Assembly (NCBI GenBank): GCA_017525035.1
Contig: JAFXTH010000006.1
Location: forward strand, 7,714-71,713
From: Bacilli bacterium
GTDB lineage: Bacteria > Bacillota_I > Bacilli_A > RF39 > UBA660
Length of the DNA: 64,000 nucleotides
Direction of reading: 5' to 3'
Shown here: positions 1-64,000 of the stretch, one piece after another
How positions within the stretch are numbered: the first letter of the stretch is position 1
Layout: the number at the start of each line of letters is the position of its first letter
The notes under the pieces: generated by a model
Seen by the model: the letters and a program-made list of their open reading frames with translations, nothing else
Database searches by the model: none
Told to the model about the DNA's origin: nothing
Position numbers and translations under genes: made by a program

Positions 1-1
1 C

Positions 2-1222
2 ACTGGATCAAATGTTGATACTGATAGCGTATCTGATTACATTACATTAGATGGTGAAATGGGTAGTGTGTTCTATGAATTACTTGATAATGAGGATGTA
101 TTAAAGAGTAGATATGAAATATTAGCAGGAAAACTTCCTGAAGAATATAATGAAGTAGTTATCATTGTATCAAAAGATGATATCATCCCTGATACAGTTT
201 TATATTCATTAGATATTAAAGATAGAAGTGAAGTTGCAAAAAGAATTTCTGGTGGTAAATTATTAGAAAATACTTCAACTAAATATAGTTATGAAGATTT
301 AATGAATAGAAAATATAAACTTGTATTAAATACTGATTATTACAAAAAAGAAAATGGAGTATATATTGATTATTCTAAGAATTATAATTATATGAAAAAT
401 GTAATTAATAATGGTCTAGATATTAAAGTAGTAGGTGTTTTAAGAAGTAAAGATACTGCTAGATCAGGTGTTGTTGGATACAAACAATCACTAACTAGAT
501 ATGTTATTAATGAAATAAGTAAGACAGAAATTTATAAAGAGCAAACAGGAAATAAAAAGATAAATGTATTAACTGGTAATAAGTTTGAAGGTACAGATAC
601 TAGTTATGAACAAGTTGCAAGAACTTTAGGCATTGCAGATTTAGATGATCCTAAAACAATTAATATTTATCCAAAAGATTTTGAATCAAAAGAAAAGATA
701 ATGGATTATATTGATAAGTATAATGAAGAACAGAAGTCTGCAGGAAAGTTAGAGAATGTAGTATCATACACTGACGTTATACAAACAGTTGTTAAAGGAA
801 TTACATCAGTAGTAAATGTCATTTCACTAGTACTAATAGGATTCGTTGCAATAAGCTTAATAGTATCAAGTATAATGATATCAATTATTACTTATATATC
901 TGTTCTTGAAAGAACAAAAGAAATTGGAATATTAAGAGCAATTGGTGCAAGTAAAAAAGATGTATCACATGTATTCGTTGCAGAAACTATTATCGAAGGA
1001 TTATTGGCAGGAATTATGGGTATTGTGGTAGCATTACTATTATGTGTACCAATAAACGCTATAGTAAATCATTTCATGAATTATAGTGGTATAGCTTCTC
1101 TACCAATGGGAAGTGCTATATTCCTAATTGCATTAAGTGTAGGATTAAATGTTTTAGCAGGATTAATTCCAGCTAAGATGGCAGCAAAGAAAGACCCTGT
1201 AATTGCACTTAGAAGTGAATAA
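2..1222 (+). CDS. ABC transporter permease, FtsX/MacB type (5' end cut by window edge)
   Basis: Reading frame is open from nt 2, with no stop upstream of the listed ATG at 59. A long extracytoplasmic segment is followed by a C-terminal 4-TM FtsX block with ERTKEIGILRAIGASKKDV. Confidence 0.8.
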   Translation, partial: TGSNVDTDSVSDYITLDGEMGSVFYELLDNEDVLKSRYEILAGKLPEEYNEVVIIVSKDDIIPDTVLYSLDIKDRSEVAKRISGGKLLENTSTKYSYEDLMNRKYKLVLNTDYYKKENGVYIDYSKNYNYMKNVINNGLDIKVVGVLRSKDTARSGVVGYKQSLTRYVINEISKTEIYKEQTGNKKINVLTGNKFEGTDTSYEQVARTLGIADLDDPKTINIYPKDFESKEKIMDYIDKYNEEQKSAGKLENVVSYTDVIQTVVKGITSVVNVISLVLIGFVAISLIVSSIMISIITYISVLERTKEIGILRAIGASKKDVSHVFVAETIIEGLLAGIMGIVVALLLCVPINAIVNHFMNYSGIASLPMGSAIFLIALSVGLNVLAGLIPAKMAAKKDPVIALRSE

Positions 1223-1281
1223 AAAGACATAAGGCATAACCTTATGCTTTTTTAATGATATAATTAAATTAAGGAGGAGTT

Positions 1282-1755
1282 ATGAGTAAAAGATTAATTA
1301 GTTATTTTTCAGCAAGCGGAGTTACAAAAACAGTTGCAGAACATTTAAGCAAAAAAATATCTGCAGATTTATTTGAAATCGAACCAGTACAAAAATATAC
1401 AGAGGAAGATTTAAATTGGATGGACAAAAACTCTAGATCATCAATTGAAATGAGCGATAAAAATTCAAGACCAGAAGTAGCAAATAAGGTAGATAATATT
1501 GATAGTTACGACACAGTTATTATTGGCTTTCCAGTATGGTGGTATATAGCACCAACAATTATAAATACATTTATAGAAGAGAATAATTTAGAAGGGAAAA
1601 ATATTCTAGTATTTGTAACATCAGGCGGAAGTGGAGTATCACAAAGCTATCAAAATTTGAAAGAACAATATCCAAATCTTAACTTTGTAGCAAGCAAAAG
1701 AATAGCAGATACAGAAGATGAAGATGCGTTTGTAAAGATGATAGAAGAATTTTAG
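1282..1755 (+). CDS. flavodoxin-family protein
   Basis: 157 aa. AAGGAGG RBS 6 nt upstream. N-terminal YFSASGVTK phosphate-loop-like motif and a GFPVWW segment typical of short flavodoxin-like proteins. Confidence 0.75.
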   Translation: MSKRLISYFSASGVTKTVAEHLSKKISADLFEIEPVQKYTEEDLNWMDKNSRSSIEMSDKNSRPEVANKVDNIDSYDTVIIGFPVWWYIAPTIINTFIEENNLEGKNILVFVTSGGSGVSQSYQNLKEQYPNLNFVASKRIADTEDEDAFVKMIEEF

Positions 1756-1778
1756 CACTCACACTTGACAAGTGCTAA
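1752..1778. promoter_or_regulatory. CIRCE operator (HrcA binding site) upstream of hsp20
   Basis: TTAGCACTC-ACACTTGAC-AAGTGCTAA matches the CIRCE consensus TTAGCACTC-N9-GAGTGCTAA with one mismatch. It overlaps the flavodoxin stop codon and is followed by a TGCTATAAC -10-like box (about 1784-1792). Confidence 0.8.
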
Positions 1779-1851
1779 AATAAGTGCTATAACATAGGTG
1801 TAATAAAGAAAAGTTATTACGAGGTATTAGATTATATATTATGAAAGGAAG

Positions 1852-2280
1852 ATGATTTATATGATGTTAGTACCAAGAAGAAATGATTTTGATTTATTTG
1901 ACAATTTCTTTGATGATGGATTTTTCCCTCCTAAGAAAGAAAGAAACATGATGAAAACAGATATAAGAGAGTTAAAGGATAAGTATTTAGTAGATGTAGA
2001 TCTACCTGGATATGAAAAAGAGAATATAAAAGTATCTCTAGAAAATGGTTACTTAACTGTATCTGCTAAAGTAGATAAAAAAGAAGAAAACAAGGAACAT
2101 GAGAAATATGTTCATCGTGAAAGATTCATGAGTGAATGCTCACGTAGTTTCTACCTAGGAGAAGATGTTAAAGAAGAAGATATCGAAGCTGAATTCAAAA
2201 ATGGTATCTTACAAGTAAGTATTCCTAAAAAAGAAGAAACAAAGAAATTGAACGAACCAAGACACATAGAAATTAAATAG
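1852..2280 (+). CDS. Hsp20/alpha-crystallin small heat-shock protein
   Basis: Alpha-crystallin core (DIRELKDKYLVDVDLPGYEKENIKVSLENGYLTVSA ... AEFKNGILQVSIPK). The true start is probably ATG 1861/1864 behind GAAAGGAAG. Confidence 0.9.
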   Translation: MIYMMLVPRRNDFDLFDNFFDDGFFPPKKERNMMKTDIRELKDKYLVDVDLPGYEKENIKVSLENGYLTVSAKVDKKEENKEHEKYVHRERFMSECSRSFYLGEDVKEEDIEAEFKNGILQVSIPKKEETKKLNEPRHIEIK

Positions 2281-2342
2281 TTAAAAAGACCATTATTGGT
2301 CTTTTTCTATTGTTATGATAAAATTATATTAGAGGTGATTAT

Positions 2343-2852
2343 ATGAAAGATAAATTCAGTAAAATACTATTATCATTAGGAACATTAGTAATAGGTATAT
2401 GTTTATTATTATGGGCTGATAAAGTTACTACAACTGCAGCAATGTTATTTGGTATATGTCTTCTTTTATACGGATTAGTTAATGGATTAACAGTATACAA
2501 AAAAGAACCAAATAATACTGGAAAACTTATTTGCCAAATATTAATTGGAATAGTAGGGATAGTACTTATAATTAAACCAAATATTATAAGTGAAATTATT
2601 TCATTCGTAATTGGAATTTATATTATGTTTTCTAGTTTAGTAAGTTTAAAGTCAGTGCTTGATAATAAAAGTAGCAAGAAATATAAAATGGGATTAATAC
2701 TTAGTGTTTCAGGAATCGTAATTGGATTTTTATGTATTCTTGGTAAATTATTAATTCCTAACTTGATATTAAGATTCTTAGGAGCAGCATTAATAATATA
2801 TAGTTTAATTGCTATTATTAACATCGTAATATTTCCAAACAAAAGTAAATAA
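2343..2852 (+). CDS. small polytopic membrane protein (DUF308/HdeD-like by resemblance)
   Basis: 169 aa, 5-6 hydrophobic helices, AGAGGTGA RBS, terminator at about 2921-2948. Confidence 0.6.
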   Translation: MKDKFSKILLSLGTLVIGICLLLWADKVTTTAAMLFGICLLLYGLVNGLTVYKKEPNNTGKLICQILIGIVGIVLIIKPNIISEIISFVIGIYIMFSSLVSLKSVLDNKSSKKYKMGLILSVSGIVIGFLCILGKLLIPNLILRFLGAALIIYSLIAIINIVIFPNKSK

Positions 2853-3005
2853 TTAATGTTAAGTTCTTAATAATGTATTTTAAATGCACTATTAAGAATG
2901 TAAAATAAATGTTACACAGTAAAAAGGTGGTATATACCATCTTTTTTTGTTGATAATACATATAATTTGTGCTATAATAACAACATTTGAAAAGAGGGAA
3001 ATGGC

Positions 3006-3992
3006 ATGGATATATTAGGAATACCAATAGTAATAGGTAGTGCGTGTGCACTAGCAAAGGCAATAGAAATTGGAATTGTATTAAAAAAAGAAACGACATT
3101 CAGATTAGGAAAAATAGGAAGACCTAATAGAGAAGTGTTAACACCACTTAACTTAGATGTTATTAAAGGTTTGGATGAAGAGTATAAATTAAAAACGGAT
3201 ATTAACAAATTAGATGAATTATTAGATAGAAGAAATAAAACATACTTACGTAAGAACATTAGAAATCTAAAATTAGGAAACCTATCTAAATATGATTTTA
3301 AAGATCCAAATGGTGCTTATAATCCTGCATCAAATAAAATTGAATTAGGTCAAATAGCTGATAGAAGTGAACTAGACCATGAACTATTACGTATAGCAAG
3401 TACTACTAAAGTATTTGGACATGTCTTTAGTGGATTTAGTCAATCTACTTTCTTTAGTAACGTTGGTAAAGGATTAAATACTGGATATATACAAGTATTA
3501 AATAGCAGATATTTTGATCATAAACCAAATAATGAATTTTATCCGGAACGACTATTTGCCAGATGTATTGAAAAGATGGTTGGAAAAGATAACATGGAGA
3601 ATTATTATTTCATGGGAGAATTAAGTTTCTTAATTGAAGATCTTGAACCATACATGAAAGAAAGCGATGTAGAAGCATTAATAATAAGCTTAGATATTAT
3701 TAATAAATATGGACATAAAGAAAAGAAATCAAAAAGACAGGAAGAACTTGTTAAGAAAGCATATATTAAGGCTACTCTTGCTACAAGAAAAGGTTTATTA
3801 CTTCTAGTACAAAAATCTGGTTATGACCCATCTATGATAGATATGTATTATAAGTGTACAAATATGATTAATGAGTTATTAAATGAAAATGGAATAACTG
3901 AAGAAGATTTATCTATTGATGATGTTGTAAAATTGGAACCAATAAATCTTATGGAAATAGCAAGAAAAAGAAAAGTAAGAATCGAGAAATAA
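3006..3992 (+). CDS. hypothetical protein with N-terminal hydrophobic helix
   Basis: 328-aa ORF behind a TGCTATAAT promoter (about 2970-2978) and GAGGGAA RBS. No recognisable motif. Confidence 0.6.
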   Translation: MDILGIPIVIGSACALAKAIEIGIVLKKETTFRLGKIGRPNREVLTPLNLDVIKGLDEEYKLKTDINKLDELLDRRNKTYLRKNIRNLKLGNLSKYDFKDPNGAYNPASNKIELGQIADRSELDHELLRIASTTKVFGHVFSGFSQSTFFSNVGKGLNTGYIQVLNSRYFDHKPNNEFYPERLFARCIEKMVGKDNMENYYFMGELSFLIEDLEPYMKESDVEALIISLDIINKYGHKEKKSKRQEELVKKAYIKATLATRKGLLLLVQKSGYDPSMIDMYYKCTNMINELLNENGITEEDLSIDDVVKLEPINLMEIARKRKVRIEK

Positions 3993-4020
3993 AAAAAACT
4001 GCATTATGCAGTTTTCTTTT
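3991..4020. terminator. bidirectional rho-independent terminator
   Basis: A-run, ACTGCA-TTA-TGCAGT hairpin, T-run, between convergent genes. Confidence 0.7.
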
Positions 4021-4774
4021 TATTTGTTTTTTTAGCTGGTTTTTTAGTTTCTTTTTTAACTGGTTCTTTAACCTCTTTTTTAGGTTCTTCTTTCTTTTCT
4101 TCTTTAGATACAGCTTTCTTAGCTCCACCACTTAGTTCTTCATAAGCGTACATGAATGTTATATTCATATAAGGGAATAGCCATATCATAAGAATACCTA
4201 AAGTTAAACCTGTTAAGAACATCCATCCAATGAATGATAGACCAAGAACAAATAATTCTGCCTTATGTCCGTTTGTGATATCCCAAGTTTTTCTCATAAC
4301 TTCTCTTGAAGTTAATTCTTCGTTATCAACATATACTTCTTGGTAGAATGAAAGTCCAATAGCAAAGATGATACCTGGAATTATCAATAAGATTGAAGCA
4401 AGACCTATTACTAGTCCAACTAGAATGCTAAGAATAAGTGTAGGTACGATATGACCTTTAACATACTTATATGGCATTGTCCATTCTTCTTCTTTACCAC
4501 GAACTAGGTGTAAACAATATTTAGTATATCCAAACATAAATACTGTTTCTAGAATTCCAAAGACACCACCTACGCAAGCCCCTACAACGCTAATAATGTC
4601 GTTTGTAGTTGCTTCATCAAGGTCAGCTATAGTTACTGGAATACCTATTACCATTCCAACTAAAAATGCGAATATTAAAATAGTAACATTCCACATTACA
4701 ATTGGTTTCCAAAGATACCATTTTTTACCTTCAATTTTCTCTTTAGCTTTTTCTTTTAAAACAACTCTATCCAT
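4004..4774 (-). CDS. DUF975-like integral membrane protein with Lys-rich C-terminal tail
   Basis: The N-terminus (REKAKEKIEGKKWYLWKPIV) followed by 5-6 TM helices is typical of DUF975. The C-terminus is a KKEEPKKEVKEPVKKETKKPAKK low-complexity tail. Confidence 0.6.
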   Translation of the reverse strand: MDRVVLKEKAKEKIEGKKWYLWKPIVMWNVTILIFAFLVGMVIGIPVTIADLDEATTNDIISVVGACVGGVFGILETVFMFGYTKYCLHLVRGKEEEWTMPYKYVKGHIVPTLILSILVGLVIGLASILLIIPGIIFAIGLSFYQEVYVDNEELTSREVMRKTWDITNGHKAELFVLGLSFIGWMFLTGLTLGILMIWLFPYMNITFMYAYEELSGGAKKAVSKEEKKEEPKKEVKEPVKKETKKPAKKTNKKKTA

Positions 4775-4863
4775 AATACTTCTCCTTTAAGAATATTATA
4801 CTCCATATATAAATGTATTTCAATTCACTAATTATATTATGTTATAATATATTTGGTGATAAT

Positions 4864-5445
4864 ATGAAGTGCCCAAAGTGTAATGCCGAATATAAAACAA
4901 ATTTAAAATTTTGTCCTAAGTGTGGAGAAGTATTTGAATCAAATGATATTCAAATGTTTTCAGATATTTATAATTTAGAATTATTAGAAATGTATTATCC
5001 AAATAAAGAAGAAAAAATATATACTAAAAAGATTAATTATAAATATTTACTTCTTGGATATGTTTATGCAATATACAAAAGAATGTATAAACATGCAGCA
5101 ATTTCTATAATATTATTTGCACTAGGATTGTTAATATTATATTATTTTAAATTAATGGTAGTTTATAGTTTAGGTTTTTTGTTTTACTTTATATTTTTTA
5201 TTATGATATCACCTATAGTATTCTACATTTATAATGTATTCAATTTTGATCGTTTATTATTGTTGTATAGAAAACAGAGAATAAATAAAATAATTTCAAA
5301 AAATAGGGATAAGTCAAAAGAAGAAATAGAAAAAATAATAATTAAAGATAGTGTTAATGATAAATCTGGTGCAGTTATAACTGGAGTAATAAGTACTATT
5401 ATTTTGATTATCTATATTTGTTTATTTATTAGAAGATTTCTTTAA
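4864..5445 (+). CDS. zinc-ribbon membrane protein (DUF2628-like); paralog of 12119-12673
   Basis: MKCPKCNAEY..FCPKCG zinc ribbon followed by TM helices around an AIYKRMYKHA motif. The listed start 4813 overlaps the TGTTATAAT promoter (4840-4848), so ATG 4864 behind GGTGA is preferred. Confidence 0.65.
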   Translation: MKCPKCNAEYKTNLKFCPKCGEVFESNDIQMFSDIYNLELLEMYYPNKEEKIYTKKINYKYLLLGYVYAIYKRMYKHAAISIILFALGLLILYYFKLMVVYSLGFLFYFIFFIMISPIVFYIYNVFNFDRLLLLYRKQRINKIISKNRDKSKEEIEKIIIKDSVNDKSGAVITGVISTIILIIYICLFIRRFL

Positions 5446-5506
5446 AAAAACAAAAAGGATTATTTGAATAAATAATTCTTTTTTTAATTGTTACTAAATT
5501 TATAAT

Positions 5507-5534
5507 CACTAAATTATTTATAATTCATACATTA
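5507..5534 (+). promoter_or_regulatory. orphan copy of the amidase promoter (sigma-K/E-like AC-N16-CATACATTA)
   Basis: The 32-nt block 5525-5556 (TCATACATTAATATAGGTGATTATGATGAATG) matches 9379-9410 with 2 mismatches. It includes a -10-like CATACAtTA, an AGGTGA RBS and ATGAATG. Confidence 0.4.
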
Positions 5535-5744
5535 ATATAGGTGATTATGATGAATGGCATTGGACTCATTTTGTTTGGAAATTATACTATGAAAGAATGC
5601 CAGATGAATGTAAAAATGAAATGAATAATTATATTGAAACAAAGAAGTCAAACAAAATATCTGATTATAGATTAAATGCTTTACAACGATATAGACCATT
5701 AGTTAAGAACAAGAATAAATAGTTTTTAGATTAACTAATTAACT

Positions 5745-5870
5745 AGCAAGTACTGAATTTGTAATACAAACTCAATTTTGGATTTGAATTCACTGCTTGC
5801 GAGCAAGCACTGAATTTATGGCCAAGTGCCACAAACCCAAATATCTAATGGGAGTTTTTCCCCAATCCCC
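5745..5870 (+). repeat. conserved hairpin-module element, copy R1 (possible structured ncRNA)
   Basis: About 90% identical to 12898-13022. Two AGCAAGYACTGAATTT seeds (5745, 5802). A 15-bp imperfect stem joins 5746-5760 to 5786-5800. It is followed by an AT-rich hairpin plus T-run at 5881-5909. Confidence 0.6.
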
Positions 5871-5916
5871 TTTGCATAAAAATTAAGTTTATTACTTAAT
5901 TTTTTTTTATTCTAAT

Positions 5917-5933
5917 CTCTACTCAAAGTAGAG
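5917..5933. promoter_or_regulatory. perfect palindrome CTCTACT-CAA-AGTAGAG at the -35 position of the XRE-ABC promoter
   Basis: 7-bp arms. It lies about 21 nt upstream of the extended -10 TGTATAAT (5954-5961). Candidate auto-operator for the HTH of the downstream gene. Confidence 0.35.
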
Positions 5934-5979
5934 AAGCAATATTATTGACTTATTGTATAATTAATTTGAGGTGATTTAA

Positions 5980-6963
5980 ATGGACTATGAAAAAATAGGT
6001 ACTTTCATTTTAAATCTTAGAAAAGAAAAGAATATGACACAACAAGAATTAGCAGATAAACTTCATGTAACCGATAAAGCGGTATCAAAGTGGGAAACAG
6101 GAAGAGGTATTCCAGATATTGAAACTATAAAAAATCTTGGAAAATTGTTTAATGTAACAGAAAAAGAATTATTAAATGGTGAAAGAGATTATAAGAAAAA
6201 AGAAATAGATCCTAATCATCACTCTATTGTTCTTGATGTTCAGAATTTATCGAAGTCTTTTGGAAAAAGAAAAATACTAAGTAATGTTAATTTGAAGATA
6301 TATGAAGGAGATATAGTTGGGTTAATTGGTCCTAATGGTGCTGGGAAAACAACTTTAATAAAAACAATTTTAAGTTTATATAAAGCAGATACAGGAACAA
6401 TAAAAATATGTAATTATTTAATAGACAATGAATTAGAAAAGGCTTTATCAAAAGTTGGTTCAATAGTAGAAAATCCTGATTTATATCAAAACATTTCAGG
6501 ATGGAAAAATTTACAAATTGTATGTTTAACAAATCATATAAAAGATACTAGTATTATTAATAGCGTAGTTAAACTTGTTGGACTAGAAGATAGAATAAAA
6601 GATAATGTAAAGAGTTATTCTCTTGGTATGAAGCAAAGACTAGGTCTTGCTGCTGCATTAATACGAAAACCCAAAATACTAATATTAGATGAGCCGACAA
6701 ACGGATTAGACCCATATGGTATCAAAGATTTAAGAAAAATATTAAAATACTTAAGCGAAAAAGAAAATATGAGTATTTTAATAAGTAGCCATATACTTGC
6801 AGAAGTAGAAAATATTTGCGATAGAATAATTATCATAAAAGAAGGAAAGTTATTAAGTAATTTTGGAATAGAAGAAATTAAAAACAAGCATATTAGTTTG
6901 GAAGATGAATTTATAAGGAGAACTAAAAATGTAGAGGAGAATTTGTATAATGAAAATAATTGA
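5980..6963 (+). CDS. XRE-family HTH fused to an ABC transporter ATP-binding domain
   Basis: N-terminus NMTQQELADKLHVTDKAVSKWETGRGIPD (HTH_XRE). Then Walker A GPNGAGKTT, signature YSLGMKQRL, Walker B ILILDEPTNGLD and H-loop SSHIL. Confidence 0.85.
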   Translation: MDYEKIGTFILNLRKEKNMTQQELADKLHVTDKAVSKWETGRGIPDIETIKNLGKLFNVTEKELLNGERDYKKKEIDPNHHSIVLDVQNLSKSFGKRKILSNVNLKIYEGDIVGLIGPNGAGKTTLIKTILSLYKADTGTIKICNYLIDNELEKALSKVGSIVENPDLYQNISGWKNLQIVCLTNHIKDTSIINSVVKLVGLEDRIKDNVKSYSLGMKQRLGLAAALIRKPKILILDEPTNGLDPYGIKDLRKILKYLSEKENMSILISSHILAEVENICDRIIIIKEGKLLSNFGIEEIKNKHISLEDEFIRRTKNVEENLYNENN

Positions 6964-8494
6964 TTTAATAAAAGGAGAATTTATAAAGAATTTCAAAATT
7001 AAAAAAATTATAATAGTCTTAATTATCTTATTACTTTCTATAGTTGGAAAAAATTATATAGATGAGTTGAAGATTACAAATGACAATAAAGCTATTTTAG
7101 AGCAAAGTGTTTCATATTTTAAAAATCAACTTGATTTTTACAAAAGTCATCCTGATACAAATCAAATAAAAAAGGAATGGTATTTATTCTCAAATCAAAA
7201 GAATTATGAAATGTATAATAAACTATTGAAAAGTGAAAAATACAATGATTTATCAACACAAAGCTGGCAACATGAATTAAGTAGACGTATTGTCAAAATT
7301 GATACATTAGTTTTTTGGATAGAAAAATATAAAGCAGATAAAAACGTAGACATTAGTTGGATAAATGAAGATTATGAGTTTACTTTGATGTATCAAACTT
7401 ATTTGGAAAAACTATCAAATATGAGTAATGAAGAATTAAGTCAAGAACAGGATAGGATGTTAAAGACTAAATCCGATTTTGAAAACCTTTTAAAAGATAA
7501 TAAATATTACAAGTATATCGAATATATATTAAATAATAATATAGACGATGCAATTTGGATATACGATATTTTTGAATTAGAAACTAAATATTATGAAGTA
7601 ATTATTGATAATAAAGTAGAGGAAGAAAGTTATTTAGTAAAAAATATTAATCAACTAAGAACATTAGGAGTCTTTAATTATGAAAATAAAAGAGCAAATG
7701 ATTTAAGAGATTCTATATTAAAAAAAGATAGAGAAATATTAAAATATTCAATAGATAAAGTTAAAAAGCAAGATATTTCATATGGAGCAATCAGCGTAGG
7801 TGCAGAATCGATTTATATTAGTACCAAATCTTGCGTTAATGGAATATTAGATTTATCAATTGTAATTATGATATTAGTTGTATTATTAGATGGTAATATT
7901 GTTAGCAAAGAGCATAATAAAGGTACTGAAAAATTATTACTAACAACCTCAAACAAGAGGTGGAAAATTCTACTTAGTAAATTTTTATATCTTATTTTAG
8001 AAACATATATTATCTGGTTTGTTGCATTAATACTTCTATTATTATTTGCAGGATTAAAATATGGATTTAATGATTTAATAACTCCAAAGATTTTATATCA
8101 AAACGGAAAAATTATTGAAGTAAATTATATTATTTATATAATAAAACAAATATTTTATTGCAGTATTCCAGTATTAGCTTTTATATCAATAGTTTTTATG
8201 ATTTCAACGATTACCTTAAATTCTGGACTTACAAATGGATTATGTATGATCTTTGCAATTATTTCACCTTTTATGTGGCATTTTATTTATAATTATCATT
8301 TATCGTTATTATCTTTTTTACCATTTCCTTATTTTATGTTCAGTAGTGTTATCACTGTAACTGAAGATTATTTAGGTTCTGTTGATGTTTCATATGCGTC
8401 AGAAGTATATGGTATTATAATTTCATTAGTTACTTTTGTTACATGTTATATAATATCAAATATAGTATTTATAAAAAGAGATGTTAAAAATTAA
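6950..8494 (+). CDS. ABC-2-type permease with large extracytoplasmic domain
   Basis: Overlaps the upstream ATPase gene by 14 nt. One N-terminal TM helix, an approximately 270-aa soluble region, then 5-6 C-terminal TM helices. Confidence 0.6.
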   Translation: MKIIDLIKGEFIKNFKIKKIIIVLIILLLSIVGKNYIDELKITNDNKAILEQSVSYFKNQLDFYKSHPDTNQIKKEWYLFSNQKNYEMYNKLLKSEKYNDLSTQSWQHELSRRIVKIDTLVFWIEKYKADKNVDISWINEDYEFTLMYQTYLEKLSNMSNEELSQEQDRMLKTKSDFENLLKDNKYYKYIEYILNNNIDDAIWIYDIFELETKYYEVIIDNKVEEESYLVKNINQLRTLGVFNYENKRANDLRDSILKKDREILKYSIDKVKKQDISYGAISVGAESIYISTKSCVNGILDLSIVIMILVVLLDGNIVSKEHNKGTEKLLLTTSNKRWKILLSKFLYLILETYIIWFVALILLLLFAGLKYGFNDLITPKILYQNGKIIEVNYIIYIIKQIFYCSIPVLAFISIVFMISTITLNSGLTNGLCMIFAIISPFMWHFIYNYHLSLLSFLPFPYFMFSSVITVTEDYLGSVDVSYASEVYGIIISLVTFVTCYIISNIVFIKRDVKN

Positions 8495-8555
8495 TTAAAA
8501 ATATTATAATTCTACTTTTAATAGGTGTTATTTAATAGTTTCTCGAATTAATATT

Positions 8556-8583
8556 ATTCACGAAAGGAGGAATATTCGTGAAT
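8556..8583 (+). promoter_or_regulatory. 9-bp perfect inverted repeat bracketing RBS and start codon
   Basis: ATTCACGAA-AGGAGGAATA-TTCGTGAAT. The SD sits in the loop and the GTG start (8578) in the 3' arm. Confidence 0.4.
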
Positions 8584-9330
8584 CAAGAAAAAATAGGAAG
8601 GTTTATAAGTGAAAGAAGAAAAATAAAAAAAATGACTCAAGCTGAACTTGGAGAAATACTTGGAGTAAGTGATAAATCAGTATCAAAATGGGAAACTGGA
8701 AAATGCATGCCAGATTTATCATTGTTTCCTGAATTGTGTAAAGTGCTTGATATTACAATTAATGATCTCATGAGTGGTGAAAAAGTAGACAACGAAAAAT
8801 ACATTAACACACTTGAAGTCAATATAGTTAAACTAGCAGATTCCTTAAAAAAGAAAAGAAAAAATAAAATTAAAATGTGCATTATTACTGCTATTATATT
8901 TTTATTTGCTATTTGGGGATATACTGCATATTATAATCTTGCAGAAGAAACTATATCATTTGATGTTGGAATGATGACTTGTAATGTATATAATAATGAA
9001 TTAACTTTTAGTATAAAAGGAACATCGATTTTAAATGAGCATTACACTATAAAAAAAGTAGATGGAAAAGATGTTTATATTTTTAATTGTACACTATTAA
9101 AAAAATATAAAGACTTTTATGCATGGGAATTAAAAAAAGGAATTAATTGTTTAGATGGAGACATTTATTGTAAACAAGGAACTCGTCATAATTTCAAGCT
9201 TAAAGATGACAATATTGATGTATATTATACAGAGTATTCTATAAGTAAATTTGAAAAAGCTACCAATGATGAATTAAAAAATCTTTTAGAAAAATCAAAC
9301 AAAATGGATTGCTCAAATGAAGAAGAATAA
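8578..9330 (+). CDS. membrane-anchored XRE-family HTH protein
   Basis: GTG start behind AAGGAGG. N-terminus KMTQAELGEILGVSDKSVSKWETGKCMPD, a single TM helix (MCIITAIIFLFAIWGYTAYY), then an approximately 130-aa outside domain. Confidence 0.75.
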   Translation: MNQEKIGRFISERRKIKKMTQAELGEILGVSDKSVSKWETGKCMPDLSLFPELCKVLDITINDLMSGEKVDNEKYINTLEVNIVKLADSLKKKRKNKIKMCIITAIIFLFAIWGYTAYYNLAEETISFDVGMMTCNVYNNELTFSIKGTSILNEHYTIKKVDGKDVYIFNCTLLKKYKDFYAWELKKGINCLDGDIYCKQGTRHNFKLKDDNIDVYYTEYSISKFEKATNDELKNLLEKSNKMDCSNEEE

Positions 9331-9360
9331 GAAAAAGATAAACATCTTTTTCTTTTTATT

Positions 9361-9388
9361 CACTTATTAATACAAATCTCATACACTA
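9361..9388 (+). promoter_or_regulatory. sigma-K/E-like promoter of the split amidase gene
   Basis: tCAC-N16-CATACACTA. CATACAnT matches the B. subtilis sigma-E -10 consensus, and AC-N16/17-CATAnnnTA matches the sigma-K consensus. AGGTGA RBS, ATG at 9404. Confidence 0.45.
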
Positions 9389-9403
9389 ATATAGGTGATT
9401 ATA

Positions 9404-9460
9404 ATGAATGAAAGAACTACTAAAAGAGTAGTAGTTGATGCAGGGCATGGAGGACACTGA
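9404..9460 (+). pseudogene. 5' fragment of split N-acetylmuramoyl-L-alanine amidase (codons 1-17, then element-derived His-stop)
   Basis: MNERTTKRVVVDAGHGG-H-stop. DAGHGG is the start of the Amidase_3 motif that continues at 20804. Confidence 0.85.
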
Positions 9461-9564
9461 AAAGCCCAAAATGATAAATGGCTACTGAATCGTGATGTAA
9501 AAGAAGGAATTTTTTAATTCTTACTTTTTTTATGTTATAATATTAATTATGATAGGAGAGTACT

Positions 9565-12090
9565 ATGTTAGAGTTAAAAAATGTTAATAAAATATATAAA
9601 TCTAAGAATGCTAATGATACTGAAGCTTTAAAGAATATCAACATATCTTTTAATAATGTTGGTATGACTTTTATTCTAGGAAAAAGTGGGTGTGGTAAAA
9701 GTACTCTTTTAAACATATTAGGTGGACTTGATATTCCAACAAGTGGAGAAATAGTATTTAAAGGTAAATCATTTAAGTTGTTTAAAAACAATGACTATGA
9801 TAGTTATCGTAATACTTCTGTTGGATTTGTTTTTCAAGAATACAATTTAATCGAAAAGTTTAATGTATTTGATAATGTAGCATATGCTTTAAAACTTCAA
9901 AACAAAAAAATTGATGATAATGTTGTACTAGATGTTTTAGATAAAGTAGGATTAAAAGATCTTGCAAAAAGGAAAGTAAATGAATTATCAGGAGGACAAA
10001 AACAAAGAGTAGCTATTGCTAGAGCTCTTGTTAAGAATCCAAGCATAATTTTAGCAGACGAACCAACAGGAAACTTAGATAGTGAGAGTTCAAAAATGAT
10101 TTTTGACATACTTAAAAATCTTTCACATGAAAGATTAGTAATAGTAGTATCTCATGATGAAGAAAGTGCTAGAACTTATGGAGATAGGATAATAAGCCTT
10201 CAAGATGGAGTAGTAATAAGTGATACTAATCCTATTATTAATCAAGAAGAAAACAATTATACTTTAAAGAAAAATCATTTACCATTTACTGAAGCATTTA
10301 GATTTGCATTAAAAAATATATTTGGTAGAAAAGGTAAGTTAATTTTATCTATAATATTAATATCTTTTGCATTATCATTCTTTGGCTTTGCAGTAATGCA
10401 AAACAAATTAAGAAGTACTAATGAAATAGAAAGAATAATAAATGAATATGATGTAAACTATATTGATATAGAAAAATTAGAGGAGAATTATAGTAATTGT
10501 ATTTTTAAAGGCTATTGGCGTAACTGCTACAATGAAGGAATTATAACAGAAAAAGAATATAATGATTTATCGCAAATAAATGAAACTCCTCTTACTATAA
10601 GATATAGATTTCAAGTATTAAATGCCTATATTAAGCCAATAGAATTATCAGATGAAGAACATAATAAAATGAGTTATTATTATTCAAATTATAAGTATAT
10701 GGGTGCTTTTTCTGAATTAAATAAAGAAGATTTTAATTTTAAATTAATTGGAAGTGTACCAAATACTTATGATGAAATAGTAATAATAAAACCAGTAGCA
10801 GATTACATAATAAAATATGGTGTATATCTAGATAATAATGAAGAATATAAACCACAAAGTTACGAAGAAATAATAAATGATAATAAATATTTAAAATTTG
10901 GTAATGGTAAAGTAAAAATATCAGGAATAATAGATGATGACTTGTCTATATTTGAACCTTTAAAAAATATTAGTAGTGATATAAGAGAAGATAGCTTATC
11001 ACTTGAAAATAAACGATTAATAGAAAAGTATAAATATAAATATCCAGTTCATTTTTATGCTTTAACTGATTTTAAAGATAATATAGAATTAAATGAAAAT
11101 AGTACAAGATATTTTAATATATTAGATAGTAATGATGAATTAAAAACTATAAAAGCTTTTGAACCAATGAAAGTATATACTGAAAATGGACTTATTGATA
11201 TGAAACAAATAGATAAAAGTGGCATAATAGTAAACGAAAACTATTTGGACATTATATCTAAAGGTGATTTCTCTAAAAAAATGAACGATTATATTATTAA
11301 AGGAAAAGATATTGATCCATCAAAATCAAGTGAAGATTATCGTTTAGAATTTGTAACAAATTATATTAAAGAAAATGATATTACTAATAAAATGGTAGCA
11401 TTCTATTTGGCTAAATTATATTCAAATGATGAAAATAATCAAGAAATGCACTTAAAAATATCTGGTGTCATTCTAGATAGTGAAGACTACTATGCTAGTA
11501 AAGAAATACTAAGTCAAGATAGTGATGAAAAATATAATATGTCTTTATATGTATTAACTAAAAATATTAAAGATTATAACAAATACTTTAACGAGTACCC
11601 AATAGATGGAGAACAATATATATCTACAAATGATTTTATTTATAGAATAGCTGAACATGAATTTACTATGAAAGTATTAGCTAAATATATTTTTATAATA
11701 GGTTTAGTATTCTCATTATTTGCTATACTTCAATTATTTAATTTTATAGGTTTATCAATAACTGATAATAAGAAAGAAATAGGAGTTTTAAGAGCTCTTG
11801 GAACAACAAAAAAAGATGTATCAAAAATATATTCAATACAAGGCCTTTTAATTGGATTATTATCATATATGTTATCAATAATTTTGATTATTATCTATTC
11901 TAAAGGAGAAAATGATATTTTTCTTTCAAATTATTTGAAAGAAGTATTTAATTTAGAATTATTTGGCATAACATTTAGTACACTTGCAATAGTATTTGTA
12001 TTCTTTGTAGTAGTTGTATTATTGTCAGTAATAAGTGTAACTTTTAAAATATCTAAGATGAGACCAATAGATGCAATTAATAATAAGTAA
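9565..12090 (+). CDS. fused ABC transporter ATPase-permease (MacB/FtsX type)
   Basis: Walker A GKSGCGKST, signature LSGGQKQRV, Walker B IILADEPTGNLD. Then a TM helix, an approximately 430-aa outside domain, and a C-terminal FtsX block (KKEIGVLRALGTTKKDV). TGTTATAAT promoter at 9533-9541. Confidence 0.85.
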   Translation: MLELKNVNKIYKSKNANDTEALKNINISFNNVGMTFILGKSGCGKSTLLNILGGLDIPTSGEIVFKGKSFKLFKNNDYDSYRNTSVGFVFQEYNLIEKFNVFDNVAYALKLQNKKIDDNVVLDVLDKVGLKDLAKRKVNELSGGQKQRVAIARALVKNPSIILADEPTGNLDSESSKMIFDILKNLSHERLVIVVSHDEESARTYGDRIISLQDGVVISDTNPIINQEENNYTLKKNHLPFTEAFRFALKNIFGRKGKLILSIILISFALSFFGFAVMQNKLRSTNEIERIINEYDVNYIDIEKLEENYSNCIFKGYWRNCYNEGIITEKEYNDLSQINETPLTIRYRFQVLNAYIKPIELSDEEHNKMSYYYSNYKYMGAFSELNKEDFNFKLIGSVPNTYDEIVIIKPVADYIIKYGVYLDNNEEYKPQSYEEIINDNKYLKFGNGKVKISGIIDDDLSIFEPLKNISSDIREDSLSLENKRLIEKYKYKYPVHFYALTDFKDNIELNENSTRYFNILDSNDELKTIKAFEPMKVYTENGLIDMKQIDKSGIIVNENYLDIISKGDFSKKMNDYIIKGKDIDPSKSSEDYRLEFVTNYIKENDITNKMVAFYLAKLYSNDENNQEMHLKISGVILDSEDYYASKEILSQDSDEKYNMSLYVLTKNIKDYNKYFNEYPIDGEQYISTNDFIYRIAEHEFTMKVLAKYIFIIGLVFSLFAILQLFNFIGLSITDNKKEIGVLRALGTTKKDVSKIYSIQGLLIGLLSYMLSIILIIIYSKGENDIFLSNYLKEVFNLELFGITFSTLAIVFVFFVVVVLLSVISVTFKISKMRPIDAINNK

Positions 12091-12117
12091 AAAACTATCT
12101 TGATGATAGTTTTTTTA
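12091..12117. terminator. bidirectional terminator
   Basis: AAAACTATC-TTGAT-GATAGTTTTTTT between convergent genes. Confidence 0.7.
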
Positions 12118-12118
12118 T

Positions 12119-12673
12119 TTATAAAAAGATAAATAATATTAATATTATAGAAACAAATATAGATATAATTAATAATTTATAATCAATTTTATTTTGTTCA
12201 ACAATTTTCTTATTAAGTTCTTCTTTACTACATTCCTTAGAATTATTTAATAATTTTCTATATTTAGACATTATATCTTTGTTAATCAAGCTACTTAATA
12301 ATACTGGATGGTATTTAACAAATAATACCACTAAGATTACTAATAATGGACCACTTAATGGAAATAGCCTTATATATAGTAATATTACCACATCCCATTT
12401 TTTTATACAGTATAATATGAACAGAAACCATAATAATAAATATATAGTTGTTCTAATCATTTTCTTAGAAATTGAATAAAACCAACCAAATAAAAAGTAT
12501 TCATCTTTAGGATTCCCATTGTTTTCAAAATTATATTGAATATACTGTTCTACATCATATGATGAATATTTTTCTGAAAATTCATCTACTATTTTTGAAT
12601 TAAATAAGTTACCACATCTAGGGCAAAAGTTTAATTGCCCTTTGAATTTAGAATTACATTTCGAACATATCAT
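12119..12673 (-). CDS. zinc-ribbon membrane protein (DUF2628-like); paralog of 4864-5445
   Basis: MICSKCNSKF..FCPRCG followed by TM helices. The listed start 12715 overlaps a TGGTATAAT promoter on the minus strand, so ATG 12673 behind GAAAGGA is preferred. Confidence 0.65.
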   Translation of the reverse strand: MICSKCNSKFKGQLNFCPRCGNLFNSKIVDEFSEKYSSYDVEQYIQYNFENNGNPKDEYFLFGWFYSISKKMIRTTIYLLLWFLFILYCIKKWDVVILLYIRLFPLSGPLLVILVVLFVKYHPVLLSSLINKDIMSKYRKLLNNSKECSKEELNKKIVEQNKIDYKLLIISIFVSIILILFIFL

Positions 12674-12741
12674 ATATATTTTCCTTTCATAAAAATTATA
12701 CCATAAAATAGACATTTTAGTTAAATAGTAAGTTACTAGCT

Positions 12742-12897
12742 AGCAAGCACTGAATTTGTCCGACAAAGTAAGTTTTCAGTAATTGCTAATAACAGCAAGC
12801 ACTGAATTTGTCCGACAAAGTAAGTTTTCAGTAATTGCTAATAACAGCAAGCACTGAATTTGTCCGACAAAGTAAGTTTTCAGTAATTGCTAATAAC
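12742..12897 (+). repeat. three perfect tandem copies of a 52-nt hairpin unit
   Basis: Unit AGCAAGCACTGAATTTGTCCGACAAAGTAAGTTTTCAGTAATTGCTAATAAC at 12742, 12794 and 12846. The arms AGCAAGCACTGAA / TTCAGTAATTGCT pair at 11 of 13 positions. Confidence 0.95.
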
Positions 12898-13022
12898 AGC
12901 AAGTACTGAATTTGTAATACAAACTCAATTTGGATTTTAATTCACTGCTTGCAAGCAAGCACTGAATTTATGTCCAAGTGCCACAAATCCAAATATTCAA
13001 TGGAGGTTAAACCCCAATCCCC
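12898..13022 (+). repeat. conserved hairpin-module element, copy R2
   Basis: About 90% identical to 5745-5870 (1 indel, about 11 substitutions). Seeds at 12898 and 12954. Confidence 0.6.
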
Positions 13023-13071
13023 AGCCCTTTTCTATTAATAAAAAATATGATACAATATTATCAAGTTAGAG

Positions 13072-13800
13072 GTGGTCAAAGTGATAGTAGTATCTTCTAT
13101 ATTAATTATACTTCTATTATCAATTTATCTTATTGAAAGAAAGCAATTAAAAAAGGAAACCAAAAAGAAATTATTACTAACATTGTTTGTAGTATTATTA
13201 ACTAATATTATATCTTTTAGCCCCATTGCATTAATACTTGTTTTAATAGTTATCATACTGATATATTCATGGAAAGAAATAAATGAAAAAACAAAGAAAA
13301 AAATTTACAAAATATGTGCTATTACTTTAGGAATCACATTATTATTTTTCATTTTAACACCTAGGTGGCTTTACTATCGAGTATTGTACCTTGATGATAG
13401 AGTAAAAATAACTGCTAAGATATATGTAGATGGAGAACAAATGAATATAGATGAAGATTTTGTTACTATAGGTGGTAAAGGAATAGGAAAAAAACACATC
13501 AGCAGTGGTGATGATGGAATAAAAATATCATTCAAGGGAAACGAATATGAAAATTATCATATTAATATGAAAATAGAACCATATCACAATGATTATTACA
13601 TCGACTTATTACTTCAACATTGGAATTGGTGGGATATAAATCGTATTGATGTAGTAATAAATATAGACACAAAAGAAAACACAATTAGTTATTCTGTAGA
13701 AAATAGATTTATTTCTGAAGAAAAAAATTATACAGAAGATGTATTAACATTGAGTGAAACAAAAGAATTATCAACAATTAATAAACTGTTTCTTGGGTAA
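13072..13800 (+). CDS. membrane protein, unknown function
   Basis: GTG start (13072 or 13081) behind AGAGGTGG. TGATACAAT extended -10 at about 13047-13055. 3-4 TM helices then an approximately 130-aa soluble domain. Confidence 0.55.
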   Translation: MVKVIVVSSILIILLLSIYLIERKQLKKETKKKLLLTLFVVLLTNIISFSPIALILVLIVIILIYSWKEINEKTKKKIYKICAITLGITLLFFILTPRWLYYRVLYLDDRVKITAKIYVDGEQMNIDEDFVTIGGKGIGKKHISSGDDGIKISFKGNEYENYHINMKIEPYHNDYYIDLLLQHWNWWDINRIDVVINIDTKENTISYSVENRFISEEKNYTEDVLTLSETKELSTINKLFLG

Positions 13801-13840
13801 CTAATTGAATTTAAGTAAAAAAATAAAGAGATAATTCTCT

Positions 13841-14608
13841 TTATTTTAATTGTTCTAATATTTCGATAATTTCATCTTTTGTGTAATTATAGCTTATAAA
13901 TTGATAGTAAACATTATCATATACAAAAGCTGCAGTCATTCTAGTTTTATCCCAATTATTTTCATAAATAACTGCCTTAGTATTAAGATTCTTTATTTCA
14001 TATACTAGATCTAATTCTTTTTCACCTGTTGCATCTTTTCCTTCTAAGAATGGATATATGTATCTTTCTTCAGCACACTTATTTAGAATAGATATATCTA
14101 CAGAAATAACTTTTCCTGTTTTATCTCCGTTCTTACCAAATTGACCATTAGTATTATCAATAAATTCAGACCACCACAAGTGGACTACTCCAATTTCTCC
14201 ATTACTATTTAAAGATGTACTATATCCTATTGATTTACTAGTTGTGTAATCATAGTCTAAGATATGGAAGCCAAGATTTTGTTCGACTTCATTGTGTGTC
14301 ATACTAACAAAATTTTCACTTTTTCTAGCATTAATGTTTATTTCTTTAAAATTTGCATTTTCCACAATATTTACTTTCGTTCCATCTTCAAACTCAACAC
14401 CTGTAGACCAACTTTTAAATAACTCTGCTATTTGTTTTGCATATACAATTGATATAGATATTGTAAATACTAATACTATTAAACCCAAAGAATAACCAAG
14501 TTTTTTATAATTATATTTTCTTTTGCTAATAGTTTTTTCCATTATTTTGTTTTCCAAATTATCACTTATTCTTATTGATTTGTAAGAATCACTAATTTTA
14601 TTATTCAT
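13841..14608 (-). CDS. putative anti-sigma factor (single-pass, DUF4367-like outside domain)
   Basis: Overlaps the stop of the upstream sigma gene by 8 nt. A short cytoplasmic N-terminus, one TM helix (LGYSLGLIVLVFTISISIVYA), then an approximately 190-aa outside domain. Confidence 0.5.
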   Translation of the reverse strand: MNNKISDSYKSIRISDNLENKIMEKTISKRKYNYKKLGYSLGLIVLVFTISISIVYAKQIAELFKSWSTGVEFEDGTKVNIVENANFKEININARKSENFVSMTHNEVEQNLGFHILDYDYTTSKSIGYSTSLNSNGEIGVVHLWWSEFIDNTNGQFGKNGDKTGKVISVDISILNKCAEERYIYPFLEGKDATGEKELDLVYEIKNLNTKAVIYENNWDKTRMTAAFVYDNVYYQFISYNYTKDEIIEILEQLK

Positions 14609-15080
14609 TATTTTCCTCCTTAATAATTTCCTTTAATTTTTTTCTTGCTCTATAAAGAATTGTTTGAATATTAGTTTCTGTTTTTTTCATTATACTTGAT
14701 ATTTCTCTAATTCTATAATTTTCATAATAATATAAAAAAATAACAAGTCTTTCATCTTTAGAGAGTTTATTTATTTCATCTAGAAGCTCACATTCTTTAT
14801 TATCAACTTTTAAAATATTTTCCTCTTTTTCTGTTAAAGTACATATCTTTCTTTTCCAAGATGATAAGAATATAGTTTTACAATTATTAATGGTTATTTT
14901 GATTAACCATTTTTTAATTTCAGTATCGTTACATTCAAGAATTTTCTTTTTTTTATATAGTTTTATGAAAACATTTTGAACTACATCATCAGAGTCTGCA
15001 ATATTTTTTGTATAACTATATGCTAATCTATAGATATCATTTTTATATAAATTAAAAATTCTTAAGAATTGTTCATCCAT
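14601..15080 (-). CDS. ECF-like sigma-70 family RNA polymerase sigma factor
   Basis: Region 2 (IYRLAYSYTKNIADSDDVVQNVFIKLY) and region 4 HTH (YENYRIREISSIMKKTETNIQTILYRARKKLK). ATG 15080 behind GGAGG is preferred over the listed 15128. Confidence 0.8.
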   Translation of the reverse strand: MDEQFLRIFNLYKNDIYRLAYSYTKNIADSDDVVQNVFIKLYKKKKILECNDTEIKKWLIKITINNCKTIFLSSWKRKICTLTEKEENILKVDNKECELLDEINKLSKDERLVIFLYYYENYRIREISSIMKKTETNIQTILYRARKKLKEIIKEENNE

Positions 15081-15270
15081 GATTATCCTCCATATATTGA
15101 AAAGCTTTTCACTATAATAACTATTCATTATTATAAAATATCACATAATATTTAAAAAAATATAAATAATAATACATTACAAATAAAAAACTACACTATT
15201 AGTACAATATTAGAACAAAAGAAATTTTGATTTCTTCTTTTAAATGTTATAATAAAAAAGGGGTGATTTT

Positions 15271-16698
15271 ATGGATGATGATTTTCTAATTGAATATATA
15301 GAACATGAAGTAGAAAATGGTTGTATCGATTTTAAAAAAGATATTTATGATTTTGATGTTCCAAAATGCAAGGAAGATTTTTTAGTCGATGTTATATCTT
15401 TTGCAAACAGTCATATTAATGGTGATAAATATATAATAACCGGAATTAAGCTACACAAAGATAATTCAAGAGACTTTAATGGAATAACTGAGTCCAAAAT
15501 TAAAGATGGTGCTGATTATCAGAGTATAGTAAATGATAATATAGAGCCAAATATAGTAGTTGATTTTAAAATAATTGAATATAAAAACAAAAAATATGGT
15601 ATTTTTAGAATTGGTAAAGAGAATCAAGATCAACCATACTTATTGAGTAAGCAATTTCTCAATTTGCAAAAGGGATTTATAAGAATAAGAAAAGGTCAAA
15701 AAAATGAAAACATTACAAGAAGAGATTTTGACTTATACTATAAAATTAAAGATTTAAATGATTATAGCAATATTCATATTAAAGGAATAGTTGATGGAAA
15801 AATAAGTGATAAATATCAAATAAATCAATACAATGATAATTTGAATTTTGAAAAGGCAAAGTCATTAATAAATGAAACTATAGTAGAAATAAAGAAAATT
15901 AAGTTAGCCAAAAGCTCTAATTTTTTGGCATTTGGGGATTTATTGTCACTGGATGAAAAAGAAATAGAAACAATTAAAACATATGCACAATTATATAGTA
16001 TAGTTTTAACTGATGATTTTTTTGATATAGGTAATATTAGGATTTTTACTGGTCCATATTCATCAGCAAGTTTATATGGAAGCAAAACTGAAGAAAAAAA
16101 ATATAAATTAATACGTAAGTTGATTACTATGATTTCAAGTTTTTTAGGATTTGATGAGTATTATAAAAAGATTAATTCTATTTATTACACAGAATTATTA
16201 ATAAAAAATGAAGGAAAAAAATTTGATGAAGATATTGAAGTAACATTAAAAATTGAGAAAAGTAAATTATTAAATTATTCTAAATTTCCTGTACCACCAG
16301 AGTCAATAATAGAAAAAATAATAGATGATAAATTATTAGATAAACATTTGAATAATCAAAAGGTAAATGGTGTTAATAATTATACTTGTAAAATTCCGAG
16401 AATATTTCCAACTTATCCAATGAAAATAAAATTGCCAATTGGATATTCGAAACCAGATTATAAAGAATATGTAGATTACTATATAAACTATGTTCAAACA
16501 ATTGCAGATTATGATGTAAGTGAGGATGAAGATTATTATTATTTAAAATATAATCAAAGGGAGATAAAACCTAATGAATTAATACATTTACCAGCTAGGA
16601 TTATTTTTATTGATAAACCTAATGAAATAGAATATGAAATTAAAACAAAATATAATTCAAATATAAATAAAGGGAAAATATCATTGATTGAAAAATAA
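15271..16698 (+). CDS. AlbA_2/Schlafen-like (divergent AAA-type DNA/RNA-binding) N-domain protein with unknown C-terminal half
   Basis: N-terminus EHEVENGCIDFKKDIY...DVISFANSHINGDKYIITGIK...YGIFRIG..QPYLL resembles the PF04326 pattern (E..LEFK, then aNt.GG.l.iGv). The C-terminal 270 aa have no recognisable motif. Confidence 0.45.
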   Translation: MDDDFLIEYIEHEVENGCIDFKKDIYDFDVPKCKEDFLVDVISFANSHINGDKYIITGIKLHKDNSRDFNGITESKIKDGADYQSIVNDNIEPNIVVDFKIIEYKNKKYGIFRIGKENQDQPYLLSKQFLNLQKGFIRIRKGQKNENITRRDFDLYYKIKDLNDYSNIHIKGIVDGKISDKYQINQYNDNLNFEKAKSLINETIVEIKKIKLAKSSNFLAFGDLLSLDEKEIETIKTYAQLYSIVLTDDFFDIGNIRIFTGPYSSASLYGSKTEEKKYKLIRKLITMISSFLGFDEYYKKINSIYYTELLIKNEGKKFDEDIEVTLKIEKSKLLNYSKFPVPPESIIEKIIDDKLLDKHLNNQKVNGVNNYTCKIPRIFPTYPMKIKLPIGYSKPDYKEYVDYYINYVQTIADYDVSEDEDYYYLKYNQREIKPNELIHLPARIIFIDKPNEIEYEIKTKYNSNINKGKISLIEK

Positions 16699-16782
16699 AA
16701 ATTATATAATTAAAAAAAAGATTAGAAATCAATGTTTCTAATCATTTTTAATTTGTTATAATATTTATCCAAATTCTCTTTT

Positions 16783-17190
16783 TTATTTAAAGTAATCCTT
16801 GATTGCTGCTTTAATAGTTTTTTGATCATTTTTACTTTGGGATTTAAACCATTTTGTATTGGTTATGTCATTACTTGCAAAATAACTAGAGAATAATTTT
16901 TTATAAGTGTTCTGCCTTGCCATATATTCTTCCATTTCTGGATCTATGGTAGTTTCTATATCTTCTTTAGAAAAACCTGCAATAGTCATTAATTCCCTTA
17001 AATCTAAGTTAAGTACATTTGCCATCTTTTTAAGAGTTAAGGCATTTGTACTTTTTCTTTCTCCATTTTCCAATCTAGCTATGGTATTATTACCAACTCC
17101 TATTTGCCTAGCTAATTCTCTTTGTGATATTCCTTTCTTTTCTCTAGCTTCTTTAATAATATCAGCTAATTCTCTTTTATTATTTGTCAA
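16783..17190 (-). CDS. XRE/cI-like HTH repressor
   Basis: GISQRELARQIGVGNNTIARLENGERKST, a classic HTH_3. It is the second gene of a leftward operon facing a divergent promoter region. Confidence 0.8.
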   Translation of the reverse strand: MTNNKRELADIIKEAREKKGISQRELARQIGVGNNTIARLENGERKSTNALTLKKMANVLNLDLRELMTIAGFSKEDIETTIDPEMEEYMARQNTYKKLFSSYFASNDITNTKWFKSQSKNDQKTIKAAIKDYFK

Positions 17191-17201
17191 ATTATCACCT
17201 T

Positions 17202-17930
17202 CTAATTTGTTTTCCTTTTATAATTATTTTTTAGTTGCTTTTCTATTTTCTTAGATAAACTTTTAACTAATTGTTCATAGTTTTTAGATAAATATAATTC
17301 ATTATCAATTATACTCAATCCAATTATTGCTTTCTGTGTATATGCTCTTTCAAATACTATCCTTTTTTCACTTATTAATTCTTTTAATACTTGCCCACCA
17401 TCATCCGTACAAATGACAAATGTTATTTCAAGTCCTCCAACTTTTGTTTCTTTCATAATGCTATTGTAAAAATCTACCATTTTATCGATAGCTACTTCCT
17501 TATTTTTTGAATTAAATGATTTTGTATGATGAGTAACTATAATACTATAACAATCATTGTGATACGTTTTAATGTATAAAGATAAATCTTTATCTGATTT
17601 TTTTAATTCAAAGTTATGTTGTTTCATTGATTTACTAAAATCTTTAAAAAAATGCTCGTATGTCTTATAGGGACTTACATAAACATCTGGTTGAACAATC
17701 TTTTTCTTTTCTTTTTTAACTATAATATTCTTTTTTTCAGCGATACACATTAAAATTATCAAAAATAAACTTGCAATCCAAGCTACAATTCCAAAAATAG
17801 TAGGGATTAAATCTGAATAATGAAATATTAGACAACCCAAGCCAATTATAAAAAACAGAGACCAACTAATAATAACAATGTAAAAAAATAGATAATATAA
17901 TATTTTCAATAATAGCGTTTTTTTATCCAT
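17202..17930 (-). CDS. membrane protein, unknown function (co-operonic with the repressor)
   Basis: Three N-terminal TM helices then an approximately 150-aa cytoplasmic domain. No HExxH, so it is not an ImmA-type protease. Confidence 0.55.
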   Translation of the reverse strand: MDKKTLLLKILYYLFFYIVIISWSLFFIIGLGCLIFHYSDLIPTIFGIVAWIASLFLIILMCIAEKKNIIVKKEKKKIVQPDVYVSPYKTYEHFFKDFSKSMKQHNFELKKSDKDLSLYIKTYHNDCYSIIVTHHTKSFNSKNKEVAIDKMVDFYNSIMKETKVGGLEITFVICTDDGGQVLKELISEKRIVFERAYTQKAIIGLSIIDNELYLSKNYEQLVKSLSKKIEKQLKNNYKRKTN

Positions 17931-17941
17931 CTCATTATCAC

Positions 17942-18040
17942 CACAATTATAGTATTACACAAATTGTGTCCTTTTGCAACAAAAATGTTGACTTTTATTT
18001 TCTATCCATGTTATATTGTAGTAAAGATATTGTGTCTTTA
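17942..18040. promoter_or_regulatory. divergent promoter/operator region (lysogeny-switch-like)
   Basis: Half-sites CACAAT (17942), CACAA-A-TTGTG (17958-17968), and ATTGTGTC at 17963 and 18029. Rightward promoter: TTGACT (17988-17993), 17-nt spacer, TTATAT (18011-18016). Leftward TATAAT on the minus strand at 17946-17951. Confidence 0.55.
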
Positions 18041-18071
18041 GGAAACAATACAACAAATAAGGAGGGGAAAT

Positions 18072-18335
18072 ATGCATGAAAAGAAAGAACTAGATATGAG
18101 TAATCATAGGATATGGAAAGATAAGAATATTAAACCTGAATGTAAAAGAATATTTGCTTATCTATATTCAAAAGGATTTAATGTATCAGATTTCTATTTA
18201 AATGTGGGAGACATACAACAAGTAGTAAGAATTAAAAATGTTGGATTAAGAAAGAATCTAAGTACATTAGAAGATAATAAGTATCTAATATTTAGAGAAT
18301 ATGATACAGGAATGTATGAAATAAGTATTTGTTAG
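18072..18335 (+). CDS. small winged-helix-like protein
   Basis: AAGGAGGGG RBS. 87 aa. CKRIFAYLYSKGF...IQQVVRIKNVGLRKNLSTLEDNKYL resembles phage/plasmid wHTH replication or regulatory proteins. Confidence 0.5.
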   Translation: MHEKKELDMSNHRIWKDKNIKPECKRIFAYLYSKGFNVSDFYLNVGDIQQVVRIKNVGLRKNLSTLEDNKYLIFREYDTGMYEISIC

Positions 18336-18457
18336 ATTGGTAAAACACTAATAAATAATGGTACAGTAAATGTTTTGAGATTTATGTTAGTACCTTTTCT
18401 ATTAGATATAGAAAAAACATCGGTAAGAAAAGTCCTAATTTAATAATAAGGAGAATT

Positions 18458-18928
18458 ATTATATTAAATGGTCAATTTATCATTACTCCTAGAATATTAT
18501 TTAATGATGAGAACTTATCAAGAACTGAAATAGATGTTCTTAGTCTCATTATTTCACTTACCTTAAAAAAAGGATTTTGTTTTGCGAGTAATGACTATTT
18601 AAAAAAATATATTAATACATCAGAAAGAACAATTACTAGTTCATTGTCAAAATTAAAACAATTAAAATATATAATAATTAAAACAAATAACAATAAAAGA
18701 AGAATATATCTTAATAGAGATAAGATACCAGCAGAAATTTCTAAATGGATAGCAAGAAATTGCAATGGAGAGGTAGAAAAAACTTGCGACTATAAAATAA
18801 AGAATAAAAATAAAAAAGAGAATAAAAACATTAATCCATATTGGTTAGATCATCCTGAAATGATTAAAGAACCGAGCATTACTGAAGAAGAAAGAAAAGA
18901 ATTGGAAGACTTACTTAATAATTTCTAA
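18458..18928 (+). CDS. HTH (replisome-organizer/DnaD-N-like) protein with non-canonical or damaged start
   Basis: The frame is open from 18359. The conserved-looking N-terminus GQFIITPRILFNDENLSRTEIDVLSLIISL...ERTITSSLSKLKQLKYI lies upstream of the first ATG (18644). AAGGAG at 18448 is followed only by ATT/ATA codons in frame, and ATG 18468 is out of frame by 1 nt. Confidence 0.45.
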   Translation: MILNGQFIITPRILFNDENLSRTEIDVLSLIISLTLKKGFCFASNDYLKKYINTSERTITSSLSKLKQLKYIIIKTNNNKRRIYLNRDKIPAEISKWIARNCNGEVEKTCDYKIKNKNKKENKNINPYWLDHPEMIKEPSITEEERKELEDLLNNF

Positions 18929-18948
18929 TAAAAAGGGGGAATGATTAA

Positions 18949-19089
18949 ATGGAGGTAGTATATAATGTAAAAAATAAATATAAGACAAATGAATTTAGTT
19001 CAACTGATGACATGAAAAAAATAATTAATATTAAACTAATAAATGTCATTATGAAATTAGAAAAACAAAAATATCTATTAAACAATTAA
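18949..19089 (+). CDS. 46-aa ORF directly upstream of the recombinase (speculative directionality-factor candidate)
   Basis: AAAAGGGGGA RBS 8 nt upstream. MEVVYNVKNKYKTNEFSSTDDMKKIINIKLINVIMKLEKQKYLLNN. No homology can be asserted. Confidence 0.25.
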   Translation: MEVVYNVKNKYKTNEFSSTDDMKKIINIKLINVIMKLEKQKYLLNN

Positions 19090-19094
19090 CGAAA

Positions 19095-19114
19095 ATATGT
19101 TATATATAACATAT
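19095..19114. promoter_or_regulatory. perfect 20-bp palindrome upstream of recombinase gene
   Basis: ATATGTTATA|TATAACATAT, 35 nt upstream of the recombinase start. Confidence 0.5.
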
Positions 19115-19149
19115 CATCGATTAAGTAGCCATTTATCCGAAATGGAGGA

Positions 19150-20757
19150 ATGGCTATGGTAGAAAAGGTAGGTGTATATTGTAGATTATCTGATGAAGAT
19201 AGAGATAAAGTAAATAAAACTGATGATAGTGATAGCATAATAAATCAAAGAAGTATGTGTTTAAAATATGCCAATCAAAATGGTTGGGATGTAGTAGATA
19301 TATATTCTGATGATGACTTTTCTGGAGCTGGAACTTATAGACCAGATTTTGAAAGACTTATTAAAGATTGTGAAAGTGGAAAAATTAACCTTGTTCTTTG
19401 TAAATCTCAATCAAGATTTTCAAGAGATATGGAAGTAATAGAAAGATACCTTCATAATAAGTTCATAGAGTGGGGTGTAAGATTCGTTAGTATCGTAGAT
19501 AATGCAGATACTAGCATTGAATCAAACAAGAAATCTAGACAGATAAATGGGCTTATAAACGAGTGGTATTTAGATGACTTATCACAAAATATTAAAAAGT
19601 CATTAAAGAACAAAAGAGAAGATGGTTTGTTTATGGGTAGCTTTGCTTCTTATGGATATGAAAGAGATGAAGAAGATTATCATAAACTAATAATTGATCC
19701 AGTAGCAGCAGAAGTTGTTAGAAAGATATTTCAAATGTATGCAGAAGGATATGGATATCACAGAATATGTGTTTATTTAAACAATAATAAGATTCCACCA
19801 AGATCCATTTATAAAAAACAAAAAGGTAGTAAATTTGTTTGTGGAAGTTGTGATTATGATAATGTTATGTGGAATCCAGATACAATTGCTCAAATATTAA
19901 GAAATGAAGTATATATTGGTAATTTAGTTCAAGGAAAAACAACACATGTTAGTTATAAAAATCATAAAAAGAAAAATGTTCCTCAAAAAGAATGGTGCAA
20001 GATAGAAAATACCCATGAACCAATTATTGATATGGAAACCTGGAATAAGGTCCAAGAAATACTAAATAATCACTTTAAGACAACCAAGAATAAGCAAATG
20101 ACTTATTTCACAAAAAAAGTGTATTGCAGTTGTTGTGGTAAAGCATTTATGAGAAATGTTTATAGTGTTAAATCAGAGAAAACTGGAAAAAGAGCATATA
20201 TGCAATGTAAAGGAAATAAAAAGTATCATATTTGCTCAAATAATAAAGCAATTAGAATGGATAAACTCGAAGAAATAGTATTAAAAGAAATAAATGATTT
20301 ATTAAAGAATTACTATGATAAGAATAATTTAAAAGATCTCTATGAAAAAAGATGTTTACAAGAAACAAATAATATTGATTCAATAAAAAATCTAGAAAAA
20401 GAAAAAGAAGAACTAAATAAAAAGATTTCTACTAATAAAAACTATTATAGAAATCTATTTGAAGAAAAAGTAAAAGGTGTAATTTCTGAAGATATGTTTC
20501 AAATGATGTCGAAAGACTATTTCAATGAAATCGAAAATATGATGATTAGAATTGAAGTAATTGATAATGAGATAAAAGAGATAAAAAAAGACAAAATTGA
20601 TAAGAAACAAGCTACAGATATATTAAATAAATATAGACACATTAAAAAGTTGAATAAAGTAATTCTAGATGAATTTATTGATAAGATTTTTATAGGAGAA
20701 ATTGATAAAAACAATAATACAAGAGATATAGAAATAATATGGAACTTTGAGTTCTAA
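19150..20757 (+). CDS. large serine recombinase
   Basis: N-terminal resolvase domain with VGVYCRLSDEDRD (catalytic Ser), DSDSIINQR and SQSRFSRD. Recombinase domain, then Cys-rich zinc ribbon (CSCCGK...CKGNKKYHICSN), then a long coiled-coil C-terminus. The start may be ATG 19156 behind GGAGG. Confidence 0.92.
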   Translation: MAMVEKVGVYCRLSDEDRDKVNKTDDSDSIINQRSMCLKYANQNGWDVVDIYSDDDFSGAGTYRPDFERLIKDCESGKINLVLCKSQSRFSRDMEVIERYLHNKFIEWGVRFVSIVDNADTSIESNKKSRQINGLINEWYLDDLSQNIKKSLKNKREDGLFMGSFASYGYERDEEDYHKLIIDPVAAEVVRKIFQMYAEGYGYHRICVYLNNNKIPPRSIYKKQKGSKFVCGSCDYDNVMWNPDTIAQILRNEVYIGNLVQGKTTHVSYKNHKKKNVPQKEWCKIENTHEPIIDMETWNKVQEILNNHFKTTKNKQMTYFTKKVYCSCCGKAFMRNVYSVKSEKTGKRAYMQCKGNKKYHICSNNKAIRMDKLEEIVLKEINDLLKNYYDKNNLKDLYEKRCLQETNNIDSIKNLEKEKEELNKKISTNKNYYRNLFEEKVKGVISEDMFQMMSKDYFNEIENMMIRIEVIDNEIKEIKKDKIDKKQATDILNKYRHIKKLNKVILDEFIDKIFIGEIDKNNNTRDIEIIWNFEF

Positions 20758-20794
20758 ATACTAATAATAAATTTGGACTTTTCCGATGCCCCGA

Positions 20795-22000
20795 CATGGA
20801 GGAAGCGATCCAGGTGCTGTTAATGGAAATATAAAAGAAAAAGATTTTAACTTACAAGCAGCAAATTATATATATGAAAGATTAAATGAATTAGGAGTTC
20901 CAGTAGCAATTACTAGAATAGATGATGAAGATATTGGAAGAAGTGAAAGACTAAGAAGAATGGTTAATTCATTTGGTAATGATAAAGATGTGATAATTCT
21001 TTCTAATCATATTAACGCAGGAGGTGGAGAAGGAGCAGAAGTAGTTTATTCTTTAAGAAATGATGACACACTTTCTAAAATGATACTTGATGAAATAGGA
21101 AATGCTGGTCAAATAGAAAGAAAAGTTTATCAAAGAAGATTACCAGAAAATCCAAGTAAAGATTATTATTACATAATGCGTGAGACTCCAAATACTGAAG
21201 CAGTATTAATTGAATATGGCTTTATTGATAACCCAAGAGATTTGTATAAACTTCAAAATAATTTATATGATTATGCTGAAGGTGTTGTTAAAGCTGTTAC
21301 TAATTATATAGGTGTACCTTATATTCCAAAGGAAGAAACAATTGTAGATACAAATACTTATATTGTTAAAAGTGGAGATACACTTTATTCAATTGCAAGA
21401 GCTTATAACACTACGGTGGATGAATTAAAAAGAATTAATAGGTTATCTAATAATGTTTTATCTATTGGGCAAACTTTATTGATACCGGAAACTGAAGAAG
21501 AACTTCAAAGTGATTATTTAATATATACTGTTAAGAAGGGTGATACATTATATTCAATTGCAAGAGCATTTAACGTAACTGTGGATGAGATAATTACGCT
21601 AAACAGATTAAATAGTATTGGCTTATCAATTGGTCAACAATTGTTAATCCCAGAAAATGGAATTCAAATAATCGGAGTTGTTGATTACACAATAAAACCT
21701 GGTGACAGTTTATGGAAAATTGCTAATAGATGTGGTGCAACTGTTGATGACATTGTTAAACTAAACAACCTAGATTCAACAATTATTTATCCAGGACAAA
21801 TAATAAAGTTATCTGAGCCATGCGCAGCAAAACAAAATTACGAAGAATATGAAACTTACATAGTTAAAAGAGGCGATACACTTTATTCAATTTCAAAAAT
21901 GTTTAACACCACTCCAAGTGTGATAAAAGAATTAAATAATTTAAATACTGATATGCTTCAAATAAATCAGATGCTTATATTACCAAAAGAAAATGTCTAA
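20795..22000 (+). pseudogene. 3' part of split N-acetylmuramoyl-L-alanine amidase (Amidase_3 + 4 LysM)
   Basis: HGGSDPGAVNGNIKEKDFNL...LSNHINAGGGEGAEVVY (Amidase_3 zinc ligands), followed by four LysM repeats (Y.VK.GDTLYSIA..). The listed ATG 20786 lies in element DNA and has no SD. Confidence 0.88.
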
Positions 22001-22046
22001 ATGACATTTTTTATGTTATTATAATGCTAAGAAAAGAAGTGATATT

Positions 22047-22601
22047 ATGACAATAGATAATATTAAAACTCCAGAAGATATTTTGGATTTTATGAAACAA
22101 AATATTAAGTATGGATGGATTGATACAGAAAACAAAGAACATATAGGAACTCTAAAAGATTTTAGAAAACTATATAGGACTATGTCTTTAGAAGATACAT
22201 TAAAACATGGGATTGGAACATGTATTGAACAAGTACATTTAATGAGTACATTACTTACTAAGCTTAATATACCCAATAAAATGTTTTGTACTAGAATTTA
22301 TGAAGACGAGAATTTTAATGATCTAAATAGCGATGAACATATGCATTGTTTTGTTCTTTATTATATGAATGGTAAAGTATATCAAATAGAACATCCTAAC
22401 TGGGAAAAAATAGGTATATATGAATTTGCAAGTGAAGAAGAAGCTATCAAAAAGATTAATGATATTTATATAAAAATGTCTGGGGGATATGCAAGACCAG
22501 TAACAGAATTTTTTGAAGTACCAGTAGGTTTATCATTTAAAGAATTTAATCTATATATAAATGGTTTAGATAAGCAAGATAAAAAGCACTTGAATAATTA
22601 G
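22047..22601 (+). CDS. transglutaminase-like cysteine peptidase superfamily protein
   Basis: GIGTCIEQVHL (Cys), EHMHCFVLYY (His) and a downstream EHPN fit the Cys-His-Asp/Glu arrangement. Assignment is tentative. Confidence 0.5.
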   Translation: MTIDNIKTPEDILDFMKQNIKYGWIDTENKEHIGTLKDFRKLYRTMSLEDTLKHGIGTCIEQVHLMSTLLTKLNIPNKMFCTRIYEDENFNDLNSDEHMHCFVLYYMNGKVYQIEHPNWEKIGIYEFASEEEAIKKINDIYIKMSGGYARPVTEFFEVPVGLSFKEFNLYINGLDKQDKKHLNN

Positions 22602-22630
22602 TCTTCAAGTGCTAAAATACTTATATGCGT

Positions 22631-22704
22631 AGGGGATTAGTTAAATGGTATAATAATGGTCTCCAAAACCACTGTTGGGAGTTCGATTCTCTCATCCCCT
22701 GCCA
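22631..22704 (+). tRNA. tRNA-Trp (anticodon CCA)
   Basis: 74-nt cloverleaf. Acceptor AGGGGAT/ATCCCCT, D-arm GTTA-AATGGTA-TAAT, anticodon loop CT-CCA-AA, T-arm GGGAG-TTCGATT-CTCTC, discriminator G, encoded CCA. Confidence 0.9.
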
Positions 22705-22716
22705 TTTTGAATATTA

Positions 22717-22747
22717 AAACACTAACTATTTGTTAGTGTTTTTTTAA
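22717..22747. terminator. bidirectional terminator
   Basis: AAACACTAAC-TATTT-GTTAGTGTTT plus T-run. Follows the tRNA and overlaps the stop of the HD gene. Confidence 0.75.
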
Positions 22748-23403
22748 CATTTACCATTCCATTCATCTAAGAATTCATTAACAAAATTTTTCATAAATTC
22801 AACTCTTTTATCTGCAAGGTCTTTTGCGGTTTTTGTATTCATGTTATCACCAAGTTTAAATAGTTTGTGATAAAAATGATGAATTGTAGATTGATCATAT
22901 CCATTTTCTTCTTTAAAAGTACTACTATCATCTAATGGAATTGAATCATCATATAAAGGTAATTTATGAGCTCCTGTGAATGCAAAAGTTCTTACAATAC
23001 CTATTGCTCCAATTGCATCAAGATTGTCAGCATCTTGTAATATTAATGCATTTATGTCATCAACATTATTACCATTCCAATTGTAATCTTCATGGTGTTC
23101 GATACAATAACATATTTCATTAACTTGTTCTTCATTTAGATCAACATGTGATAATATTTCTTTAACTTTAGGAATAGTTTCAACTGGTAATATAACTCTA
23201 TTATCTTCGCTCTTCATTATTCTATGAATATCGTGTAAGAAAGATGCTATCCCAATTATAAGTCTATCGCCACCTTCTTTTTCTTGAATATATAAAGCTG
23301 CATTCATAGTTCTCACTAAATGACCAATATCATGACCACTTGAATCATCTTTAAATAATTCAATTACATAAGGTTTTAATTCTTCAATATATTTTTCTAG
23401 CAT
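22744..23403 (-). CDS. HD-domain metal-dependent phosphohydrolase
   Basis: GHDIGHLVR and FLHDIHR (His...His-Asp) motifs. Confidence 0.8.
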   Translation of the reverse strand: MLEKYIEELKPYVIELFKDDSSGHDIGHLVRTMNAALYIQEKEGGDRLIIGIASFLHDIHRIMKSEDNRVILPVETIPKVKEILSHVDLNEEQVNEICYCIEHHEDYNWNGNNVDDINALILQDADNLDAIGAIGIVRTFAFTGAHKLPLYDDSIPLDDSSTFKEENGYDQSTIHHFYHKLFKLGDNMNTKTAKDLADKRVEFMKNFVNEFLDEWNGKC

Positions 23404-23417
23404 TTAAATCACTCCTT

Positions 23418-24650
23418 TTATACAATGTGTAAGAAATTATTAAATCTTCCAATTAATATTAAAATTAATAAAGATATATTTATCATAATTATTATAACAA
23501 TATGTTTTTTTCTTTCTTGCACAAGGTTTGCTATAAATTCTCTTATAAGTGCGTTAGTATAAAAATACCACTTTGTTTTACTTCCCATTCCTTCACATTC
23601 AATACCTTGTTCATTTGCTATAACACCACTTCTAAATACATGATAATTAGTAGTAGAAAAACTAATCTTCGCATCTTTATTAACATTGTCGATTTTTTCT
23701 TTAGAAAACTTCATATTTTCAAAAGTATTTGTTGATTTATTTTCAATTATTATTTGCTTTTCTTTAATACCATTTTCAATTAAATATTTTTTAATAGCCT
23801 CAGCTTCTGCAATCTTTTCATCTTTACCTTTACCACCAGAAGGAACATAGATAATTTTCTTTTTTGTTAATTCATATTGTTTTTTCCCAAAATCAATTGC
23901 TTTATCAACTCTTCCTTTTAATAAGGGAGTAAGTGTTCCATCTTTATTTATTTTTGATCCTAAAATTATTATAAAATCTTTATCAAATTTTGGTGTATGT
24001 CTTGCAGCTCTTACATTACAATATAAAGTTGCAATTATTAATGTATAAAAATATGATAGTGTACCATTAATACAAATATCGAGAGTGTATTTAATTGCTT
24101 TCATATCATTTCCAAGTAAGAAGTTTTTAATTACATAATATAAAGTTTGGCTTCCTAAAAGGCCAAAAATTGCTAAGAATCCTAAACTTACTCCTAGCAT
24201 TCTTCTAGGACTAAAACCTTCTTTTTTGATTAATATAAAGTTAGTAATAATACTATATAATGAAAGAATAATAATACATGGAAGTGTTAACATTGCAAAG
24301 TATGAAAATGATTTTAAAGTATTATTATATATATCTACTATATTTATAACATTCCAGTTAAATGCTAATAAGTTTAATTGTCTTAAAATATTAATGTTGA
24401 TAAATATTAATAAACCTAAATTCATAATTATCGCATAGGAATATTTTCTTTTTTCATATTGTTCTTTTATATAAAACGTACATCCAATTGATACTCGTAT
24501 TAAAAATAATATTAATATTATTTGAATTGATTTACTTAAATCAACATTATTTGCTAAATCAGTATGATTCAATATACTAACAGTTAATAAAATAAATACT
24601 AATGTAACAATTAAGTAGATAACCCATCTTTTTTTCATAGTATCCGTCAC
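23418..24650 (-). CDS. polytopic membrane protein with C-terminal DUF218/YdcF-like domain
   Basis: Six to seven TM helices, then IILGSKINKDG...VPSGGKGKDE...STNTFENMKFS, typical of DUF218. Confidence 0.65.
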   Translation of the reverse strand: MTDTMKKRWVIYLIVTLVFILLTVSILNHTDLANNVDLSKSIQIILILFLIRVSIGCTFYIKEQYEKRKYSYAIIMNLGLLIFININILRQLNLLAFNWNVINIVDIYNNTLKSFSYFAMLTLPCIIILSLYSIITNFILIKKEGFSPRRMLGVSLGFLAIFGLLGSQTLYYVIKNFLLGNDMKAIKYTLDICINGTLSYFYTLIIATLYCNVRAARHTPKFDKDFIIILGSKINKDGTLTPLLKGRVDKAIDFGKKQYELTKKKIIYVPSGGKGKDEKIAEAEAIKKYLIENGIKEKQIIIENKSTNTFENMKFSKEKIDNVNKDAKISFSTTNYHVFRSGVIANEQGIECEGMGSKTKWYFYTNALIREFIANLVQERKKHIVIIIMINISLLILILIGRFNNFLHIV

Positions 24651-24691
24651 CTACCTTTATAATAACATAAAAAAAGATAAACTTTTATAGT

Positions 24692-25354
24692 TTATCTTTT
24701 ATATTTTTGCAAATATTCTTCTAATGTTAATCCTTCATCAGTAATTTTTTTAGCAATTTCAGGATTATCAATATATCTTAAATGCCATGGTTCATAAGAA
24801 TATCCAGTGATATCATCTTTTCCTTCAAGATATCTTAATATAAATCCATATTTAGCAAGTTTAGCATGTATCTTAGAAAAGATTTCACGTTGTGCAATCA
24901 TTTCATCATTATCATAAATTACTTTATCACCAACAACTAATTTGATATCAATTGCAAGACCAGTGTGATGTTCAGAATATCCTGGAACAGCCACATATTT
25001 TTTAACATAATCTTCACCATATTCAATAGTCCATGTATCCCATAATTCTTGTTGCGAAGCTACACTTCTATAAGTACTATCAAGTTCGATGATAACACCG
25101 TCTTTTTCAAGATCTTCTTTTAATTTTGCATAAGCTTCTGCAGCTTTCTTTTCAACTTTATAAGTTTCTCCTAATCCGTTAGTAACATCAACAAGTTCAA
25201 CTTTATCTTCCCAATCATCAGGTAATTTGTTTTGCTTGTTTACCAGTTGAAGATAATTTATGCCATCTTTCATAGTGTCCTCCTTTTTACCACATCCAGT
25301 TATTAAAGTAACAGCACATAAAATAACTGCAATTAACAATATTTTATTTTTCAT
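24692..25354 (-). CDS. VanY/M15B-family D-alanyl-D-alanine carboxypeptidase lipoprotein
   Basis: Lipobox LITGC. SYRSVASQQELW, GYSEHHTGLAIDI and EPWHLRY zinc-peptidase motifs. Confidence 0.85.
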   Translation of the reverse strand: MKNKILLIAVILCAVTLITGCGKKEDTMKDGINYLQLVNKQNKLPDDWEDKVELVDVTNGLGETYKVEKKAAEAYAKLKEDLEKDGVIIELDSTYRSVASQQELWDTWTIEYGEDYVKKYVAVPGYSEHHTGLAIDIKLVVGDKVIYDNDEMIAQREIFSKIHAKLAKYGFILRYLEGKDDITGYSYEPWHLRYIDNPEIAKKITDEGLTLEEYLQKYKR

Positions 25355-25460
25355 AGTTCGCCTCCAAAAGTATTATAGCATGTTTTTGCTTTGTAAAAAA
25401 TATTGGAAATGTTATAATTAGTTTGTATCATAGCTTTATAAGCATGTGAGGAGAATTAAT

Positions 25461-25550
25461 ATGAAATTTCACATATTTGAATTCTTCAATCCAATCGTTG
25501 CAATAATTCTATTTATTATTGCGCAAATATATGGGCTTATTAAATTATAG
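25461..25550 (+). CDS. 29-aa hydrophobic micro-protein (candidate)
   Basis: Strong TGAGGAG RBS 7 nt upstream. MKFHIFEFFNPIVAIILFIIAQIYGLIKL forms one TM helix. Confidence 0.3.
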   Translation: MKFHIFEFFNPIVAIILFIIAQIYGLIKL

Positions 25551-25564
25551 ATGAAGGTGAACAA

Positions 25565-25969
25565 ATGAAAGTTGTTGGAACAATGTTTTTTGATAACAAT
25601 AAATTATTAATAGATAAACCTAGAAAAAGACCTACCTATCAAATGATTGGCGGAAGAGTAGAAGATAATGAAACACCACTTGAAGCAGCAATTAGAGAAT
25701 GCCATGAAGAACTAGGTGATAAAGCAGTATTCGATGAATCTTTGATTGAACAGATCTTAGAGTTTGATGAAATTGCAACAAGCGATGGAGTAACTCCAAT
25801 ACATTTTTATGTATTTAAGTATACTGGAAGCCTAACAGGTGAATTAACAACATCAGAAGAAATAGAAGAGTTTAAATGGTATGATTCTTCATGTGGAACA
25901 GATATTTTATCTAATACCTTAAAGCATAAAGTAATACCATATTGTTTGGAGAAAAAACTTATAAAATAA
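25565..25969 (+). CDS. NUDIX hydrolase
   Basis: Nudix box GGRVEDNETPLEAAIRECHEELG. Confidence 0.85.
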   Translation: MKVVGTMFFDNNKLLIDKPRKRPTYQMIGGRVEDNETPLEAAIRECHEELGDKAVFDESLIEQILEFDEIATSDGVTPIHFYVFKYTGSLTGELTTSEEIEEFKWYDSSCGTDILSNTLKHKVIPYCLEKKLIK

Positions 25970-26095
25970 GCACTGACAAATATCAGTGCTTTTATTTGAG
26001 CAATTGGTTTACATAAGAAACTGAAAAATATCATTCTTTTTTTGGTATATAACTAATAATATATTATAATTTATATATAAGGATGGTGTTTAAAT

Positions 26096-28309
26096 ATGCA
26101 TGGAATGGATGAAAAAAAGATTTATGAAAATGACGACGTTCCTATGAAAAAAGGAAAACATTTTTTATTAGTAGTATCGGTAATTGTAGTCGTAGTAGGA
26201 TTAGCTTTTCTTCTTGCAATGCTTGTACCTAAAGGTGAAGAAAAGTATGAATCTGCTATTACTAAAAAACTAGAAATGAATGTAGGTGAAAGGATTAACA
26301 TCTTAGATGAAATAGATGATGTTGCTAATCCTGCATTATATTCATATTCAGTAAGTGATGAAAAAATTGCAACAGTTAATAAAGAAACTGGAGAAATAGT
26401 AGCTAAAGACGATGGTAAAGTAGTGGTAACTATTAAATCCAATAATGACAAAAACTATGAAAAGAAAGTTGAAATAAACGTAACAAAAGGAAAGACATGG
26501 ATTAAATATGACAAAAAGAATTATTCATGTAAAGAAGGGGAATCATTCAATGTAATGATTAATGCTGGTGGACCAGAAATACCAACTATTGAAAGCTATA
26601 GTAGTAAAAATGAAGATATAGCAACAATAGAAATAGGGACAGTAGATGGTGCTTTAACTAACTGTACTGACTGTGTAGCAGCACATGTAACATGTAAGAA
26701 AGCTGGTAAGGCAACACTTGTTGCATCCTCATCAAGTAATGATACAGCATCAGCAACAGTAACAGTAACTGCATCTACACCAACACCAACACCAGACCAA
26801 CCTTGGATAAAATATGATAAAACAAGCTACAGTTGCAAAGTAGGGGAAACTTTTGACGTAATGATAAGAACAGGCGGAGATCAAAACTCAACTATTCAAA
26901 GTTATAATGTTGAAAACAAAGAGCTAGCAACAATAGAAATAGGAACAACAAGTGGATCAGTAACAAATTGTGTTGATTGTGTAGCAGCTCATGTAACATG
27001 TAAAAAAGCAGGAACAACAAATTTAACTGCTAAATCTTCAAATGGTGCAACAACAAAAGTAAAATTAGCAATTGCATCTAAAGAACAAACAACGCCAACA
27101 ACACCAGAAAAAGGATGGATTAAATTTAATGCATCAACTTATACTTGCGATGTAGGATCTAAATTTGATGTAATGATAACAACTGGAGGTGCATCAACAC
27201 CTGCTAGTGTTAAATCATATACAAGTAGTGATCCAACTATTGCAAAAATAGAAATAGGAACAGTAAGTGGTGCTGTTACAAATTGTAGTGATTGTAGAGC
27301 AGTACACGTAACATGTAATAAAAAAGGTAGTGTTACATTAACAGCAACATCAAGTACTGGTGCAAAAGCAACTGCAACAGTAACAGTAAATGAAGCACCA
27401 GCAGTAGAAGACAAAGGATGGATCAAATACAATGCAACAAGCTATACTTGTAAGGTAGGAGAGTCATTCAATGTAATGATAAGAGCAGGTGGAGCTTCAA
27501 CTCCAGTATCAATAAAATCATTTGCTAGTAGTAATACAGGTGTTGCTACTATAGCAGCTGGTAGAACAGATGGTGTAGTAACAAATTGCTCTGATTGTAT
27601 GGCAGCGCATGTAACTTGTAAAAAAGAAGGAACAACTAACTTAACAGCAAAGAGTTCAACAGGTGTGACAACATCAGTTAAAGTTACAGTTGCAGGAAAA
27701 GCTGTAGCAGTTCAAAAAGTTACAATAAACGAGCAAAACTTACATATGATGGTAGGTGACACTGAGCAATTAACAACAACTGTTTTACCAAGTAATGCAA
27801 CGAATAAAAACATTATTTGGACTTCAGCAGATAGTAGTATTGTTTCAGTTGATGCAAACGGAAAAATAACAGCTAAAAAAGCAGGACACACTGAAATATA
27901 TGCTCAACCAGCAGACGGTACTAATATAATGGTATGGACTACAGTAGTAGTATACTCAAGCAAAGGTGGAGTAGAATTTACATCAAATAATAATTCAGTA
28001 TCAGTATGTGCTGGTAAATACTGTTATGTAGGTAAATATCAATGTAAGGTAGGAGACAAATTTGCTGTTAGAATTCAAGCATATGGAAAAAAGACTACAA
28101 ATGGTCATGAAACATTTGCATCAGTTGCTTCATATTCAAGTGCTAATACTTCTATAGCTACAATTACAGCACATCCTACAATAATAGTAAATTGTACTGA
28201 TTGTTTTGTAACAGAAGTAACATGTAAGAAAGCAGGAACAACAAAACTAACTGCTAAAAACTCATTTGGTGCAACAAAATCAATTGACATTGAAGTAACA
28301 GCTAAATAA
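26096..28309 (+). CDS. membrane-anchored surface protein with Big_2 domains and five ~100-aa four-Cys Ig-like repeats
   Basis: N-terminal signal anchor. One canonical Big_2 domain (VTINEQNLHMMVGDTEQL...VDANGKITAKKAGHTEIYA). Repeats of WIKY(D/N)..Y.C.VGE.F.VMI..GG...SY....IATIE.G...G.VTNC.DC.AAHVTCKK.G with Thr/Pro linkers. Confidence 0.75.
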   Translation: MHGMDEKKIYENDDVPMKKGKHFLLVVSVIVVVVGLAFLLAMLVPKGEEKYESAITKKLEMNVGERINILDEIDDVANPALYSYSVSDEKIATVNKETGEIVAKDDGKVVVTIKSNNDKNYEKKVEINVTKGKTWIKYDKKNYSCKEGESFNVMINAGGPEIPTIESYSSKNEDIATIEIGTVDGALTNCTDCVAAHVTCKKAGKATLVASSSSNDTASATVTVTASTPTPTPDQPWIKYDKTSYSCKVGETFDVMIRTGGDQNSTIQSYNVENKELATIEIGTTSGSVTNCVDCVAAHVTCKKAGTTNLTAKSSNGATTKVKLAIASKEQTTPTTPEKGWIKFNASTYTCDVGSKFDVMITTGGASTPASVKSYTSSDPTIAKIEIGTVSGAVTNCSDCRAVHVTCNKKGSVTLTATSSTGAKATATVTVNEAPAVEDKGWIKYNATSYTCKVGESFNVMIRAGGASTPVSIKSFASSNTGVATIAAGRTDGVVTNCSDCMAAHVTCKKEGTTNLTAKSSTGVTTSVKVTVAGKAVAVQKVTINEQNLHMMVGDTEQLTTTVLPSNATNKNIIWTSADSSIVSVDANGKITAKKAGHTEIYAQPADGTNIMVWTTVVVYSSKGGVEFTSNNNSVSVCAGKYCYVGKYQCKVGDKFAVRIQAYGKKTTNGHETFASVASYSSANTSIATITAHPTIIVNCTDCFVTEVTCKKAGTTKLTAKNSFGATKSIDIEVTAK

Positions 28310-28317
28310 AAAAATAA

Positions 28318-28347
28318 AACACTAACAAAAGTTAGTGTTTTTTTTAC
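28318..28347 (+). terminator. rho-independent terminator
   Basis: AAACACTAAC-AAAA-GTTAGTGTTT plus T8. Confidence 0.8.
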
Positions 28348-28551
28348 GTTATTTTTTTATTATTGTGTGGTATTAAAAAAGAACCTCCTTTCATGAACAG
28401 CAAAATCTATCACAAAATTTTTCTGCGATATTTTTGTTATTCATGATGAGATTCTTAGGTCCTTATCATTATTAACCCCACATAAAGTGTTACGGTAATA
28501 AAACGCGAATAACTAATTGATTTATTACGCCTACAATATATCAAAAAAACT

Positions 28552-29571
28552 TTATTTGTCAATTTCTACGGTATTTAGTAACACTACTATTTCTTCATCA
28601 TTACCTAAAGTATCTTTACCTAAATACTCACTTATTATTTTAAAATTATTTTTTTGATAACATTTAATTGCTCTTATATTTCTTTTAAATGGTCTTAAGA
28701 TAATCGCATCACTTTTATATTCATTAAATATTTTTTTATTAACTAGATTTATTATTTCTGTACCTATACCTTTAGATAAATAATCTTCTTCACCAATATA
28801 GATGTCATATTCATAAACGTTTTTGTAATTGCTAAGATCTAAATCAATATCATTTTCAAATTTATATATTTGGATAAGACTAATATCATTATCATCACAT
28901 CTAATGATAAATAAATCTTGCTTATTTAATTTATTCTTGTATTTATTTTTTATCTCATCAAAAGATAAGACTCTTTGTTCAAACCATTCATAAACATTTT
29001 TATTTGAACACCATTTGTGAAGCATTTTATATTCATCATCACTATCTTTCATTTTTCTAAAACTAATATCGTAAGATAGTTTTTTTAGATAGATGTTTCT
29101 AATTCCTCTTGTGAATTCTTTTGTACCAGTTAATTCAAAATTATCTTTTAATAAATTATTTATTGAATAAATATTTTCTGGATGAATTGTTCCTGCAGCA
29201 TATTTATATCCTAGTGATAAAGAGTATTTATCTATTTCTTTTAACATTTGATATTGTAATTTGTTTCCAACATATTTTGGATTAACAAACATCGGACCGT
29301 AATCTACTACTATATTGCTATCAAGATTTATATCAAACTTTTTTAATGTTTTTTCAGTTGATGGAATAAGCATCATAGAACATACAGGTTCTTCACCTAA
29401 ATAATAGATCCAGATTTTAGATTTGTTGTTTAACAACTCTTCTAACTCTTCTTTCGAAAAATCACCAAGCCATTCTGGATGAGGCATATTCTGTTTAACT
29501 AATTCTCTAAACTCTATGTATGAATCTAGATTAATATTTTCACTAATTTCTTTTAAATCTTTTAAGAACAT
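28552..29571 (-). CDS. tandem GNAT acetyltransferase; C-terminal half AAC(6')-like
   Basis: The C-terminal half (MLHKWCSNKNVYEWFEQR...IYIGEEDYLSKGIGTEIINLV...AIILRPFKRNIRAIKCYQKNNFKII) parallels, from memory, the AAC(6')-Ie pattern MLKWLTDERVLEFY...[20 protein letters not shown]...[25 protein letters not shown]. Confidence 0.65.
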   Translation of the reverse strand: MFLKDLKEISENINLDSYIEFRELVKQNMPHPEWLGDFSKEELEELLNNKSKIWIYYLGEEPVCSMMLIPSTEKTLKKFDINLDSNIVVDYGPMFVNPKYVGNKLQYQMLKEIDKYSLSLGYKYAAGTIHPENIYSINNLLKDNFELTGTKEFTRGIRNIYLKKLSYDISFRKMKDSDDEYKMLHKWCSNKNVYEWFEQRVLSFDEIKNKYKNKLNKQDLFIIRCDDNDISLIQIYKFENDIDLDLSNYKNVYEYDIYIGEEDYLSKGIGTEIINLVNKKIFNEYKSDAIILRPFKRNIRAIKCYQKNNFKIISEYLGKDTLGNDEEIVVLLNTVEIDK

Positions 29572-29698
29572 TTTATCACCTCAAATACAATATTATTATA
29601 TCATGTTAAGCACTAAAGAAATAACTTCAAAAAAACTCTAACATAAGTTAGAGATTTTCTTTTTCTATGTTATAATATTAATATACTAGGAGATTATT

Positions 29699-30235
29699 AT
29701 GGAAGAATATTATGACGATATAGAAATGGCTATTAACAATAGCTTTGATTACTCTAATATAGTTCCAACAGTTAGTAACATAGCAGTACTAATTAAATAT
29801 TGTGAACAAGTGTATAACAAGCATGAAGAGTTAATCAATGAAGATGAAGAAAAAAATAAAATGATCAGATATGACTTACAAACTTATAATTATAAAAGAA
29901 ATTTTGATGATGTTTTTGAAGTAACGATAAGAGATAAAAACTTTGCTTCATATACTTGCAAGAAATATGATTCATTTATGGAACTAGTTAACAACGGACA
30001 AGCAAAAAATTTAACAAGTTTGGATATTCGTTTAGGACTTGGATATAAATGTGGTGAGACTAGTAGTTTCATTGATCATCAAAATGATTTAGAAATTAAA
30101 TTCAGACCATATGAAATTACATTTACAAGGAAATCAAATTTTAAAGAATATACTGTTGATCAAGTAGAAAAAAATATTAATAAATTGTTACAAGAATTTC
30201 CTGCAGTTGATACAATATTCTATTCTAAAGATTAA
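29699..30235 (+). CDS. hypothetical protein (soluble paralog of the N-domain of 30247-31170)
   Basis: TGTTATAAT promoter at 29668-29676, AGGAG RBS. Shares KYDSFMELV / KFDSFLTVY and the following strand pattern with the next gene. Confidence 0.55.
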   Translation: MEEYYDDIEMAINNSFDYSNIVPTVSNIAVLIKYCEQVYNKHEELINEDEEKNKMIRYDLQTYNYKRNFDDVFEVTIRDKNFASYTCKKYDSFMELVNNGQAKNLTSLDIRLGLGYKCGETSSFIDHQNDLEIKFRPYEITFTRKSNFKEYTVDQVEKNINKLLQEFPAVDTIFYSKD

Positions 30236-30246
30236 GGGAGTTTATT

Positions 30247-31170
30247 ATGAGTACTGACAGAATGGGTCTTGCAAACAAGATATTAACTTCTGATGATTTA
30301 TTTGAAATATTCTCTAAGATGAATGAAACAATTAGTCGTTATAAAAAGATAAGTGCAATAGAAGAATCAAGAAATGCTACACTTGATTATTCTTATCAAG
30401 AATGGTCTTTTAAAGATAATAGTAGTAAACTTGAATTCACTGTGGATTTCTATGATAACACTAATGTTAAATATGATAAGTTTGATAGTTTTCTAACTGT
30501 TTATAATACAAGATTAGAAGAGATTAAAAGAATAGATGTATATTTTTGTTTGAGTTATGACGTAACACAAGAGCATACTAAGAAATTCCATTATCACAGT
30601 ATAAATCTATATATAACTGAAACTGATTTAAGTGTAAGTTATAATATAGATGATTCAGATAATAAAGTAGAAGAAGTATATAATCTTATTAAAAATAAAA
30701 TTGTTAATGCAAAAGAAAAATATGATTATGTAGTTAAGAATAAGACAAAGATAGCTACTATCATTGCGTTAGCAATTGGATTAATGCCAGCAATAGTAAT
30801 AACTACATTGGGTATATTTGTACCACAATTAAAGGAGTTATATACAAGAGGATATGTTTTATATCCAATAGCATGCTTTGTAATTGCGTTTGTAGTAGGT
30901 GGTACAATCGAGTCTTATATGCTTGATAAATATTTTAAACATATAGTACCAGACAAGAAGTATGCTTATTACGATGCAAATAAAGGAAAAAGTGTTTATA
31001 AAGATGATATTGAAAAATTTACTTCAACAAGCGAAATATTAATTGGTAAGAATGTAAATAATGTTGAATGCAGAACAAAAATCAAAGAAGCTTATGATAA
31101 ATATAAAGGATTAGTACCAATAGAGGTAGCAATAGTATTAATAATGTCGCTAGTAATATTCTTAATATAA
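30247..31170 (+). CDS. hypothetical membrane protein (N-domain paralogous to 29699-30235)
   Basis: AGGGAG RBS. Soluble N-domain of about 165 aa, then 2-3 TM helices and a C-terminal TM helix. Confidence 0.55.
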   Translation: MSTDRMGLANKILTSDDLFEIFSKMNETISRYKKISAIEESRNATLDYSYQEWSFKDNSSKLEFTVDFYDNTNVKYDKFDSFLTVYNTRLEEIKRIDVYFCLSYDVTQEHTKKFHYHSINLYITETDLSVSYNIDDSDNKVEEVYNLIKNKIVNAKEKYDYVVKNKTKIATIIALAIGLMPAIVITTLGIFVPQLKELYTRGYVLYPIACFVIAFVVGGTIESYMLDKYFKHIVPDKKYAYYDANKGKSVYKDDIEKFTSTSEILIGKNVNNVECRTKIKEAYDKYKGLVPIEVAIVLIMSLVIFLI

Positions 31171-31188
31171 CAAAAGGAAGGTGTTAAA

Positions 31189-32145
31189 ATGTTTTGTCAA
31201 AAATGTGGAAAAAAATTAAATAAAGGAGATAGGTTTTGCGATAGTTGTGGAACAAAAGTTGAAATAGAAGAAAAAGAATCAACTAAACAACCAATAGCAG
31301 TGGATAAACCAATTGAAACAGCACCAAAAGAACAATATCAACCATATCCTTATTATCAACAAAAGAGTAATACAGGATTAAAAGTATTAGTAATTATAAT
31401 GGGAATTATTATTCTTGCAGGTGTAGGATTTGGACTTTGGTATTTCGTAATTAGAGACAGCGGTAGTGAAAATAACACAAATGCTAACACTAATACCAAT
31501 GCAGGATTTAATACAGATGTTAATGCAGTAATTGATGTAAATACTAATACCAACACAAATACGAATACAAATACATCAACAGTAGGAACATTTGGAAGCG
31601 GTTCATCAGATAATTTCACATATGAACTTTCAAGAACTGAAAAAGGAAGATTAATAGTAGTATTTAAAAATAACAACAATGAAGTATTAGATTTAAGTGT
31701 TAAAATAAACTTTTATGATAATAGTGGAGCACTTATAGGCAGTGATGATGATTATCTTCTTGGTATAGCACCAGGACAAGAATTTGTATCTGAATTTTTT
31801 GAAGCCCCAAGTAAATTTGATACATATAAAATAGAATTTGAAAAAGAAAAGAGTAACTATATATCACGCAATAATGATATAGAAGTAACTCCAAGTAAAA
31901 ATGATGTTGATGAAAAAATAATCTTACAATTTAAAAATATTTCAAACGAAGAAATAAGAAGCGTTGATGTAGGTGTAGTATTCTATAGAGATGGAAAAAT
32001 TGTTGGATATGATAGTGATTATGAAACAGGATTAAAAGGTGGAGAGACTGCCGTTTTATCTGCAAGATATCCAACAGATGAGTACTACAATACAGTTAAA
32101 TTTGATAACTATAAAGTTTATATAAATGGTGCTTATTCATATTAA
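31189..32145 (+). CDS. zinc-ribbon / TM / (Asn-Thr)n / tandem FxLYD-like domain protein
   Basis: MFCQKCGKKL..FCDSCG, one TM helix, an NTNANTNTN...NTNTNTNTNTNTS tract, then two ~90-aa beta-rich repeats (V.FKN..NE.L....V...FYD..G). Confidence 0.6.
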   Translation: MFCQKCGKKLNKGDRFCDSCGTKVEIEEKESTKQPIAVDKPIETAPKEQYQPYPYYQQKSNTGLKVLVIIMGIIILAGVGFGLWYFVIRDSGSENNTNANTNTNAGFNTDVNAVIDVNTNTNTNTNTNTSTVGTFGSGSSDNFTYELSRTEKGRLIVVFKNNNNEVLDLSVKINFYDNSGALIGSDDDYLLGIAPGQEFVSEFFEAPSKFDTYKIEFEKEKSNYISRNNDIEVTPSKNDVDEKIILQFKNISNEEIRSVDVGVVFYRDGKIVGYDSDYETGLKGGETAVLSARYPTDEYYNTVKFDNYKVYINGAYSY

Positions 32146-32178
32146 AAAAGGTTGTGTATTAAACACAACCTTTTAAGT

Positions 32179-32529
32179 TTATTTTTTCTTTGGAATTAAT
32201 AATACTGAAAGCAATAATAAATAAACAATTATTAATGCTATATTGAAAACGACTAAAGTTTTTATTGTAGTGATATCTAAAACGTAATTAATTACGAAAC
32301 TTGCAATGGCATATAATACACCAGCTGCAATAACATCACCATTTTTACTTCTCATAAATCCAGCAATTAAGACAGATAAGTAAATAACAGCTTCAGCTCC
32401 TAAAATAAATCCAAATGCAACAAGTTGTATATCTGTTTTATCTTCAGGACCTAATCCAAAAAACAATAAACATGTTAGTGCTACTACAAGTACAAATGCA
32501 ATAGTACTAAATAACCAATTAGATTTCAT
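32179..32529 (-). CDS. small 4-TM membrane protein
   Basis: 116 aa, four hydrophobic helices, AGGAGG RBS on the minus strand. Confidence 0.55.
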   Translation of the reverse strand: MKSNWLFSTIAFVLVVALTCLLFFGLGPEDKTDIQLVAFGFILGAEAVIYLSVLIAGFMRSKNGDVIAAGVLYAIASFVINYVLDITTIKTLVVFNIALIIVYLLLLSVLLIPKKK

Positions 32530-32586
32530 ATAATTCCTCCTAACTTGATTATACTATAAAATAAAAAAAAGAACACGTGTTGTGTT

Positions 32587-34191
32587 CTATTTTTTAATAA
32601 TTAAATTTTTGTTGCGTAAACTTAATATAAAGTAGTTCTTAGTTAATTTAATACCATTATTATCTTTTCTTAAGAATGCTGCAACATCAATATTTTCTAA
32701 TGTACCAATTTGTTGTTCATCAAGTGTTACAACAGCATTAGCAGATTTATCAGTAATATTAACTGTAATCATATAACTTTGATAAGATCTTGTTAACGTA
32801 CTAACATTGTTTCTAAATTTACCAGTATTTAATTCAAATAATTGTCTTCCATTAATTATGAAATAGTTATTTAAATATATTGCAGCACTATCTAAATCAT
32901 TATCTTTTCTACCAGTGTTATAATCTGCAACCTTTTTCATATTAGAATCATACATTGTAACTACTGTACTATTATTTTTACTAGTTACTAAATAATTGTT
33001 ATATATTGAATAATTATTGAAAGGATATTCTGTTAATTTACCATTTTTATCAATAACACCATATTTTGTATCTACACCAAGACCATTATTTAATCTTATT
33101 ATTATATTGTTTTTAAATGATTTAACAGCGAATGGATTAACACTTCCACAACAAGGGTGATAAGTTAAATCATCGTATCCATCAATTTCTATTGGTTCAC
33201 CAATTTCTTCATATTTTGAATTGAATATATGAATCTTTTCTTGATATCCGACGAAGTATAAACCATTTGCATAAGTGATATAGTCATAATCAAAGTCTAA
33301 TAATACTTTATTATTTGAATTTATTAATCCGCTCTTGCCATTTTTTATTCCAACAAATACATCACTGTATAAATATTCAATTCCTTCATAACTTGGTTCA
33401 ATTAAAATCTTTTCATCTTTAACATCATATAAACCATATTTGTTATCTCCACCAAGAATTACTGCATATCTAGAATTATATATATATTTGTTTTCTCCTT
33501 CTGCAAGTGCAAAAGAATAAATCATATTACTTCCTAAATCAATTACTTTTGAAACGTTATTAGTAATAATATGTAGTCTAGAACCAGTCTTATCATATAC
33601 TCCAACTAAATTACCTTTGTTGTCATATAAATATCCACTGCTACCTTCAGGTTCAACTTTAATAACATCAATAACTCTATCTTCACTAACTTTTTTAATA
33701 ATAAATTTAGTGTTTTTGGCTTCGTTTGATTCTCTATATACTAAATAATTAGTACTTCCTTCGACTAGATTATGTTTTTTATCTAGCTTTAAAACAACAT
33801 TTCCTTCAAGACCAGTTATATAGCCATTATCACCATCTTCAACATATAAATAATTATCATCTAAGAAGTAAGATGTTTTTGTAGCTACTTCAATAGTTTC
33901 TTCTTTAGTTTCAGGATCTATTGGAGTTACATCTTCGCTATCTGGTTCTTTGTCTTCAGGTTCTGTTTTTGATCCTCCTATAACACCCGTTGCAAATAAA
34001 ATAATGATTAGTAAAAGTATTGCAATAACAATACCACATATAATGATAATTAACTTACTTTTATCATCCATCTTATTTCCATCTTTTTTAGGATGATTTT
34101 CTTCTTCAATTATCTCTTCATCTTCTTCGCTGTTATTGAATTCTACATTCTTAAGATTCATCTTTGCTTTTTCAATATCTTTCTCATTCAT
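32587..34191 (-). CDS. membrane-anchored WG/KWG-repeat protein
   Basis: N-terminal acidic tail, one TM helix, then repeated motifs ..YG(L/V)(Y/I)D..G..(L/V)..P.Y. (for example KYGLYDVKDEKILIEPSYEGIEY and KSGLINSNNKVLLDFDYDYITY). Confidence 0.55.
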   Translation of the reverse strand: MNEKDIEKAKMNLKNVEFNNSEEDEEIIEEENHPKKDGNKMDDKSKLIIIICGIVIAILLLIIILFATGVIGGSKTEPEDKEPDSEDVTPIDPETKEETIEVATKTSYFLDDNYLYVEDGDNGYITGLEGNVVLKLDKKHNLVEGSTNYLVYRESNEAKNTKFIIKKVSEDRVIDVIKVEPEGSSGYLYDNKGNLVGVYDKTGSRLHIITNNVSKVIDLGSNMIYSFALAEGENKYIYNSRYAVILGGDNKYGLYDVKDEKILIEPSYEGIEYLYSDVFVGIKNGKSGLINSNNKVLLDFDYDYITYANGLYFVGYQEKIHIFNSKYEEIGEPIEIDGYDDLTYHPCCGSVNPFAVKSFKNNIIIRLNNGLGVDTKYGVIDKNGKLTEYPFNNYSIYNNYLVTSKNNSTVVTMYDSNMKKVADYNTGRKDNDLDSAAIYLNNYFIINGRQLFELNTGKFRNNVSTLTRSYQSYMITVNITDKSANAVVTLDEQQIGTLENIDVAAFLRKDNNGIKLTKNYFILSLRNKNLIIKK

Positions 34192-34282
34192 AAGTACACT
34201 CCTATTTATATATTAATGATAACACAATATTTTGACTATTTAAAGTCACTATGTTATAATATGCCCCATTGAGGCGGGTTTT

Positions 34283-34966
34283 ATGAGTAGTGAAGTAGAA
34301 GACAAAATATTTAAATATTTTATGAAATACGGAAGTCATTATGATGAAAATTGTACTGATTTCATTGTTAGAAATATGGAAGAATATCTAAGAACAGGTA
34401 AACCGGTGGATGTTATATCTCAAGTTGCTTATGCGATTGGAGAAAGACCTGAAGTAGGGGAAACACGATATGATACCTTTTTTGAATATTTAAAACAAAA
34501 TGGTCATCTTGATAAAAATATTCTTGAAGTATCATGCGGAAGGTATCCTGCCTTAGCAGATATGATTGATAAATATCAAAGAAGAACTGGTGTAGGTACA
34601 ATAGCAGCATATGATCCATGTTTAGTAACAACTAGATTAGGTAATATAAAACTATATAGAGATTTTTTTAATCATGATACTGATATTTCAGCATATACAT
34701 TGTTAACTGGATTATATCCATGTCACACTACTTTAAATATCATAAGAAAAGCTAATGCAGAAGATAAAGACTTTGTAATAGGTTTATGTGGATGTATTCA
34801 TTCATTTAATGAACCTAAAGTAAGACCAGAGCCAACATATGAAGGGTGGTTAGGCCATTTACAAGAAGTAGCACAAAGAACAGTACACGATGATAGAGAA
34901 ATAGTTTTAGAAGATGTAAAAGGTCTTAAATATCCAGTTATATCTAGTAGAAGAAAAATGAAATAA
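34283..34966 (+). CDS. hypothetical protein (weak SAM-MTase-like LEVSCG motif)
   Basis: 227-aa ORF with GAGGCGG RBS. Only a short ILEVSCGRYPALA motif hints at a Rossmann fold. Confidence 0.45.
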   Translation: MSSEVEDKIFKYFMKYGSHYDENCTDFIVRNMEEYLRTGKPVDVISQVAYAIGERPEVGETRYDTFFEYLKQNGHLDKNILEVSCGRYPALADMIDKYQRRTGVGTIAAYDPCLVTTRLGNIKLYRDFFNHDTDISAYTLLTGLYPCHTTLNIIRKANAEDKDFVIGLCGCIHSFNEPKVRPEPTYEGWLGHLQEVAQRTVHDDREIVLEDVKGLKYPVISSRRKMK

Positions 34967-35021
34967 GTACTTCCAAAAATAATTCTAAATGATATAATAA
35001 TCTCATCGGTAGGAGGATTTT

Positions 35022-35573
35022 ATGGATTACGAAAAACTTAAAGGAACAAAGACAGAAGAAAATTTAAAAGCAGCTTTTGCAGGTGAAAGCCAAGCAAGAA
35101 ATAAATATACTTATTTTGCATCAAAAGCTAAGAAAGATGGTTATGAACAAATTGCAGCAATTTTTGAAGAAACTGCAAACAATGAAAAAGAACATGCTAA
35201 AATGTGGTTCAAATATTTAAATGGCGGAGAAGTACCAACAACAACTGAAAACTTAAAAGCAGCTGCAGATGGCGAAAACTATGAATGGACAGACATGTAT
35301 GAAGATTTTGCTAAAACAGCTGAAAAAGAAGGATTCAAGGAATTAGCTACAAAGTTCAGAATGGTTGGAGAAATAGAAAAGCATCATGAAGAAAGATATA
35401 GAAAACTTCTTCAAAATATTGAAGACGAAGTTGTGTTCTCTAAAGATGAAGAAAAGATTTGGATTTGTAGAAATTGTGGACATATAGTTATTGGTAAGAA
35501 AGCACCTGGAGTATGCCCAGTATGTGCTCATCCACAAAGCTATTTCGAAGTAAAAGCTGAAAATTATTTATAA
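35022..35573 (+). CDS. rbr: rubrerythrin
   Basis: Ferritin-like di-iron ExxH motifs ([19 protein letters not shown]) plus a C-terminal rubredoxin CRNCGH...CPVCAHP. Confidence 0.92.
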
Positions 35574-35663
35574 GAAAAAGAAAATAGTCAAACGACTATT
35601 TTTTTTTATTATATTTTTTTAGTTTCTCATGCTATAATTAAAAAGGAAAGATGGTGAGAGTTA

Positions 35664-36428
35664 ATGCAGAACTTTTTTTATTTAACTACTGAGCAAAGCG
35701 ATTGGGTATCTAATGAATTAGCACCATTATTATTAAACTTATTAATTGCTATAATTCCATCAATTATAATTTGTACTTATGTTTATAAAAAAGATGTAAT
35801 TGAAAAAGAACCAATGCCTATGTTAATAAAACTATTCTGCTTAGGTATTTTAATTACAATACCTGCATCATTTGTTGAAAAGTCATTAATGTCTGCCTTA
35901 GATTTGAATAAAAGTGGATTGGATGTAGTAGAATGTATTGTTATTGCATTTTTAGTAGTAGGACTTGTAGAAGAAGGATACAAATATATAATTACTTACT
36001 TTGGATGTTGGCATAATAGAAACTTTGATCATGTATATGATGGCATAGTATATGCAACATTTGTCTCACTTGGATTTGCAATGTTAGAAAACATTCTTTA
36101 CGTAGTTGAAAATGGAACACAAACAGCTTTATTAAGAGCATTTATATCAGTTCCTGCGCATGCATTCTATGCCATAGCGTGTGGGTATTACCTCGGAATA
36201 TCGAAACTTAATTATTCGATAGGTAATAAGAGAAAAGCAAGACTATATAAATTCTTTAGTTTTATAATTCCAATACTATTGCATGGTATATTTGACTTTT
36301 TACTATTAACTAATAACAATGACTTATTATGGATATTCTTTGCTTTCGTAGCAATTCTATATATAGTATCTTTCTTTAATATAAGAAAGTTATCAGCAGT
36401 AGAAATGACGTCAAGTATTCAGAATTAG
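35664..36428 (+). CDS. prsW: PrsW-family intramembrane metalloprotease
   Basis: EEGYKY, PAHAFY and HGIFDF motifs in a polytopic membrane protein. Confidence 0.8.
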   Translation: MQNFFYLTTEQSDWVSNELAPLLLNLLIAIIPSIIICTYVYKKDVIEKEPMPMLIKLFCLGILITIPASFVEKSLMSALDLNKSGLDVVECIVIAFLVVGLVEEGYKYIITYFGCWHNRNFDHVYDGIVYATFVSLGFAMLENILYVVENGTQTALLRAFISVPAHAFYAIACGYYLGISKLNYSIGNKRKARLYKFFSFIIPILLHGIFDFLLLTNNNDLLWIFFAFVAILYIVSFFNIRKLSAVEMTSSIQN

Positions 36429-36439
36429 AGGTGTGAAGT

Positions 36440-38608
36440 ATGAAAGAAGTATTTGAAAAAAATGATAAATTATATTTATTCTCTCTAGTATTATTTTTAA
36501 TAACTTCAATAATATTTAAGATAATACCTAGTGATGTAGTAAATGTATTAACATATATTATTTTCCCAATTTATTTTTTCGTATTAGTATTCTTTCATTC
36601 AAAGAATAATAAAATTAATTGGAATGTACCAATAATACTTACTATCATTTATACATTAGTAGGATACACTTGTATGGGTGGAAATATAAGTGCTAAGAAA
36701 ATAGTAGTTGCATATATCTTTGGACTAATTCCATTAATAATTAAATTATTTACTGATAAGAAAAAGAAAAATAAAAAAGAAAAAGTTGAAGAATTTTCGG
36801 AACATGAAAAAAGAATTATTTCGTATGCAATGCCTGCTATTACAATGATTGTTTTAGAGTGGTATTATACAGTATGTACTTTTAATACTTTAACTATTAA
36901 TATTGAACCTAAAGCTATGATAATAGGACTAATATTAACATATTCAATTTATTTAATATTGTTATCAATCTTTAGAAGAAGTAGTATAGCAAATAAAACA
37001 TATGCAATATTATTCTTTGTAATATTTATAATTAATGAATTAAGAATTTATTATACTAGTGATACAGTTCAAATAACGGATATCTTATTCTTACAAAATA
37101 CTGGTGAGATAGCTGGATTTGCAGATGTCACAATGATGAATGCAATTAACTTTATTCTATATCCAACTATACTTGCAACAATCATAATGGTATTACTATT
37201 TAATTTATATAAAAGAAGTAATATTAAATTAACAAGTAAAAAAGAAATAGCTATAAAGGGTCTTGTTTCACTAGCTGTTTTAATAATAATGTTTTTACCA
37301 ATAAAGTCATTTAATCTATTTATGACTAACCATGTGTTTAATATACATGATGGTAAAGATAATGCTATAACAGCAAGTAACATGAGATACTATAAACGCT
37401 TTGGAGTACTTCCAGGACTTTATGGTAAGTTTATTGAAACAAGAAGATATGAACCTGAAGATTATAATGAAGATGAATTAAAGAAGATGCTAAGTGAAGC
37501 AGAAGTTACAAACAATTCATGGAAGAAGCCTAATATAATTGTTATCTTCTCAGAATCATATTGGGATGTATCTAAACTTGATAAGATTAAGTTTGATAAA
37601 GATGTAACACCAAACTTTAATAGAATTAGACAAGAACAAAAAGCAATTGAAATGATTTCTCCAGCATATGGTGGAATAAGTTCAAATGTTGAATTTGAAA
37701 TATTAACTGGAGGAAGCTTAAATTATTTCAGTAAAGGATATACTCCTTATATGCAATTGTTTAAAAAAGGATTAAGTGAGAATAATCCTTCAATAATTCA
37801 AGAATTAAAGAAAAATGGTTATAAGACTAAGATATTAAATTCATCTGGAGCAGCAATGTTTAATTGTGATTATATTTACGATATCTACGGAGTAGATGAA
37901 AGAAATCATTTATTTGATGAAATAGATCTTGGTGGAGATTATGTTACTGATGAATATTTAACTGATAAAATTATTGAATATTTTGATAGTAAAGATAAAG
38001 ATGAAAAAACATTCTTCTTCACAATTACTATGGGTGGACATATGCCATATTATGAAGAAAGATATGATAAATATGATGTTAATATTGTAGAAAGCCCATA
38101 TACTAAAGATGTTAATGAAGTTATTCATTCATATGCTCAAGGTATATATTTAGCAGATCAACAATTAGGAAGACTATATGACTACATTCAAACACTTGAT
38201 GAAGATACTATAGTAGTGTTCTTTGGAGACCACTTACCACATCTTGCAACACCAGATGGTAATGATGCATTATTTAAAACAGGATTCTTAAGTGATGATT
38301 ATGACCTTGAAAGTGTTTATAAACAATTTAATACAACTGCACTTATAATGAGTAACTATGATATTGATTATGATGATACAAAATACTTAAGTCCAGATTT
38401 ATTAATGACTTATATTCTTGGTAATATGGATATTGAATTATCAGATTACTATCAATGGTTATATACAACAAAAGATGTTTTACCATCATCTAACTTTGTA
38501 GTAGCACAAGATAGTGATGGAAACAAATACTTTACTTTAGCACTTGATGGTAAGATGAAAGAGATGTATGAACTAAGAAAGAAAGTTCAATATATGTTAT
38601 TTAAATAG
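36440..38608 (+). CDS. LTA synthase (LtaS)/sulfatase-family membrane protein
   Basis: About 300 aa of TM helices, then a sulfatase-fold domain (IIVIFSESYWD, GGISSNVEFE, GGHMPY, FFGDHLP). Confidence 0.8.
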   Translation: MKEVFEKNDKLYLFSLVLFLITSIIFKIIPSDVVNVLTYIIFPIYFFVLVFFHSKNNKINWNVPIILTIIYTLVGYTCMGGNISAKKIVVAYIFGLIPLIIKLFTDKKKKNKKEKVEEFSEHEKRIISYAMPAITMIVLEWYYTVCTFNTLTINIEPKAMIIGLILTYSIYLILLSIFRRSSIANKTYAILFFVIFIINELRIYYTSDTVQITDILFLQNTGEIAGFADVTMMNAINFILYPTILATIIMVLLFNLYKRSNIKLTSKKEIAIKGLVSLAVLIIMFLPIKSFNLFMTNHVFNIHDGKDNAITASNMRYYKRFGVLPGLYGKFIETRRYEPEDYNEDELKKMLSEAEVTNNSWKKPNIIVIFSESYWDVSKLDKIKFDKDVTPNFNRIRQEQKAIEMISPAYGGISSNVEFEILTGGSLNYFSKGYTPYMQLFKKGLSENNPSIIQELKKNGYKTKILNSSGAAMFNCDYIYDIYGVDERNHLFDEIDLGGDYVTDEYLTDKIIEYFDSKDKDEKTFFFTITMGGHMPYYEERYDKYDVNIVESPYTKDVNEVIHSYAQGIYLADQQLGRLYDYIQTLDEDTIVVFFGDHLPHLATPDGNDALFKTGFLSDDYDLESVYKQFNTTALIMSNYDIDYDDTKYLSPDLLMTYILGNMDIELSDYYQWLYTTKDVLPSSNFVVAQDSDGNKYFTLALDGKMKEMYELRKKVQYMLFK

Positions 38609-38670
38609 GAGATTACATCTCCTTTTTTTTGTGCTATAATAAAATGCACGAATGAGTATTAGGTGATTTT

Positions 38671-40515
38671 ATGTATCTAGAAAAAATTGAAAAACCTAGT
38701 GATGTTCAAAAGTTAAAGTTAAAAGAAAAGAAAATTCTCGCAGATGAAATAAGAGAATTTTTGATAGATAAGGTATCAAAAACTGGAGGGCATCTTGCAT
38801 CAAACTTAGGAGTAGTAGAAATTACTATTGCTCTTTTATCGTGTCTTGACTTAGATAATGATAAAGTTATATTTGATGTAGGACATCAAAGTTATGTTTA
38901 TAAGATGTTAACAGGAAGAAAAGATGAGTTTGATAAGCTAAGAAAGTATAAAGGGCTAAGAGGATTTCCATATAGAAAAGAAAGTAAATATGATTTCTTT
39001 GATACAGGACATAGTAGCACTTCAATATCTGCAGCACTTGGAATGGCAAGAGCACGAGATATTAAGAAGGAAGATTATAACATTGTTTCAGTTATTGGTG
39101 ATGGATCAATAAGTAGCGGAGAAAGCTTAGAAGCAATAAATGATTTAGGTTTTAATAAAACTAAAATGATAATAATACTAAATGACAATGGAATGAGTAT
39201 ATCATCCAATGTTGGAGGTATCTCAAGTTATTTAAGTAGAATAAGTATTAATACAAGATATTTAAAAATAAAAAATAAAGTTAAGCATAGTTTAGATGGA
39301 ACTAAATTTGGAAGTGGACCAGCAAAATATTTATCAAGAATAAAAGATGGTCTAAGAACTTTTTTGGTACCATCAAAATATTTTGAAACAATGGGGCTTA
39401 CATATATTGGACCAGTTGATGGTCATGATATAAAGTTATTAACCAAAGTTATTAACCAAGCTAAGAAACTAGAAAAACCAATCATAATACATGCAGTTAC
39501 TAAAAAAGGTAATGGTTATGAACATGCAATGAAGAATCCTGACAAATATCATGGTGTTTCAGCGTTTGATAAAGAAAAAGGTGTTGTCAATACAGAAAAA
39601 GTAACATATTCGACTGTTTTCGGTAAAACAATGGTCGAAATAGCCGAAAAAAATGACAAGCTAGTAGCCATTACTGCTGCCATGAAAGATGGTGTACAAC
39701 TAAGTGAATTCTTTGAAAAATATCCTGAAAGAAGTTTTGATGTAGGAATATGTGAAGAGCATGCCACAACATTTTCTGCAGGTCTATCTAGCGAAGGCAT
39801 GATTCCAGTTTTTGCAGTATACTCAACATTCTTACAAAGAGGGTTTGATCAACTTCTTCATGATGTATGCATGCAAAATTTACCAACAGTCTTTGCACTT
39901 GATAGAGCAGGTCTTGTTGGAAGTGATGGGGAAACACATCAAGGTATTTTTGATTTATCATATTTATCGCTTATGCCAAATATGGTTATAACTTCTCCAA
40001 AGACAATGAAAGATTTACCAAAATTATTAAAGTGGGCAGTTAAATCAAAAATGGTTGTAGCAATAAGATATCCAAGAGGTGGAGATTATATTGATTTAAA
40101 AGAAATAAAAAAAGTTGAACTAGGCAAATGGGAAGAGATTAATGATGGAGAAAAGGTAGCAATTATTGCGACAGGTAAAATGGTTCAAAAAGCATATCTT
40201 GCTAACAAAGAATATAAGTTAAATGCCAAAATAATAAATGCAACTTTTATAAAGCCTTTGGATGAAGACATATTAAATGAATTGATTAAGAAAAAATATA
40301 ATATCTTAACTATTGAAGATAATGTTTTAAATGGAGGTCTAGGTTCACTTATATCTTTCTATCTATTACAACATGGATTTAAAGGAAGAATTAAATCAAT
40401 GGGATTTGATGATAAATTTATTGAACAAGGAACTATTGAAGAATTATATAATCAAGAAGGATTAACAATAGAGAAAATAAAAGATAACGTAGAAAGCTTA
40501 AAAAAAGAAGGTTAA
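38671..40515 (+). CDS. dxs: 1-deoxy-D-xylulose-5-phosphate synthase
   Basis: GGHLASNLGVVE, FDVGHQSYVYKMLTGR, GDGSISSGE and the transketolase-like C-terminal domains. Confidence 0.95.
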   Translation: MYLEKIEKPSDVQKLKLKEKKILADEIREFLIDKVSKTGGHLASNLGVVEITIALLSCLDLDNDKVIFDVGHQSYVYKMLTGRKDEFDKLRKYKGLRGFPYRKESKYDFFDTGHSSTSISAALGMARARDIKKEDYNIVSVIGDGSISSGESLEAINDLGFNKTKMIIILNDNGMSISSNVGGISSYLSRISINTRYLKIKNKVKHSLDGTKFGSGPAKYLSRIKDGLRTFLVPSKYFETMGLTYIGPVDGHDIKLLTKVINQAKKLEKPIIIHAVTKKGNGYEHAMKNPDKYHGVSAFDKEKGVVNTEKVTYSTVFGKTMVEIAEKNDKLVAITAAMKDGVQLSEFFEKYPERSFDVGICEEHATTFSAGLSSEGMIPVFAVYSTFLQRGFDQLLHDVCMQNLPTVFALDRAGLVGSDGETHQGIFDLSYLSLMPNMVITSPKTMKDLPKLLKWAVKSKMVVAIRYPRGGDYIDLKEIKKVELGKWEEINDGEKVAIIATGKMVQKAYLANKEYKLNAKIINATFIKPLDEDILNELIKKKYNILTIEDNVLNGGLGSLISFYLLQHGFKGRIKSMGFDDKFIEQGTIEELYNQEGLTIEKIKDNVESLKKEG

Positions 40516-40524
40516 ACCTTCTTT

Positions 40525-41418
40525 TTATATTTCATCAAATTTAGTGAAGTCTGGAATAAAGCTTTCTTTACAAGTTTCTCCTTCTTGAATAAAAGCATTA
40601 ACTATTCCTAGATCACAAGCATAATTAATTAAATCATCATATTCATTATCACTTACTGTTTCGTTTAATTCACTATATTCTTTTATATTCCTTAATGGAG
40701 TATATTGATTCATAATACTTATATAAATATTATCTTCATAAGTATTATATAAATACTCTAGAATCTTTTTTGAATCATCTATATGTTTTGGAAGAAGTAA
40801 ATGTCTTACAATAACACCTTTAGTCATAATGTCATTTTTAAATTCATTTTTTCCAACTTGTCTATACATTTCTTCTAATGCTTTTTTAGTTATTTCAAAA
40901 TAGTTAAAAATATTAGAAAAATTCTTTGCAAGATTATCATCATAATATTTAAAATCTGGTAAGTATATATCTATTAGACCATCTAACTCTTTTAAGGTTT
41001 CAACATTTTCCCATCCACTTGAGTTATATACAATAGGAATTTTAAGCCCTTCTTTTTTTGCAAGAATTAATCCTTCTTTTATTAATGGTATATACATTGT
41101 TGGAGTTACTAAGTTAATATTTAGTGCTCCTTTTTCTTGTAATTCTAAACATATATCTTTAAATCTTTCAATAGATATTTCTTTTCCTATGTTGTTTGTA
41201 GATATATCATAATTCTGGCAAAATATACATTTTAGATTGCAACATGAGAAGAATATTGTCCCTGATCCTTGAGTACCCGATATGCATGGTTCTTCCCACA
41301 TATGTAATGAATATCTAGCAATTTTTATTTTGTTAGTCGCCTTACAGAAACCGAGTTCACCTTTGTTTCTATTTACTCCACATTTTCTTGGACACAACAT
41401 ACAATTATTTAAATCCAT
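40525..41418 (-). CDS. radical SAM protein, PflX-like (PFL-activase homolog)
   Basis: CMLCPRKCGVNR...GFC N-terminal cluster and CNLKCIFCQN radical SAM CxxxCxxC motif. ATG 41418 behind GGTGA is preferred. Confidence 0.75.
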   Translation of the reverse strand: MDLNNCMLCPRKCGVNRNKGELGFCKATNKIKIARYSLHMWEEPCISGTQGSGTIFFSCCNLKCIFCQNYDISTNNIGKEISIERFKDICLELQEKGALNINLVTPTMYIPLIKEGLILAKKEGLKIPIVYNSSGWENVETLKELDGLIDIYLPDFKYYDDNLAKNFSNIFNYFEITKKALEEMYRQVGKNEFKNDIMTKGVIVRHLLLPKHIDDSKKILEYLYNTYEDNIYISIMNQYTPLRNIKEYSELNETVSDNEYDDLINYACDLGIVNAFIQEGETCKESFIPDFTKFDEI

Positions 41419-41492
41419 AAAAATCACCAAAGATATTATATCACATATACTAAAATGTAATAATTATGTTATAATGTCAATGGGTGATTCGA

Positions 41493-43139
41493 ATGAATGA
41501 TATAGAAATAGCAAAAACATGCGTAAAAAAAGATATTAGAGAGGTAGCACAACGTCTTGGACTTAGCGAAGATCAAATTGAAATTTATGGTAAATATAAA
41601 GCTAAAATTAAGTTTAATGACGTTATGAGTGGTAAACAAGGAAAACTTGTACTAGTCACTGCTATTAACCCAACTCCATATGGAGAAGGTAAGACAACTG
41701 TATCTATTGGACTTGTAGATGCTTTTAATCATAATGAATTAAATGCTATAGGTGTATTAAGAGAACCATCTTTAGGACCAGTATTTGGACTTAAAGGAGG
41801 AGCAACTGGTGGAGGTTATAGCCAAGTTGTACCAATGGAAGATATAAACTTACATTTCACTGGTGACTTACATGCTATAACAAGCTGCAATAACTTAATT
41901 TCTGCAGCAATTGATAATCACATTTATCAAGGAAATGAATTAAACATTAATCCAGATAAAATATGTTTTAAAAGATGTGTAGATGTTAATGATAGAGCAT
42001 TAAGAAGAATTAGTTATGATATTAAAGATGGAATTATAGAAAACAATGGTTTTAATATTACAGCAGCATCAGAAGTAATGAGTATTTTCTGTTTAGCAAA
42101 AGATTACACTGAATTAAGAGAAAAACTTGGAAACATTATGGTTGCAGAAGATGCTTTTGGTAAACCTATTTATGCAAGAGATTTAAAACTAGAAGGATCA
42201 CTTGTTACTTTATTAAAAGATGCATTTAATCCTAACTTAGTTCAAACACTTGAAAACAATCCAGTAATAATTCATGGTGGACCATTTGCAAATATAGCAC
42301 ATGGATGTAACTCAATCGTTGCAACTAATCTTGGATTAAAACTAGCTGACTACGTTATCACTGAAGCAGGATTTGGAGCAGATTTAGGTGCAGAGAAATT
42401 CATGGATGTTAAATGTCCAATTGCAGGAATTAAACCTGACTGTTTAGTTCTTGCAGTAACAACAAGAGCACTTAAACATAATGGAGGATGCCCTAAGGAA
42501 GAAATAAATGAGCCTAGTGTTGATTATTTAGTAGCAGGACTTCCAAACTTAGAAGTACATATTGAAAACTTAAGAAAATTTACTTCACATATCATTGTTG
42601 CACTTAATAAATTTGCAACTGATACACCAGAAGAAGTTGAAACAATAAAAAAATATTGTAGTGAAAAGCAAATTGAATTCTCAATTTGTGATACATATGA
42701 AGCAGGTGGAGTTGGAGCAATCGCACTTGCTGATAAAATTAAAACAATGTGTGAACTTGAAAACGACTTCAAACCACTATATGATAAAGATGAACCATTA
42801 ATTGCTAAGATAGAAAAAGTTATTAAAGAAATATATCATGCAGGAACAATTAATTATTCTAAAGAAGCAGTTGAAAAACTTGAAATGATTAATCGTCTTG
42901 AAGAAAATAATTTACCAATATGTATTGCAAAAACTCAATATTCAATAAGTGATGATCCAAAGAAACTTGGATATCCTAAGGGATTTGAAGTAATGGTAAG
43001 AGATGTTGAACTTCATACAGGAGCAGGATTTATTACTGTTCTACTAGGTCAAATAGTAACAATGCCAGGACTTCCAAAAAGACCTAACTATGAAATCATA
43101 GATATTGATGAAAATAACGAGATAACTGGTTTATTTTAA
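41493..43139 (+). CDS. fhs: formate--tetrahydrofolate ligase
   Basis: DIEIAK...VTAINPTPYGEGKTT...GLKGGATGGGY...GGPFANIAHGCNS, diagnostic of FTHFS. Confidence 0.95.
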   Translation: MNDIEIAKTCVKKDIREVAQRLGLSEDQIEIYGKYKAKIKFNDVMSGKQGKLVLVTAINPTPYGEGKTTVSIGLVDAFNHNELNAIGVLREPSLGPVFGLKGGATGGGYSQVVPMEDINLHFTGDLHAITSCNNLISAAIDNHIYQGNELNINPDKICFKRCVDVNDRALRRISYDIKDGIIENNGFNITAASEVMSIFCLAKDYTELREKLGNIMVAEDAFGKPIYARDLKLEGSLVTLLKDAFNPNLVQTLENNPVIIHGGPFANIAHGCNSIVATNLGLKLADYVITEAGFGADLGAEKFMDVKCPIAGIKPDCLVLAVTTRALKHNGGCPKEEINEPSVDYLVAGLPNLEVHIENLRKFTSHIIVALNKFATDTPEEVETIKKYCSEKQIEFSICDTYEAGGVGAIALADKIKTMCELENDFKPLYDKDEPLIAKIEKVIKEIYHAGTINYSKEAVEKLEMINRLEENNLPICIAKTQYSISDDPKKLGYPKGFEVMVRDVELHTGAGFITVLLGQIVTMPGLPKRPNYEIIDIDENNEITGLF

Positions 43140-43170
43140 ATAATATGTCCATAATATTAAAGGTGATATT

Positions 43171-43878
43171 ATGGACTTTTTTATTTTAATTATTAAATCA
43201 ATTTCTTCTTTATTAATTCTTTTTTTATTTACAAATATGTTAGGCAAAAAACAAATTAATCAGCTAAACATGTTTGATTATGTGATAGGAATATCAATAG
43301 GTAATGTTGTTGCAGAAATGACTGTTAATAAAGAAGTGGTATTTATGGATGGAGTAATTGTAATGGCAGTTTATGCCTTAACAGATGTTTTTATTTCCTT
43401 CGTTATGACTAAAAGCATTATTCTAAGGAGATTAATTAGTGGTACCCCAACAGTACTTATGGAAAATGGCAAGATAATAGAAAAAGGCTTAACAAAGTGT
43501 AAGTTAGATATAAATGAATTTTTAGAAGAAGCAAGATGCAATGGCTACTTTGATATATCAAAAATAGAATATGCAATCATGGAGGCAAATGGTAAAATTA
43601 GTTTTCTTTTGAAAAGTAAATATGAGCCTGTTACATTAAAAGATGTTAAACTTAAAGCAGACTATAATGGGTTATGTACCAATGTAATTATTGATGGAAA
43701 AATTATGAAAAACAATTTAAAAAATATTAACAAAGATGAGAAATGGTTAAGAACAAGACTAGATAATTTAAATTATAAAGAAATAAAAAAGTTACTTTTA
43801 GTAACTGTGGATACTGATGAAAAACTTTCAATATTTGAAAAAAATGTTAAGCAAAATAGTGAGTCAAACTTTGAATAG
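43171..43878 (+). CDS. DUF421/YetF-family membrane protein
   Basis: LGKKQINQLNMFDYVIGISIGNV plus a C-terminal YetF-like soluble domain. Confidence 0.7.
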   Translation: MDFFILIIKSISSLLILFLFTNMLGKKQINQLNMFDYVIGISIGNVVAEMTVNKEVVFMDGVIVMAVYALTDVFISFVMTKSIILRRLISGTPTVLMENGKIIEKGLTKCKLDINEFLEEARCNGYFDISKIEYAIMEANGKISFLLKSKYEPVTLKDVKLKADYNGLCTNVIIDGKIMKNNLKNINKDEKWLRTRLDNLNYKEIKKLLLVTVDTDEKLSIFEKNVKQNSESNFE

Positions 43879-43936
43879 TTTGATTTTTTAATGATTTTGT
43901 GGTATAATATAGCAACAAATGAGGGGGTATAGTAAT

Positions 43937-44989
43937 ATGAAAAAAACAGCTGTAATTAGATACAAAGTTGTAACAGACAAAGCAAACAGAAAAATAGTTA
44001 TAATTTCTGACTTCCATGATTACCCAGGTGGAAGAAAAACAGACTTAGCAGAAAGAGTTAAAGAATTAAAACCAGATTTAATTTTAGTAGCAGGAGACCT
44101 TATTCAAGGTACAAAATATAGAAATCCAGTAACATTAAAACAAATAAGAGATTTCTTAGCAGAGTTATCAGAAGATTGTCCTGTTGTTATTTGTAGAGGA
44201 AACCACGACTTGATTAAATATGACGCTGCTGCCGACGTGGCATATAGATCACTTGAAAGTGCAAGACCTGGTAGAGTATTCCCACTTGAAAACGAAATGG
44301 TTAGTGATAAAGATATTAGAGTAGTTGAATTTACTCCAGGAAGAAAATCATTTGCACCATCTGGACAAGAAAGTGGATTTGCATTACGTGATTTCGTTGA
44401 ATCTTGGGAAAAAAGTGGTATTAAGTTCCAAGAAGATGATAAGTTCTCAATCCTTTTAACACATAACCCTAAGATTGTTGCACAAGCATTAAGTACACAT
44501 GAACAAAAAAGATTAGGTTTTAATTTAGAAATGTTAGGAAGATTAAGAGCAATGGCTAATACATTTAACCAATTTGATATGTTCGCTTGTGGTCACTTAC
44601 ATAGTGGATATAGAAGAGCAGATACAGTAAGTGCTGATCCTGATAAATACATGGATAAAGGATATTGGGAGATGCCAGCAGAAGTGGATATAAATGGTAA
44701 AATGACTTTCTTCCGTCCTTGGATATATAAAGGAACAGACTTCTGCCGTGGAACAAACTATGTAGGAAAAGGTGGAGAAAGAATAATCCAATTAGAAAAC
44801 GGACATTATTATTACTATACTGCTAAAGATGCCGAACCTACACCAATAGATGAAGATATAGCATTAAGAGTAGTTGAAACAAGACATTTAAAACCAATAG
44901 TTATTTCAGGTGGAGTTAATAAATTCTTCGGTTTACCAATAGATAAGAGTGAAATAACTGAAGTTAAAATATTAAAGAAAACTAGATAA
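43937..44989 (+). CDS. metallophosphoesterase
   Basis: ISDFHD, AGDL, GNHD and GHLH motifs. ATG 43937 behind GAGGGGG is preferred. Confidence 0.75.
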   Translation: MKKTAVIRYKVVTDKANRKIVIISDFHDYPGGRKTDLAERVKELKPDLILVAGDLIQGTKYRNPVTLKQIRDFLAELSEDCPVVICRGNHDLIKYDAAADVAYRSLESARPGRVFPLENEMVSDKDIRVVEFTPGRKSFAPSGQESGFALRDFVESWEKSGIKFQEDDKFSILLTHNPKIVAQALSTHEQKRLGFNLEMLGRLRAMANTFNQFDMFACGHLHSGYRRADTVSADPDKYMDKGYWEMPAEVDINGKMTFFRPWIYKGTDFCRGTNYVGKGGERIIQLENGHYYYYTAKDAEPTPIDEDIALRVVETRHLKPIVISGGVNKFFGLPIDKSEITEVKILKKTR

Positions 44990-45031
44990 AGACATAAAAA
45001 AAGAATGTGCCCAGTGCATTCTTTTTTTTTA

Positions 45032-46120
45032 TTATATTAAATTTTTCTTAACGTATTCATTTAAAGGTTTAATTTTAAATGATGGTTCACCAATTAAATC
45101 AGTAGTAACATATCCAGGTTCAGCATCAATAACATCTGGAAGTCTGTTTACAACTGTAGCACACGTTAATTCAACAGTAGCTGGTCTATTAACCACTATT
45201 GTTGTATCTGGTTCACCATAAACAGTCCATTCATTTTTATCAAAATCATCTTTTGAATAAACTTTACCAATACATTCAGATTCAATTGTAATACCTTCTT
45301 CTGTAGTAGTTGTAACTACCGCACTCATTCCAGTGGCATTTCCCTTTGGAATAGTCATACCTAAAGTACTTGACTCTAAATCTTCACTGTGAGTTTGTGG
45401 TACACATTTTTGTGTTTGACCAGTAACAGTTAAACCAAGTTTAGCTGCTAACCATCCGTTAACATTCCACATGTATGAAGGCAAGAATTCGCACTTATCG
45501 ATCTTTTCCTTTCTTTCCTCATCTGTCATATTATCTGCACTTGCGATCTTTTCTTCGAATTCATCTAATGTAAGCCCAGCTCCATGAGCTTCAGCTAATG
45601 CTATTCCGTATTCTTCTACGTTATAGCTAGAACTACCTTTTATTTTAGTAATTCTTTGAGTAGAAGCAGCAATTGCTGCAATTAATTCTCCCCAGTATAC
45701 ATCTTGGTATCCACTACCAGTAATTGTACATCCAGTTTCTCTAGCTATTGCGTTTAAAGCTTTAGTAGATACTGGATTTGAATTAATAGGGAAGAATGCT
45801 TCTTCACATGTTGTAATAGCGTTTATACCTAATTTTGCGCATAGCTCTAAAGAAGAGTACAAGTCATTAATTAAACTCATTGTGGTTACAATACAAATAT
45901 CTGGCTTAGTTTCTTTTAACATCTTTTCAGCATCATTAACAGATGTTATTAAAACTCCAGTAGGATTTCCACCTAAAATTTCAGAAATATCTTTTCCAAT
46001 AATTTCTGGATTAATATCGATTGCACCTACAATCTCGCACCCCTTTTCAAGAGCGTATCTCATAGTGTATAAACTCATTTTTCCTACACCATACTGTACT
46101 ACTCTTATTTTCCTTTCCAT
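45032..46120 (-). CDS. DapB-like NAD(P)-binding oxidoreductase (amine-dehydrogenase family)
   Basis: N-terminal IRVVQYGVGKMS Rossmann motif and the overall length and pattern of the dihydrodipicolinate-reductase-like amine dehydrogenases. Tentative. Confidence 0.5.
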   Translation of the reverse strand: MERKIRVVQYGVGKMSLYTMRYALEKGCEIVGAIDINPEIIGKDISEILGGNPTGVLITSVNDAEKMLKETKPDICIVTTMSLINDLYSSLELCAKLGINAITTCEEAFFPINSNPVSTKALNAIARETGCTITGSGYQDVYWGELIAAIAASTQRITKIKGSSSYNVEEYGIALAEAHGAGLTLDEFEEKIASADNMTDEERKEKIDKCEFLPSYMWNVNGWLAAKLGLTVTGQTQKCVPQTHSEDLESSTLGMTIPKGNATGMSAVVTTTTEEGITIESECIGKVYSKDDFDKNEWTVYGEPDTTIVVNRPATVELTCATVVNRLPDVIDAEPGYVTTDLIGEPSFKIKPLNEYVKKNLI

Positions 46121-46289
46121 ATCTACCTCCTATTTAACTAAAATATACAACACGTTTTTAATTTTAACAATAAATATCAAGATATATTTTTCGTCAAAAT
46201 GTAAAGAAATGTGAATAAAAAAATATGCTTAAATTGCTTTTTTTTAAAACGATATGTGTTATAATATTGTAATGAAAAAGAGGGATAGT

Positions 46290-46583
46290 ATGAAGAAATT
46301 ATCTAAAGAAGAAGTATTACATGTTGCTCACTTAGCAAGAATTAACCTTGAAGATGAAGAAATAGAAAGATACGCTAATGATTTAGGTAAGTTATTAGAA
46401 GACATTGACAAGATTAAAGATATAAAAGGCTATGATGATGAAATGATGATATCACCTGTAGAATATAATAGTGATTTAAGACCTGATGTTGAAGGTAAAA
46501 TGTTAGATTATAAAACTGCAATGAAGAATGTTCCTCATTCTACAGGAAATTTTGTGGAAGTACCGGTGATGTTAAATGAGTAA
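46290..46583 (+). CDS. gatC: Asp/Glu-tRNA amidotransferase subunit C
   Basis: EEVLHVAHLARINLEDEE...LRPD. Overlaps gatA by 8 nt. The listed start 46254 lies inside the TGTTATAAT promoter. Confidence 0.9.
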   Translation: MKKLSKEEVLHVAHLARINLEDEEIERYANDLGKLLEDIDKIKDIKGYDDEMMISPVEYNSDLRPDVEGKMLDYKTAMKNVPHSTGNFVEVPVMLNE

Positions 46584-48033
46584 TTATTTAGATTTAAGTA
46601 TAAAAGAGATAAATAATCTATTAAAATCTAAAAAGATTAAACCGATAGATTTAGTAGAAGAAGCATTTGATAGAATTGAAAAAAGTTCTAGTTTAAACTG
46701 CTTTATAACATTAAATAAAGAAGCAGCATTAAAACAGGCTAAAGAATTAGAAGATAAAGAAGTAGATAATTTATTCTTTGGTATTCCTATTGCTATTAAA
46801 GATAATATTTGTACAAAGGGTTTAAGAACTACTTGTGCATCTAAGATGCTAGAAAACTTTGAACCTATCTATGATGCAACTGTTATTGAAAAAATAAATG
46901 AGAAACATATGATCATAATAGGTAAAACAAATATGGATGAGTTTGCAATGGGATCTTGTTCTAAAACAAGTTATTTTGGAGCACCTCGTAATCCATGGAA
47001 TGAAAGTAAAATAACTGGTGGATCTAGTGGAGGAAGTGCAGCTTGTGTTTCAGGAAGACTTACTCCAATTGCCTTAGGTAGTGACACTGGTGGATCAATT
47101 AGACAGCCATCATCATTTTGTGGTGTAGTAGGGCTAAAACCTACATATGGAAGAGTATCAAGATTTGGTTTAATTGCATATGGTTCAAGTTTAGACCAAA
47201 TTGGACCAATAACTAGAAATGTAGAAGAAAATGCAGAACTTTTAAACATTATTTGTGGAAAAGATGAAAAAGATTTAACTAGCGCAAAACGCGATAGTGA
47301 GGACTTCACAAGATTAATAGGTAAAGATATTAAAGGAATGAAAATAGCAGTTCCTAATTACTTTGTATCAGATATTGTATCAAAAGAAGTATTAGATGTA
47401 TTTAATAAGACAGTTGAAACTTTAAGAAATTTAGGGTGCACAGTAGATTATATAGATATGAAATACTTAGAAAATGTTGTAACAATATACCAGATTATTA
47501 CAATGGCTGAAGCAAGTGGTAACTTAGCTAGATTCGATGGAGTTAAATATGGATATTCTTATCCGAACCCTAAAGACTTGGAAGAATTATATACAAAAAC
47601 AAGACAACTTGGTTTTGGAGATACAGTAAAGAAAAGAATTATGGTTGGTTCATTCATACTTAGTGGTGAGAATGCAAAAATATATTATGATAAAGCATTA
47701 AGTATCAGAGATGATATTAAGAAAAGCTTTGATATGGCATTTGAAAAATATGACTTTGTAATTGGACCGGTTGTAACATCAGAAGCATATGACTTAGATG
47801 AAGAATTTCCAGATCCTTCAAAAAGCTTTATGGATGACGTATTAGTAATGCCAGTTAATATGGCAGGACTTCCTGGATTAAGTCTTCCAGTTGGGTTTTC
47901 TCCAAATCATCTTCCAATTGGTCTTCACGTTATGGCACCAAGATTTGAAGAAGCTAAATTATATCAATTTGGAGCTTTCTTAGAAAAAGAACTTAATTTA
48001 AATCTAGATCCAAGAGGTGATAAAAATGAGTAA
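46576..48033 (+). CDS. gatA: Asp/Glu-tRNA amidotransferase subunit A
   Basis: Amidase signature GGSSGGSAACV...GSDTGGSIRQPS. Confidence 0.95.
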   Translation: MSNYLDLSIKEINNLLKSKKIKPIDLVEEAFDRIEKSSSLNCFITLNKEAALKQAKELEDKEVDNLFFGIPIAIKDNICTKGLRTTCASKMLENFEPIYDATVIEKINEKHMIIIGKTNMDEFAMGSCSKTSYFGAPRNPWNESKITGGSSGGSAACVSGRLTPIALGSDTGGSIRQPSSFCGVVGLKPTYGRVSRFGLIAYGSSLDQIGPITRNVEENAELLNIICGKDEKDLTSAKRDSEDFTRLIGKDIKGMKIAVPNYFVSDIVSKEVLDVFNKTVETLRNLGCTVDYIDMKYLENVVTIYQIITMAEASGNLARFDGVKYGYSYPNPKDLEELYTKTRQLGFGDTVKKRIMVGSFILSGENAKIYYDKALSIRDDIKKSFDMAFEKYDFVIGPVVTSEAYDLDEEFPDPSKSFMDDVLVMPVNMAGLPGLSLPVGFSPNHLPIGLHVMAPRFEEAKLYQFGAFLEKELNLNLDPRGDKNE

Positions 48034-49438
48034 CTATAAAACAACTGTTGGAATAGAAGTACATGCTGAATTAAAAACAAAAACAAAAATATTTTCAGAT
48101 AGTGCTAACCATTATGGTAAAATGGCTAATACATGTACAAATGTTATAGATCTAGGTTATCCTGGAACTCTTCCTACAATGAATGAAGAAGTTATTCATT
48201 TAGGTCTAAGAGCAGCTTTAGTGCTTAATTGTGAAATTAATAAACATATGCATTTTGATAGAAAAAACTATTTCTATCCAGATAATCCAAAGAATTATCA
48301 GATTACTCAAAATAGAACACCTATTGGAGTAAATGGATATGTTGAAATTGATACAGAAAATGGTAAAAAGAAAATAAGAATACACGATATTCATATAGAG
48401 GAAGATACTTGTAAGAGTATCCATGCTGATAAAAAATCAATGCTTGATTACAATAGAGCAGGAGTACCTCTTGTTGAAATAGTAACTGAAGCAGATATGA
48501 ATAGTGCTGAAGAAGCAGTTAAATATCTTGAAAAACTAAGAGAATTACTTTTATATGCTGATGTTTCAGATTGCAAAATCGAAGAAGGAAGCATGAGATG
48601 TGATTGTAACGTTTCTGTTAGTAAAACAGATAAATTGAATACTAAAGTAGAAGTTAAAAACATTGGATCAATATCTAATGTTGGAGTAGCAATTAAATAT
48701 GAAGAAGAAAGACAAATCGCTTTATATGAAAAAGGTGAAACATTCAAAGAACAAACAAGAAGATTCGATGATAAAACTATGTCTACAATATTAATGAGAG
48801 TTAAAGAAACAGGAAATGATTATAGATATTTTCCTGAACCAGATATCCCTTTTGTAGATTTAACTGATGAATATATAAAAGAAACAAAAGAAAATCTTCC
48901 AATGTCAGCAGAACAAAGAAGAGAAGTGTATAAAGAAGCTGGAATTAACGATATTAATGTTGAAAAAATTATTCAAAATAGAAATATTTCAGATTACTTA
49001 AATAAGTTTATTAAAAAGATTAACTTAGTAATTGCAAGTAATTTATTACTTGGGGATATAGCAGCATACTTAAATAAAACAGAAATGAATTTAGATCAAA
49101 CTAAACTTACAGATGAAAAGTTTGAAGATGTTGTTAACTATTTAGATAGTGGTAAGATTAATAGTAAAATTTTCAAAGAAATACTTGATGATGTTATGGA
49201 ATCTAATGATTCTATAGACAAAATCTTAGATAATCATAATATTAAACAAATGGGTGAAGACGAAGTAATAGATATTATCAATACTGTTATTGAAAATAAT
49301 CCACAAAGTGTTCAAGATTATAAAAATGGTAATGAAAGAGCTATTAAATTCCTTATGGGTCAAATAATGAAAGAAACAAAAGGTAATGCTAATCCACAAA
49401 TGGTTACTGACAAGTTAACAGAATTATTAAATAAATAA
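48026..49438 (+). CDS. gatB: Asp/Glu-tRNA amidotransferase subunit B
   Basis: TTVGIEVHAEL, NRAGVPLVEIV and C-terminal GatB/YqeY domain. Overlaps gatA. Confidence 0.95.
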   Translation: MSNYKTTVGIEVHAELKTKTKIFSDSANHYGKMANTCTNVIDLGYPGTLPTMNEEVIHLGLRAALVLNCEINKHMHFDRKNYFYPDNPKNYQITQNRTPIGVNGYVEIDTENGKKKIRIHDIHIEEDTCKSIHADKKSMLDYNRAGVPLVEIVTEADMNSAEEAVKYLEKLRELLLYADVSDCKIEEGSMRCDCNVSVSKTDKLNTKVEVKNIGSISNVGVAIKYEEERQIALYEKGETFKEQTRRFDDKTMSTILMRVKETGNDYRYFPEPDIPFVDLTDEYIKETKENLPMSAEQRREVYKEAGINDINVEKIIQNRNISDYLNKFIKKINLVIASNLLLGDIAAYLNKTEMNLDQTKLTDEKFEDVVNYLDSGKINSKIFKEILDDVMESNDSIDKILDNHNIKQMGEDEVIDIINTVIENNPQSVQDYKNGNERAIKFLMGQIMKETKGNANPQMVTDKLTELLNK

Positions 49439-49513
49439 CTACGCAAGTAGTTATTTTTATTTACAAAAATTAGAAACAAAAATATAATTAAAGTAGAAAG
49501 ATAGGTGACTATT

Positions 49514-50203
49514 ATGGAAATAGCTGAAGAGAATTTAAAAGAATTACATGCTCTACCAGGTGAGCCGTTAGATGTATTTTTATATAACATGGAAGAGTTA
49601 AGAGCAATTGGATTTGAAGTAACCGGAGTATATAATGGAGTAAGATTTAATAATATGGCTTTTGCATCAGCCAAAGCATCTTACTTAGATGCAGCAAGAA
49701 ACACAATTGTAGATAAAGAAAAGTTAGAGCAAAGACGCGATAAAATAAGAAAAAGAGCAATTGAAATAATAAAAGGTTTTGTTAAAATAAATCAAGGAAA
49801 CACACATTTAAGCACAGATGAAATAATTTCGTTTATAAGAATGATTGCATCAGTAACAAGACTTACGGATGGCTTTGAGATTCCTAAAGACGTTTGTGAA
49901 GATGTTATCAGATTGTTACAATCTTTAGGATATGAACCAATTGAACCAGAAAAAGCTTTCCAAAGAACAGGTGAAGCAAAGAAGGAAGGAAATGTTGGTA
50001 TCAGAGTATGGGAACATTCTGTATATATACCTGAAACAGAAGTACCTGGTCTTCGTAGTGCCTTCCGTGAAGAATTTTCAACATACGTTATTAGAAACGC
50101 TATGGCACAGCTTAGAGAAGGTTCTATTGATAAGCGAATTGAAGACTTCTGCTTTGAAGCAGGCGAAAAAAATAGAACAGATCCAAGAAGTTTTGATAAG
50201 TAA
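49514..50203 (+). CDS. hypothetical protein
   Basis: 230-aa ORF. ATG 49514 behind TAGGTGA. No recognisable motif. Confidence 0.5.
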   Translation: MEIAEENLKELHALPGEPLDVFLYNMEELRAIGFEVTGVYNGVRFNNMAFASAKASYLDAARNTIVDKEKLEQRRDKIRKRAIEIIKGFVKINQGNTHLSTDEIISFIRMIASVTRLTDGFEIPKDVCEDVIRLLQSLGYEPIEPEKAFQRTGEAKKEGNVGIRVWEHSVYIPETEVPGLRSAFREEFSTYVIRNAMAQLREGSIDKRIEDFCFEAGEKNRTDPRSFDK

Positions 50204-50334
50204 AAGAAAAGTATCTAGAAATAGATGCTTTTTTTATTATGAAATATAGTTATTTTGTCTTCAAAATATTTCCTTTTTGTTGTATAATTAATATACAAAC
50301 GTGTAAAGAGAAAAGTAATATATGAGGTGATTAC

Positions 50335-51081
50335 ATGGAATACATAAAGAAACACAAATTAACATCATTTATAATTTTAGTATATATAATAGTAATAGCA
50401 TTTGGCTTTTTTGTATACAATCTATTTATAGGTAGTAGTGGACTTCCTGTATATGGAGATAGACTTGACGGAATCGAGGATGTACCAATTACAGAAGAAC
50501 AAACAAAAAAGATTGTCAGTGAGTTAAAAAGCGAAAAGATAGTAACAAAAGTAAAAGATCCATATTTAAGTGGTAAAATCTTCAAAGTTATTATTACTGT
50601 TACAGATGATGCTGATTTAAAATCAGGTAAAGCATTAGCAAGTAAAGTAACAGCAGTATTAACAGAAGAACAAAAGAAATTCTACGATGTTGAAATTTTT
50701 GTAACAAAAGAATATTCTTGTACTTTAGAGGCTACTGGTAAAGTAGATGAAGATGGTAACTTTACTGATGATGTAGTAGTTACATTCCAAAAGAAATTAG
50801 GAGATGTTGAGTCAGTCTTAGAATATGGAATGGCTTCTAAAGATTCAAAAGATTACAATAAAGAAACAAAGATAACAATTACTAAAGATGGAGAACACAT
50901 TATCTATGGTTATACAAAAGATAAAGGTGGAGAATACAAGTGCAGTATCAAAATAGTTAAGAAATCAGCAGAAAGCGCTGTTAAAACAGAAACTATCAAT
51001 TCTATTAAGAGTAGAAACTATCCAATCATTGGATATCAAAAACAAGGAACAAATAAGATAGTTTGGACAAAAGATAGATAG
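50335..51081 (+). CDS. hypothetical membrane-anchored protein
   Basis: GAGGTGA RBS, one N-terminal TM helix, soluble beta-rich remainder. Confidence 0.55.
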   Translation: MEYIKKHKLTSFIILVYIIVIAFGFFVYNLFIGSSGLPVYGDRLDGIEDVPITEEQTKKIVSELKSEKIVTKVKDPYLSGKIFKVIITVTDDADLKSGKALASKVTAVLTEEQKKFYDVEIFVTKEYSCTLEATGKVDEDGNFTDDVVVTFQKKLGDVESVLEYGMASKDSKDYNKETKITITKDGEHIIYGYTKDKGGEYKCSIKIVKKSAESAVKTETINSIKSRNYPIIGYQKQGTNKIVWTKDR

Positions 51082-51095
51082 AAATAGGTGAAACG

Positions 51096-53144
51096 ATGAA
51101 ATTAAAGAAAAAATGGATAATAGGGATATTGGTTGTAATTCCACTAGCTATTTTTATAGGTTTATTCTATTACTTCTATGGTGAAGATAAAAATTCATTC
51201 ACAGTAGCAGATAATAAATGGATTGAAAAGCATTTATCAACAATAATAGATTTTAATGTTATAAGTGACTATCCTGTATATAGTGATGGAGTATTTAAAA
51301 AGTTTATTGATGATTTTAGTGAAGATACTAAATTTGAATTTAATACAATTCAAAGAGGAAAAGAAGAAGATACAACATCAACTGGTTATAGATTTAGAGT
51401 ACTAAATAATCAAGATCAATTAACTGACAATGATTTACTATTACAAGAAGATGTTTATGTATTGTTTGGTAAAACAAGTGAAAGAGTAGATTCAATTAAA
51501 GATGTTGGTGCTAAAACTATTGGAGTTTTAGAAAGTGACTCAGATGAAATTATCTATTATTTAAAATCATATAGTGATCTTAAATATAAAAACTATGAAA
51601 CATCAGAAGAACTATTTAAAGCTTATGAAGATGATAAAGTAGATTTAATAATTGTTCCAAATACAATGTATTTAAATCAAACATTATTAAATGAAAAATA
51701 TAACATAAAATATATCTTTACTGAAATAAATAAGAAACTAGTATTAACTCTTGCAGATGATAAAAACAATGAAGAGATGAATAATATAGTTAGAAAGTAT
51801 TTCAATAACTGGAAAAAGAAGAAATACATAGAAACATATAATAAATCAGTATTAAATTATTATTTAGAAAAAGCAGATGTTTCAGATAAAGATAAAACTG
51901 AATTTTTAACAAAGACATATACTTATGGATTTGTAGAAAATTATCCATATGAAGTATTAAGAAAAGGTGACTTTAATGGTATTGCAGCAGAATACGTTAA
52001 TAGAATGTTACGTCTTGCTAATACTGATTTCATAACATTTAAAGAATATGATACTATCGATGAATTAAAAAAAGACATCGATGCAGGTGAAGTAGATATT
52101 TATTTCAATTATTACGATTATGAAAATAATGATTATAAATCAACTATTTCAACTTTTGTTGAAAAATATGTTGTTCTTGCTGAGGATGAAGATGAGTTTG
52201 TAGTTAATAGCTTCGAATCAATGAAGAACAAAAAAGTATCAATAATGATTAATAATTCTATTTACAATTACTTTAAAGATAATAGTAAAGCGCAATTAGT
52301 GCCTTCAGAAACAATTAGTGAATTACTTGATAATGGAGAAGATTCTTTAATTGTTGTTGATAAAGAAGTTTATGAATATTACAAGAATAGCAAATTCAAG
52401 AATTATAGTGTACTATTTGAATCAACAATAACAAACGAATATAAGTTCATGATTCACAATGATGATAGTAATAAAGTATTCTATGATATCTTCAATTATA
52501 TAATTGGAACAAACTCATATTACAATTACAGAAATACTGGACTTAATGAATTAAATGCTTCAGTACTTGAAAAAATATCATTTGAAGAATTATATGTAAT
52601 CTTATTATGTGTTGTATTGATTCCAATTATTGTAATGACAATACTATATTTTGCACTTAAGAGAAGAAAACAAGTAAAACAAATCAAAAAAGAAGACAGA
52701 AGAAAGTATACAGATATGCTTACTTCATTAAAGAATAGAAACTATTTGAATCATAATATAAAAGCATGGAATGATTCTCAAAAATATCCACAAGCTATTA
52801 TATTGATAGATTTAAATAATGTTAAATATGTTAATGACAATTATGGTCATGAACAAGGAGATAACTTAATTGTTGGAGCAGCAAGTATCTTAATTAATAC
52901 TCAACTTGAAAACAGTGAAATTATAAGAAGCGATGGTAATGAGTTCTTATTATACCTAGTTGGTTATAGTGAACAACAAGTATCAACATATTCTAAAAAG
53001 TTAGCAAAAGAATTTAAATCACTTCCATATGGATTTGGTGCTGCAGTAGGATATAGTATGATCTTAGATGAAATTAAAACTATTGATGATGCTATCAATG
53101 AAGCAACAATTGAAATGAAAAAGGATAAAGAAGAATACAAATAG
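51096..53144 (+). CDS. membrane protein with two periplasmic SBP-like domains and a degenerate GGDEF domain
   Basis: C-terminus YTDMLTSLKNRNYL...LIDLNNVKYVNDNYGHEQGDNLIV...IIRSDGNEFLLYL. The GG(D/E)EF position reads DGNEF. Confidence 0.75.
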   Translation: MKLKKKWIIGILVVIPLAIFIGLFYYFYGEDKNSFTVADNKWIEKHLSTIIDFNVISDYPVYSDGVFKKFIDDFSEDTKFEFNTIQRGKEEDTTSTGYRFRVLNNQDQLTDNDLLLQEDVYVLFGKTSERVDSIKDVGAKTIGVLESDSDEIIYYLKSYSDLKYKNYETSEELFKAYEDDKVDLIIVPNTMYLNQTLLNEKYNIKYIFTEINKKLVLTLADDKNNEEMNNIVRKYFNNWKKKKYIETYNKSVLNYYLEKADVSDKDKTEFLTKTYTYGFVENYPYEVLRKGDFNGIAAEYVNRMLRLANTDFITFKEYDTIDELKKDIDAGEVDIYFNYYDYENNDYKSTISTFVEKYVVLAEDEDEFVVNSFESMKNKKVSIMINNSIYNYFKDNSKAQLVPSETISELLDNGEDSLIVVDKEVYEYYKNSKFKNYSVLFESTITNEYKFMIHNDDSNKVFYDIFNYIIGTNSYYNYRNTGLNELNASVLEKISFEELYVILLCVVLIPIIVMTILYFALKRRKQVKQIKKEDRRKYTDMLTSLKNRNYLNHNIKAWNDSQKYPQAIILIDLNNVKYVNDNYGHEQGDNLIVGAASILINTQLENSEIIRSDGNEFLLYLVGYSEQQVSTYSKKLAKEFKSLPYGFGAAVGYSMILDEIKTIDDAINEATIEMKKDKEEYK

Positions 53145-53152
53145 AGGTAATT

Positions 53153-54010
53153 ATGAAAGAAAAAGTAAAAAGATTCTTACATTACTTATATGTCAGTATT
53201 AGAAAGCCAGAAATGGAGGTTTTGCCTGGAAATCTGGCCTTTTTCTTTATGATGATGATTATCCCATTATTAACCATAATAGGAACAGTTATTGCAAATC
53301 TTGATATAGCAGATAGATCATTAACAGAAACAATATACGCTAATTTTCCAAATAATATTGCTGATTTAATAACATCTATTATGGCAGAAGGATCATCTAC
53401 AGTAAGTGTTTGGGCAATCCTTATTGGTTCACTTTTACTAGCATCAAATGGAACTTATTCAATGATAGTTACATCTAACTCAATATATGGTATAAAGAAA
53501 AGTAGCGCGATTAAAAATAGAATAAAATCAGTTGTTCTAGTAATAGTACTTGTACTTTTATTCACATTATTGTTGATAATTCCTGCAATAAACTCAAAAG
53601 TACTTGGATTAATTGCTAGATTAACTAAAACAAATATGGCTACTAACATATATTTCATGCTTTATAAAGTATTGAAATATCCAATCTTATTCTTATTTGT
53701 ATTCATATTTGTTAAAATATTATATAAATTTTCACCTAGTGGAAAAAATAGAAAAAGGACAAGTTATGGAGCAGTATTTACTTCAGTTCTTTTAATGATT
53801 TCTACATGGTTTTATTCAATATATATTGAGTATTTTTCAGATTTTGAGACATTGTATGGTGGAATTTCTAACATCTTATTCTTGATGTTATGGATTAATT
53901 TGATTACATACATATTCGTGCTTGGAATGAATCTTAATGCAGCACGCGAAAAAATGATTTTAGAAGATAAGGCTAAAGAAGAAAAAAACGTTGATAAGAT
54001 TGAAAAATAA
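53153..54010 (+). CDS. YihY/BrkB-family membrane protein
   Basis: LPGNLAFFFMMMIIPLL start and a 6-TM architecture typical of YihY. Confidence 0.7.
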   Translation: MKEKVKRFLHYLYVSIRKPEMEVLPGNLAFFFMMMIIPLLTIIGTVIANLDIADRSLTETIYANFPNNIADLITSIMAEGSSTVSVWAILIGSLLLASNGTYSMIVTSNSIYGIKKSSAIKNRIKSVVLVIVLVLLFTLLLIIPAINSKVLGLIARLTKTNMATNIYFMLYKVLKYPILFLFVFIFVKILYKFSPSGKNRKRTSYGAVFTSVLLMISTWFYSIYIEYFSDFETLYGGISNILFLMLWINLITYIFVLGMNLNAAREKMILEDKAKEEKNVDKIEK

Positions 54011-54048
54011 ATAGTATTTTGCTATAATTTACTAGGCGAGGTAGTGCT

Positions 54049-56199
54049 ATGAAAAAGACTATTAAGAAAAAAGAAACTAAAGAAGTTAAAAATAAAAAAG
54101 TAAAGAAGATTAAGAAAGAGGAAAAGTCTAAAACATCCTTTATTTCTAAAGTTAAATCTAACTACAAAAGTTTTAAAAGCAATCCTAAACAATATACAGT
54201 TAGAGTACTTAAGAAAACTAAAAAAATGATTTTAGATAATAGATTCTATTTCCTATTTGTTTTATTAAATGTTATTAATGGTATGTTATTAAGAGCATTC
54301 ACATTAGGTAATGGAACATTATTCGATTTTGATGCTATACTTGCAGATGCAGCGTTTATGTTTGTAATTGGATCATTCTCTTTCTTGTTTAATGAAAAGG
54401 GAAGATTTATCTATATGTTTATTATCACAACATTGTTAACAGCAATTTGTGTATTAAACTCTGCATATTATACTTTCTATACATCTTTCTCATCAATTTC
54501 ACTTATATCAACAGCAAGATTTATAACTGATGTTGGAGATGCAGTTGTAGAAAATGTATTACAACCAAAAGATTTAGTATATATAATTATGCCTTTCTCT
54601 TTAATATTTTTACATCGTAGATATAAGAAAGCTGGTAAATTAAAATTATTTAGAAGTAAATTAGGTTTTTTAAAATCTTTAGGTCTTGGGGCAGTATGTG
54701 CAATTATATTCTGTTGTACTTTAACAGGAACAGATGTTGGAAGACTTACAAAACAATGGAATAGAGAATATGTTGTTAAAAAGTTTGGTATCTATGTTTA
54801 TCATGTTAATGATTTAGTAAAAAGTTTGGAACCAAAATTTGCAGCACTTTTCGGATACGATTCAGCACTTAAAGAATTTAATGAATTTTATGCTGATGTT
54901 AAAGAACCTACAAAGAATAAATATACAGGAATGTATGAAGGTAGAAATATCTTAGTAATTCATGGTGAAAGTATTCAAAACTTCCTAATTGGGCTTAAAT
55001 TCAATGGACAAGAAGTAACACCAAATTTAAATAAACTTGCTAAGACAGGAATGTATTTTGACAATTTCTACACACAAGTAAGTATTGGTACAAGTAGTGA
55101 TACAGAGTTTACATTAAACACATCACTTATGCCAGCAAGTTTGGGAACAGCATTCTCAGATTATGCAGATAAAGAATATGTATCAATACCTAAATTATTA
55201 AAAGAAAAAGGATATTACTCATTTGCAATGCATGCTAACAATGGTGAGTATTGGAATAGAAGAGTAATGCATAAAAACTTAGGATATGATGAATTAATTG
55301 CAAAAGATCAATTTGAAATAGATGAAGTAATTGGTCTTGGTTTATCAGATGCCTCATTCTTCAAACAAGCAGTACCTAAACTTCAAAAGATTGTTGAAGA
55401 ACATGGTAAGTATTATGGAACATTTATAATGCTTACTAACCATACACCATTCTCTGAAACAGACAAATATGGTGAATTTGATGTAGATATCAAAGAAACA
55501 ATTACTAATGAAAATGGTGAAAAGGTTGAAGTTAGTTATCCATATATGGAAGGAACTAAGTTAGGAAATTACATTAAGTCTGCTCACTATGCTGACTATG
55601 CTTTAGGAATATTCCTAGATGAACTTGAAAAAGCAGGACTTCTTGAGAATACAGTTATCGTATTCTATGGAGACCATGATGCAAGACTTCCTCAAAGCAA
55701 CTATGTAAGACTATATAACTATGATAAAGAAAATGATTCAGTATTAGATGAAGATGATCCTAACTATGTAGAATTCAATGATTATCATTATGAGTTGAAT
55801 AGAAAAGTACCATTTATAATTTGGTCTAAAGATAGAATAAATAAAGCAGAAAAAATATCTTATACAATGGGTATGTATGATGTTATGCCAACTCTTGGAA
55901 ATATGTTTGGATTCTATAACAAATATGCCTTAGGTCATGATATATTTGAAATTAAAGATAACAACATAGTAATATTCCCAACAGGAAATTGGCTAACTAA
56001 AGATATGTATTATAATAATCAGAAAGAAGAATCATTTGTATTATCTAGTCGAGTTGTTACACAAGAGCAAATTGAATACAATAGAGAATACACTGATAAA
56101 TTGTTATCTGTATCTAATGACATCTTAGTATATGACTTAATAAGAAATTCAAAAGTACAAACAGTAAATGAATCAGAAGTAGTAGAAGGGAAGCAATAG
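54049..56199 (+). CDS. LTA synthase (LtaS)/sulfatase-family membrane protein, second paralog
   Basis: Lys-rich N-tail, 5 TM helices, then a sulfatase domain (ILVIHGESIQNF, IGTSSDTEF, TNHTPF, FYGDHD). Confidence 0.85.
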   Translation: MKKTIKKKETKEVKNKKVKKIKKEEKSKTSFISKVKSNYKSFKSNPKQYTVRVLKKTKKMILDNRFYFLFVLLNVINGMLLRAFTLGNGTLFDFDAILADAAFMFVIGSFSFLFNEKGRFIYMFIITTLLTAICVLNSAYYTFYTSFSSISLISTARFITDVGDAVVENVLQPKDLVYIIMPFSLIFLHRRYKKAGKLKLFRSKLGFLKSLGLGAVCAIIFCCTLTGTDVGRLTKQWNREYVVKKFGIYVYHVNDLVKSLEPKFAALFGYDSALKEFNEFYADVKEPTKNKYTGMYEGRNILVIHGESIQNFLIGLKFNGQEVTPNLNKLAKTGMYFDNFYTQVSIGTSSDTEFTLNTSLMPASLGTAFSDYADKEYVSIPKLLKEKGYYSFAMHANNGEYWNRRVMHKNLGYDELIAKDQFEIDEVIGLGLSDASFFKQAVPKLQKIVEEHGKYYGTFIMLTNHTPFSETDKYGEFDVDIKETITNENGEKVEVSYPYMEGTKLGNYIKSAHYADYALGIFLDELEKAGLLENTVIVFYGDHDARLPQSNYVRLYNYDKENDSVLDEDDPNYVEFNDYHYELNRKVPFIIWSKDRINKAEKISYTMGMYDVMPTLGNMFGFYNKYALGHDIFEIKDNNIVIFPTGNWLTKDMYYNNQKEESFVLSSRVVTQEQIEYNREYTDKLLSVSNDILVYDLIRNSKVQTVNESEVVEGKQ

Positions 56200-56201
56200 A
56201 T

Positions 56202-56831
56202 ATGAGTAAGAGAAAAAAAGATAAAAGAATAATTATACTAATTGCTGCTGCAATTGTACTATTTATAATTGCTGCCTTCTTATTAATGAATGGTGGATCT
56301 AAAAAAACTGAAGTAGAAGAAGTTAAAAAAGTTGATAATATTAAGACAAAAGAAATAGATTACACTTTATATAATAATAAATCTGATTTATATAAAGATT
56401 ACTTTTCAGAATTAAAAGAAGTATTATTAAAAGATAAAGTTGATGATTTAGAATATGCTAAAGTTCTTGCTAAATTATTTGTAGCAGATTTCTATTCATT
56501 AGCTGATAAAAAAACAAATACAGATGTTGGTGGACTTGATTTTATATATCCAGATATGAAAGAAAACTTCATATTAAAGGCTACTGATACAATATATAAA
56601 TATGTTGAATCAAATGTTTATGGAGATAGAAAACAATCACTTCCAAAAGTAAAAAGTGTTGAAATTAAAAAAGCAGAACCTAAACCATTAAAATATGGCA
56701 AACTATCTGATGGATTAGGATATGTAGTAACTACTACAATAGCTTACGAAAAAGATTTAGGGTTCCCTAAAGAAGTTACTTTATACATAATACATAAAGA
56801 TAAAAAATTATTTATAGTAGAAATAAAATAG
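56202..56831 (+). CDS. hypothetical membrane-anchored protein
   Basis: 209 aa with one N-terminal TM helix. Translationally coupled to the upstream ltaS-like gene. Confidence 0.55.
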   Translation: MSKRKKDKRIIILIAAAIVLFIIAAFLLMNGGSKKTEVEEVKKVDNIKTKEIDYTLYNNKSDLYKDYFSELKEVLLKDKVDDLEYAKVLAKLFVADFYSLADKKTNTDVGGLDFIYPDMKENFILKATDTIYKYVESNVYGDRKQSLPKVKSVEIKKAEPKPLKYGKLSDGLGYVVTTTIAYEKDLGFPKEVTLYIIHKDKKLFIVEIK

Positions 56832-56864
56832 GTTTAATAAACCTATTTTTAGATAAGGGGAAAT

Positions 56865-58052
56865 ATGGAAAGAGTTATTTTAATAAAATATGGTGAATTA
56901 ACTACAAAAAAGGGTAATAGAAACTTCTTTGTTCAACTATTATACAAAAGTATTCAAAATAAACTTGCTAATTATAACGTTAAAATATTTAAAGATTTAT
57001 CTAGAATGTATATTGAGTTTAATGATAAAGATTTAGATGAAATATTAAAAAGAGTTAATAATATATTTGGAATACATGAATATTTAGTTGCATACAAAAT
57101 AGATACTGATGTTGAAACTATTAAAGAAAAAGTATTAGAAATAGTTAAACAAGAAAAGTTTAATACTTTTAAAGTAGAAACAAAGAGAAGTTATAAAGAA
57201 TTCCCAATTAATAGTCAAGATTTTTCAAGGCAATTAGGTGGTTTAATTCTTAAAAATATCAATGATATAAAAGTAGATGTTCATAATCCAGAGTTACTTG
57301 TTAATGTAGAAATAAGAAAAGAATACACTTATATTTATACAAATTATTACTATGGTTTAGGAGGATATCCAAATAATACTTTAGGAAAAGGAATGCTTAT
57401 GTTGAGTGGAGGAATAGATTCTCCAGTAGCAGCCTATCTTGCTATGAAAAGAGGAGTACATGTTGAAGCTTTATATTTTGAAGCAATTCCACATACAAGC
57501 ATTAACGCAAGAAATAAAGTAATAGAACTATGCAAAAAATTATCTATTTATACATCAAGTATTAAGCTTCATATTGTACCTTTTACAGAGATTCAAGAAG
57601 CAATTTATAAAACAGCTGATGAAGATTATGTAATTACAATAATGAGAAGAATGATGTATAGAATAACTGAAAGAATGGCCAAAAGAAGACGATGCTTAGC
57701 AATCATAAATGGTGAATCAATTGGGCAAGTAGCCAGTCAAACATTAACTAGCATGAAAGTTATTAATTCAGTTACTAATTACCCAGTAATAAGACCAGTA
57801 GCATGTCTTGATAAACTTGAAATTATGGATATTGCAAGAAAGATTGATACTTATGATATAAGCATATTACCATATGAAGATTGTTGTACTGTTTTTGTTC
57901 CAAAGCATCCAGTAATCAATCCTAAAATGGAATTATGTGAAGATATGGAAACAAGATTTGATTATCAAGAATTAATAAACAAAGCACTTAAAAATATTAA
58001 GACAATTACAATAACTGAACATGATAAAAATGAATTTGATGATTTATTATAA
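56865..58052 (+). CDS. thiI: tRNA 4-thiouridine(8) synthase
   Basis: N-terminal ferredoxin-like/THUMP region and PP-loop LSGGIDSPVA. Confidence 0.92.
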   Translation: MERVILIKYGELTTKKGNRNFFVQLLYKSIQNKLANYNVKIFKDLSRMYIEFNDKDLDEILKRVNNIFGIHEYLVAYKIDTDVETIKEKVLEIVKQEKFNTFKVETKRSYKEFPINSQDFSRQLGGLILKNINDIKVDVHNPELLVNVEIRKEYTYIYTNYYYGLGGYPNNTLGKGMLMLSGGIDSPVAAYLAMKRGVHVEALYFEAIPHTSINARNKVIELCKKLSIYTSSIKLHIVPFTEIQEAIYKTADEDYVITIMRRMMYRITERMAKRRRCLAIINGESIGQVASQTLTSMKVINSVTNYPVIRPVACLDKLEIMDIARKIDTYDISILPYEDCCTVFVPKHPVINPKMELCEDMETRFDYQELINKALKNIKTITITEHDKNEFDDLL

Positions 58053-58106
58053 TTAAAGTATAAATTGTTTAAAAAATCACATCCTATAAATGTAGGAGGT
58101 GAAACA

Positions 58107-58319
58107 ATGAAAAAAGGACAAAAGAAAAAAACTAGCTCCACAAGAAATTCTACTGCTAAAAAGAATACAACTGATAATATGAAGTATGAAATAGCAAATG
58201 AATTTGGTGTTAGTTTAGGTCCAAATTCTACTTCTCGTGCCAATGGTTCCGTTGGTGGTGAAATTACTAAAAGATTAGTAAATCGAGGAAAAGGTGGAAG
58301 TGCAAAAAGAAATTCCTAA
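58107..58319 (+). CDS. alpha/beta-type small acid-soluble spore protein
   Basis: [33 protein letters not shown] is the SASP alpha/beta signature. ATG 58107 behind TAGGAGGTGA is preferred. Confidence 0.9.
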
Positions 58320-58471
58320 TACTAATAATATGAAATAGATAATAGATGATATTATCTATTTTTTTTGTTATACTATTATTAGAGTAGCGTAATAACTTAA
58401 AAAGTGTTATACTTACAATAAGTAGGAAACATATATAAAGGTACTAACGAAAGTAAAAAGGAGAAGTTAAT

Positions 58472-59188
58472 ATGGCTGAAGAAGAAAAAAAGAAAAAGAA
58501 AGTAACAAAGAAACCTGCGAAGAAAGCAGTAAAGGCTGAAAAAACTGCACCAAAAAAGACTGCGGTAAAGAAAGCAGCAACTAAAAAGAATGATACAATT
58601 AAATAAATTGAAAAGGTATTAAAAAAAGAATTACCAAAAATTATAGAGCCAGAAAAAGAAAAGAAAGTTGAAGAAAAGAAAGTTGAAGAACCAAAAAAAG
58701 ATAAAAAAGAAAAGAAAAAATCTTTTGCCCTAACTAAAAGAGAAAAGATTTTAATTGGTTTAGTTATCTTAACAATAGTAGTTACTGGTTTAATGTATTA
58801 TTTAATGTTTGGAGATAAATATTATAATTTCAAAGCAAACTGGGGATTACATATACCAAGTTCAGTTGAGGAAGTATATTCTGTTAAAGGTAAAAAAGAT
58901 GAATTTGGTGATTATAATACTTACTACATTTTAAAATATGAAAAAGAAGAAGATGTTGCAAAATTAGTTAATTGGTCTAAGAAAGATGTTGAAACAATTC
59001 AATATGATAATGCTAAAGAAGCAGTTAACGAATGGTTAAATGTTTTAGGAATAGATAACAATAGACCAACATTTGAAAATGTAGAATATTGGTATAAAAA
59101 TGATGCCAAGAGTAACGAAATCATCATGATTAAAGATAAAACAAATAAAAGAATCTATATATTAGAATTCTTTCTAAAAGAAGAATAA
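58472..59188 (+). pseudogene. Lys-rich-tail / single-TM / outside-domain protein gene interrupted by an in-frame TAA at 58604
   Basis: AAAGGAG RBS and ATG 58472. 44 Lys-rich codons, TAA, and then the same frame stays open to 59188. There is no in-frame ATG, GTG or TTG before the TM helix, and the first ATG (58793) lies inside it. Confidence 0.5.
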
Positions 59189-59215
59189 AACTTGTATTAA
59201 AAAATACAAGTTTTT

Positions 59216-59902
59216 TTATTCTGAATTATTAAATCCTTTTTTTAATAGATCCATTTCAATTCCTTCTTTTTCAAGGAAAGCTGGCAGCGTTTTAGCCCAA
59301 CGCCCACCATATTTAGCACCACATTGTTTAGGACCATCCCTAAACCATGATAGGGCTTTTACTTTATCTACTTGATAAACATCATAGTTAAGCACGTTTT
59401 GAGAGGCCTCAAGATGCCATGGACTGCACACCATTATGTTTAAAATATCCATTAATTTCTTTTTATCCCATAGTCCGCATAATAAACTTAATGTGAATGA
59501 TGAATTGGGTCCTTTCTTTTTAAAACCTTCATACTCACAGTCTAAATCATTTGAATCAAAAGATAATTCTAGATTAACATATGCAACATTTTTATTATTA
59601 TTTACTATGTCATAACATTCTTTCAATTTATCTAAATTAACGTAGTTGTCTAAGAAGCAATCATCACATATAAATATTACTTTCTCTTCTGGTATATCTT
59701 GAAGAGATAAATATATTCTAGTAGTCCACTCATCTAATTCAAAATCATGGTTGATTGTTTTCATAAGAGGACTATCTAAGGTTTCCGTAAATAAGTATGT
59801 AACTGGGTGATTAGGCCAATATTTATCTAAGCAAGTCATGAATGTAGGCCATACTTCATCATTTAGATCACAACTAAAACATACAATTGCTAAATCATTC
59901 AT
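59216..59902 (-). CDS. hypothetical protein
   Basis: 228-aa ORF, Cys/Trp-rich, no motif recognised. Terminator at 59187-59217. Confidence 0.5.
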   Translation of the reverse strand: MNDLAIVCFSCDLNDEVWPTFMTCLDKYWPNHPVTYLFTETLDSPLMKTINHDFELDEWTTRIYLSLQDIPEEKVIFICDDCFLDNYVNLDKLKECYDIVNNNKNVAYVNLELSFDSNDLDCEYEGFKKKGPNSSFTLSLLCGLWDKKKLMDILNIMVCSPWHLEASQNVLNYDVYQVDKVKALSWFRDGPKQCGAKYGGRWAKTLPAFLEKEGIEMDLLKKGFNNSE

Positions 59903-60001
59903 ATTATCACCATAACAAATATATCATATTTAAATTAACAATACCACTAGAAAAATGTTATAATATTTGATAAAATATTGATATTGAAAAGAGGGATAAT
60001 T

Positions 60002-61183
60002 ATGAAAATAATGTCAATTAATGCCGGTAGTAGTTCACTTAAGTTTTCCTTATTTGATATGTCTACAGAAGAAGTATTAATTTCAGGAGTATTTGAACGT
60101 ATTGGTATTGAAGGTGGTACTTATACATTAAAGTACAAAGGAGATAAAATTAAAGTTGAACAAGAATTAGATTCTCATTCAACAGCAGTTAAAATATTAC
60201 TTGAGAAATTAATAGAATTACAAGTAATATCTACTTTAGAAGAAATCGAAGGAGTAGGTCATAGAATAGTACATGGTGGAGATAAATATACTGAATCAGT
60301 TATGGTTACTGATGAAGTTGTTGATGACATAATCAAATTCAGTGATTATGCACCACTTCATAATCCAGCACATGCTATATGTATTAAAGCATTTAGAGAG
60401 GTTTTACCTAAAACTCCAATGGTAGTAGTATTTGATACTGCATATCATCAAACAATAGAAAAAGCAAGATTCTTATATCCAGTACCATATGAATGGTATG
60501 AAAAATATCATATAAGAAAATATGGTGCACATGGAACTAGTCATAGATATATTGCTCAAACATTAAAACAAGAATTAGGTAAAGATGACTTAGACATCAT
60601 TTCATGTCACTTAGGAAATGGTGGAAGTATTACTGCAATTAAAGATGAAAAGTGCGTAGATACTTCTATGGGATTCACACCACATGCTGGAATCATGATG
60701 GGAACAAGAAGTGGAGACATTGATGTTTCAATCGTTCCTTATATCATGGAAAAAGAAGGTAAGAGTGCAAGTGAAATCATGAATGACTTAAATAAGAAAT
60801 CAGGTTTCTTAGGTGTATCAGGAGTAAGTAGCGACTCACGTGATATCGAAAATGGTATCAAAGAAGGAAATGAAAGGTGTATTCTTGCTGAAGAAATGTA
60901 TGTTAACTCAATTGTTAAATATATAGCACAATACTATGTTTTATTAGGACATGTTGATGCCATCGCATTTACTGCAGGAATTGGAGAAAACAGTCCAGAA
61001 ACAAGATTAGCAGTTATTGAAAAATTAGCTTGTTTAGGAATCAAAATTGATCCTGAAAAGAATAACATTAGAGGAAAATTTGCAAAGATTAGTACTGATG
61101 ATTCAACTGTAGAAGTATATGTTGTACCAACAGATGAAGAATTAATGATTGCAAGAGACACACTAAATTTAATAAATAGATAG
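60002..61183 (+). CDS. ackA: acetate kinase
   Basis: MSINAGSSSLKF, GHRIVHGG, YGAHGTSH and CHLGNGGS motifs. ATG 60002 behind GAGGGA. Confidence 0.95.
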   Translation: MKIMSINAGSSSLKFSLFDMSTEEVLISGVFERIGIEGGTYTLKYKGDKIKVEQELDSHSTAVKILLEKLIELQVISTLEEIEGVGHRIVHGGDKYTESVMVTDEVVDDIIKFSDYAPLHNPAHAICIKAFREVLPKTPMVVVFDTAYHQTIEKARFLYPVPYEWYEKYHIRKYGAHGTSHRYIAQTLKQELGKDDLDIISCHLGNGGSITAIKDEKCVDTSMGFTPHAGIMMGTRSGDIDVSIVPYIMEKEGKSASEIMNDLNKKSGFLGVSGVSSDSRDIENGIKEGNERCILAEEMYVNSIVKYIAQYYVLLGHVDAIAFTAGIGENSPETRLAVIEKLACLGIKIDPEKNNIRGKFAKISTDDSTVEVYVVPTDEELMIARDTLNLINR

Positions 61184-61192
61184 GAAGTAAAA

Positions 61193-62146
61193 ATGCTTAA
61201 ACAAATTTACGAAGAAATAAAAAAATATAATACTATTGTTATTGCAAGACATATTGGAGTAGATCCAGATGCACTAGGAAGCCAATTTGCACTTAAAGAG
61301 GCAATTAACTTAAATTTCCCAGATAAACTTGTTTATGCTGTAGGAAGTAAAAGTTCAAGGTATAACTACTTTCCAAAACTTGATAGATATGAAATGACAG
61401 ACAACCAAAATGTATTGTTAATTGTTGTAGATACTCCTGATAAAAAAAGAGTTGATATTAATAGATTAGATACATTTCCAAATGTTTGTAAAATAGATCA
61501 TCATCCATTAATTGATAACTTTGGAGGGATAGAATATATCGATACTAAAGCATCTAGTGCTTCAGAATTAGTACTTAGATTCTTCAAAGAAAATAATGTT
61601 GAAATAAATAAAAATATTGCTGAATTCTTATATTATGGAATAGCATCAGATACTAACAGATTCTTATTCAATACTGATTACAATACATTTCAAATAGTAA
61701 GTGATTTAATAAAAGAATATGATATAGATGTAGAAGAATTATATTCACATTTATATGCTAGACCATTCAGCGAAGTAAGATTCCAAGGATATATTTCAGA
61801 GAATTTAACATTAACTGAAAATGGATTTGCATACGTAATAATATCCAACGATACATTACTTAAGTATGGAGTTGATGCAAGTTCAGCAGGTAACATGGTA
61901 AATAACTTCAACAATATTGATGAAGTTGTCGCATGGGCAACAATTTCAGAAGATGTTAAGAATGGTTTGTTTAAATTTAATATAAGATCTCGTGGGCCAG
62001 TAGTTAATAATATTGCTGAACGTTACAATGGTGGAGGTCATGCTCTAGCAAGCGGTGCAAGAGTTAAAACTATGGAAGAGGTACAACTACTTATTAATGA
62101 ACTAGATAATATTTGTAGAGTATATAACGAGAAAGAAGGAGACTAA
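61193..62146 (+). CDS. nrnA: DHH/DHHA1 phosphoesterase (NrnA-like oligoribonuclease/pAp phosphatase)
   Basis: ARHIGVDPDALGS, VVDT, DHHP and GGGHALASGA motifs. Confidence 0.75.
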   Translation: MLKQIYEEIKKYNTIVIARHIGVDPDALGSQFALKEAINLNFPDKLVYAVGSKSSRYNYFPKLDRYEMTDNQNVLLIVVDTPDKKRVDINRLDTFPNVCKIDHHPLIDNFGGIEYIDTKASSASELVLRFFKENNVEINKNIAEFLYYGIASDTNRFLFNTDYNTFQIVSDLIKEYDIDVEELYSHLYARPFSEVRFQGYISENLTLTENGFAYVIISNDTLLKYGVDASSAGNMVNNFNNIDEVVAWATISEDVKNGLFKFNIRSRGPVVNNIAERYNGGGHALASGARVKTMEEVQLLINELDNICRVYNEKEGD

Positions 62147-62147
62147 A

Positions 62148-62732
62148 ATGAAGGTTGATAATGTTAACTTATACGTAAGTGCAGTAAGAAGAAGCCAATA
62201 CCCAGAAGATAATCTTCCTGAATTTATAATGTTAGGAAGAAGTAATGTTGGTAAAAGTAGCTTCATGAACACACTTGTTAATAGAAAAAATTTAGCTAGA
62301 ATATCTTCAAAACCAGGAAAAACAAGCACAATTAATTTCTTTAACGTAGAAGATTCATTCTATTTAGTAGATGTTCCAGGATATGGATATGCAGATACTT
62401 CAAAAGAAGAAATAAGAAAGTTTGGATTAATGGTTGAAGAATATCTGCAAAAAAGAAAAGAACTTAAAAGAGTATTCCTTTTAGTAGATTTTAGACATAG
62501 ACCAACAAGCGATGATAAGTTAATGTATGACTTTCTAAAGTATTATCAAATACCTGTTACGGTAATAGCAACTAAAGCAGATAAAGTAAGTTCAAGAGAA
62601 AAAGATAAGAATTTAAAGGAACTTAATAGTGCTTTAGACATAGTAGTAGGTGATAATGTCGTACTATTCTCAAGTGTTAGTAAAGTAGGAAGAGAAGAAG
62701 TATTAAAAATAATTGAAGATATAATAAAATAA
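62148..62732 (+). CDS. engB: ribosome biogenesis GTPase EngB/YsxC
   Basis: GRSNVGKSSFMN (G1), DVPGYGYA (G3) and TKADK (G4). Confidence 0.9.
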   Translation: MKVDNVNLYVSAVRRSQYPEDNLPEFIMLGRSNVGKSSFMNTLVNRKNLARISSKPGKTSTINFFNVEDSFYLVDVPGYGYADTSKEEIRKFGLMVEEYLQKRKELKRVFLLVDFRHRPTSDDKLMYDFLKYYQIPVTVIATKADKVSSREKDKNLKELNSALDIVVGDNVVLFSSVSKVGREEVLKIIEDIIK

Positions 62733-62841
62733 GCACAATAGTGCTTTTTTATTTTACATTTTTTAAATTAATATGTGTAAAATTACTTTACTCCGAAAAA
62801 AAATGATAATATAATTAAAATAGAGGAAGAAGAGGATAGAT

Positions 62842-63492
62842 ATGGAAAAGACTAAAAAACCACAAGAGAAATTAGTGTTATCATTTATCGGAATTGCTGC
62901 AGGTATTGCCTTTTTAGGTGGAACTGCATATGGTGAAAGTTATAATGCCCGTAAAATTGGAAATGTTACAAATTATGCTTCAGATGAAGAAGTAGTACCA
63001 GCTGGATATAACAATGGAAAGAGTACTCTAGGATTTAATGAATACAACATCATTTATGATGAAAATGAATATAATTATACATTTATTTTAGATAATTATG
63101 CAGGGCTAGATGATTCATATTTTGAAGTACGCTATGGTGATGATAAGAGCACTATAAATCTTGTAAGAAATTATATAAAAGATGGACACACAGAAGGACA
63201 TGCAATTGAATTTGATGAAAATGTAGTTGATTCTTTTGTAGCAGGATTTGGTGATAGTAACGAAAAAGATTCAATCTTCTTTATATTAGAAGATGGAAGC
63301 GTTGAATACATTCTTGTTGAAAGAGCTGTAAAAAACGATGATTACAGAACATTTAGAATTGACGGATTAGATAATATTGCTAAGCATTACAATGCTAATG
63401 CATGTAGTGATACAACATTAGAATGTAAAAGAACTGTTCTAGTACAATCTATGGATGGAACAATTTACGACTTAGAAAAATACGTTCAATAA
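62842..63492 (+). CDS. hypothetical secreted or anchored protein
   Basis: 216 aa, N-terminal hydrophobic segment, terminator at about 63494-63512. Confidence 0.5.
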   Translation: MEKTKKPQEKLVLSFIGIAAGIAFLGGTAYGESYNARKIGNVTNYASDEEVVPAGYNNGKSTLGFNEYNIIYDENEYNYTFILDNYAGLDDSYFEVRYGDDKSTINLVRNYIKDGHTEGHAIEFDENVVDSFVAGFGDSNEKDSIFFILEDGSVEYILVERAVKNDDYRTFRIDGLDNIAKHYNANACSDTTLECKRTVLVQSMDGTIYDLEKYVQ

Positions 63493-63557
63493 AGCACGAA
63501 AGTGCTTTTTTCTTTTACCAAATAATATTAATAACATAAAATAATTTAGGTGGTATA

Positions 63558-63950
63558 TTGAAATATCAATTAATAAATAAAAATAAATTTATAATATATC
63601 TTAATTCATCATATATGTGTTTAAATAAAGAAAACTTATATGATAGTATTAAAAATATTTTAATAAAAGTAAGAAAGAGATATGCATATGATATATATGG
63701 CTATTATGATGTTAATATTTATGAAATAAAATGTATAACAACAGTAATTGAGTTTATAAAAAAAGATCAAGATGATTATTTTAAAAACAATGTTGATTTA
63801 AAGATAAACTACATTAATAAAGATTATAAAATAAGAATAGATGACTATACTTTACTTAATAATTTTTTAATATCTTCAAATGACATTAAAAATGGTGATA
63901 TTATTAAGATATGTGAACATTATTCGATAGAAAATCTTAATTTACAATAA
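63558..63950 (+). CDS. hypothetical protein (TTG start)
   Basis: TAGGTGG RBS then TTG. 130 aa, Asn/Ile/Lys-rich. Confidence 0.4.
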   Translation: MKYQLINKNKFIIYLNSSYMCLNKENLYDSIKNILIKVRKRYAYDIYGYYDVNIYEIKCITTVIEFIKKDQDDYFKNNVDLKINYINKDYKIRIDDYTLLNNFLISSNDIKNGDIIKICEHYSIENLNLQ

Positions 63951-63993
63951 TATGATGATATGCTATAATATACGAGAGTTAAGGGGTGATACC

Positions 63994-64000
63994 ATGAAAA
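63994..64000 (+). CDS. start of a gene truncated by the window end
   Basis: TGCTATAAT (63961-63969), AAGGGGTGA RBS, ATG 63994. Confidence 0.35.

Follow-up and report, generated by a model that had tools for sequence, protein, structure and literature searches.

The 64-kb window (the whole stretch of DNA analysed here, 64,000 nucleotides) contains two copies of a module, R1 (5745-5870) and R2 (12742-13022), which lie in the same orientation, that is, as direct repeats. Judging from their sequence, R1 and R2 are very likely oriTs of the MOBP7 kind (Tn1549/pRS01/pC221-like) that have been kept without relaxase genes, as orphan oriTs or as oriT mimics. Neither a relaxase nor a nikA homologue is encoded in the window, and on this reading R1 and R2 would therefore be orphan oriTs. 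Our preferred explanation for the module is an oriT belonging to a known relaxase group, from an undescribed lineage, with orphan copies and an unusual tandem array. A preliminary description of this DNA had proposed a non-coding, hairpin-structured element tied to mobile segments and serine-recombinase elements, and our analysis supports both points.

Structure of the repeat and its nic-like cores

A 16-nt seed, AGCAAGYACTGAATTT, has seven exact matches in the window against a chance expectation of 0.19, and none of 100 shuffles gave eight matches at up to 2 mismatches. Two of the seven lie in R1 and five in R2 (Table 1). Every non-terminal unit is an imperfect palindrome with the seed as its left arm. 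The terminal unit differs in that it closes with a short G/C hairpin and CCCC. When 5745-5870 was aligned with 12898-13022, the mean column identity was 87% over 185 columns, flanks included, and the similarity of R1 and R2 broke off precisely 3' of CCCCAATCCCC. The similarity and common orientation seen in the preliminary description were thus borne out. The imperfect stem that it reported, with a C.C mismatch and T.G pairs, is present (14-15 bp), as are the second seed and the C-rich tail. Three of its statements hold only in part. The R2 copy placed at 12898-13022 is real, but R2 starts at 12742, and three 52-bp tandem units had been overlooked. The AT-rich hairpin with a T-run exists (5878-5908), but it is peculiar to the R1 flank, lies outside the conserved module and is absent at R2. 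The GCACT..AGTGC mini-hairpin is present but lineage-specific; most other lineages have the conserved stem GAATTTG..CAAATTC there.

Read on the minus strand, each seed gives 5'-CAAATTC-AGTRCTTG/CT-3' (the slash marks the nic position), which corresponds to an inverted-repeat arm, 8 nt and the MOBP7 nic consensus; the CAAATTC arm is followed by the 8 nt AGTGCTTG/. The nic core is GTGCTTG/CT in five of the seven window seeds and GTACTTG/CT, with A for G at -4, in the other two. Both copies have the same minus-strand order: the G/C hairpin GGGGATTGGGG-loop-CCCCATT, the inverted repeat GAATTTG..CAAATTC, 8 nt and GTGCTTG/CT. The nic core is only 6-7 nt long. Of 11 occurrences of the rare hexamer GCTTGC/GCAAGC on the two strands of the window, 7 fall within R1/R2. 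Since GCTTG is also found on the plus strand of palindromic units (5795, 12947 and the terminal units of two other loci, L142 and L167), the minus strand is only the predicted nicked strand. In terms of sequence, the conserved 17-mer is explained as the nic region plus the proximal repeat arm. These two parts would be the functional sequence, so that one arm is invariant across classes and the other drifts. The oriT reading would also explain why the left border of the module lies at the seed and why the breakpoints of its relatives lie at seeds.

Published nic sites include RYGCTTG/C in Tn1549, TGCTTG/CCA in pRJ6 (typed P7) and CTTG/CA in pRS01, pS7a and pS7b (PMC7755788 Table A3). The pRS01 oriT oligonucleotide reads GTAAGATGctatCATCTTAC-TATGCTTG/CA, and its arm CATCTTAC followed by TATGCTTG/ shows the same geometry of repeat, 8 nt and nic as the module (PMC4256276). 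The module shares with the oriTs of MOBP7 systems (Tn1549, pRS01, pRJ6/pC221-type mobC-mobA plasmids, integrative mobilisable elements) a nic core GCTTG/C at a distance of 8 nt from an inverted repeat, on its 3' side. We found a similar arrangement in the S. epidermidis plasmid pSE50D-3 (mobC-mobA-mobB, typed MOBP), where the region upstream of mobC reads GGGGTTTGGGGattatCCCCAA .. GGCTagcaaAGCC AATGCTTG/CC. A covariance model made from the terminal units of the module alone matches positions 798-868 of this plasmid (29.3 bits, E 1e-4), just upstream of mobC and on the strand opposite to it. In a MAFFT alignment, this pC221-type oriT region of pSE50D-3 is collinear with the minus strand of the module through the G/C hairpin, the inverted repeat and ..TGCTTGC, with sequence identity confined to these core motifs. 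The same model gave no match in C. perfringens p6. In both plasmids the nic lies on the coding strand of the mob genes, whereas the module is inverted relative to mob genes. The window copies further differ from MOBP7 systems in having no relaxase and up to five repeat-plus-nic cores in tandem; tandem nic-core arrays are not a described trait of this oriT family. The extra upstream units would be duplicated repeat-plus-nic cores. They could have arisen by ordinary slippage or through a relaxase that initiates at one core and terminates at a neighbouring one.

Table 1. Positions of the module parts, the R2-bearing element and an accompanying reading frame (window coordinates unless a locus is named)
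Feature	Position	Strand	Remarks
Seed starts	5745, 5802, 12742, 12794, 12846, 12898, 12954		
R1 accessory unit B	5745-5801	-	57-bp imperfect palindrome; seed 5745-5760, complementary arm ~5787-5800; covariance model match 5745-5793, 27.4 bits
R1 unit B, minus-strand nic-like core	5747/5746	-	5'-AGTACTTG/CT
R1 unit B, plus-strand nic-like core	5795-5800	+	GCTTGC; ACTGCTTG/CG
R1 terminal (core oriT-like) unit	5802-5870	-	covariance model 54.3 bits, E 7e-11; seed 5802-5817; inverted repeat 5812-5817 and 5839-5845; G/C hairpin 5847-5853 and 5860-5866; CCCC 5867-5870
R1 terminal unit, predicted nic	5804/5803	-	5'-AGTGCTTG/CT-3'; consensus from PMC7755788 Table A3
R2 tandem units, three perfect 52-bp	12742-12793, 12794-12845, 12846-12897	-	each an imperfect palindrome beginning with the seed; minus strand ..AGTGCTTG/CT
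R2 accessory unit B	12898-12953	-	homologous to 5745-5801; minus-strand core AGTACTTG/CT; plus-strand GCTTGC 12947-12952
R2 terminal (core oriT-like) unit	12954-13022	-	covariance model 61.7 bits, E 1e-12; seed 12954-12969; G/C hairpin 12999-13005 and 13012-13018; CCCC 13019-13022
R2 terminal unit, predicted nic	12956/12955	-	
Integrated element, ~11.3 kb, holds R2	9446-20803	+	9-bp core CATGGAGGA at 9446-9454 and 20795-20803
~90-aa ORF (other loci)	L123 184-459; L135 892-1203; L150 module-strand 1944-2240; L195 3530-3805; L213 196-468; L219 2521-2793		

Relatives of the module and the pairing of its stems

The module is conserved beyond the two window copies: genome and metagenome searches found it at about 30 loci of gut and rumen Bacillota, all within mobile DNA and all in uncultured hosts. 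Of the 50 loci found with a two-seed pattern in 185,579 species genomes, 14 are true homologues. They belong to Erysipelotrichaceae/'Tenericutes'/Clostridia MAGs (24-28% GC) and to Acutalibacteraceae MAGs. The metagenome scan gave 6 further contigs, and exact-protein look-ups added strain variants; the look-up with the gene to the right of R2 gave no record. Several metagenome contigs end at the module. In these genome and metagenome scans there are 1-2 loci per genome. All loci have a common architecture of 1-5 palindromic units (41-69 bp) followed by the terminal unit, which consists of the seed, the stem GAATTTG..CAAATTC, sometimes an extra hairpin, and AATGGGG-loop-CCCCAAT-CCCC. The terminal unit thus closes with AATGGGG-loop-CCCCAATCCCC, and the module borders are sharp at both ends. 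The seed is identical across bacterial classes.

The module could not be matched to a known RNA family in the preliminary description, and it is absent from Rfam, which gave nothing relevant at the gathering threshold for the window and 16 loci, or at E up to 10 for R2. In IMG/VR, the single-seed scan gave only chance single matches, and neither the two-seed nor the seed+hairpin pattern matched any viral sequence. BLAST of the module against sequenced plasmids and phages gave only chance matches of 26-30 nt, and searching the literature for the strings of seed and tail yielded nothing relevant.

With the arms paired by hand, the repeat stem shows compensatory changes (GAATTCG with CGAATTC, GGATTTC with GGAAATCC). 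Such changes are also present in the G/C hairpin (GGGAG with CTCCC, GGGAC with GTCCC, GGGAT with ATCCC, TTAGGG with CCCTAA). Using a model-based alignment of 52 distinct sequences, we found pairing in 87.7% of cells. Two-sided changes occurred at 7 of 11 pairs, a result matched by 2 of 500 shuffles. The observed pairing percentage, the cells changed on both sides and the covariation score were reached by none of the 500 shuffles, and the slid controls of the stem test collapsed. RNAalifold run on the plain MAFFT alignment, with no structure supplied, gave no consensus fold because the loops were misaligned; therefore, the hand-paired arms and the model-based alignment were used instead.

Paired stems may also mean RNA. 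In this case the module would be a plus-strand structured sRNA or cis-regulatory leader, in which tandem hairpins present the 16-nt sequence and the C-rich tail pairs with SD-like sequences, as in C-rich Firmicute sRNAs. The compensatory changes agree with this, the sequence folds far more stably than shuffled controls (z -4.0 and -7.3), in most loci the module and the gene after it share a strand, and co-transcription of the module is unavoidable wherever a recombinase gene ends at it. Nevertheless, we consider an RNA very improbable. A sigma-A promoter search in and before the module found no conserved site, and there is no canonical terminator within the module or behind R2. It had been argued that the T.G pairs of the stem are wobble-compatible only in plus-strand RNA. 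This turned out to have no generality: hairpin energies are similar or equal on both strands, and the non-Watson-Crick positions in 24 units are mostly non-wobble (G.T 23, A.C 11, other 41). In the terminal unit, the mismatches as read by eye on the plus strand are A.C. G.U pairs show no enrichment specific to one strand, and the informative sequence is the one read from the minus strand. The presence of the module follows the relaxase type, as described below, and no RNA-related context. Thus, having no Rfam match even at E up to 10, no conserved promoter, no terminator and no strand-specific wobble, the sRNA, including the discrete plus-strand transcript suggested earlier, is unsupported.

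It is extremely unlikely, in our view, that the module is a passive or structural repeat, that is, a REP/BOX/MITE-like palindrome, a terminator or insulator array, or iterons or a centromere for RepA_N/ParB. With a first unit, n tandem units and a terminal unit, the module resembles BOX elements in its modular layout, and ParB, RepA_N and HTH_36 genes lie near some copies. However, a known extragenic repeat of the REP/BOX type, which has tens to hundreds of copies scattered over a genome, does not fit 1-2 loci per genome, with only about 14 of 185,579 species genomes and 6 metagenome contigs matching the two-seed pattern. The neighbouring proteins vary by locus, though the seed is the same in all classes, and the seed spacing of 45-69 bp shows no helical phasing. 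Degenerate terminator or insulator hairpins, which had been offered as an alternative, are not supported either, as no U-tract follows the stems. The terminator near 25971, said to share sequence with the arms, has only a 9-mer in common with them and is of the ordinary kind. Because the neighbouring genes are not conserved, we also rejected iterons, a centromere and a type III antitoxin. Type III toxin-antitoxin repeats and CRISPR were discarded on the downstream genes, which differ in every lineage; moreover, the 'spacers' are complementary to the repeat and identical across the three tandem units.

A block of about 830 nt of non-coding DNA lies 5' of the module in Acutalibacteraceae and is 93% identical between species (L154 1214-2045; also L142 module-strand 1-465, L155 and L158). 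It has no Rfam match. The block contains, at ~1571-1599, a promoter close to consensus (TTGACA-17-TACAAT) and, at ~1725-1835, a long stem resembling a terminator, and is possibly an sRNA or leader of these islands.

Association with relaxase and recombinase genes

The homologues of the L123 recombinase (70, 58 and 57% identity) lie in the gene order ORF90 - recombinase - short spacer - NikA-like (PF21983) - Relaxase (PF03432). The spacer between recombinase and nikA is 96-179 nt and contains a single, complete module unit of about 62 nt, AGCAAGCAACGGATTTG..TAAATCC..ATGGGGAcaCCCCAATCCCC. This one-unit module ends 1-4 nt 5' of the SD of the nikA-like gene. In total, the module adjoins NikA-like and PF03432 relaxase genes at 12 related loci (L195-L203, L213-L215). 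Sister islands with Mob_Pre (L216-L221) have neither seed nor tail, and both are also absent from the mob-less sister islands (L204-L209). Because the module is missing from Mob_Pre and mob-less sisters of the same recombinase family, it tracks the relaxase type and not the recombinase. The PF03432 relaxase has the HUH motif HLNTNHIHNH and weak NCBIfam matches to TraI/MobA(P) and SAG1250 relaxases. It gave 602 plasmid matches, chiefly in Enterococcus and Staphylococcus; the two relaxase plasmids examined are both typed MOBP, with the gene order mobC-relaxase. The module relatives resemble MOBP7 oriTs in their position, immediately 5' of a MobC/NikA-like gene and a PF03432 relaxase.

Every member of the L123 serine-recombinase family, whatever the relaxase type, has on its 5' side a conserved ORF of about 90 aa that gave no Pfam/NCBIfam match (Table 1). 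This ORF is a candidate directionality factor or regulator. The Mob_Pre sister islands have a different palindrome, CCCCATATCTTGTTGGTACGACAAGATATATAGGGGG, in the spacer between recombinase and mob (L216 ~5090-5125; L220 ~4900-4935), presumably their own MOBV-type oriT.

R2 lies inside an integrated element, and R1 lies just outside it. The large serine recombinase gene (19150-20757) is located at the right end of this element, which interrupts a sporulation-type N-acetylmuramoyl-L-alanine amidase (Amidase_3/LysM) gene. The amidase promoter and first 18 codons (MNERTTKRVVVDAGHGG) are at 9401-9454, and the remainder (HGGSDPGAV...) directly follows the recombinase gene. Joining both CATGGAGGA junctions restores an intact 416-aa amidase ORF. 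The 11.3-kb element is a skin-like intervening element. Since it carries R2 but no mob genes, it looks like an integrative element mobilisable in trans.

The amidase promoter/RBS/start region (TCATACAnTAATATAGGTGATTAtaATGAATG) recurs in part elsewhere: window 5499-5556 corresponds to 9353-9410, and more partial copies are present in L122 (module-strand 1586-1753, 5759-5882) and L128 (oriented 1127-1242). The 'orphan sigma-K-like promoter' described near 5507 is one of these partial copies of the amidase promoter region. The recurring start region is a second recurrent junction sequence of the mosaic region, and its copies are possibly left-end remnants of earlier insertions. The LysM repeats of the amidase gene (21356-21912) and the internal tandem repeats of ~303-315 nt in a 737-aa Big_2-type surface protein gene (26096-28309) are ordinary coding repeats.

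The frequent neighbourhood of recombinases suggests another function, an att or res-like site of a large serine (or other site-specific) recombinase, with the 41-57 bp palindrome as a dimer site and crossovers at the seeds shuffling cassettes. The large serine recombinase gene ends 0-20 nt 5' of the first seed in L123, L150, L168, L173 and L175, the flanks reassort at the module, and the unit sizes are comparable to those of typical large-serine-recombinase sites. In spite of this, such a site is very improbable. The window recombinase uses another site, with its core in the amidase gene. Three unrelated recombinase types, one of them a tyrosine integrase, accompany the module. In L135 it lies 256 nt past a large serine recombinase stop; in Acutalibacteraceae, 1-1.3 kb upstream of a TnpX-like recombinase, beside TnpW or ParB; in L167, downstream of RepA_N and TnpV; and in L143, at the left end of a small tyrosine-integrase element. 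The module is missing from those recombinase homologues that are accompanied by Mob_Pre or by no mob genes, and in the integrated copies of L123, L168 and L195 it is internal, between the recombinase gene and nikA. We dropped the att/res reading on the amidase att core and the relaxase-type swap test. No tRNA 3'-end direct repeats were found as island ends in the fetched loci.

Reassortment of flanks and possible mobilisation in trans

The flanks of the two window copies can be written as left1-R1-right1 and left2-R2-right2. L122 has left1, one terminal unit and right2, and the 7.2 kb between them are absent; L128 has left2-module-right1. All four flank combinations are therefore represented across the window, L122 and L128, with breakpoints at the nic-bearing seeds. 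In Acutalibacteraceae, the 93% identical block ending at the tail is joined to varied cargo-plus-recombinase modules. Strains with an identical Zn-ribbon protein have 1, at least 2 or 3 of the 52-bp units, and the segment on the right-hand side of the tail is of three kinds. Among strains with 99% identical flanks, the unit number is 3 in the window, 1 in L177/L179 (= L185/L188) and at least 2 in L178.

Relaxase-mediated oriT-oriT recombination or homologous recombination could have produced the four flank combinations. Relaxase-mediated site-specific recombination between oriTs is carried out by R388 TrwC and R1162 MobA. As in that case, direct-repeat putative oriTs flank a segment, here deleted in L122 and joined end-to-end in L128. 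Unlike for R388 and R1162, we infer the oriT-oriT recombination, and RecA-dependent recombination between the 126-bp repeats would give the same products. As R1 and R2 are direct repeats, relaxase action or plain homologous recombination could release or delete the 7.2-kb segment between them.

If R1 and R2 are MOBP7-kind oriTs, their hairpins would be bound by a MOBP7 relaxase and a NikA/MobC-like partner that a mobilisable or conjugative element in the same cell provides in trans; the GGGG-loop-CCCC hairpin is the putative site of the accessory protein. The relaxase would cut at G/C and pilot the minus strand into the recipient. R2 would serve as the oriT of the serine-recombinase island 9455-20803. 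Initiation at R1 or R2 with termination at the other would release or delete the 7.2-kb ABC-transporter segment. Orphan MOBP7-like oriT sequences have been documented in relaxase-less islands and elements (PMC12084326), and oriT mimics, in 1-3 copies per replicon, are used by relaxases in trans (PMC4993578). The staphylococcal pWBG749/pSK41 mimics and the Faecalibacterium oriT-only elements are relaxase-less copies of the oriT of a conjugative element on otherwise non-mobilisable DNA, as R1/R2 would be. Mimic systems also have several copies per replicon and inverted and accessory repeats, as R1/R2 do (PMC4993578; PMC12084326). The relaxase family of the staphylococcal mimics differs, and they are plasmid-borne, whereas R1/R2 are chromosomal or island-borne. 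Relaxase-less oriT copies mark DNA that a helper element could mobilise. We predict that the island 9455-20803 and the 7.2-kb ABC-transporter segment are mobilisable in trans by a MOBP7 relaxosome.

A more speculative and rather unlikely extension is that the tandem cores and paired orphan oriTs form a relaxase-driven cassette-exchange system, in which a trans MOBP7 relaxase starts at one core and ends at another. Unit numbers would then change, and a segment between modules (e.g. 5871-12741) would be excised as a transferable circle and re-insert at any resident module, so that the oriT would be both a transfer origin and an integron-like cargo site. The tandem nic cores and exact flank reassortment at seeds may offer a natural system for relaxase cargo shuffling between islands. 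The seed, inverted repeat and G/C hairpin provide a sequence and covariance signature for a putative oriT family of uncultured rumen and gut Bacillota, lineages in which oriTs are seldom annotated, and by this signature relaxase-less islands can be flagged as potentially transferable.

In L195 (7886-9875), the relaxase is followed by an 847-aa ABC/FtsX fusion whose architecture and size are as in window 9565-12090. L190 (2888-5434) encodes an 848-aa ABC/FtsX-type protein and a Zn-ribbon gene, followed by another module, and this ABC/FtsX locus has about 80% DNA identity to window 9353-12759. The second module behind the L190 cassette suggests that some complete elements may carry two oriT copies bracketing the ABC cassette. 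On the 3' side of R2, close relatives have three alternative cargo segments (window 13023-16810, 17206-17945). In the window, 13072-16698 holds membrane protein, putative anti-sigma, ECF-type sigma and Schlafen/AlbA_2 genes. These genes are replaced in L190 by a 274-aa membrane protein set (L190/L191 region), and in L185 about 590 nt stand in their place (window strand 10794-11383 and 11780-11789).

Follow-up and report, generated by a model that had tools for sequence, protein, structure and literature searches.

An amidase gene that carries a conserved promoter of the sigma-K type is split in the window (the whole 64,000-nucleotide stretch of DNA that we analysed) by an 11.3-kb element encoding a large serine recombinase, and we assign a probability of about 0.5 to the full reading of this arrangement, namely that the gene undergoes programmed reconstitution during sporulation. 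According to this reading, the element would be lost through recombination between two 9-bp cores, leaving the ORF restored, and the analogy with skin, SPbeta, vfbin, vrin, and gin would place this event in the mother cell, a terminally differentiated cell. The amidase, made in the cytoplasm, would be transcribed late in the mother cell by an RNA polymerase of the sigma-K type from AC-N16-CATACACTA and would then be available when needed, and the spore genome would keep the element. The proposed timing and cell type of excision are modelled on these five precedents for sporulation-timed excision (PMC4191935, PMC5595907, PMC5025042).

The features of the locus, with the strand given for those that have one, are the following.

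9329 to 9354, plus strand: perfect 11-bp hairpin with a T-rich tail (-12.2 kcal/mol, z = -4.68)
9360 to 9388, plus strand: sigma-K-type promoter with tCAC as the -35, a 16-nt spacer, and CATACACTA as the -10
9393 to 9406, plus strand: Shine-Dalgarno sequence AGGTGA (9393-9398) and start codon ATG (9404-9406)
9404 to 9454, plus strand: amidase 5' fragment, codons 1-17 (MNERTTKRVVVDAGHGG); when split, the frame continues to TGA 9458-9460
9446 to 9454: attL copy of the 9-bp core CATGGAGGA, placed by the blastn breakpoint against the intact allele L001
9455 to 20803: intervening element of 11,349 bp, without phage structural genes
9565 to 12090: cargo gene for an ABC-FtsX fusion
14601 to 15128, minus strand: cargo gene for an ECF sigma factor
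15271 to 16698: cargo gene for a Schlafen/AlbA_2 protein
16783 to 17190, minus strand: XRE-type repressor-like gene (Pfam HTH_3; PHROG transcriptional repressor families)
18469 to 18928, plus strand: HTH_36/DnaD_N-like gene directly upstream of the recombinase module, start codon uncertain
18949 to 19089, plus strand: 46-aa ORF, just upstream of the recombinase in the elements inserted at this site (the window, L032, and L069)
19156 to 20757, plus strand: large serine recombinase with Resolvase, Recombinase, Zn_ribbon_recom, and DUF4368 domains
20795 to 20803: attR copy of the 9-bp core CATGGAGGA, placed by the blastn breakpoint against L001
20804 to 22000, plus strand: amidase 3' fragment, comprising the remainder of Amidase_3 and four LysM domains
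Junction sequences: attL GGGCATGGAGGACACTG; attR CCCGACATGGAGGAAGCG; attB GGGCATGGAGGAAGCG; attP CCCGACATGGAGGACACTG

At the nucleotide level, L001 and L002, two contigs from the same species, match the flanks of the window with 96-99% identity, and because their alignment with it breaks exactly at the 9-bp core, we regard the element as a discrete insertion whose exact empty site also exists in the population. The element itself was found on 11 contigs from several samples. The interruption falls after codon 17, inside the zinc-ligand motif GHGG, and joining the 9-bp cores in silico yields VVVDAGHGGSDPGAV, the canonical zinc-ligand motif; this rejoined stretch is identical to that of the intact conspecific allele P0001, to which the whole protein is 99% identical. 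In silico, excision between the cores would restore the amidase ORF exactly. The 3' fragment is called as an ORF at 20786-22000 that begins at an element-derived ATG at 20786 (MPRHGG...). A truncated functional enzyme made from this ATG is unlikely: no Shine-Dalgarno sequence precedes it, the product would lack the first beta strand, and the other elements at this site have no such ATG.

The rebuilt enzyme consists of an N-terminal Amidase_3 domain followed by four C-terminal LysM repeats. As had been claimed in the earlier note on this DNA, it has no signal peptide: the rebuilt N-terminus reads MNERTTKRVVVDAGHGG, and Amidase_3 begins at about residue 8, which leaves no room for one. No NCBIfam equivalog was reached, the CwlD model giving 79.5 bits against a cut-off of 221. 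CwlC of B. subtilis and CwlH, as well as CD1898 and CD2184 of C. difficile, are Amidase_3 enzymes too. CwlC presumably also lacks a signal peptide and carries a C-terminal wall-binding repeat domain, made of SPOR repeats where the enzyme of the window has four LysM repeats; the two catalytic domains share only about 30-33% identity, judged by what we take to be the CwlC sequence. CwlC-type enzymes, including CD1898 and CD2184, are sigma-K-dependent and have been implicated in mother-cell lysis (PMC3789822), and we propose by analogy that the amidase may be a functional counterpart of CwlC in this process. It could alternatively be a coat- or cortex-associated lytic enzyme or have a role in germination, working with its neighbour CwlJ; we leave a germination or cortex role possible because cwlJ is frequently adjacent and has the same type of promoter, as described below.

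The promoter sequence that the earlier note had reported upstream of ATG 9404, tCAC-N16-CATACACTA, is present exactly as given. The -35 tCAC occupies 9360-9363 with its AC at 9362-9363, the 16-nt spacer runs from 9364 to 9379, and the -10 CATACACTA, which can also be read as CATACAnT, occupies 9380-9388; it is followed after 4 nt by AGGTGA and after another 5 nt by ATG 9404. This arrangement fully matches the sigma-K consensus (-35 AC, 16-17 nt, -10 CATAnnnTA). A match in the window is not significant on its own, since the two strands together hold 7 copies of AC-N16-17-CATANNNTA where 8.4 ± 2.9 are expected at 27% G+C, so that the motif is not enriched. We therefore dropped window-wide enrichment as an argument for a promoter and used a comparison of orthologues instead.

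For this comparison, we used 80 species-representative loci with orthologues at 46-86% identity and added two contigs from the same species as the window in which the gene is intact. Of 59 upstream regions from orthologues, 53 have CATAnnnTA 24-30 nt ahead of the ATG and 40 have the complete AC-spacer-CATAnnnTA motif. Among distinct amidase upstream regions (orthologues 46-99% identical), 37 of 49 have the motif at the same position compared with 2 of 933 other ORFs, not counting the one further family described below, in a survey of every Shine-Dalgarno-preceded ORF of at least 80 aa in the collected DNA (Fisher p ~4e-54, a value that is indicative only because the sequences are related). The flanks of the orthologues are otherwise unalignable and the spacer is not conserved. 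An alignment of 42 distinct sequences on CATAnnnT revealed A at -18 in 37 of them and C at -17 in 33, and the last A of the 9-mer is invariant (42/42) although the alignment does not demand it, so that the promoter logo reads t(a/c)AC-N16-CATAnnnTA. In two conspecific strains the spacer sequence is wholly different, owing to a 250-aa HTH gene that lies upstream of the amidase in one of them, and the 16-nt spacing from AC to CATACACTA is kept. The motif is missing in the homologues L049 and L061, in which the N-terminal region is different (PG_binding-like by eye).

Only one other family has the motif, a protein of 140-141 aa in which it is present in 24 of 31 upstream regions. This protein is a CwlJ-type spore cortex hydrolase (Pfam Hydrolase_2, 59 bits), with 45-48% identity over the full length to what we take to be the B. 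subtilis CwlJ sequence, and its gene adjoins the amidase gene in 38 loci. With its position kept in divergent orthologues and its presence otherwise restricted to the cwlJ-like gene, the motif is what one would expect of a functional mother-cell promoter.

The consensus -35 is AC for sigma-K in both C. difficile and B. subtilis and ATA for sigma-E (PMC3789822). In mapped C. difficile sigma-K promoters, the -35 region reads gTAACA and transcription starts 5-7 nt past the 9-mer (PMC3789822, Table S7). The earlier note had allowed sigma-E as well as sigma-K; the sigma-K part holds, with AC at 16 nt, whereas for sigma-E only the -10 fits CATACAnT, there being no ATA 16-18 nt upstream, where kmATATT would be expected, and the conserved -35 being AC. 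Because the conserved -35, t(a/c)AC(a), is very like that of the mapped C. difficile sigma-K promoters, we favour sigma-K over sigma-E and consider it probable that the amidase promoter is of the sigma-K, mother-cell type. From the sequence we infer that sigma-K uses this promoter and that the amidase is expressed in the mother cell.

By analogy with the mapped starts, transcription of the amidase is predicted to begin at about 9393-9395, on the first bases of AGGTGA, with a leader of about 11 nt. The gap of only 4 nt between the -10 and the Shine-Dalgarno sequence is an oddity and the implied leader is unusually short. The same compact design is seen in the cwlJ-like genes and in one unknown ORF in the window (63558-63950), and it therefore appears to be a habit of the lineage. 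A simple scan of the plus strand upstream of the amidase revealed no sigma-70-like site. The hairpin at 9329-9354 probably terminates transcription of the HTH gene that lies upstream (8578-9330) and would thus insulate the amidase promoter; it fails the G+C rule of a simple terminator scan.

The unusually tight 4-nt gap, together with the lack of enrichment of the motif in the window, could also be taken to mean that the CATAnnnTA block is the site of another regulator or a translation-control element and that the amidase is expressed vegetatively or by read-through. We consider this very improbable: an AC is separately conserved exactly 16-17 nt upstream of the block across a non-conserved spacer, the motif is common to cwlJ, the fit to mapped sigma-K promoters with starts 5-7 nt past the 9-mer is exact, and the terminator-like hairpin opposes read-through.

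Both markers of a spore former named in the earlier note were recovered in Pfam searches: an alpha/beta-type SASP (PF00269, 52.5 bits against a cut-off of 22) and a YetF/DUF421 protein at 43171-43878 (130.7 bits).

58058 to 58319, plus strand: alpha/beta-type SASP gene (58107-58319) with a sigma-G-type promoter

The SASP promoter reads GTATA, 17 nt, CATCCTA (58058-58086), a sequence that fits what we take to be the sigma-G consensus. Related loci contain a SigG equivalog (374.7 bits against a cut-off of 372) and a CwlD-like gene with 200 bits on TIGR02883, just below the cut-off. When what we take to be the B. subtilis sequences of SigE, SigK, Spo0A, SpoIIID, and SpoIVA were used as tblastn queries against the loci, only a SigG-like gene was recovered, in L031; the Spo0A matches in the loci were rejected as generic receiver domains. 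From the SASP in the window and the cwlJ-like, CwlD-like, and sigG genes in relatives, the host looks like a spore former. The sigma-K-type promoters of the amidase and cwlJ and the sigma-G-type promoter of the SASP would be an independent sequence-level sign of a working compartment-specific sigma cascade. The host is probably an uncultured, AT-rich (27% G+C) RF39-like member of the Bacilli; we place it in or near RF39 because of its relative L039 (CAG-460), which belongs to order RF39, family UBA660 (PMC13155120). RF39 has been predicted from gene content to include spore formers with spoIIGA (PMC10868615).

The interruption of the amidase gene is not confined to the window, as insertions of this kind occur in the gene in about one third of related species, at two sites that lie in catalytic motifs. 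Site 1 (GHGG), the one used in the window, is also occupied in L032, L069, L009, L024, P0041, and P0072. The recombinases of L032 and L069 are 71% and 59% identical to that of the window, respectively, and these elements have in common the recombinase, the 46-aa ORF upstream of it, and a position beside the 3' fragment. In L032, which is also split, the promoter is kept as CAC-N16-CATAAAATA and the 5' fragment is still an open frame. Site 2 lies within NAGG-GEGAE, the motif of the zinc-ligand Glu, with the insertion at the hyphen, and about 27 of the 80 species representatives carry elements there, with recombinases only 30-35% identical to that of the window; at site 2 of L069, joining at a 13-bp core restores ...LSNHINAGGGEGAEVVYPL... 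Both L009 and L069 carry elements at the two sites, which leaves the amidase gene in three pieces.

The 3' fragment is open and of normal length up to the normal stop in the 22 split loci measured, a count that leaves out six loci in which the measurement ended at an element-derived stop and two in which the contig ends first. The 5' fragments are open frames in five loci of one cluster and in L032, and dN/dS is 0.12 for split and 0.14 for intact alleles. The identity of the recombinases is uncorrelated with that of the host amidases (Spearman -0.03): L006 and L068 have recombinases that are 98% identical and amidases that are 75% identical, and in a converse case the recombinases are only 53% identical in hosts with amidases that are 96% identical. 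Because of this lack of correlation, the elements are best seen as horizontally mobile and the insertions may be recent, so that the arguments from intact fragments and from dN/dS lose most of their force. Dating the insertions by co-divergence of recombinase and host was given up for the same reason, and equal dN/dS cannot prove selection after insertion.

The movement of elements between species, as in the 98%/75% and 53%/96% pairs, also speaks for the main rival to programmed reconstitution. This is ordinary insertional inactivation, in which a mobile element would use the conserved GHGG and GGGEG sequences of a dispensable amidase, carriers would be without the enzyme, and excision would occur rarely, for transfer. 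Both target sites are indeed the most conserved catalytic motifs, and amidase paralogues lie nearby in L018, L026, L032, L034, and L053; furthermore, no sporulation promoter was found within the elements and no excision product was seen in metagenome contigs or the protein collection. We nevertheless judge inactivation less likely than programmed reconstitution, because insertions are present in about one third of the species representatives, twice over in two of them, a decayed 3' fragment was found in none of the 22 measured, and promoter and 5' fragment are kept in both examinable site-1 cases. In addition, all characterised recombinase elements in mother-cell sporulation genes excise during sporulation (PMC4191935, PMC5595907, PMC5025042).

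Seen across species, the pattern leads us to suggest, tentatively, that the amidase gene may be a preferred safe harbour for a guild of mobile large-serine-recombinase elements, with some species needing two mother-cell excisions. If true, no developmental gene known in spore formers would be interrupted more often, and a rearrangement of this kind would for the first time have been found beyond the cultured Bacillus and Clostridium lineages. With its two sites and many recombinase lineages, it offers a natural data set for the idea of mother-cell safe harbours, and the recurrent insertions supply many natural attB/attP pairs for large serine recombinases.

We searched the element for phage functions and for promoters that could time its excision. 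No phage structural or lysis genes were found, the only PHROG matches being to integrase, repressor, and replication-initiator-like (DnaD_N/HTH_36-like) families, and we do not class the element as a prophage; a prophage origin found no support in IMG/VR either, where the closest relative of the recombinase is at only 38%. The recombinase matches the PHROG integrase with 372 bits and is weakly similar to XisF and CcrB. A homologue of the HTH_36/DnaD_N-like gene lies beside the recombinase in site-2 elements too. The 46-aa ORF matches no family and is, speculatively, a candidate directionality factor. Apart from the cargo listed above, the element carries unknowns.

No sigma-E/K-type motif lies ahead of the recombinase, the 46-aa ORF, or the other genes of the element, the chance matches being inside coding sequence only, and there is none ahead of the recombinases in 14 site-2 elements. 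Sigma-E/K control of the recombinase or of a directionality factor was thus not found, and a relaxed promoter or one of another type may be used. Of the possible sporulation-programmed reconstitution put forward in the earlier note, the promoter, the spore markers, and the split by a recombinase element whose in-silico excision restores the ORF are borne out, and programming of the excision by sporulation is still a proposal. The XRE gene and the operon whose last gene is the recombinase point away from each other, with the sigma-A-like sequence TTGACT-N17-TATATT in between, and the operon appears to start at this promoter opposite the XRE gene, as in an ordinary inducible mobile element. This layout fits a switch unrelated to sporulation equally well.

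Such a switch would be a reversible one of the active-lysogeny type, in which the XRE repressor controls the operon of HTH_36 gene, 46-aa ORF, and recombinase, and in which excision, set off by stress or by a cue from the host, would switch on the amidase in part of the population. The divergent repressor-like gene with the sigma-A-like promoter beside it is what this explanation would lead one to expect, as is the conservation of the module in site-1 and site-2 elements. Yet the conserved promoter of the amidase is of the sigma-K type, and there is no sigma-A promoter, so restoring the gene outside sporulation would give no expression, and the element has no replication or packaging genes with which to persist once excised; we hold a switch of this kind to be improbable. 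The attP junction had 0 matches in metagenome contigs and the exact reconstituted allele is absent from the protein collection, both results being uninformative either way. Intact and split alleles were not found together in one sample and come from different samples or studies.

Programmed reconstitution, the reading we prefer, has a close parallel in architecture in skin, the element in sigK that is excised by SpoIVCA in B. subtilis and by CD1231 with the directionality factor CD1234 in C. difficile, and that likewise interrupts a coding region and encodes a recombinase of the same type. The element of the window resembles skin in its target gene, which is probably expressed in the mother cell, in an incomplete set of phage genes, in a predicted precise excision that would restore the ORF, and in an insertion site that varies by species. 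It differs in that the target of skin is a sigma factor and its own target a late effector enzyme, and in that, unlike skin, it has no recognisable sigma-E-controlled recombinase or directionality factor, excision being predicted here. SPbeta in spsM (SprA/SprB), vfbin in spoVFB, vrin in spoVR, and gin in gerE are further elements in sigma-K/E-dependent mother-cell genes, described by Abe et al. (PMC4191935, PMC5499854, PMC5595907), and gin, like the element of the window, is not a prophage. In SPbeta the recombinase is constitutive and control is exerted through a small directionality factor (PMC4191935, PMC5499854, PMC5595907). In contrast to these four systems, the elements described here use two sites in one gene, sometimes both at once, with diverse recombinase lineages, and they reside in an uncultured, genome-reduced host. 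Full-text literature searches and the papers of Abe et al. that were searched contained no report of an amidase as the target of a sporulation intervening element. If the reading is true, a late lytic enzyme would join sigK, spoVFB, spoVR, spsM, and gerE among the sporulation genes rebuilt by excision, and the phenomenon would extend to uncultured, genome-reduced gut Bacilli, in which sporulation has so far been predicted from gene content.

A more distant parallel is provided by the heterocyst rearrangements of Anabaena (fdxN element/XisF, nifD, hupL), in which DNA is likewise excised as part of development, in cells that differentiate terminally. Heterocyst formation requires the removal of several elements, and XisF is a large serine recombinase. 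Anabaena belongs to another phylum and follows another developmental programme, so that the likeness is only at the level of the recombinase superfamily; the recombinase of the window scores weakly on the XisF model, with 108 bits against a cut-off of 375.

Codons 89-91 of the amidase gene (NAGG|GEGAE; site 2) constitute a second insertion hot spot, which is occupied in approximately 27 of the 80 species representatives (L005, L006, L009, L027, L057, L059-L072, L074-L079, L081, and L082); the amidase 3' fragment lies at ~10001 in most of these loci. The elements at this site carry diverse large serine recombinases that share 46-98% identity among themselves, versus 30-35% with the recombinase of the window. 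Both site 2 and site 1 (inside the GHGG motif, following codon 17; interrupted in the window) are filled in two genomes, L009 and L069, with the result that the gene is in three pieces and two excisions would be needed.

Amidase pieces and recombinases in the two genomes
L069, 533-2137, recombinase 1
L069, 2160-2405, amidase middle fragment
L069, 7665-9191, recombinase 2
L069, from 9907 onward, amidase 3' fragment
L009, 274-513 and 9185 onward, amidase pieces

Locus L008 contains a whole amidase gene and an additional 5' fragment that stops at site 2 (2429-2695 and 10001-11392 for the two together). This fragment, whose -10 element lacks its initial C (tATAttaTA), may be a remnant of an earlier split amidase copy.

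A HTH_36/DnaD_N-like gene immediately 5' of the recombinase is kept in elements of both sites and a 46-aa ORF additionally in those of site 1; their products are candidate regulators or directionality factors. The cargo of the window's element includes weak paralogues (~30% identity) of genes just beyond it.

Genes of the elements and their paralogues
Window, 18469-19089, HTH_36/DnaD_N-like gene and 46-aa ORF region
L067, 4323-4805, HTH_36/DnaD_N-like gene, site-2 element
L071, 2774-3256, HTH_36/DnaD_N-like gene, site-2 element
Window, 4813-5445, zinc-ribbon membrane protein, outside element
Window, 12119-12715, minus strand, zinc-ribbon membrane protein, inside element
Window, 59-1222, FtsX-type permease, outside element
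Window, 9565-12090, ABC-FtsX fusion, inside element

Because the right end of the element contributes an in-frame ATG (MPR-HGG...; window 20786-20803), gene callers annotate a near-full-length 404-aa protein (P0005, P0041, and P0072), and the split is therefore hidden in databases.

In 38 loci, a cwlJ-like gene (Hydrolase_2, 140-141 aa) lies at most ~10 kb from the amidase; in all three loci checked, it adjoins the amidase 3' end tail-to-tail. Upstream of it, TAACA-N16-CATAnnTTA-N4-AGGTGA reproduces the architecture of the amidase promoter.

cwlJ-like genes in the checked loci
L062, 9085-9510, minus strand
L007, 11407-11832, minus strand
L010, 11250-11675, minus strand

Among window ORFs, a count from which the split amidase was left out as too short, this compact sigma-K-type architecture recurs only at a 130-aa ORF (63558-63950), which therefore may be a late mother-cell gene. 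The ORF, which matched nothing in Pfam or NCBIfam, is preceded (region from 63490) by AC-N16-CATAAAATA-N4-AGGTGG, with a terminator-like hairpin 5' of this motif. The sigma-G-type promoter of the SASP gene reads GTATA-N17-CATCCTA (58058-58086), with AGGAGGTGA 8 nt 3' of it.

Upstream of the window amidase, a 250-aa HTH/membrane gene (8578-9330) that is absent from the conspecific contigs L001 and L002 lies in a region (8556-9363) bearing TTATTCAC at either end (8556-8563 and 9356-9363). The amidase -35/-10 spacer differs wholly in sequence between conspecific strains, its length being constant at 16 nt.

Follow-up and report, generated by a model that had tools for sequence, protein, structure and literature searches.

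The window analysed here, a 64,000-nt stretch of a contig from an uncultured gut Bacilli bacterium, contains a gene encoding an Amidase_3 domain followed by four LysM repeats. The gene is present in two pieces (9404-9454 and 20795-22000), which are separated by an insert of 11,349 bp (9455-20803; 24% G+C). Features with a direction lie on the forward strand unless stated otherwise. The 5' fragment (9404-9460) comprises the 17 codons MNERTTKRVVVDAGHGG (9404-9454), followed by a His codon and a TGA stop (9455-9460) that come out of element DNA. The 3' fragment (20795-22000), which starts with HGGSDPGAVNGN (HGGSDPGA...), corresponds to residues 15-415 and encodes Amidase_3 and the four LysM repeats up to the stop codon at 22000. 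The 9-nt sequence CATGGAGGA is present twice, at 9446-9454 and at 20795-20803, the second time in frame with the 3' fragment. The two pieces and the repeated 9 nt had been described in a first-pass annotation of the window, and they can be read directly from the DNA. The same annotation proposed that removal of the insert restores the gene. Indeed, joining 9404-9454 to 20804-22000 in silico generates an unbroken ORF of 415 codons, and residues 9-184 of the restored protein match positions 1-174 of the 174 positions of the Pfam Amidase_3 model. The annotation also regarded the ATG at 20786, just upstream of the 3' fragment, as a spurious start. This ATG is part of the element, and because most related elements have ATA or ATT there, the start codon is not conserved. 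Since the 5' piece stops after 18 codons, and the 3' piece has neither promoter nor ribosome-binding site and is missing the first strand of the catalytic domain, the amidase is presumably off while the element is integrated.

Uninterrupted alleles, by which the first-pass annotation had proposed to check the restored gene, do exist. The natural allele P0001, present on two metagenome contigs, encodes a protein of 414 aa that is 99% identical and has the same N-terminus, and its DNA at the junction is GATGCAGGGCATGGAGGAAGTGATCC, which is the predicted empty site. The sequence of the 5' fragment is identical to the N-terminus of P0001, and the 51 nt that encode it are also homologous to the N-termini of the intact orthologs P0008-P0011. 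The 3' fragment is 98.5% identical to intact P0001, and no decay was seen. The flanks of the empty site are 94-99% identical to the window (94% for a 99-bp promoter/5' stretch, 96-99% for longer flanks). At two loci (L001 and L002) the element is absent, and at two others (L003 and L006) a 7,310-bp variant is present at the same site. The split allele (P0005) was found on 11 contigs from at least six samples and three sources, and among the contigs of the window's species it is more common than the intact allele (~13 of 18). Two further loci, L097 and L098, have lost the half of the element that contains the large serine recombinase (LSR) gene. They have kept a fossil attL, next to which lies a gene 98.6% identical to the first cargo gene of the window's element (see below), and their amidase gene is intact again with a second copy of the promoter, which suggests that the gene is under selection. 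That the split is an artefact of assembly or binning, in which a chimeric contig fused a mobile element to an amidase gene, is hardly conceivable. Its sole support is that the source is a metagenome-assembled genome; against it, identical junctions are present on all 11 contigs mentioned above, junctions recur with synonymous variation at ~85 loci of other species, and their anatomy is that expected for the att sites of an LSR.

The amidase gene is preceded by a ribosome-binding site, AGGTGA (9393-9398), and by a promoter-like motif (9362-9388) that consists of AC (9362-9363), a 16-nt spacer and CATACACTA (9380-9388) and that fits the sigma-K/mother-cell type. Of 26 orthologs with otherwise diverged intergenic DNA, ~19 have the sequence CATAnnnTA, mostly with AC-N16 ahead of it, 23-29 nt upstream of the start codon. 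For 1050-1352 other ORFs, the background frequency was 2.5% for the -10 motif and less than 1% for the full motif; only seven matches to the full motif are found in the window, none of them inside the element. Of 15 full-length CwlJ/SleB-like genes, 13 also have AC-N16-CATAnnnTA upstream; such genes are often neighbours of the amidase gene. These patterns point to expression of the amidase in the mother cell. The protein has no signal peptide, its Amidase_3 domain is N-terminal, its wall-binding LysM repeats are C-terminal, and its best NCBIfam match is spore_cwlD, with a score below the cut-off. An alpha/beta-type SASP gene (58107-58319; Pfam SASP) is part of the host context, and the host contig also encodes SpoIVA and SpoVIF. 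By its gene content, the host is thus a spore former, and members of RF39 have been predicted to sporulate (PMC10868615). The B. subtilis genes cwlC and cwlH act late, in mother-cell lysis (PMC517825). Because of the sporulation genes of the host, the missing signal peptide and the conserved promoter motif, we read the amidase gene as a CwlC-like gene, interrupted in the manner known for skin and SPβ. The label "CwlC-like" given in the first-pass annotation therefore holds as a functional analogy, well grounded in domain architecture and promoter motif rather than in orthology.

The left part of the element contains its cargo genes. The first (9565-12090) encodes an 841-aa fusion of an ABC ATPase and an FtsX-type permease (Pfam ABC_tran and FtsX), and is the gene found beside the fossil attL of L097 and L098. 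It is followed on the reverse strand by a gene for a 198-aa protein (12119-12715), which looks like a membrane protein and has weak N-terminal matches to Zn_ribbon_15 and DZR, both below the Pfam cut-off. A pair of overlapping reverse-strand genes (13841-15128) encodes an ECF-type sigma factor (14601-15128; Pfam Sigma70_r2 and r4_2) and a 255-aa protein without a family match (13841-14608), which may be its anti-sigma partner; the pair is missing from the short variant L003. The last cargo gene (15271-16698) encodes a 475-aa Schlafen/AlbA_2 protein (Pfam SLFN_AlbA_2, 1.8e-9; PADLOC candidate family PDC-S50, 9e-11).

A gene for an XRE-family repressor (16783-17190, reverse strand; Pfam HTH_3, 1.5e-17, with matches to PHROG repressor families) is oriented divergently from what we call the core module. 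This module is preceded by a predicted sigma-A-type promoter (17988-18017) composed of TTGACT, an 18-nt spacer and TATATT with a TG extension, and TTGACA-N17/18-TATAxT is kept in 59 related loci, where it lies between repeated operator-like GATGTAAAANTCATC motifs. With its strong sigma-A promoter, operator-like repeats and adjacent XRE repressor gene, the core module looks like an ordinary mobile-element switch. Its first gene encodes an 87-aa protein (18072-18335) without a family match, homologs of which (44-61% identical) are encoded at the same position in the 59 related loci. The second (18452-18928) encodes an HTH_36-like protein that aligns with a 158-aa protein of L009 and a 184-aa call of L003; no ATG, GTG or TTG is present where its start is expected, and an ATT or ATA after AAGGAG is a possible start. 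The third gene, directly upstream of the recombinase gene, encodes a 46-aa protein (18949-19089; MEVVYNVK..., conserved in L009 and elsewhere) without a family match. The 46-aa protein is a candidate recombination directionality factor, as is the 87-aa protein, both being encoded upstream of the LSR gene. A perfect 20-nt palindrome, ATATGTTATA-TATAACATAT (19095-19114), is located within the promoter region of the recombinase gene, at a position where relatives have a conserved TATAAT-type element. The LSR itself (19150-20757; 535 aa; Resolvase, Recombinase, Zn_ribbon_recom and DUF4368 domains; PHROG integrase, 4e-111) is intact and contains the catalytic-serine motif YCRLSDED. Its stop codon is located 37 nt before the CA at the right junction, in line with the first-pass annotation, which had placed an LSR gene of this size at the end of the insert, about 40 nt from the junction. 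The genes for the LSR, the 46-aa and 87-aa proteins and the repressor are undamaged, as are the two att arms, with 98-100% conservation from sample to sample. A PHROG search of the window's element revealed no phage structural genes, and no relaxase gene was found in it.

Comparison of the junctions within the element family allowed the att sites to be delineated. In attL (9423-9470), the host B arm is joined through the crossover dinucleotide CA (9446-9447) to the P' arm of the element, which includes the inverted-repeat half GAAAAGCCCAAA (9459-9470). The attR site (20772-20820) contains the P arm of the element with the other inverted-repeat half, TTTGGACTTTTC (20772-20783), the CA (20795-20796) and the host B' arm. 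An attL of identical build was recovered at 25 related loci, where the element sequence TGGAGGA... 3' of the CA is conserved and the host codons 5' of it vary synonymously. Several attL/attR pairs share the CA alone. In the window itself, the boundary could be placed anywhere within the 9-nt identity, but the family comparison, in which CA is the only obligatory identity between attL and attR, positions the exchange at the CA of the His codon. For the same reason, the 9-nt repeat is not a target duplication: beyond the CA, TGGAGGA is element sequence that matches the host codons by chance. The reconstructed attP of the window's element is TTTGGACTTTTC-N11-CA-N11-GAAAAGCCCAAA, with the CA on the dyad axis and each repeat half 11 nt away. 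The P arm AATTTGGACTTTTCCGATNCCNNNA, followed over ~85 loci in total, is conserved in closer relatives (LSR at least ~75% identical), and in more distant ones it is degenerate but still recognisable. No attP was found in IMG/VR. The metagenome contig L096, which is circularly permuted and derives from a relative (LSR 82% identical), contains an attP, in the order LSR - attP - left-end cargo. In the coordinates of an integrated relative, the ends of this contig abut to within ~26 nt; they do not overlap, and a tandem array is also compatible with its structure. This contig, which comes from a relative and not from the window's element, is indirect evidence that members of the family do excise.

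Full-length relatives of the LSR are encoded on more than 100 contigs, in at least 80 species representatives. Among species-representative gut Bacilli genomes, which belong to relatives assigned to order RF39, 78 loci could be assessed, and in 74 of them an LSR that is 58-84% identical is encoded beside an Amidase_3 gene interrupted at these same His-Gly-Gly codons. The LSR gene is located 35-1400 nt upstream of the amidase fragment, which starts at the HGG codons. The target is the LysM amidase gene in 60 of these loci and a CwlD-like paralog in 14. Apart from additional precise insertions, the split genes of the family are undecayed. Some target genes hold several stacked elements. Minimal members occur as well, such as the 2.6-kb element of L070. 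A Mob_Pre relaxase gene is present inside the element at 40 or more family loci, unlike in the window's element, and the divergence of the LSRs is not correlated with that of the amidases (rho 0.07, 1830 pairs). Judged by these comparisons, the family is primarily horizontally mobile and mostly mobilizable.

Altogether, the insert is probably an integrative element of a large LSR-driven family that reversibly splits a CwlC-like sporulation amidase gene. According to this explanation, the VVVDAGHGGSDPGA motif codons of the Amidase_3 gene would constitute attB, and the LSR would have recombined the attP of the element with it through strand exchange at the CA within the His codon. The interrupted gene would encode a late mother-cell CwlC-like enzyme without a signal peptide, with four LysM repeats and a sigma-K-type promoter motif, and the integrated state would correspond to the gene being off. 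The LSR and a directionality factor would be able to excise the element, and the gene would be rejoined without a scar. Landing in this gene may be cheap for the family, as the gene would be needed only in a terminal mother cell. The family has its home in small-genome gut Bacilli, of which the named relatives belong to order RF39, with most members possessing a MOBV-type relaxase. The window's copy, without relaxase and phage genes, has a complete unit of repressor, core module and LSR, and carries the ABC/FtsX transporter, the ECF sigma pair and the Schlafen-like protein as cargo.

This explanation overlaps with one that adds timing: the element may be a programmed switch of the skin/SPβ/gin type. 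The germ line, represented by the forespore, would retain it, and the mother cell alone would excise it, with the directionality factor or the LSR controlled by sporulation; the amidase would thus be rebuilt exactly when the mother cell has to lyse. We consider such a programme a serious possibility, with the balance tilting slightly against it. All identifiable targets of the family are sporulation-type amidases, namely the LysM type with the mother-cell promoter motif or the CwlD-like type. In model organisms, spores cannot germinate if CwlD is permanently lost, and sporulation genes are present in the host. The cwlD gene is under sigma-E control (PMC517825), and those elements in mother-cell genes that have been tested all excise during sporulation (PMC4191935, PMC5595907, PMC6957869). 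The intact amidase regained by L097 and L098 after loss of the LSR half and the missing relaxase and phage genes of the window's element fit such a programme as well; if it operates, rebuilding the gene would be the main remaining activity of this relaxase-less copy. The undecayed state of the split genes fits too, but recent arrival would explain it as well. Moreover, no sigma-K- or sigma-E-type motif was found in the window's element or in the core module of the 78 relatives, the LSR gene has its own conserved sigma-A-like promoter, and the family moves horizontally, its divergence being out of step with that of the host gene. At the other extreme, excision may have been lost, for instance through a defective directionality factor or HTH_36-like gene, leaving a permanent knock-out, which the lineage tolerates because it can do without mother-cell lysis or because its sporulation is decaying. 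The absence of a relaxase, the HTH_36-like gene without a normal start codon and the predominance of the split allele in the species would agree with a knock-out. We nevertheless judge it unlikely, given the intact and conserved LSR, 46-aa, 87-aa and repressor genes and att arms, the undamaged gene fragments, the existence of empty-site strains with nearly identical long flanks, and the retention of SASP, SpoIVA and SpoVIF genes on the contig.

Reversible splitting of a host gene by a mobile element, as we favour here for the CwlC-like gene, has several precedents. In Listeria monocytogenes, the comK prophage (A118/φ10403S) is an LSR prophage that splits a host gene, and its reversible, condition-specific excision restores gene function; unlike the family described here, it is a phage, resides in a non-sporulating bacterium and is triggered to excise inside host phagosomes. 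In B. subtilis, SPβ in spsM and φ3T in kamA (SprA LSR with SprB) are likewise LSR elements in mother-cell sporulation genes whose precise excision rebuilds the ORF, and as they also function as mobile elements, they excise for transfer as well as for repair of the gene (PMC4191935, PMC5499854, PMC6957869). They are, however, large prophages, whereas the window's element has no phage structural genes and its family has relaxases; their targets are not cell-wall amidase genes, SprA is only distantly related to the LSR described here (PDB match, E 5e-11), and sprB has a mapped sigma-E/K promoter for which we found no equivalent in the element. The skin element in sigK (SpoIVCA in B. subtilis; CD1231 with CD1234 in C. 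difficile) and gin in gerE of B. cereus are non-infectious, have an LSR gene near one end, interrupt a mother-cell gene and are retained in the spore genome. Both have a different target and are vertically inherited and immobile, in contrast to the present family, which moves between species; in addition, sporulation-specific excision of skin is established by experiment, whereas the present family is known from sequence. Of these elements, gin is minimal and not a prophage (PMC5595907, PMC5025042), which is paralleled in the present family by the 2.6-kb L070 element. A recent addition to the sporulation-gene targets is yabG of Clostridium botulinum, interrupted by the yin element, whose integrated and circular forms coexist (PMC10747680); yin is prophage-like and known from one strain only, compared with the at least 80 species representatives reported here.

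The closest characterised recombinases are TndX of Tn5397, which is 32% identical over its full length, and TnpX of Tn4451, which matches in the catalytic domain, and both share the C-terminal DUF4368 domain with the LSR studied here. The targets of TndX and TnpX are short and GA-centred or variable, whereas the present family uses a single coding motif of sporulation amidase genes, which is long and conserved and has its crossover at CA. Tn5397, Tn4451 and the LSR-type integrative mobilizable elements of Firmicutes are likewise integrative and moved by conjugation machinery (PMC5704250). The pattern of many diverged LSRs on one conserved intragenic site has been described by Durrant et al. 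2022 (PMC10083194), who report 33 LSRs that share a single site within a prolyl isomerase gene, and an enrichment of ComM-type genes among the targets; their main text reports no amidase target and does not address sporulation or stacked elements in one gene. The first-pass annotation knew of no amidase of this type as the target of such an intervening element, and the literature we searched likewise links none to cwlC, cwlD or any other amidase gene. Since related elements occupy this site in dozens of further species, the amidase gene adds a new target to a known type of reversible gene interruption.

The ORF starting with ATG at position 9404 of the window reads MNERTTKRVVVDAGHGG and then runs into His-TGA at 9455-9460. 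The nine bases CATGGAGGA are present at 9446-9454 and again at 20795-20803, where the second copy is in frame with 401 codons (HGGSDPGAVNGN...) that end at 22000. The insert separating the two pieces is 11,349 bp long and has a G+C content of 24%, versus 27% for the window. Joining 9404-9454 to 20804-22000 in silico gave a 415-codon ORF, and Pfam analysis of its product detected four LysM domains and a complete Amidase_3 domain (PF01520), which covers residues 9-184 and the whole model (positions 1-174 of 174); the 3' fragment by itself enters the Amidase_3 model at position 7. The HGG, E29 and SNH86INAG motifs, which account for the zinc ligands and the catalytic Glu, are visible in the repaired amidase. 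The first-pass annotation had described an amidase gene split with a 9-nt identity at both junctions, and all of its sequence points read as described; its proposal that removal of the insert leaves an uninterrupted ORF is borne out by the 415 codons, which match natural intact alleles at 99%.

A protein search with the joined product identified the anticipated uninterrupted alleles among relatives, namely P0001 and many full-length orthologs. P0001 is 414 aa long, is 99% identical to the repaired protein and has the identical N-terminus MNERTTKRVVVDAGHGGSDPGA. The two contigs encoding it, L001 and L002, are natural empty sites: they match the window at 94-99% identity to the left and to the right of the insert, and their junction reads GATGCAGGGCATGGAGGAAGTGATCC. 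The split allele (P0005, called as MPRHGG...) was found on 11 contigs from several independent samples and is therefore not an assembly artefact. The ATG at 20786, previously judged to be a spurious start, is indeed situated in the element arm; it reads ATA or ATT in most relatives and is not conserved as a start. The identical site is also occupied by a 7,310-bp version of the element, which lacks the sigma-factor pair, the Schlafen-like gene and one of the membrane-protein genes. The insert shares with the sporulation-gene intervening elements of the skin / SPβ / gin / vfbin / vrin / yin class that it carries its own site-specific recombinase and that its exact removal, here in silico, rebuilds the ORF. 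The amidase 3' fragment of one species representative (L083, 11641-12847) has a frame break near residue 50, which is either a sequencing error or the sole sign of decay among the split genes.

As had been noted before, the insert ends in a gene for a 535-aa large serine recombinase (LSR); Resolvase, Recombinase, Zn_ribbon_recom and DUF4368 domains were found in its product, and its coding sequence stops 37 nt short of the junction. The order of the domains is PF00239 (1.4e-24), PF07508 (1.4e-30) and PF13408 (4e-10), and the motif YCRLSDED is invariant in 10 relatives. Among characterised recombinases it is closest to TndX (32% identity), TnpX, TP901-1 integrase and SprA. LSRs act on att sites of ~40-50 bp, of which attP is an imperfect inverted repeat, and they exchange DNA at a central dinucleotide without duplicating the target. 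They carry out integration (attP × attB) alone, whereas excision (attL × attR) needs a directionality factor.

In the left junctions of 25 loci, host codons that vary at synonymous positions precede CATGGAGGA, and a conserved arm of the element comes next; to the right of the CA, attL thus consists of conserved element sequence. At the right junctions, the conserved element arm AATTTGGACTTTTCCGATNCCNNNA is followed by CAYGGNGG in the host's own codons. CA alone is common to both junctions in several attL/attR pairs, such as CATGGAGGT / CACGGTGGC in two of the related loci (L038 and L069) and CATGGAGGA / CACGGAGGT in a third (L027). The attP site has the form TTTGGACTTTTC-N11-CA-N11-GAAAAGCCCAAA, and in the reconstructed attP of the window each repeat half is positioned 11 nt from CA. 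The sharing of CA only, together with inverted-repeat halves centred on it, constitutes the signature of LSR sites and identifies CA as the crossover dinucleotide. The 535-aa protein thus is an LSR by its domains as well as by its att sites. For the window element, the predicted attB is GTAGTAGTTGATGCAGGGCATGGAGGAAGCGATCCAGGTGCT and the predicted attP is AAATTTGGACTTTTCCGATGCCCCGACATGGAGGACACTGAAAAGCCCAAAATG. The possibility that the 9-nt repeat is a target-site duplication was rejected; it corresponds to CA plus seven element bases that match the host codons by chance.

The window LSR has thousands of relatives. LSRs that are 80-85% identical to it are encoded on more than 100 contigs, some of which are longer than 1 Mb, and in the contigs inspected the LSR gene directly precedes an Amidase_3 fragment. 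When one genome per species was scanned, 80 loci were obtained with LSRs 58-84% identical to that of the window, and in 74 of the 78 assessable ones an Amidase_3 fragment beginning at the His-Gly-Gly codons is located 35-1400 nt past the LSR stop; integration occurs at a defined site. The interrupted target is the LysM amidase in 60 loci and a CwlD-like paralog of ~220 aa in 14 loci (among them L043, L054, L056 and L058, which were reconstructed, and L016, L022, L037, L053, L063, L067 and L074). This paralog has an N-terminal signal or membrane segment, and the reconstructed protein gives a full-length match to NCBIfam spore_cwlD (E ~1e-55), scoring 184-190 bits against a cut-off of 221. LSRs ~83% identical to that of the window occur in either paralog. 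The use of one conserved intragenic site by many diverged LSRs is a known pattern (PMC10083194). With dozens of diverged LSRs that share a CA crossover and whose attP and attB sites are defined, the family is suited to studying how LSRs read DNA, and its members could serve as orthogonal integration tools.

The smallest member of the family (L070, 2452-5092) spans 2,640 bp from attL to attR, scarcely more than the LSR gene, and is comparable to the minimal gin element. The cargo of other members includes a GH10 xylanase, restriction-modification genes, and Abi_2 or HipA. At two loci, L066 (after 4346) and L092 (after 4597), LSRs that are 58-63% identical are followed by a collagen-like GXX-repeat coding sequence (GATGATGAT...GPQGPTGP) and not by an amidase. 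Repeats of this kind are reminiscent of BclA-type exosporium proteins, and such genes may be a further target of related recombinases.

A degenerate attP pattern, also after widening, gave no match in IMG/VR. The same type of scan of JGI metagenomes yielded one contig, L096, which derives from a relative and not from the window element. It contains, in this order, an LSR 82% identical to that of the window, the P arm, CATGGAGGA, the P' arm and left-end cargo, so that the attP form is present in a relative; no amidase sequence is found on L096. In the coordinates of the integrated relative L062, the ends of L096 abut within ~26 nt. This layout is what an excised circle would look like, with a tandem array as the alternative, since the contig has no terminal overlap. 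The cargo of L096 (2744-9395) encodes a PnuC-type NMN transporter, a nucleoside deoxyribosyltransferase-like protein, an adenylosuccinate synthetase and an NrtR-like regulator.

In at least 40 loci the element carries a gene for a homolog of the Mob_Pre relaxase, mostly as the first gene past the left junction. The divergence of the LSRs does not follow that of the interrupted genes (Spearman rho 0.07, 1830 pairs), by which vertical co-divergence of element and host gene was rejected, and LSRs that are at least 93% identical were found in amidases that are 43-100% identical. The presence of relaxases and the lack of co-divergence imply that the family is horizontally mobile and mostly mobilizable. 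The window element contains no Mob_Pre homolog, nor a relaxase domain in any of its ORFs. By its gene content it is thus not itself an integrative and mobilizable element, as the members at those 40 or more loci are, and represents a relaxase-less copy of a mostly mobilizable family.

Starting from the left junction, the window element encodes a fused ABC ATPase / FtsX permease (9565-12090) and, on the minus strand, a protein of 198 aa (12119-12715) that gives a weak zinc-ribbon match. Next come a 52-bp tandem repeat (12742-12915; 3.3 copies, 99% matches) and the gene of a membrane protein (13072-13800); on the minus strand, the gene of an ECF-type sigma factor then overlaps a partner gene (13841-15128). 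A Schlafen/AlbA_2 protein is encoded at 15271-16698 and, again on the minus strand, an XRE repressor at 16783-17190 and a second membrane protein at 17202-17930. The right-hand part is a core module on the plus strand, comprising the genes for an 87-aa, an HTH_36-like and a 46-aa protein, followed by that for the recombinase. The view that the HTH_36-like gene is a frameshifted pseudogene is unsupported; its frame is open and only its start codon is uncertain. A prophage reading was rejected because structural genes are absent: the only PHROG matches in the element are an integrase, a repressor, an ABC transporter and a sigma factor. LSRs in phage records are at most 31% identical to the window LSR. 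Reading the cargo as a defence island is weak, with one PADLOC candidate family (the Schlafen-like protein) and generic ATPase matches (the ABC protein). A sequence of ~135 nt adjoining the 52-bp repeat (12846-13022) recurs outside the element (5735-5877) with 88-90% identity, upstream of an HTH-ABC gene.

The promoter of the core module is of the sigma-A type (TTGACT at 17988-17993, an 18-nt spacer and TATATT) and is kept in 59 relatives, with repeated operator-like motifs on its flanks. The LSR gene has its own conserved TATAAT-type promoter region, which in the window is a perfect 20-nt palindrome (19095-19114). Excision of sporulation-gene intervening elements is induced in the mother cell by sigma-E/K control of either the recombinase or the directionality factor. 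A motif search for AC-N16/17-CATAnnnTA, the promoter-like motif found upstream of the amidase gene (see below), gave no occurrence in the whole window element. Likewise, no conserved mother-cell promoter was present in the 2.2 kb upstream of the LSR gene in 78 relatives, and none was found upstream of the 87-aa gene. We also looked just inside attL for a conserved small ORF that could encode a directionality factor driven by the host promoter; there is none, and the first gene of the relatives at this position is the relaxase.

The window amidase lacks a signal peptide, its catalytic domain starting at residue 9. Its start codon is preceded by AC (9362-9363), 16 nt and CATACACTA (9380-9388), which conforms to the B. 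subtilis sigma-K consensus AC-N16/17-CATAnnnTA. CATAnnnTA, mostly with AC-N16 before it, is located 23-29 nt upstream of the start codon in ~19 of 26 orthologs, within otherwise diverged sequence. For comparison, of 1050-1352 other ORFs preceded by a ribosome-binding site, 2.5% have the -10 motif at that distance and <1% have the full motif. The only other gene that recurrently has the motif encodes a 140-aa protein with a SleB/CwlJ catalytic domain and often adjoins the amidase gene; CATAnnnTA is present at -23 to -28 in 13 of 15 full-length CwlJ/SleB-like copies. The full motif occurs seven times in the 64-kb window, two of these being copies of the amidase promoter. It is also found just upstream of the ORFs at 63558-63950 (130 aa, no family; motif in the region 63517-63950), 29699-30235 (178 aa, no family; motif at 29624-29650) and 41484-43139 (motif at 41426-41452), which by this motif are candidate mother-cell genes.

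A Pfam scan of the large window ORFs detected only housekeeping genes and no sporulation genes. The window does contain a canonical alpha/beta-type SASP gene (70 aa, 58107-58319), SpoVIF and SpoIVA are encoded on the same contig just past the window, and related hosts carry CwlJ/SleB-like and CwlD-like genes. By gene content, the host is predicted to be an endospore former. CwlC of B. subtilis is a sigma-K/GerE-dependent enzyme of mother-cell lysis that lacks a signal peptide and has C-terminal repeats of the SPOR type. The window amidase resembles it in having no signal peptide and in its promoter motif, but its repeats are LysM and not SPOR. Its best match among the NCBIfam amidases is spore_cwlD, with 79 bits against a cut-off of 221, and it has no CwlC-specific match in NCBIfam. 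Mother-cell lysis in B. subtilis involves the late genes cwlC and cwlH, and cwlD is under sigma-E control there (PMC517825). The host has named relatives, Ca. Faecimonas and Ca. Fimihabitans, in the order RF39 (Gilroy et al., PMC8035907), which is predicted to be thin-walled and to include some sporulating species (PMC10868615). The lack of a signal peptide, the conserved motif, the sporulation genes of the host and the precedent of B. subtilis make it a well-supported reading, as an analogy rather than an orthology, that the window amidase would act as a CwlC-like mother-cell enzyme.

In its integrated state the element is expected to inactivate the amidase gene, since the 5' piece has 18 codons and the 3' piece has neither promoter nor ribosome-binding site and lacks the domain's first strand. 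The LSR together with a directionality factor, which may be the 46-aa or the 87-aa core protein, would excise the element and restore the amidase gene exactly. We give a little under an even chance to this excision being timed to the mother cell, and that the element is a fixed knock-out which no longer excises seems to us quite improbable. In favour of mother-cell timing, all of the identified targets are sporulation-type amidases, including CwlD-like ones whose permanent loss should block germination, and the split-gene fragments are not decayed. Further points on this side are that L097 and L098, two strains in which a fossil of the left end was kept, have come to possess an intact amidase again, together with a second copy of the promoter, and that every tested element in mother-cell genes excises in this way (PMC6957869). 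On the other hand, the mother-cell motif is missing from the window element and from the core module of the relatives, the regulatory layout with its sigma-A-like promoters is that of an ordinary repressor-controlled mobile element, and the family is clearly horizontally mobile. If excision is tied to sporulation, attB and attP junctions would provide a culture-free sporulation marker in metagenomes.

The window amidase has the first insertion alone, and other elements are found in this gene elsewhere. The strains of loci L009-L013, which are >99.5% identical over their common region, differ by further precise insertions in the amidase gene. One of them is an element of 3,837 bp whose LSR (522 aa) is ~31% identical to the main family and which has entered the LysM codons V-R-G-D|S; L012 has it in repeat 1 (12211/16041) and L010 in repeat 2 (12370/16200). 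A third element follows AATGCAGGAGGA (the NAGG motif) in L013 (11868). Moreover, the amidase is broken at NHINAGG in ~30 species representatives, after which at least four different foreign ends follow. The stacking of up to three elements in one gene illustrates how mobile elements come together in genes that are not needed during growth. These insertions raise the possibility, which we regard as doubtful, that in these uncultured spore formers with reduced genomes the late mother-cell amidase gene is a multi-site landing pad for at least three unrelated site-specific elements, which would recognise one conserved coding motif each (DAGHGG, NHINAGG and LysM RGDS) and would all be excised in the mother cell. 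Were the landing-pad reading true, the spore-releasing enzyme would be assembled only after several independent DNA rearrangements, and reads across attB or attP junctions would be a direct in situ readout of sporulation in gut metagenomes.

The mother-cell genes that have been described as interrupted are sigK, spoVFB, spoVR, spsM, gerE, kamA and yabG. Our literature search found nothing relevant linking cwlC, cwlD or an amidase with a serine recombinase or an intervening element. The interruption of sporulation genes by recombinase elements is therefore known; the amidases are a new class of target, and the family is unusually broad and well defined. Cell-wall amidases, with the CwlC-like LysM amidase and the CwlD-like gene in relatives, join the short list of interrupted sporulation genes, and the phenomenon is extended to uncultured gut Bacilli of the RF39 type, in which sporulation has so far been predicted from gene content.

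Several relics are present at the locus. L097 (204-3030) and L098 contain an intact amidase gene of 410 aa with the N-terminus MNKRVVVDAGHGG and its own promoter copy, directly preceded by a fossil of the element left end that consists of the promoter, the 5' head, the attL P' arm and an 841-aa ABC/FtsX gene. This region matches 9375-12098 of the window, its ABC gene being 98.6% identical to that of the window, and both contigs lack the core module, the LSR and the P arm. A third copy of the amidase promoter followed by ATGAATGG is located at 5508-5557 of the window as a relic. The window further differs from L097 by an additional block of 3.8 kb (5558-9374) between ~35-nt direct repeats of promoter/start sequence, with genes for an HTH-ABC ATPase, an ABC-2 permease and an HTH membrane protein. 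Finally, the empty-site strains L001 and L002 lack a segment of 791 bp (8565-9355) that holds the gene (8578-9330) of an HTH_3 membrane protein of 250 aa. In the window this segment lies between repeats of TTATTCAC, one of which provides the -35 region of the amidase promoter.

Follow-up and report, generated by a model that had tools for sequence, protein, structure and literature searches.

The window analysed here, a stretch of 64,000 nucleotides from a metagenome-type assembly of 24 contigs, carries a mobile element of 11.3 kb that lies inside a gene for a cell-wall amidase in a gut bacterium with a small genome (Table 1). Both ends of the element share the 9-bp core CATGGAGGA (9446-9454 and 20795-20803); the adjoining bases differ on both sides, so that the identity is exactly 9 bp. 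The arms bordering the core are TTGGACTTTTCCGATG (20773-20788) and CACTGAAAAGCCCAA (9455-9469), and the coordinates that an earlier, sequence-only reading of the window had given for the core copies and for both arms were all found to be correct when the sequence was re-checked. Joining the two flanks restores a gene of 415 codons, the product of which carries an Amidase_3 domain and four LysM domains and is without a signal peptide. This is the sole Amidase_3 gene found in the assembly, and the flanks of the window outside the element consist of ordinary host genes. A CATAnnnTA motif is located 6–9 nt upstream of the ribosome-binding site (RBS) in 9 of 11 target genes, compared to a background of 0.68 occurrences per kb per strand, and its resemblance to a sigma-E/K-type -10 element suggests that the amidase gene may be transcribed from such a promoter.

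Table 1 Features of the split amidase gene and of the inserted element, in window coordinates
Feature	Position	Strand	Description or basis
Promoter-like -10 CATACACTA (9380-9388), RBS and ATG (9404) of the split amidase gene	9380..9406	+	
5' amidase fragment, 17 codons (MNERTTKRVVVDAGHGG)	9404..9454	+	open 415-aa protein when joined to 20804-22000
attL	9421..9472	+	B arm 9421-9445, CA 9446-9447, P' arm 9448-9472
Predicted crossover CA, left copy	9446..9447	+	dyad centre; attL/attR identity in all 11 elements
Element DNA	9448..20794	+	CA copies spaced 11,349 bp
Variable cargo	9565-17930		fused ABC ATPase-FtsX permease, membrane proteins, ECF sigma and putative anti-sigma, AlbA_2 protein, XRE repressor
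XRE-type repressor, divergent from the integrase operon	16783..17190	-	HTH_3, E = 1.5e-17
orf87, first gene of the conserved integrase module	18072..18335	+	44-57% identical in 10/10 sister elements
HTH_36-domain gene, conserved module	18374..18928	+	163-aa HTH_36 protein in the G002 element, 53% identity
Conserved 46-aa ORF (orf46), strong RBS, directly upstream of the integrase	18949..19089	+	alignable across all 11 elements
Large serine recombinase, 535 aa, TnpX/TndX-like	19150..20757	+	PF00239, PF07508, PF13408, PF14287
attR	20770..20821	+	P arm 20770-20794, CA 20795-20796, B' arm 20797-20821
3' amidase fragment, open, Amidase_3 and 4 LysM	20804..22000	+	domain scan; dN/dS 0.07-0.22 vs orthologues
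Second integration hot spot, NAGGGEGAE codons, empty in the window genome	21017..21041	+	occupied in relatives

The integrase of the element had been read as a large serine recombinase, and domain searches bear this out with matches to four families (Resolvase, E = 1.4e-24; Recombinase, E = 1.4e-30; Zn_ribbon_recom, E = 4e-10; and DUF4368), as does the alignment of its R-x-S14 motif (yCRLS14) with yeRLS in TnpX and ytRVS in TP901-1, in which Ser14 is the catalytic residue. The best match among solved structures is TnpX, and TndX is 32% identical over the full length. The genes that precede the integrase form a module conserved among related elements. The product of the first, orf87, has no Pfam match; the HTH_36 gene of the window strain lacks a canonical start codon upstream of position 18644 and is called as 184 aa in two strain variants; and orf46, judging from its position and conservation, is a candidate directionality factor. 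The promoter of the rightward operon of the module looks sigma-A-like (TTGACT-N17-TATATT), as does a promoter-like element (TATAAT) just upstream of the integrase. The divergently encoded XRE repressor is weakly conserved, in 7 of 10 sister elements.

The cargo of the window element is not common to the sister elements. Scans of the element against Pfam and PHROGs revealed no phage structural, conjugation or relaxase genes, and a Mob_Pre relaxase was found neither in the element nor in the rest of the assembly. Such relaxases are encoded by three sister elements (L044, L061 and L066); the family is therefore taken to be one of integrative mobilizable elements, and the data support the view that the window element is probably one of a family of elements, integrative and for the most part mobilizable, in uncultured small-genome gut Bacilli. 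A prophage was considered and rejected: PHROGs matched only the integrase and the repressor, Pfam detected no phage genes, and the flanks carry ordinary host genes.

Connecting the right end of the element to its left end reconstructs an attP site of ~50 bp that is an imperfect palindrome. When 25 positions on each side were compared, 17 of 25 formed complementary pairs around the CA at core positions 1-2, with neighbouring centres scoring 1–10 and odd centres scoring at most 11. The background of the window has a mean of 7.4 (sd 2.4); centres scoring 17 or more number 14 of ~64,000 (2.2e-4), and 0.18% of 8-centre blocks contain such a score. Shuffling of one arm, a comparison suggested by the sequence-only reading, gave P = 1.5e-5. 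That reading had also reported an agreement of 13 of 16 positions between the arms, which holds if a 1-nt gap is allowed, the ungapped 16-nt arms agreeing at 11 of 16; the tightest segment, TTGGaCTTTTC/TTGGgCTTTTC, agrees at 10 of 11. Of the centre that it had placed on CA/AT, the CA that opens the 9-bp core was upheld (16–17 of 25) and the AT was not (8 of 25). Accordingly, AT and the CATG palindrome were both rejected as centres, with dyad scores of 8 for AT and 0–1 for TG.

The same geometry recurs in ten complete sister elements (8.1–11.0 kb, with integrases 74–84% identical), which have dyads scoring 16–19 of 25 and centred on this CA, including those with a different P' arm sequence. This conserved register bears out the proposal that the reconstructed attP has the inverted arms of a serine-integrase site. 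Arm symmetry is present in nearly all 11 elements at positions -23 to -18, -16 to -12, -6, -5 and -1, and the half-site consensus is TTTGGAyTTTTCmGwATyCCnsCA. No dyad above chance was detected in attB (7 of 25). When a matrix of the outer arm motif was shifted inwards in attB, the B' arm scored best at +5 among 19 shifts, with a score that was still negative, and the B arm displayed no peak at this shift, which may be a hint of a weakly visible 5-bp displacement of the motif.

Comparison of the two ends across all 11 elements narrows down the likely point of strand exchange. attL and attR are identical in every element only at CA, at GG (+3, +4), at +7 and at -5, so that the invariant dinucleotides are CA and GG; mismatches occur at +2 in two elements, at +5 in nine and at -1 in six, and in most sister elements CATGG alone is common to both ends. 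Because CA combines this agreement with the centre of the dyad, we infer that exchange takes place there, which reduces the earlier placement of the crossover within the sequence shared by attL and attR to the left end of the 9 bp. The remainder of the 9-bp identity would exist because the P' arm (TGGAGGA) resembles Gly-Gly codons, and the enzyme would then need a match at CA only and not 9 bp of identity.

All four types of att site were found in nature, attP being represented by a sister element. The integrated junction of the window recurs in independent metagenome assemblies, in at least 11 other contigs that come from at least 6 samples. The empty attB, GATGCAGGG-CATGGAGGA-AGTGATCC, contains a single copy of the core and corresponds exactly to the predicted join, in a syntenic context with flanks that are 98.9% and 97.7% identical; empty sites are present in sister species as well. 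Related strains encode an intact protein (P0002) that is 99% identical to the rebuilt amidase. An exact-sequence look-up of the rebuilt 415-aa amidase and of the 535-aa integrase yielded no identical match, and it was a homology search that retrieved this intact amidase allele, which has a few residues different from the rebuilt protein. Finally, a metagenomic contig of 9,859 nt (L136) contains an integrase gene 82% identical to that of the window, followed by P-CATGGAGGA-P' and then by the left end of an element, with no amidase DNA. The ends of this contig map 26 nt apart on the reference element of the closed genome G002. It is a circular permutation of a sister element and represents the free attP of that sister, not of the window element. 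A search for the attP pattern among viral contigs gave no match.

The target is a coding motif. In 44 of 80 related integrase loci, the stop codon of the integrase leads directly into a P arm and then into the CAYGGNGG..GAY of an amidase gene, and the attB coding sequence reads GATGCnGGn-CA-TGGnGGnnnnGAYCCnGG. The element family thus appears to target the GHGG codons of amidase genes, and it also enters those for short CwlD-like amidases. At the second hot spot in the same gene, G002 carries a different serine-recombinase element, and this spot is likewise occupied in 12 of 41 related loci. One or two serine-recombinase elements interrupt the LysM amidase gene in 7 of 9 genomes of the genus, with every fragment open; relics are also seen, G003 having an attL with no integrase and G016 a pseudogenised paralogue. 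Searches of open-access literature text found no report of a serine-recombinase element targeting an amidase gene; the mechanism itself is an ordinary one, acting at a target not previously described.

Altogether, the segment between the two CA copies is very probably an integrated mobile element that was inserted at the His codon of the GHGG motif by its own TnpX/TndX-like recombinase. According to this model, a circular form of the element would have entered the LysM amidase gene, with one recombinase dimer bound to attP and a second dimer bound to attB within the coding sequence; both sites would be cut at the central, non-palindromic CA, and the half-sites rotated and rejoined to generate attL and attR. 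Alongside the observed anatomy of the sites, the conserved register of the dyad, the natural empty site and the natural joined circle of a sister element, the cut chemistry and the exact cut positions are modelled on the large serine recombinase family and would be as in its characterised members.

Several other explanations are conceivable, the least credible being that an assembly chimera or a gene fusion created the junctions and that the dyad arose by chance. We give this practically no weight: the identical junction recurs in contigs from several samples, the same architecture is found in ten complete sister elements and in a closed genome, the empty site is as predicted, and both the shuffling and the window-wide P-values speak against a chance dyad. 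These data, in particular the empty attB in strains with 98–99% identical flanks and the circular sister contig, also substantiate the earlier claim of a genuine insertion. Exchange might instead take place at GG (9449-9450/20798-20799), which, apart from CA, is the one dinucleotide that attL and attR share in every one of the 11 elements; identity alone would permit either position, and it is only the dyad centre that would separate them. We nevertheless judge it very improbable, because a dyad centred on GG scores 8–9 of 25 in the window as opposed to 17 for CA, the arms of all ten sister elements are in register on CA, and the conserved TTGGA/TCCAA motifs would sit asymmetrically, 3 bp off. 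It could also be that the window copy is a stranded remnant, which arrived through a serine recombinase, no longer excises or transfers and is inherited only vertically. The lack of a relaxase gene in the element and assembly, the HTH_36 gene without a canonical start codon, the decayed relatives in G003 and G007 and the presence of the same insertion in strain variants ~1.2% apart would agree with such a fate. Against it stand intact copies of the integrase gene, orf87, orf46 and both att sites, arms that conform to the family consensus, and the coexistence of empty and occupied alleles at 98–99% flank identity, which favours recent movement; we regard a stranded copy as quite unlikely.

A further possibility, compatible with the attP assignment, concerns the biology of excision: the element might be an intervening element that has been domesticated, or is tolerated, in a sporulation gene, comparable to skin, SPbeta, vfbin, vrin and gin, and its excision by the recombinase in the terminally differentiated mother cell would rebuild the amidase. 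The amidase would then be a mother-cell enzyme, possibly CwlC-like. The host encodes Spo0A and SpoIVA, and the split gene is the only one of its kind found in the assembly, lacks a signal peptide and belongs to the target genes in which CATAnnnTA lies just upstream of the RBS. The openness of all fragments in the split genes of the genus points in the same direction, as do the dN/dS values of 0.07–0.34 for the 3' fragments (0.097 for the close pair G013/G002, in which both genes are split), and gin provides a precedent for a non-phage intervening element with a 9-nt common core inside an inverted repeat (PMC5595907). However, no conserved CATAnnnTA was found in the promoter regions of the integrase module, as judged from a motif scan alone, its promoters being sigma-A-like, and the divergent XRE repressor gives the arrangement usual for switches of mobile elements. 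The sister elements, with their relaxases and varied cargo, are horizontally mobile; strains of the same species have an empty site, and the split state is therefore neither fixed nor old here; the relics in G003 and G016 and the hits on short CwlD-like amidases, which simple motif recognition predicts, likewise argue against programming. Overall, we consider this role doubtful. With the same reserve, two unrelated families of serine-recombinase elements might, in these small-genome, spore-forming gut Bacilli, use an amidase gene with a mother-cell-type promoter as a permanent landing pad, and the gene would be rebuilt by excision in the mother cell; it is similarly tentative that one family would use GHGG and the other NAGGGEG in this capacity, both sequences encoding conserved Amidase_3 motifs. 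In most species of the genus the gene fragments have stayed intact and show purifying selection, a pattern that would fit a landing pad of this sort.

Regardless of this role, insertion at GHGG, a signature at the start of the Amidase_3 domain, would allow the element family to gain host range through codons that the host cannot change, and most of the species examined in this clade have a split amidase gene, in some cases with two splits. The system offers a natural large serine recombinase for which all four att sites have been seen in nature and for which comparison alone places the likely crossover at one dinucleotide, and the approximately ten natural attP sites and dozens of natural attB variants constitute material for recombination assays and for studying how a coding motif is read. 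Should the split reflect programmed rejoining during sporulation, the phenomenon would be extended to another gene and into uncultured lineages of the gut, as a new programmed gene rearrangement in which the target gene is new, a gene can hold as many as two elements, and the elements are mobilizable and not phage-derived.

Among known systems, skin (SpoIVCA), SPbeta (SprA/SprB), vfbin, vrin and gin (GirC/GirX) resemble the window element in being large-serine-recombinase elements in a coding region of a spore-former, the precise joining of which restores the reading frame; gin is likewise non-phage, and an inverted repeat encloses its 9-nt core (PMC5595907; PMC4191935). The targets described for these elements are sigK, spsM, spoVFB, spoVR and gerE, and an Amidase_3 LysM amidase is absent from among them (PMC5595907; PMC4191935). 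The window family differs further in being clearly horizontally mobile and polymorphic within species, programmed excision being a possibility only. SCCmec, for which Ccr recombinases direct insertion into rlmH, is comparable to the window element in being a small integrative element without conjugation genes and with variable cargo, and in entering a conserved host gene by means of a serine recombinase. Streptococcal IMEs and ICEs with serine recombinases are comparable in the same respects (PMC5357655, PMC5704250). Both these elements and SCCmec are distinguished from the window family by host clade, target gene and recombinase lineage. The model integrases phiC31, Bxb1, TP901-1, A118/LI and SPbeta SprA have the same domain plan as the window recombinase, and share with it an attP of ~50 bp that is an imperfect palindrome with a non-palindromic central dinucleotide, and an attB with little in common beyond that dinucleotide. 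Their sequences are remote from it (E = 1e-4 to 1e-12 in comparisons with solved chains), and the window element is non-phage. Structures of the LI integrase have established a rule of 5-bp difference in spacing between attP and attB, which is at most weakly visible in the window family. Closest in kind are the clostridial elements Tn4451/Tn4453 (TnpX with the Mob/Pre relaxase TnpZ) and Tn5397 (TndX), whose large serine recombinases end, like that of the window element, in a DUF4368 tail. The likeness extends to the pairing of recombinase and Mob_Pre relaxase in sister elements, to the circular joined form of one sister element and to a probable 2-bp crossover. The identity is only ~32%, however, and the crossover of TnpX and TndX is GA, whereas that of the window element is probably CA; the window copy has neither a relaxase nor a resistance gene, with cargo that differs between elements; and whereas Tn4451/Tn4453 and Tn5397 use several sites that resemble the element ends, the window family uses one conserved coding target.

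Copies of the 9-bp core, CATGGAGGA, were found at 9446-9454 and 20795-20803, exactly where the sequence-only reading had put them, and their flanking bases differ on both sides, so the identity spans exactly 9 bp. Fusion of 9404-9454 to 20804-22000 gives an open reading frame of 415 aa (MNERTTKRVVVDAGHGG, then SDPGAVNG...), to which a domain scan assigned one Amidase_3 domain and four LysM repeats; with the element in place, the 5′ amidase fragment reaches a stop codon after 18 codons. When all contigs of the host's own 88%-complete assembly (1.25 Mb in 24 contigs, with Spo0A and SpoIVA present) were searched with the Amidase_3 profile, the split gene was the only match and no CwlD-like gene was detected. 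The element is flanked by ordinary host genes (ABC transporter, transglutaminase-like protein, HD protein, DUF218 protein and VanY), and relatives are MAGs from the gut under the labels Bacilli, Tenericutes, Clostridium sp. CAG:417 or Candidatus Fimihabitans.

We rebuilt attP by joining 20745-20803 to 9455-9504 and counted, for each possible centre, how many positions are complementary within 25 bases per side. Centred on CA (core bases 1-2), attP has 17 of 25 complementary positions, compared with 1-10 at other even centres nearby and at most 11 at odd ones. Centres throughout the window score 7.4 on average, and 17 is reached at only 14 of the ~64,000, or in 0.18% of blocks if any of the eight dinucleotides in a 9-bp core is allowed. 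The inverted arms proposed from the sequence alone are thereby borne out, and the comparison with shuffled sequence suggested alongside them, performed by shuffling one arm, gave P = 1.5e-5. Two details needed adjustment: the proposed agreement of 13 of 16 arm positions is obtained with a one-base gap, the ungapped 16-nt arms agreeing at 11 of 16 (10 of 11 in the tight part), and of the proposed centre "CA/AT", CA stands while AT is ruled out.

A family scan using one genome per species yielded 80 loci with integrases 46-84% identical. At 44 of these, a P arm (element side) and then CAYGGNGG...GAY of an amidase gene lie within ~100 bases downstream of the integrase stop codon; the whole family thus enters amidase genes at the GHGG His codon. 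Besides LysM-type genes, short CwlD-like Amidase_3 genes of 175-185 codons also carry insertions (attR regions of loci L039, L045, L060, L074, L077, L084, L094 and L097), so target choice follows the GHGG codons rather than one particular orthologue.

Ten loci have both element ends present (sister elements, 8.1-11.0 kb), and attP sites rebuilt from them reach 16-19 of 25 with this same CA as centre; the P′ arm varies among elements, yet the CA-centred dyad is kept (ATAGGATAAATCCAA in the related genome G002, CACTGAAAAGCCCAA in the window). Read toward the centre, both half-sites of nearly all 11 elements share TTTGGAyTTTTC (-23 to -12), CC (-6/-5) and A (-1). Over the same 11 elements, attL and attR are always identical only at CA (0, 1), GG (3, 4), position 7 and position -5, with mismatches at position 2 in two, position 5 in nine and position -1 in six. 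Judging from this pattern, exchange must occur at CA or GG, of which CA alone is the dyad centre; both lie inside the core, in agreement with the earlier proposal that the crossover falls in sequence shared by attL and attR. The window's full 9-bp identity is thus in part coincidental, because the inner P′ arm TGGAGGA resembles two Gly codons and the host uses GGA GGA.

Features of the element and its surroundings (window coordinates)
Feature	Position	Length	Remarks
XRE-HTH membrane-protein gene	8565-9355	250 aa	just upstream of amidase
HTH_36 gene	18374-18928		open frame; no ATG/GTG/TTG before 18644 in window strain
46-aa ORF	18949-19089	46 aa	strong RBS; conserved in 11/11 elements
Large serine recombinase	19150-20757	535 aa	Resolvase, Recombinase, Zn_ribbon_recom and DUF4368 domains
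Second hot spot, NAGGG(E/D)G codons	21017-21041		empty in window

The best solved relative of the integrase is the TnpX catalytic domain; its R-x-S14 motif can be aligned with the motif that contains the catalytic serine in TnpX and TP901-1, and identity to TndX is 32% over the full length of the protein. All elements have in common only the right-hand 2.7 kb, comprising orf87, the HTH_36 gene, the 46-aa ORF and the integrase, from which the XRE repressor is divergently transcribed. The 46-aa ORF, which follows the HTH_36 gene and precedes a TATAAT-type promoter upstream of the integrase, is a candidate directionality factor, as are orf87 and the HTH_36 protein. In a strain 1.2% different, a single base substitution gives the HTH_36 gene a TTG, and at a position where the window reads ATT, G002 reads ATG; translation may begin at a non-canonical codon, or expression of the gene may be weak. 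Cargo is different in every element: that of the window comprises a fused ABC ATPase/FtsX permease, membrane proteins, an ECF sigma factor with its likely anti-sigma, an AlbA_2 protein and the XRE repressor, and no phage, conjugation or relaxase genes were found in it. In three sister elements, a Mob_Pre relaxase is encoded close to the left end.

All four sites, attL, attR, attB and attP, are present in nature, the free attP being that of a sister element. A 404-aa reading frame starting in the P arm (MPRHGG...) has exact matches on 11 or more contigs, drawn from no fewer than six samples, with the integrase upstream wherever the contig extends that far. A homology search with the rebuilt amidase retrieved a protein of 414 aa that shares 99% identity and begins MNERTTKRVVVDAGHGGSDPGA; it is encoded on two contigs (empty-site strains L137 and L138) that are syntenic with the window, with flanks 98.9% and 97.7% identical. 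Both contain an empty attB, GATGCAGGG-CATGGAGGA-AGTGATCC, which is the predicted one with a single synonymous difference; empty attB sites are present in sister species too. In these two strains the amidase directly follows the ABC-2 permease, and the XRE-HTH membrane-protein gene is missing, a second insertion/deletion difference adjoining the element.

Scanning metagenome contigs with the family attP pattern recovered a 9,859-nt contig (L136, Ga0352976_1036818) in which an integrase 82% identical to the window's is followed by AAATTTGGACTTTTCCGATACCTCGA-CA-TGGAGGAATAGGATAAATCCAAAAAT and then the element left end, with no amidase DNA within the contig. Aligned to the integrated G002 element, its last and first bases lie 26 nt apart, and it is therefore a circular permutation, the joined form of a sister element, more probably present as an excised circle than as a tandem copy. 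The same contig carries NAD and nucleotide salvage cargo at 2744-7453 (a PnuC-like NMN transporter, a nucleoside deoxyribosyltransferase-like protein, adenylosuccinate synthetase and an NrtR-like regulator) and only remnants of a Mob_Pre gene. The recurrent frame, the empty attB within near-identical flanks and the joined form confirm the earlier view of a genuine insertion rather than an artefact.

Among 41 amidase genes occupied at the GHGG codons and readable to their end, 12 are broken again 79-92 codons further, always at SNHINAGGG(E/D)G, apparently by occupation of a second hot spot. In the closed genome G002, this break (L128, G002:C1:845700-858000) is occupied by an element of 9.8 kb whose serine recombinase is a different one, 34% identical, leaving the gene in three open pieces. 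Past the second break, the frames read into a conserved (Q/H)(S/C)VTN, an indication of a P′ arm common to second-site elements. Incomplete copies were also seen. In one genome (G007:C19, L119), attL occurs twice, 4.1 kb apart, in both cases with amidase promoter, 5′ end and P′ arm. After the first copy comes an ECF-sigma block with 85% identity to window 12954-15201, and neither integrase nor attR lies in between; just past the second, at the contig end, recurs the 52-nt repeat that forms three identical tandem units within the element at window 12742-12897. In another (G003:C2:79000-114000, L120/L121), attL precedes an ABC-transporter block that shares 80% identity with window 9530-12809, without integrase. 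Both look like decayed or rearranged copies, and their blocks show that the window cargo is a mosaic.

Such repeated splitting raises the possibility that the element is excised in a skin-like, sporulation-timed manner that rejoins the amidase gene, which we consider improbable but far from negligible. The LysM amidase is split in seven of nine genomes of the genus (Amidase_3 profile search), with no stop codons in any fragment, and dN/dS of the 3′ pieces is 0.07-0.34, in the same range as intact copies (0.097 for the close pair G013/G002, both split). Together with the second breaks, the three open pieces in G002 and a host whose sole Amidase_3 match is split, these values fit such rejoining, as does a CATAnnnTA just upstream of the RBS in nine of 11 target genes, resembling the -10 element of a mother-cell sigma factor. 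Against it, however, the integrase-module promoters look sigma-A-like and are under the XRE repressor, the elements move horizontally, empty and occupied alleles coexist in the species, and there are decayed relics.

The original finding of a serine-integrase site is correct and well supported, yet the presence of a serine integrase already leads one to expect it; what gives it value is the precise definition of the sites and the repeated splitting of the amidase gene in this clade. In the open literature searched, we found no report of a family of serine-recombinase elements that targets amidase genes. Given the shared integrase module, varied cargo and Mob_Pre relaxases of sister elements, the most fitting description of the family is as integrative mobilizable elements that have a TnpX-like recombinase. 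They follow the element plan of Tn4451, from which they differ by one conserved coding target, and their mechanism is the same as that of large serine integrases in general.
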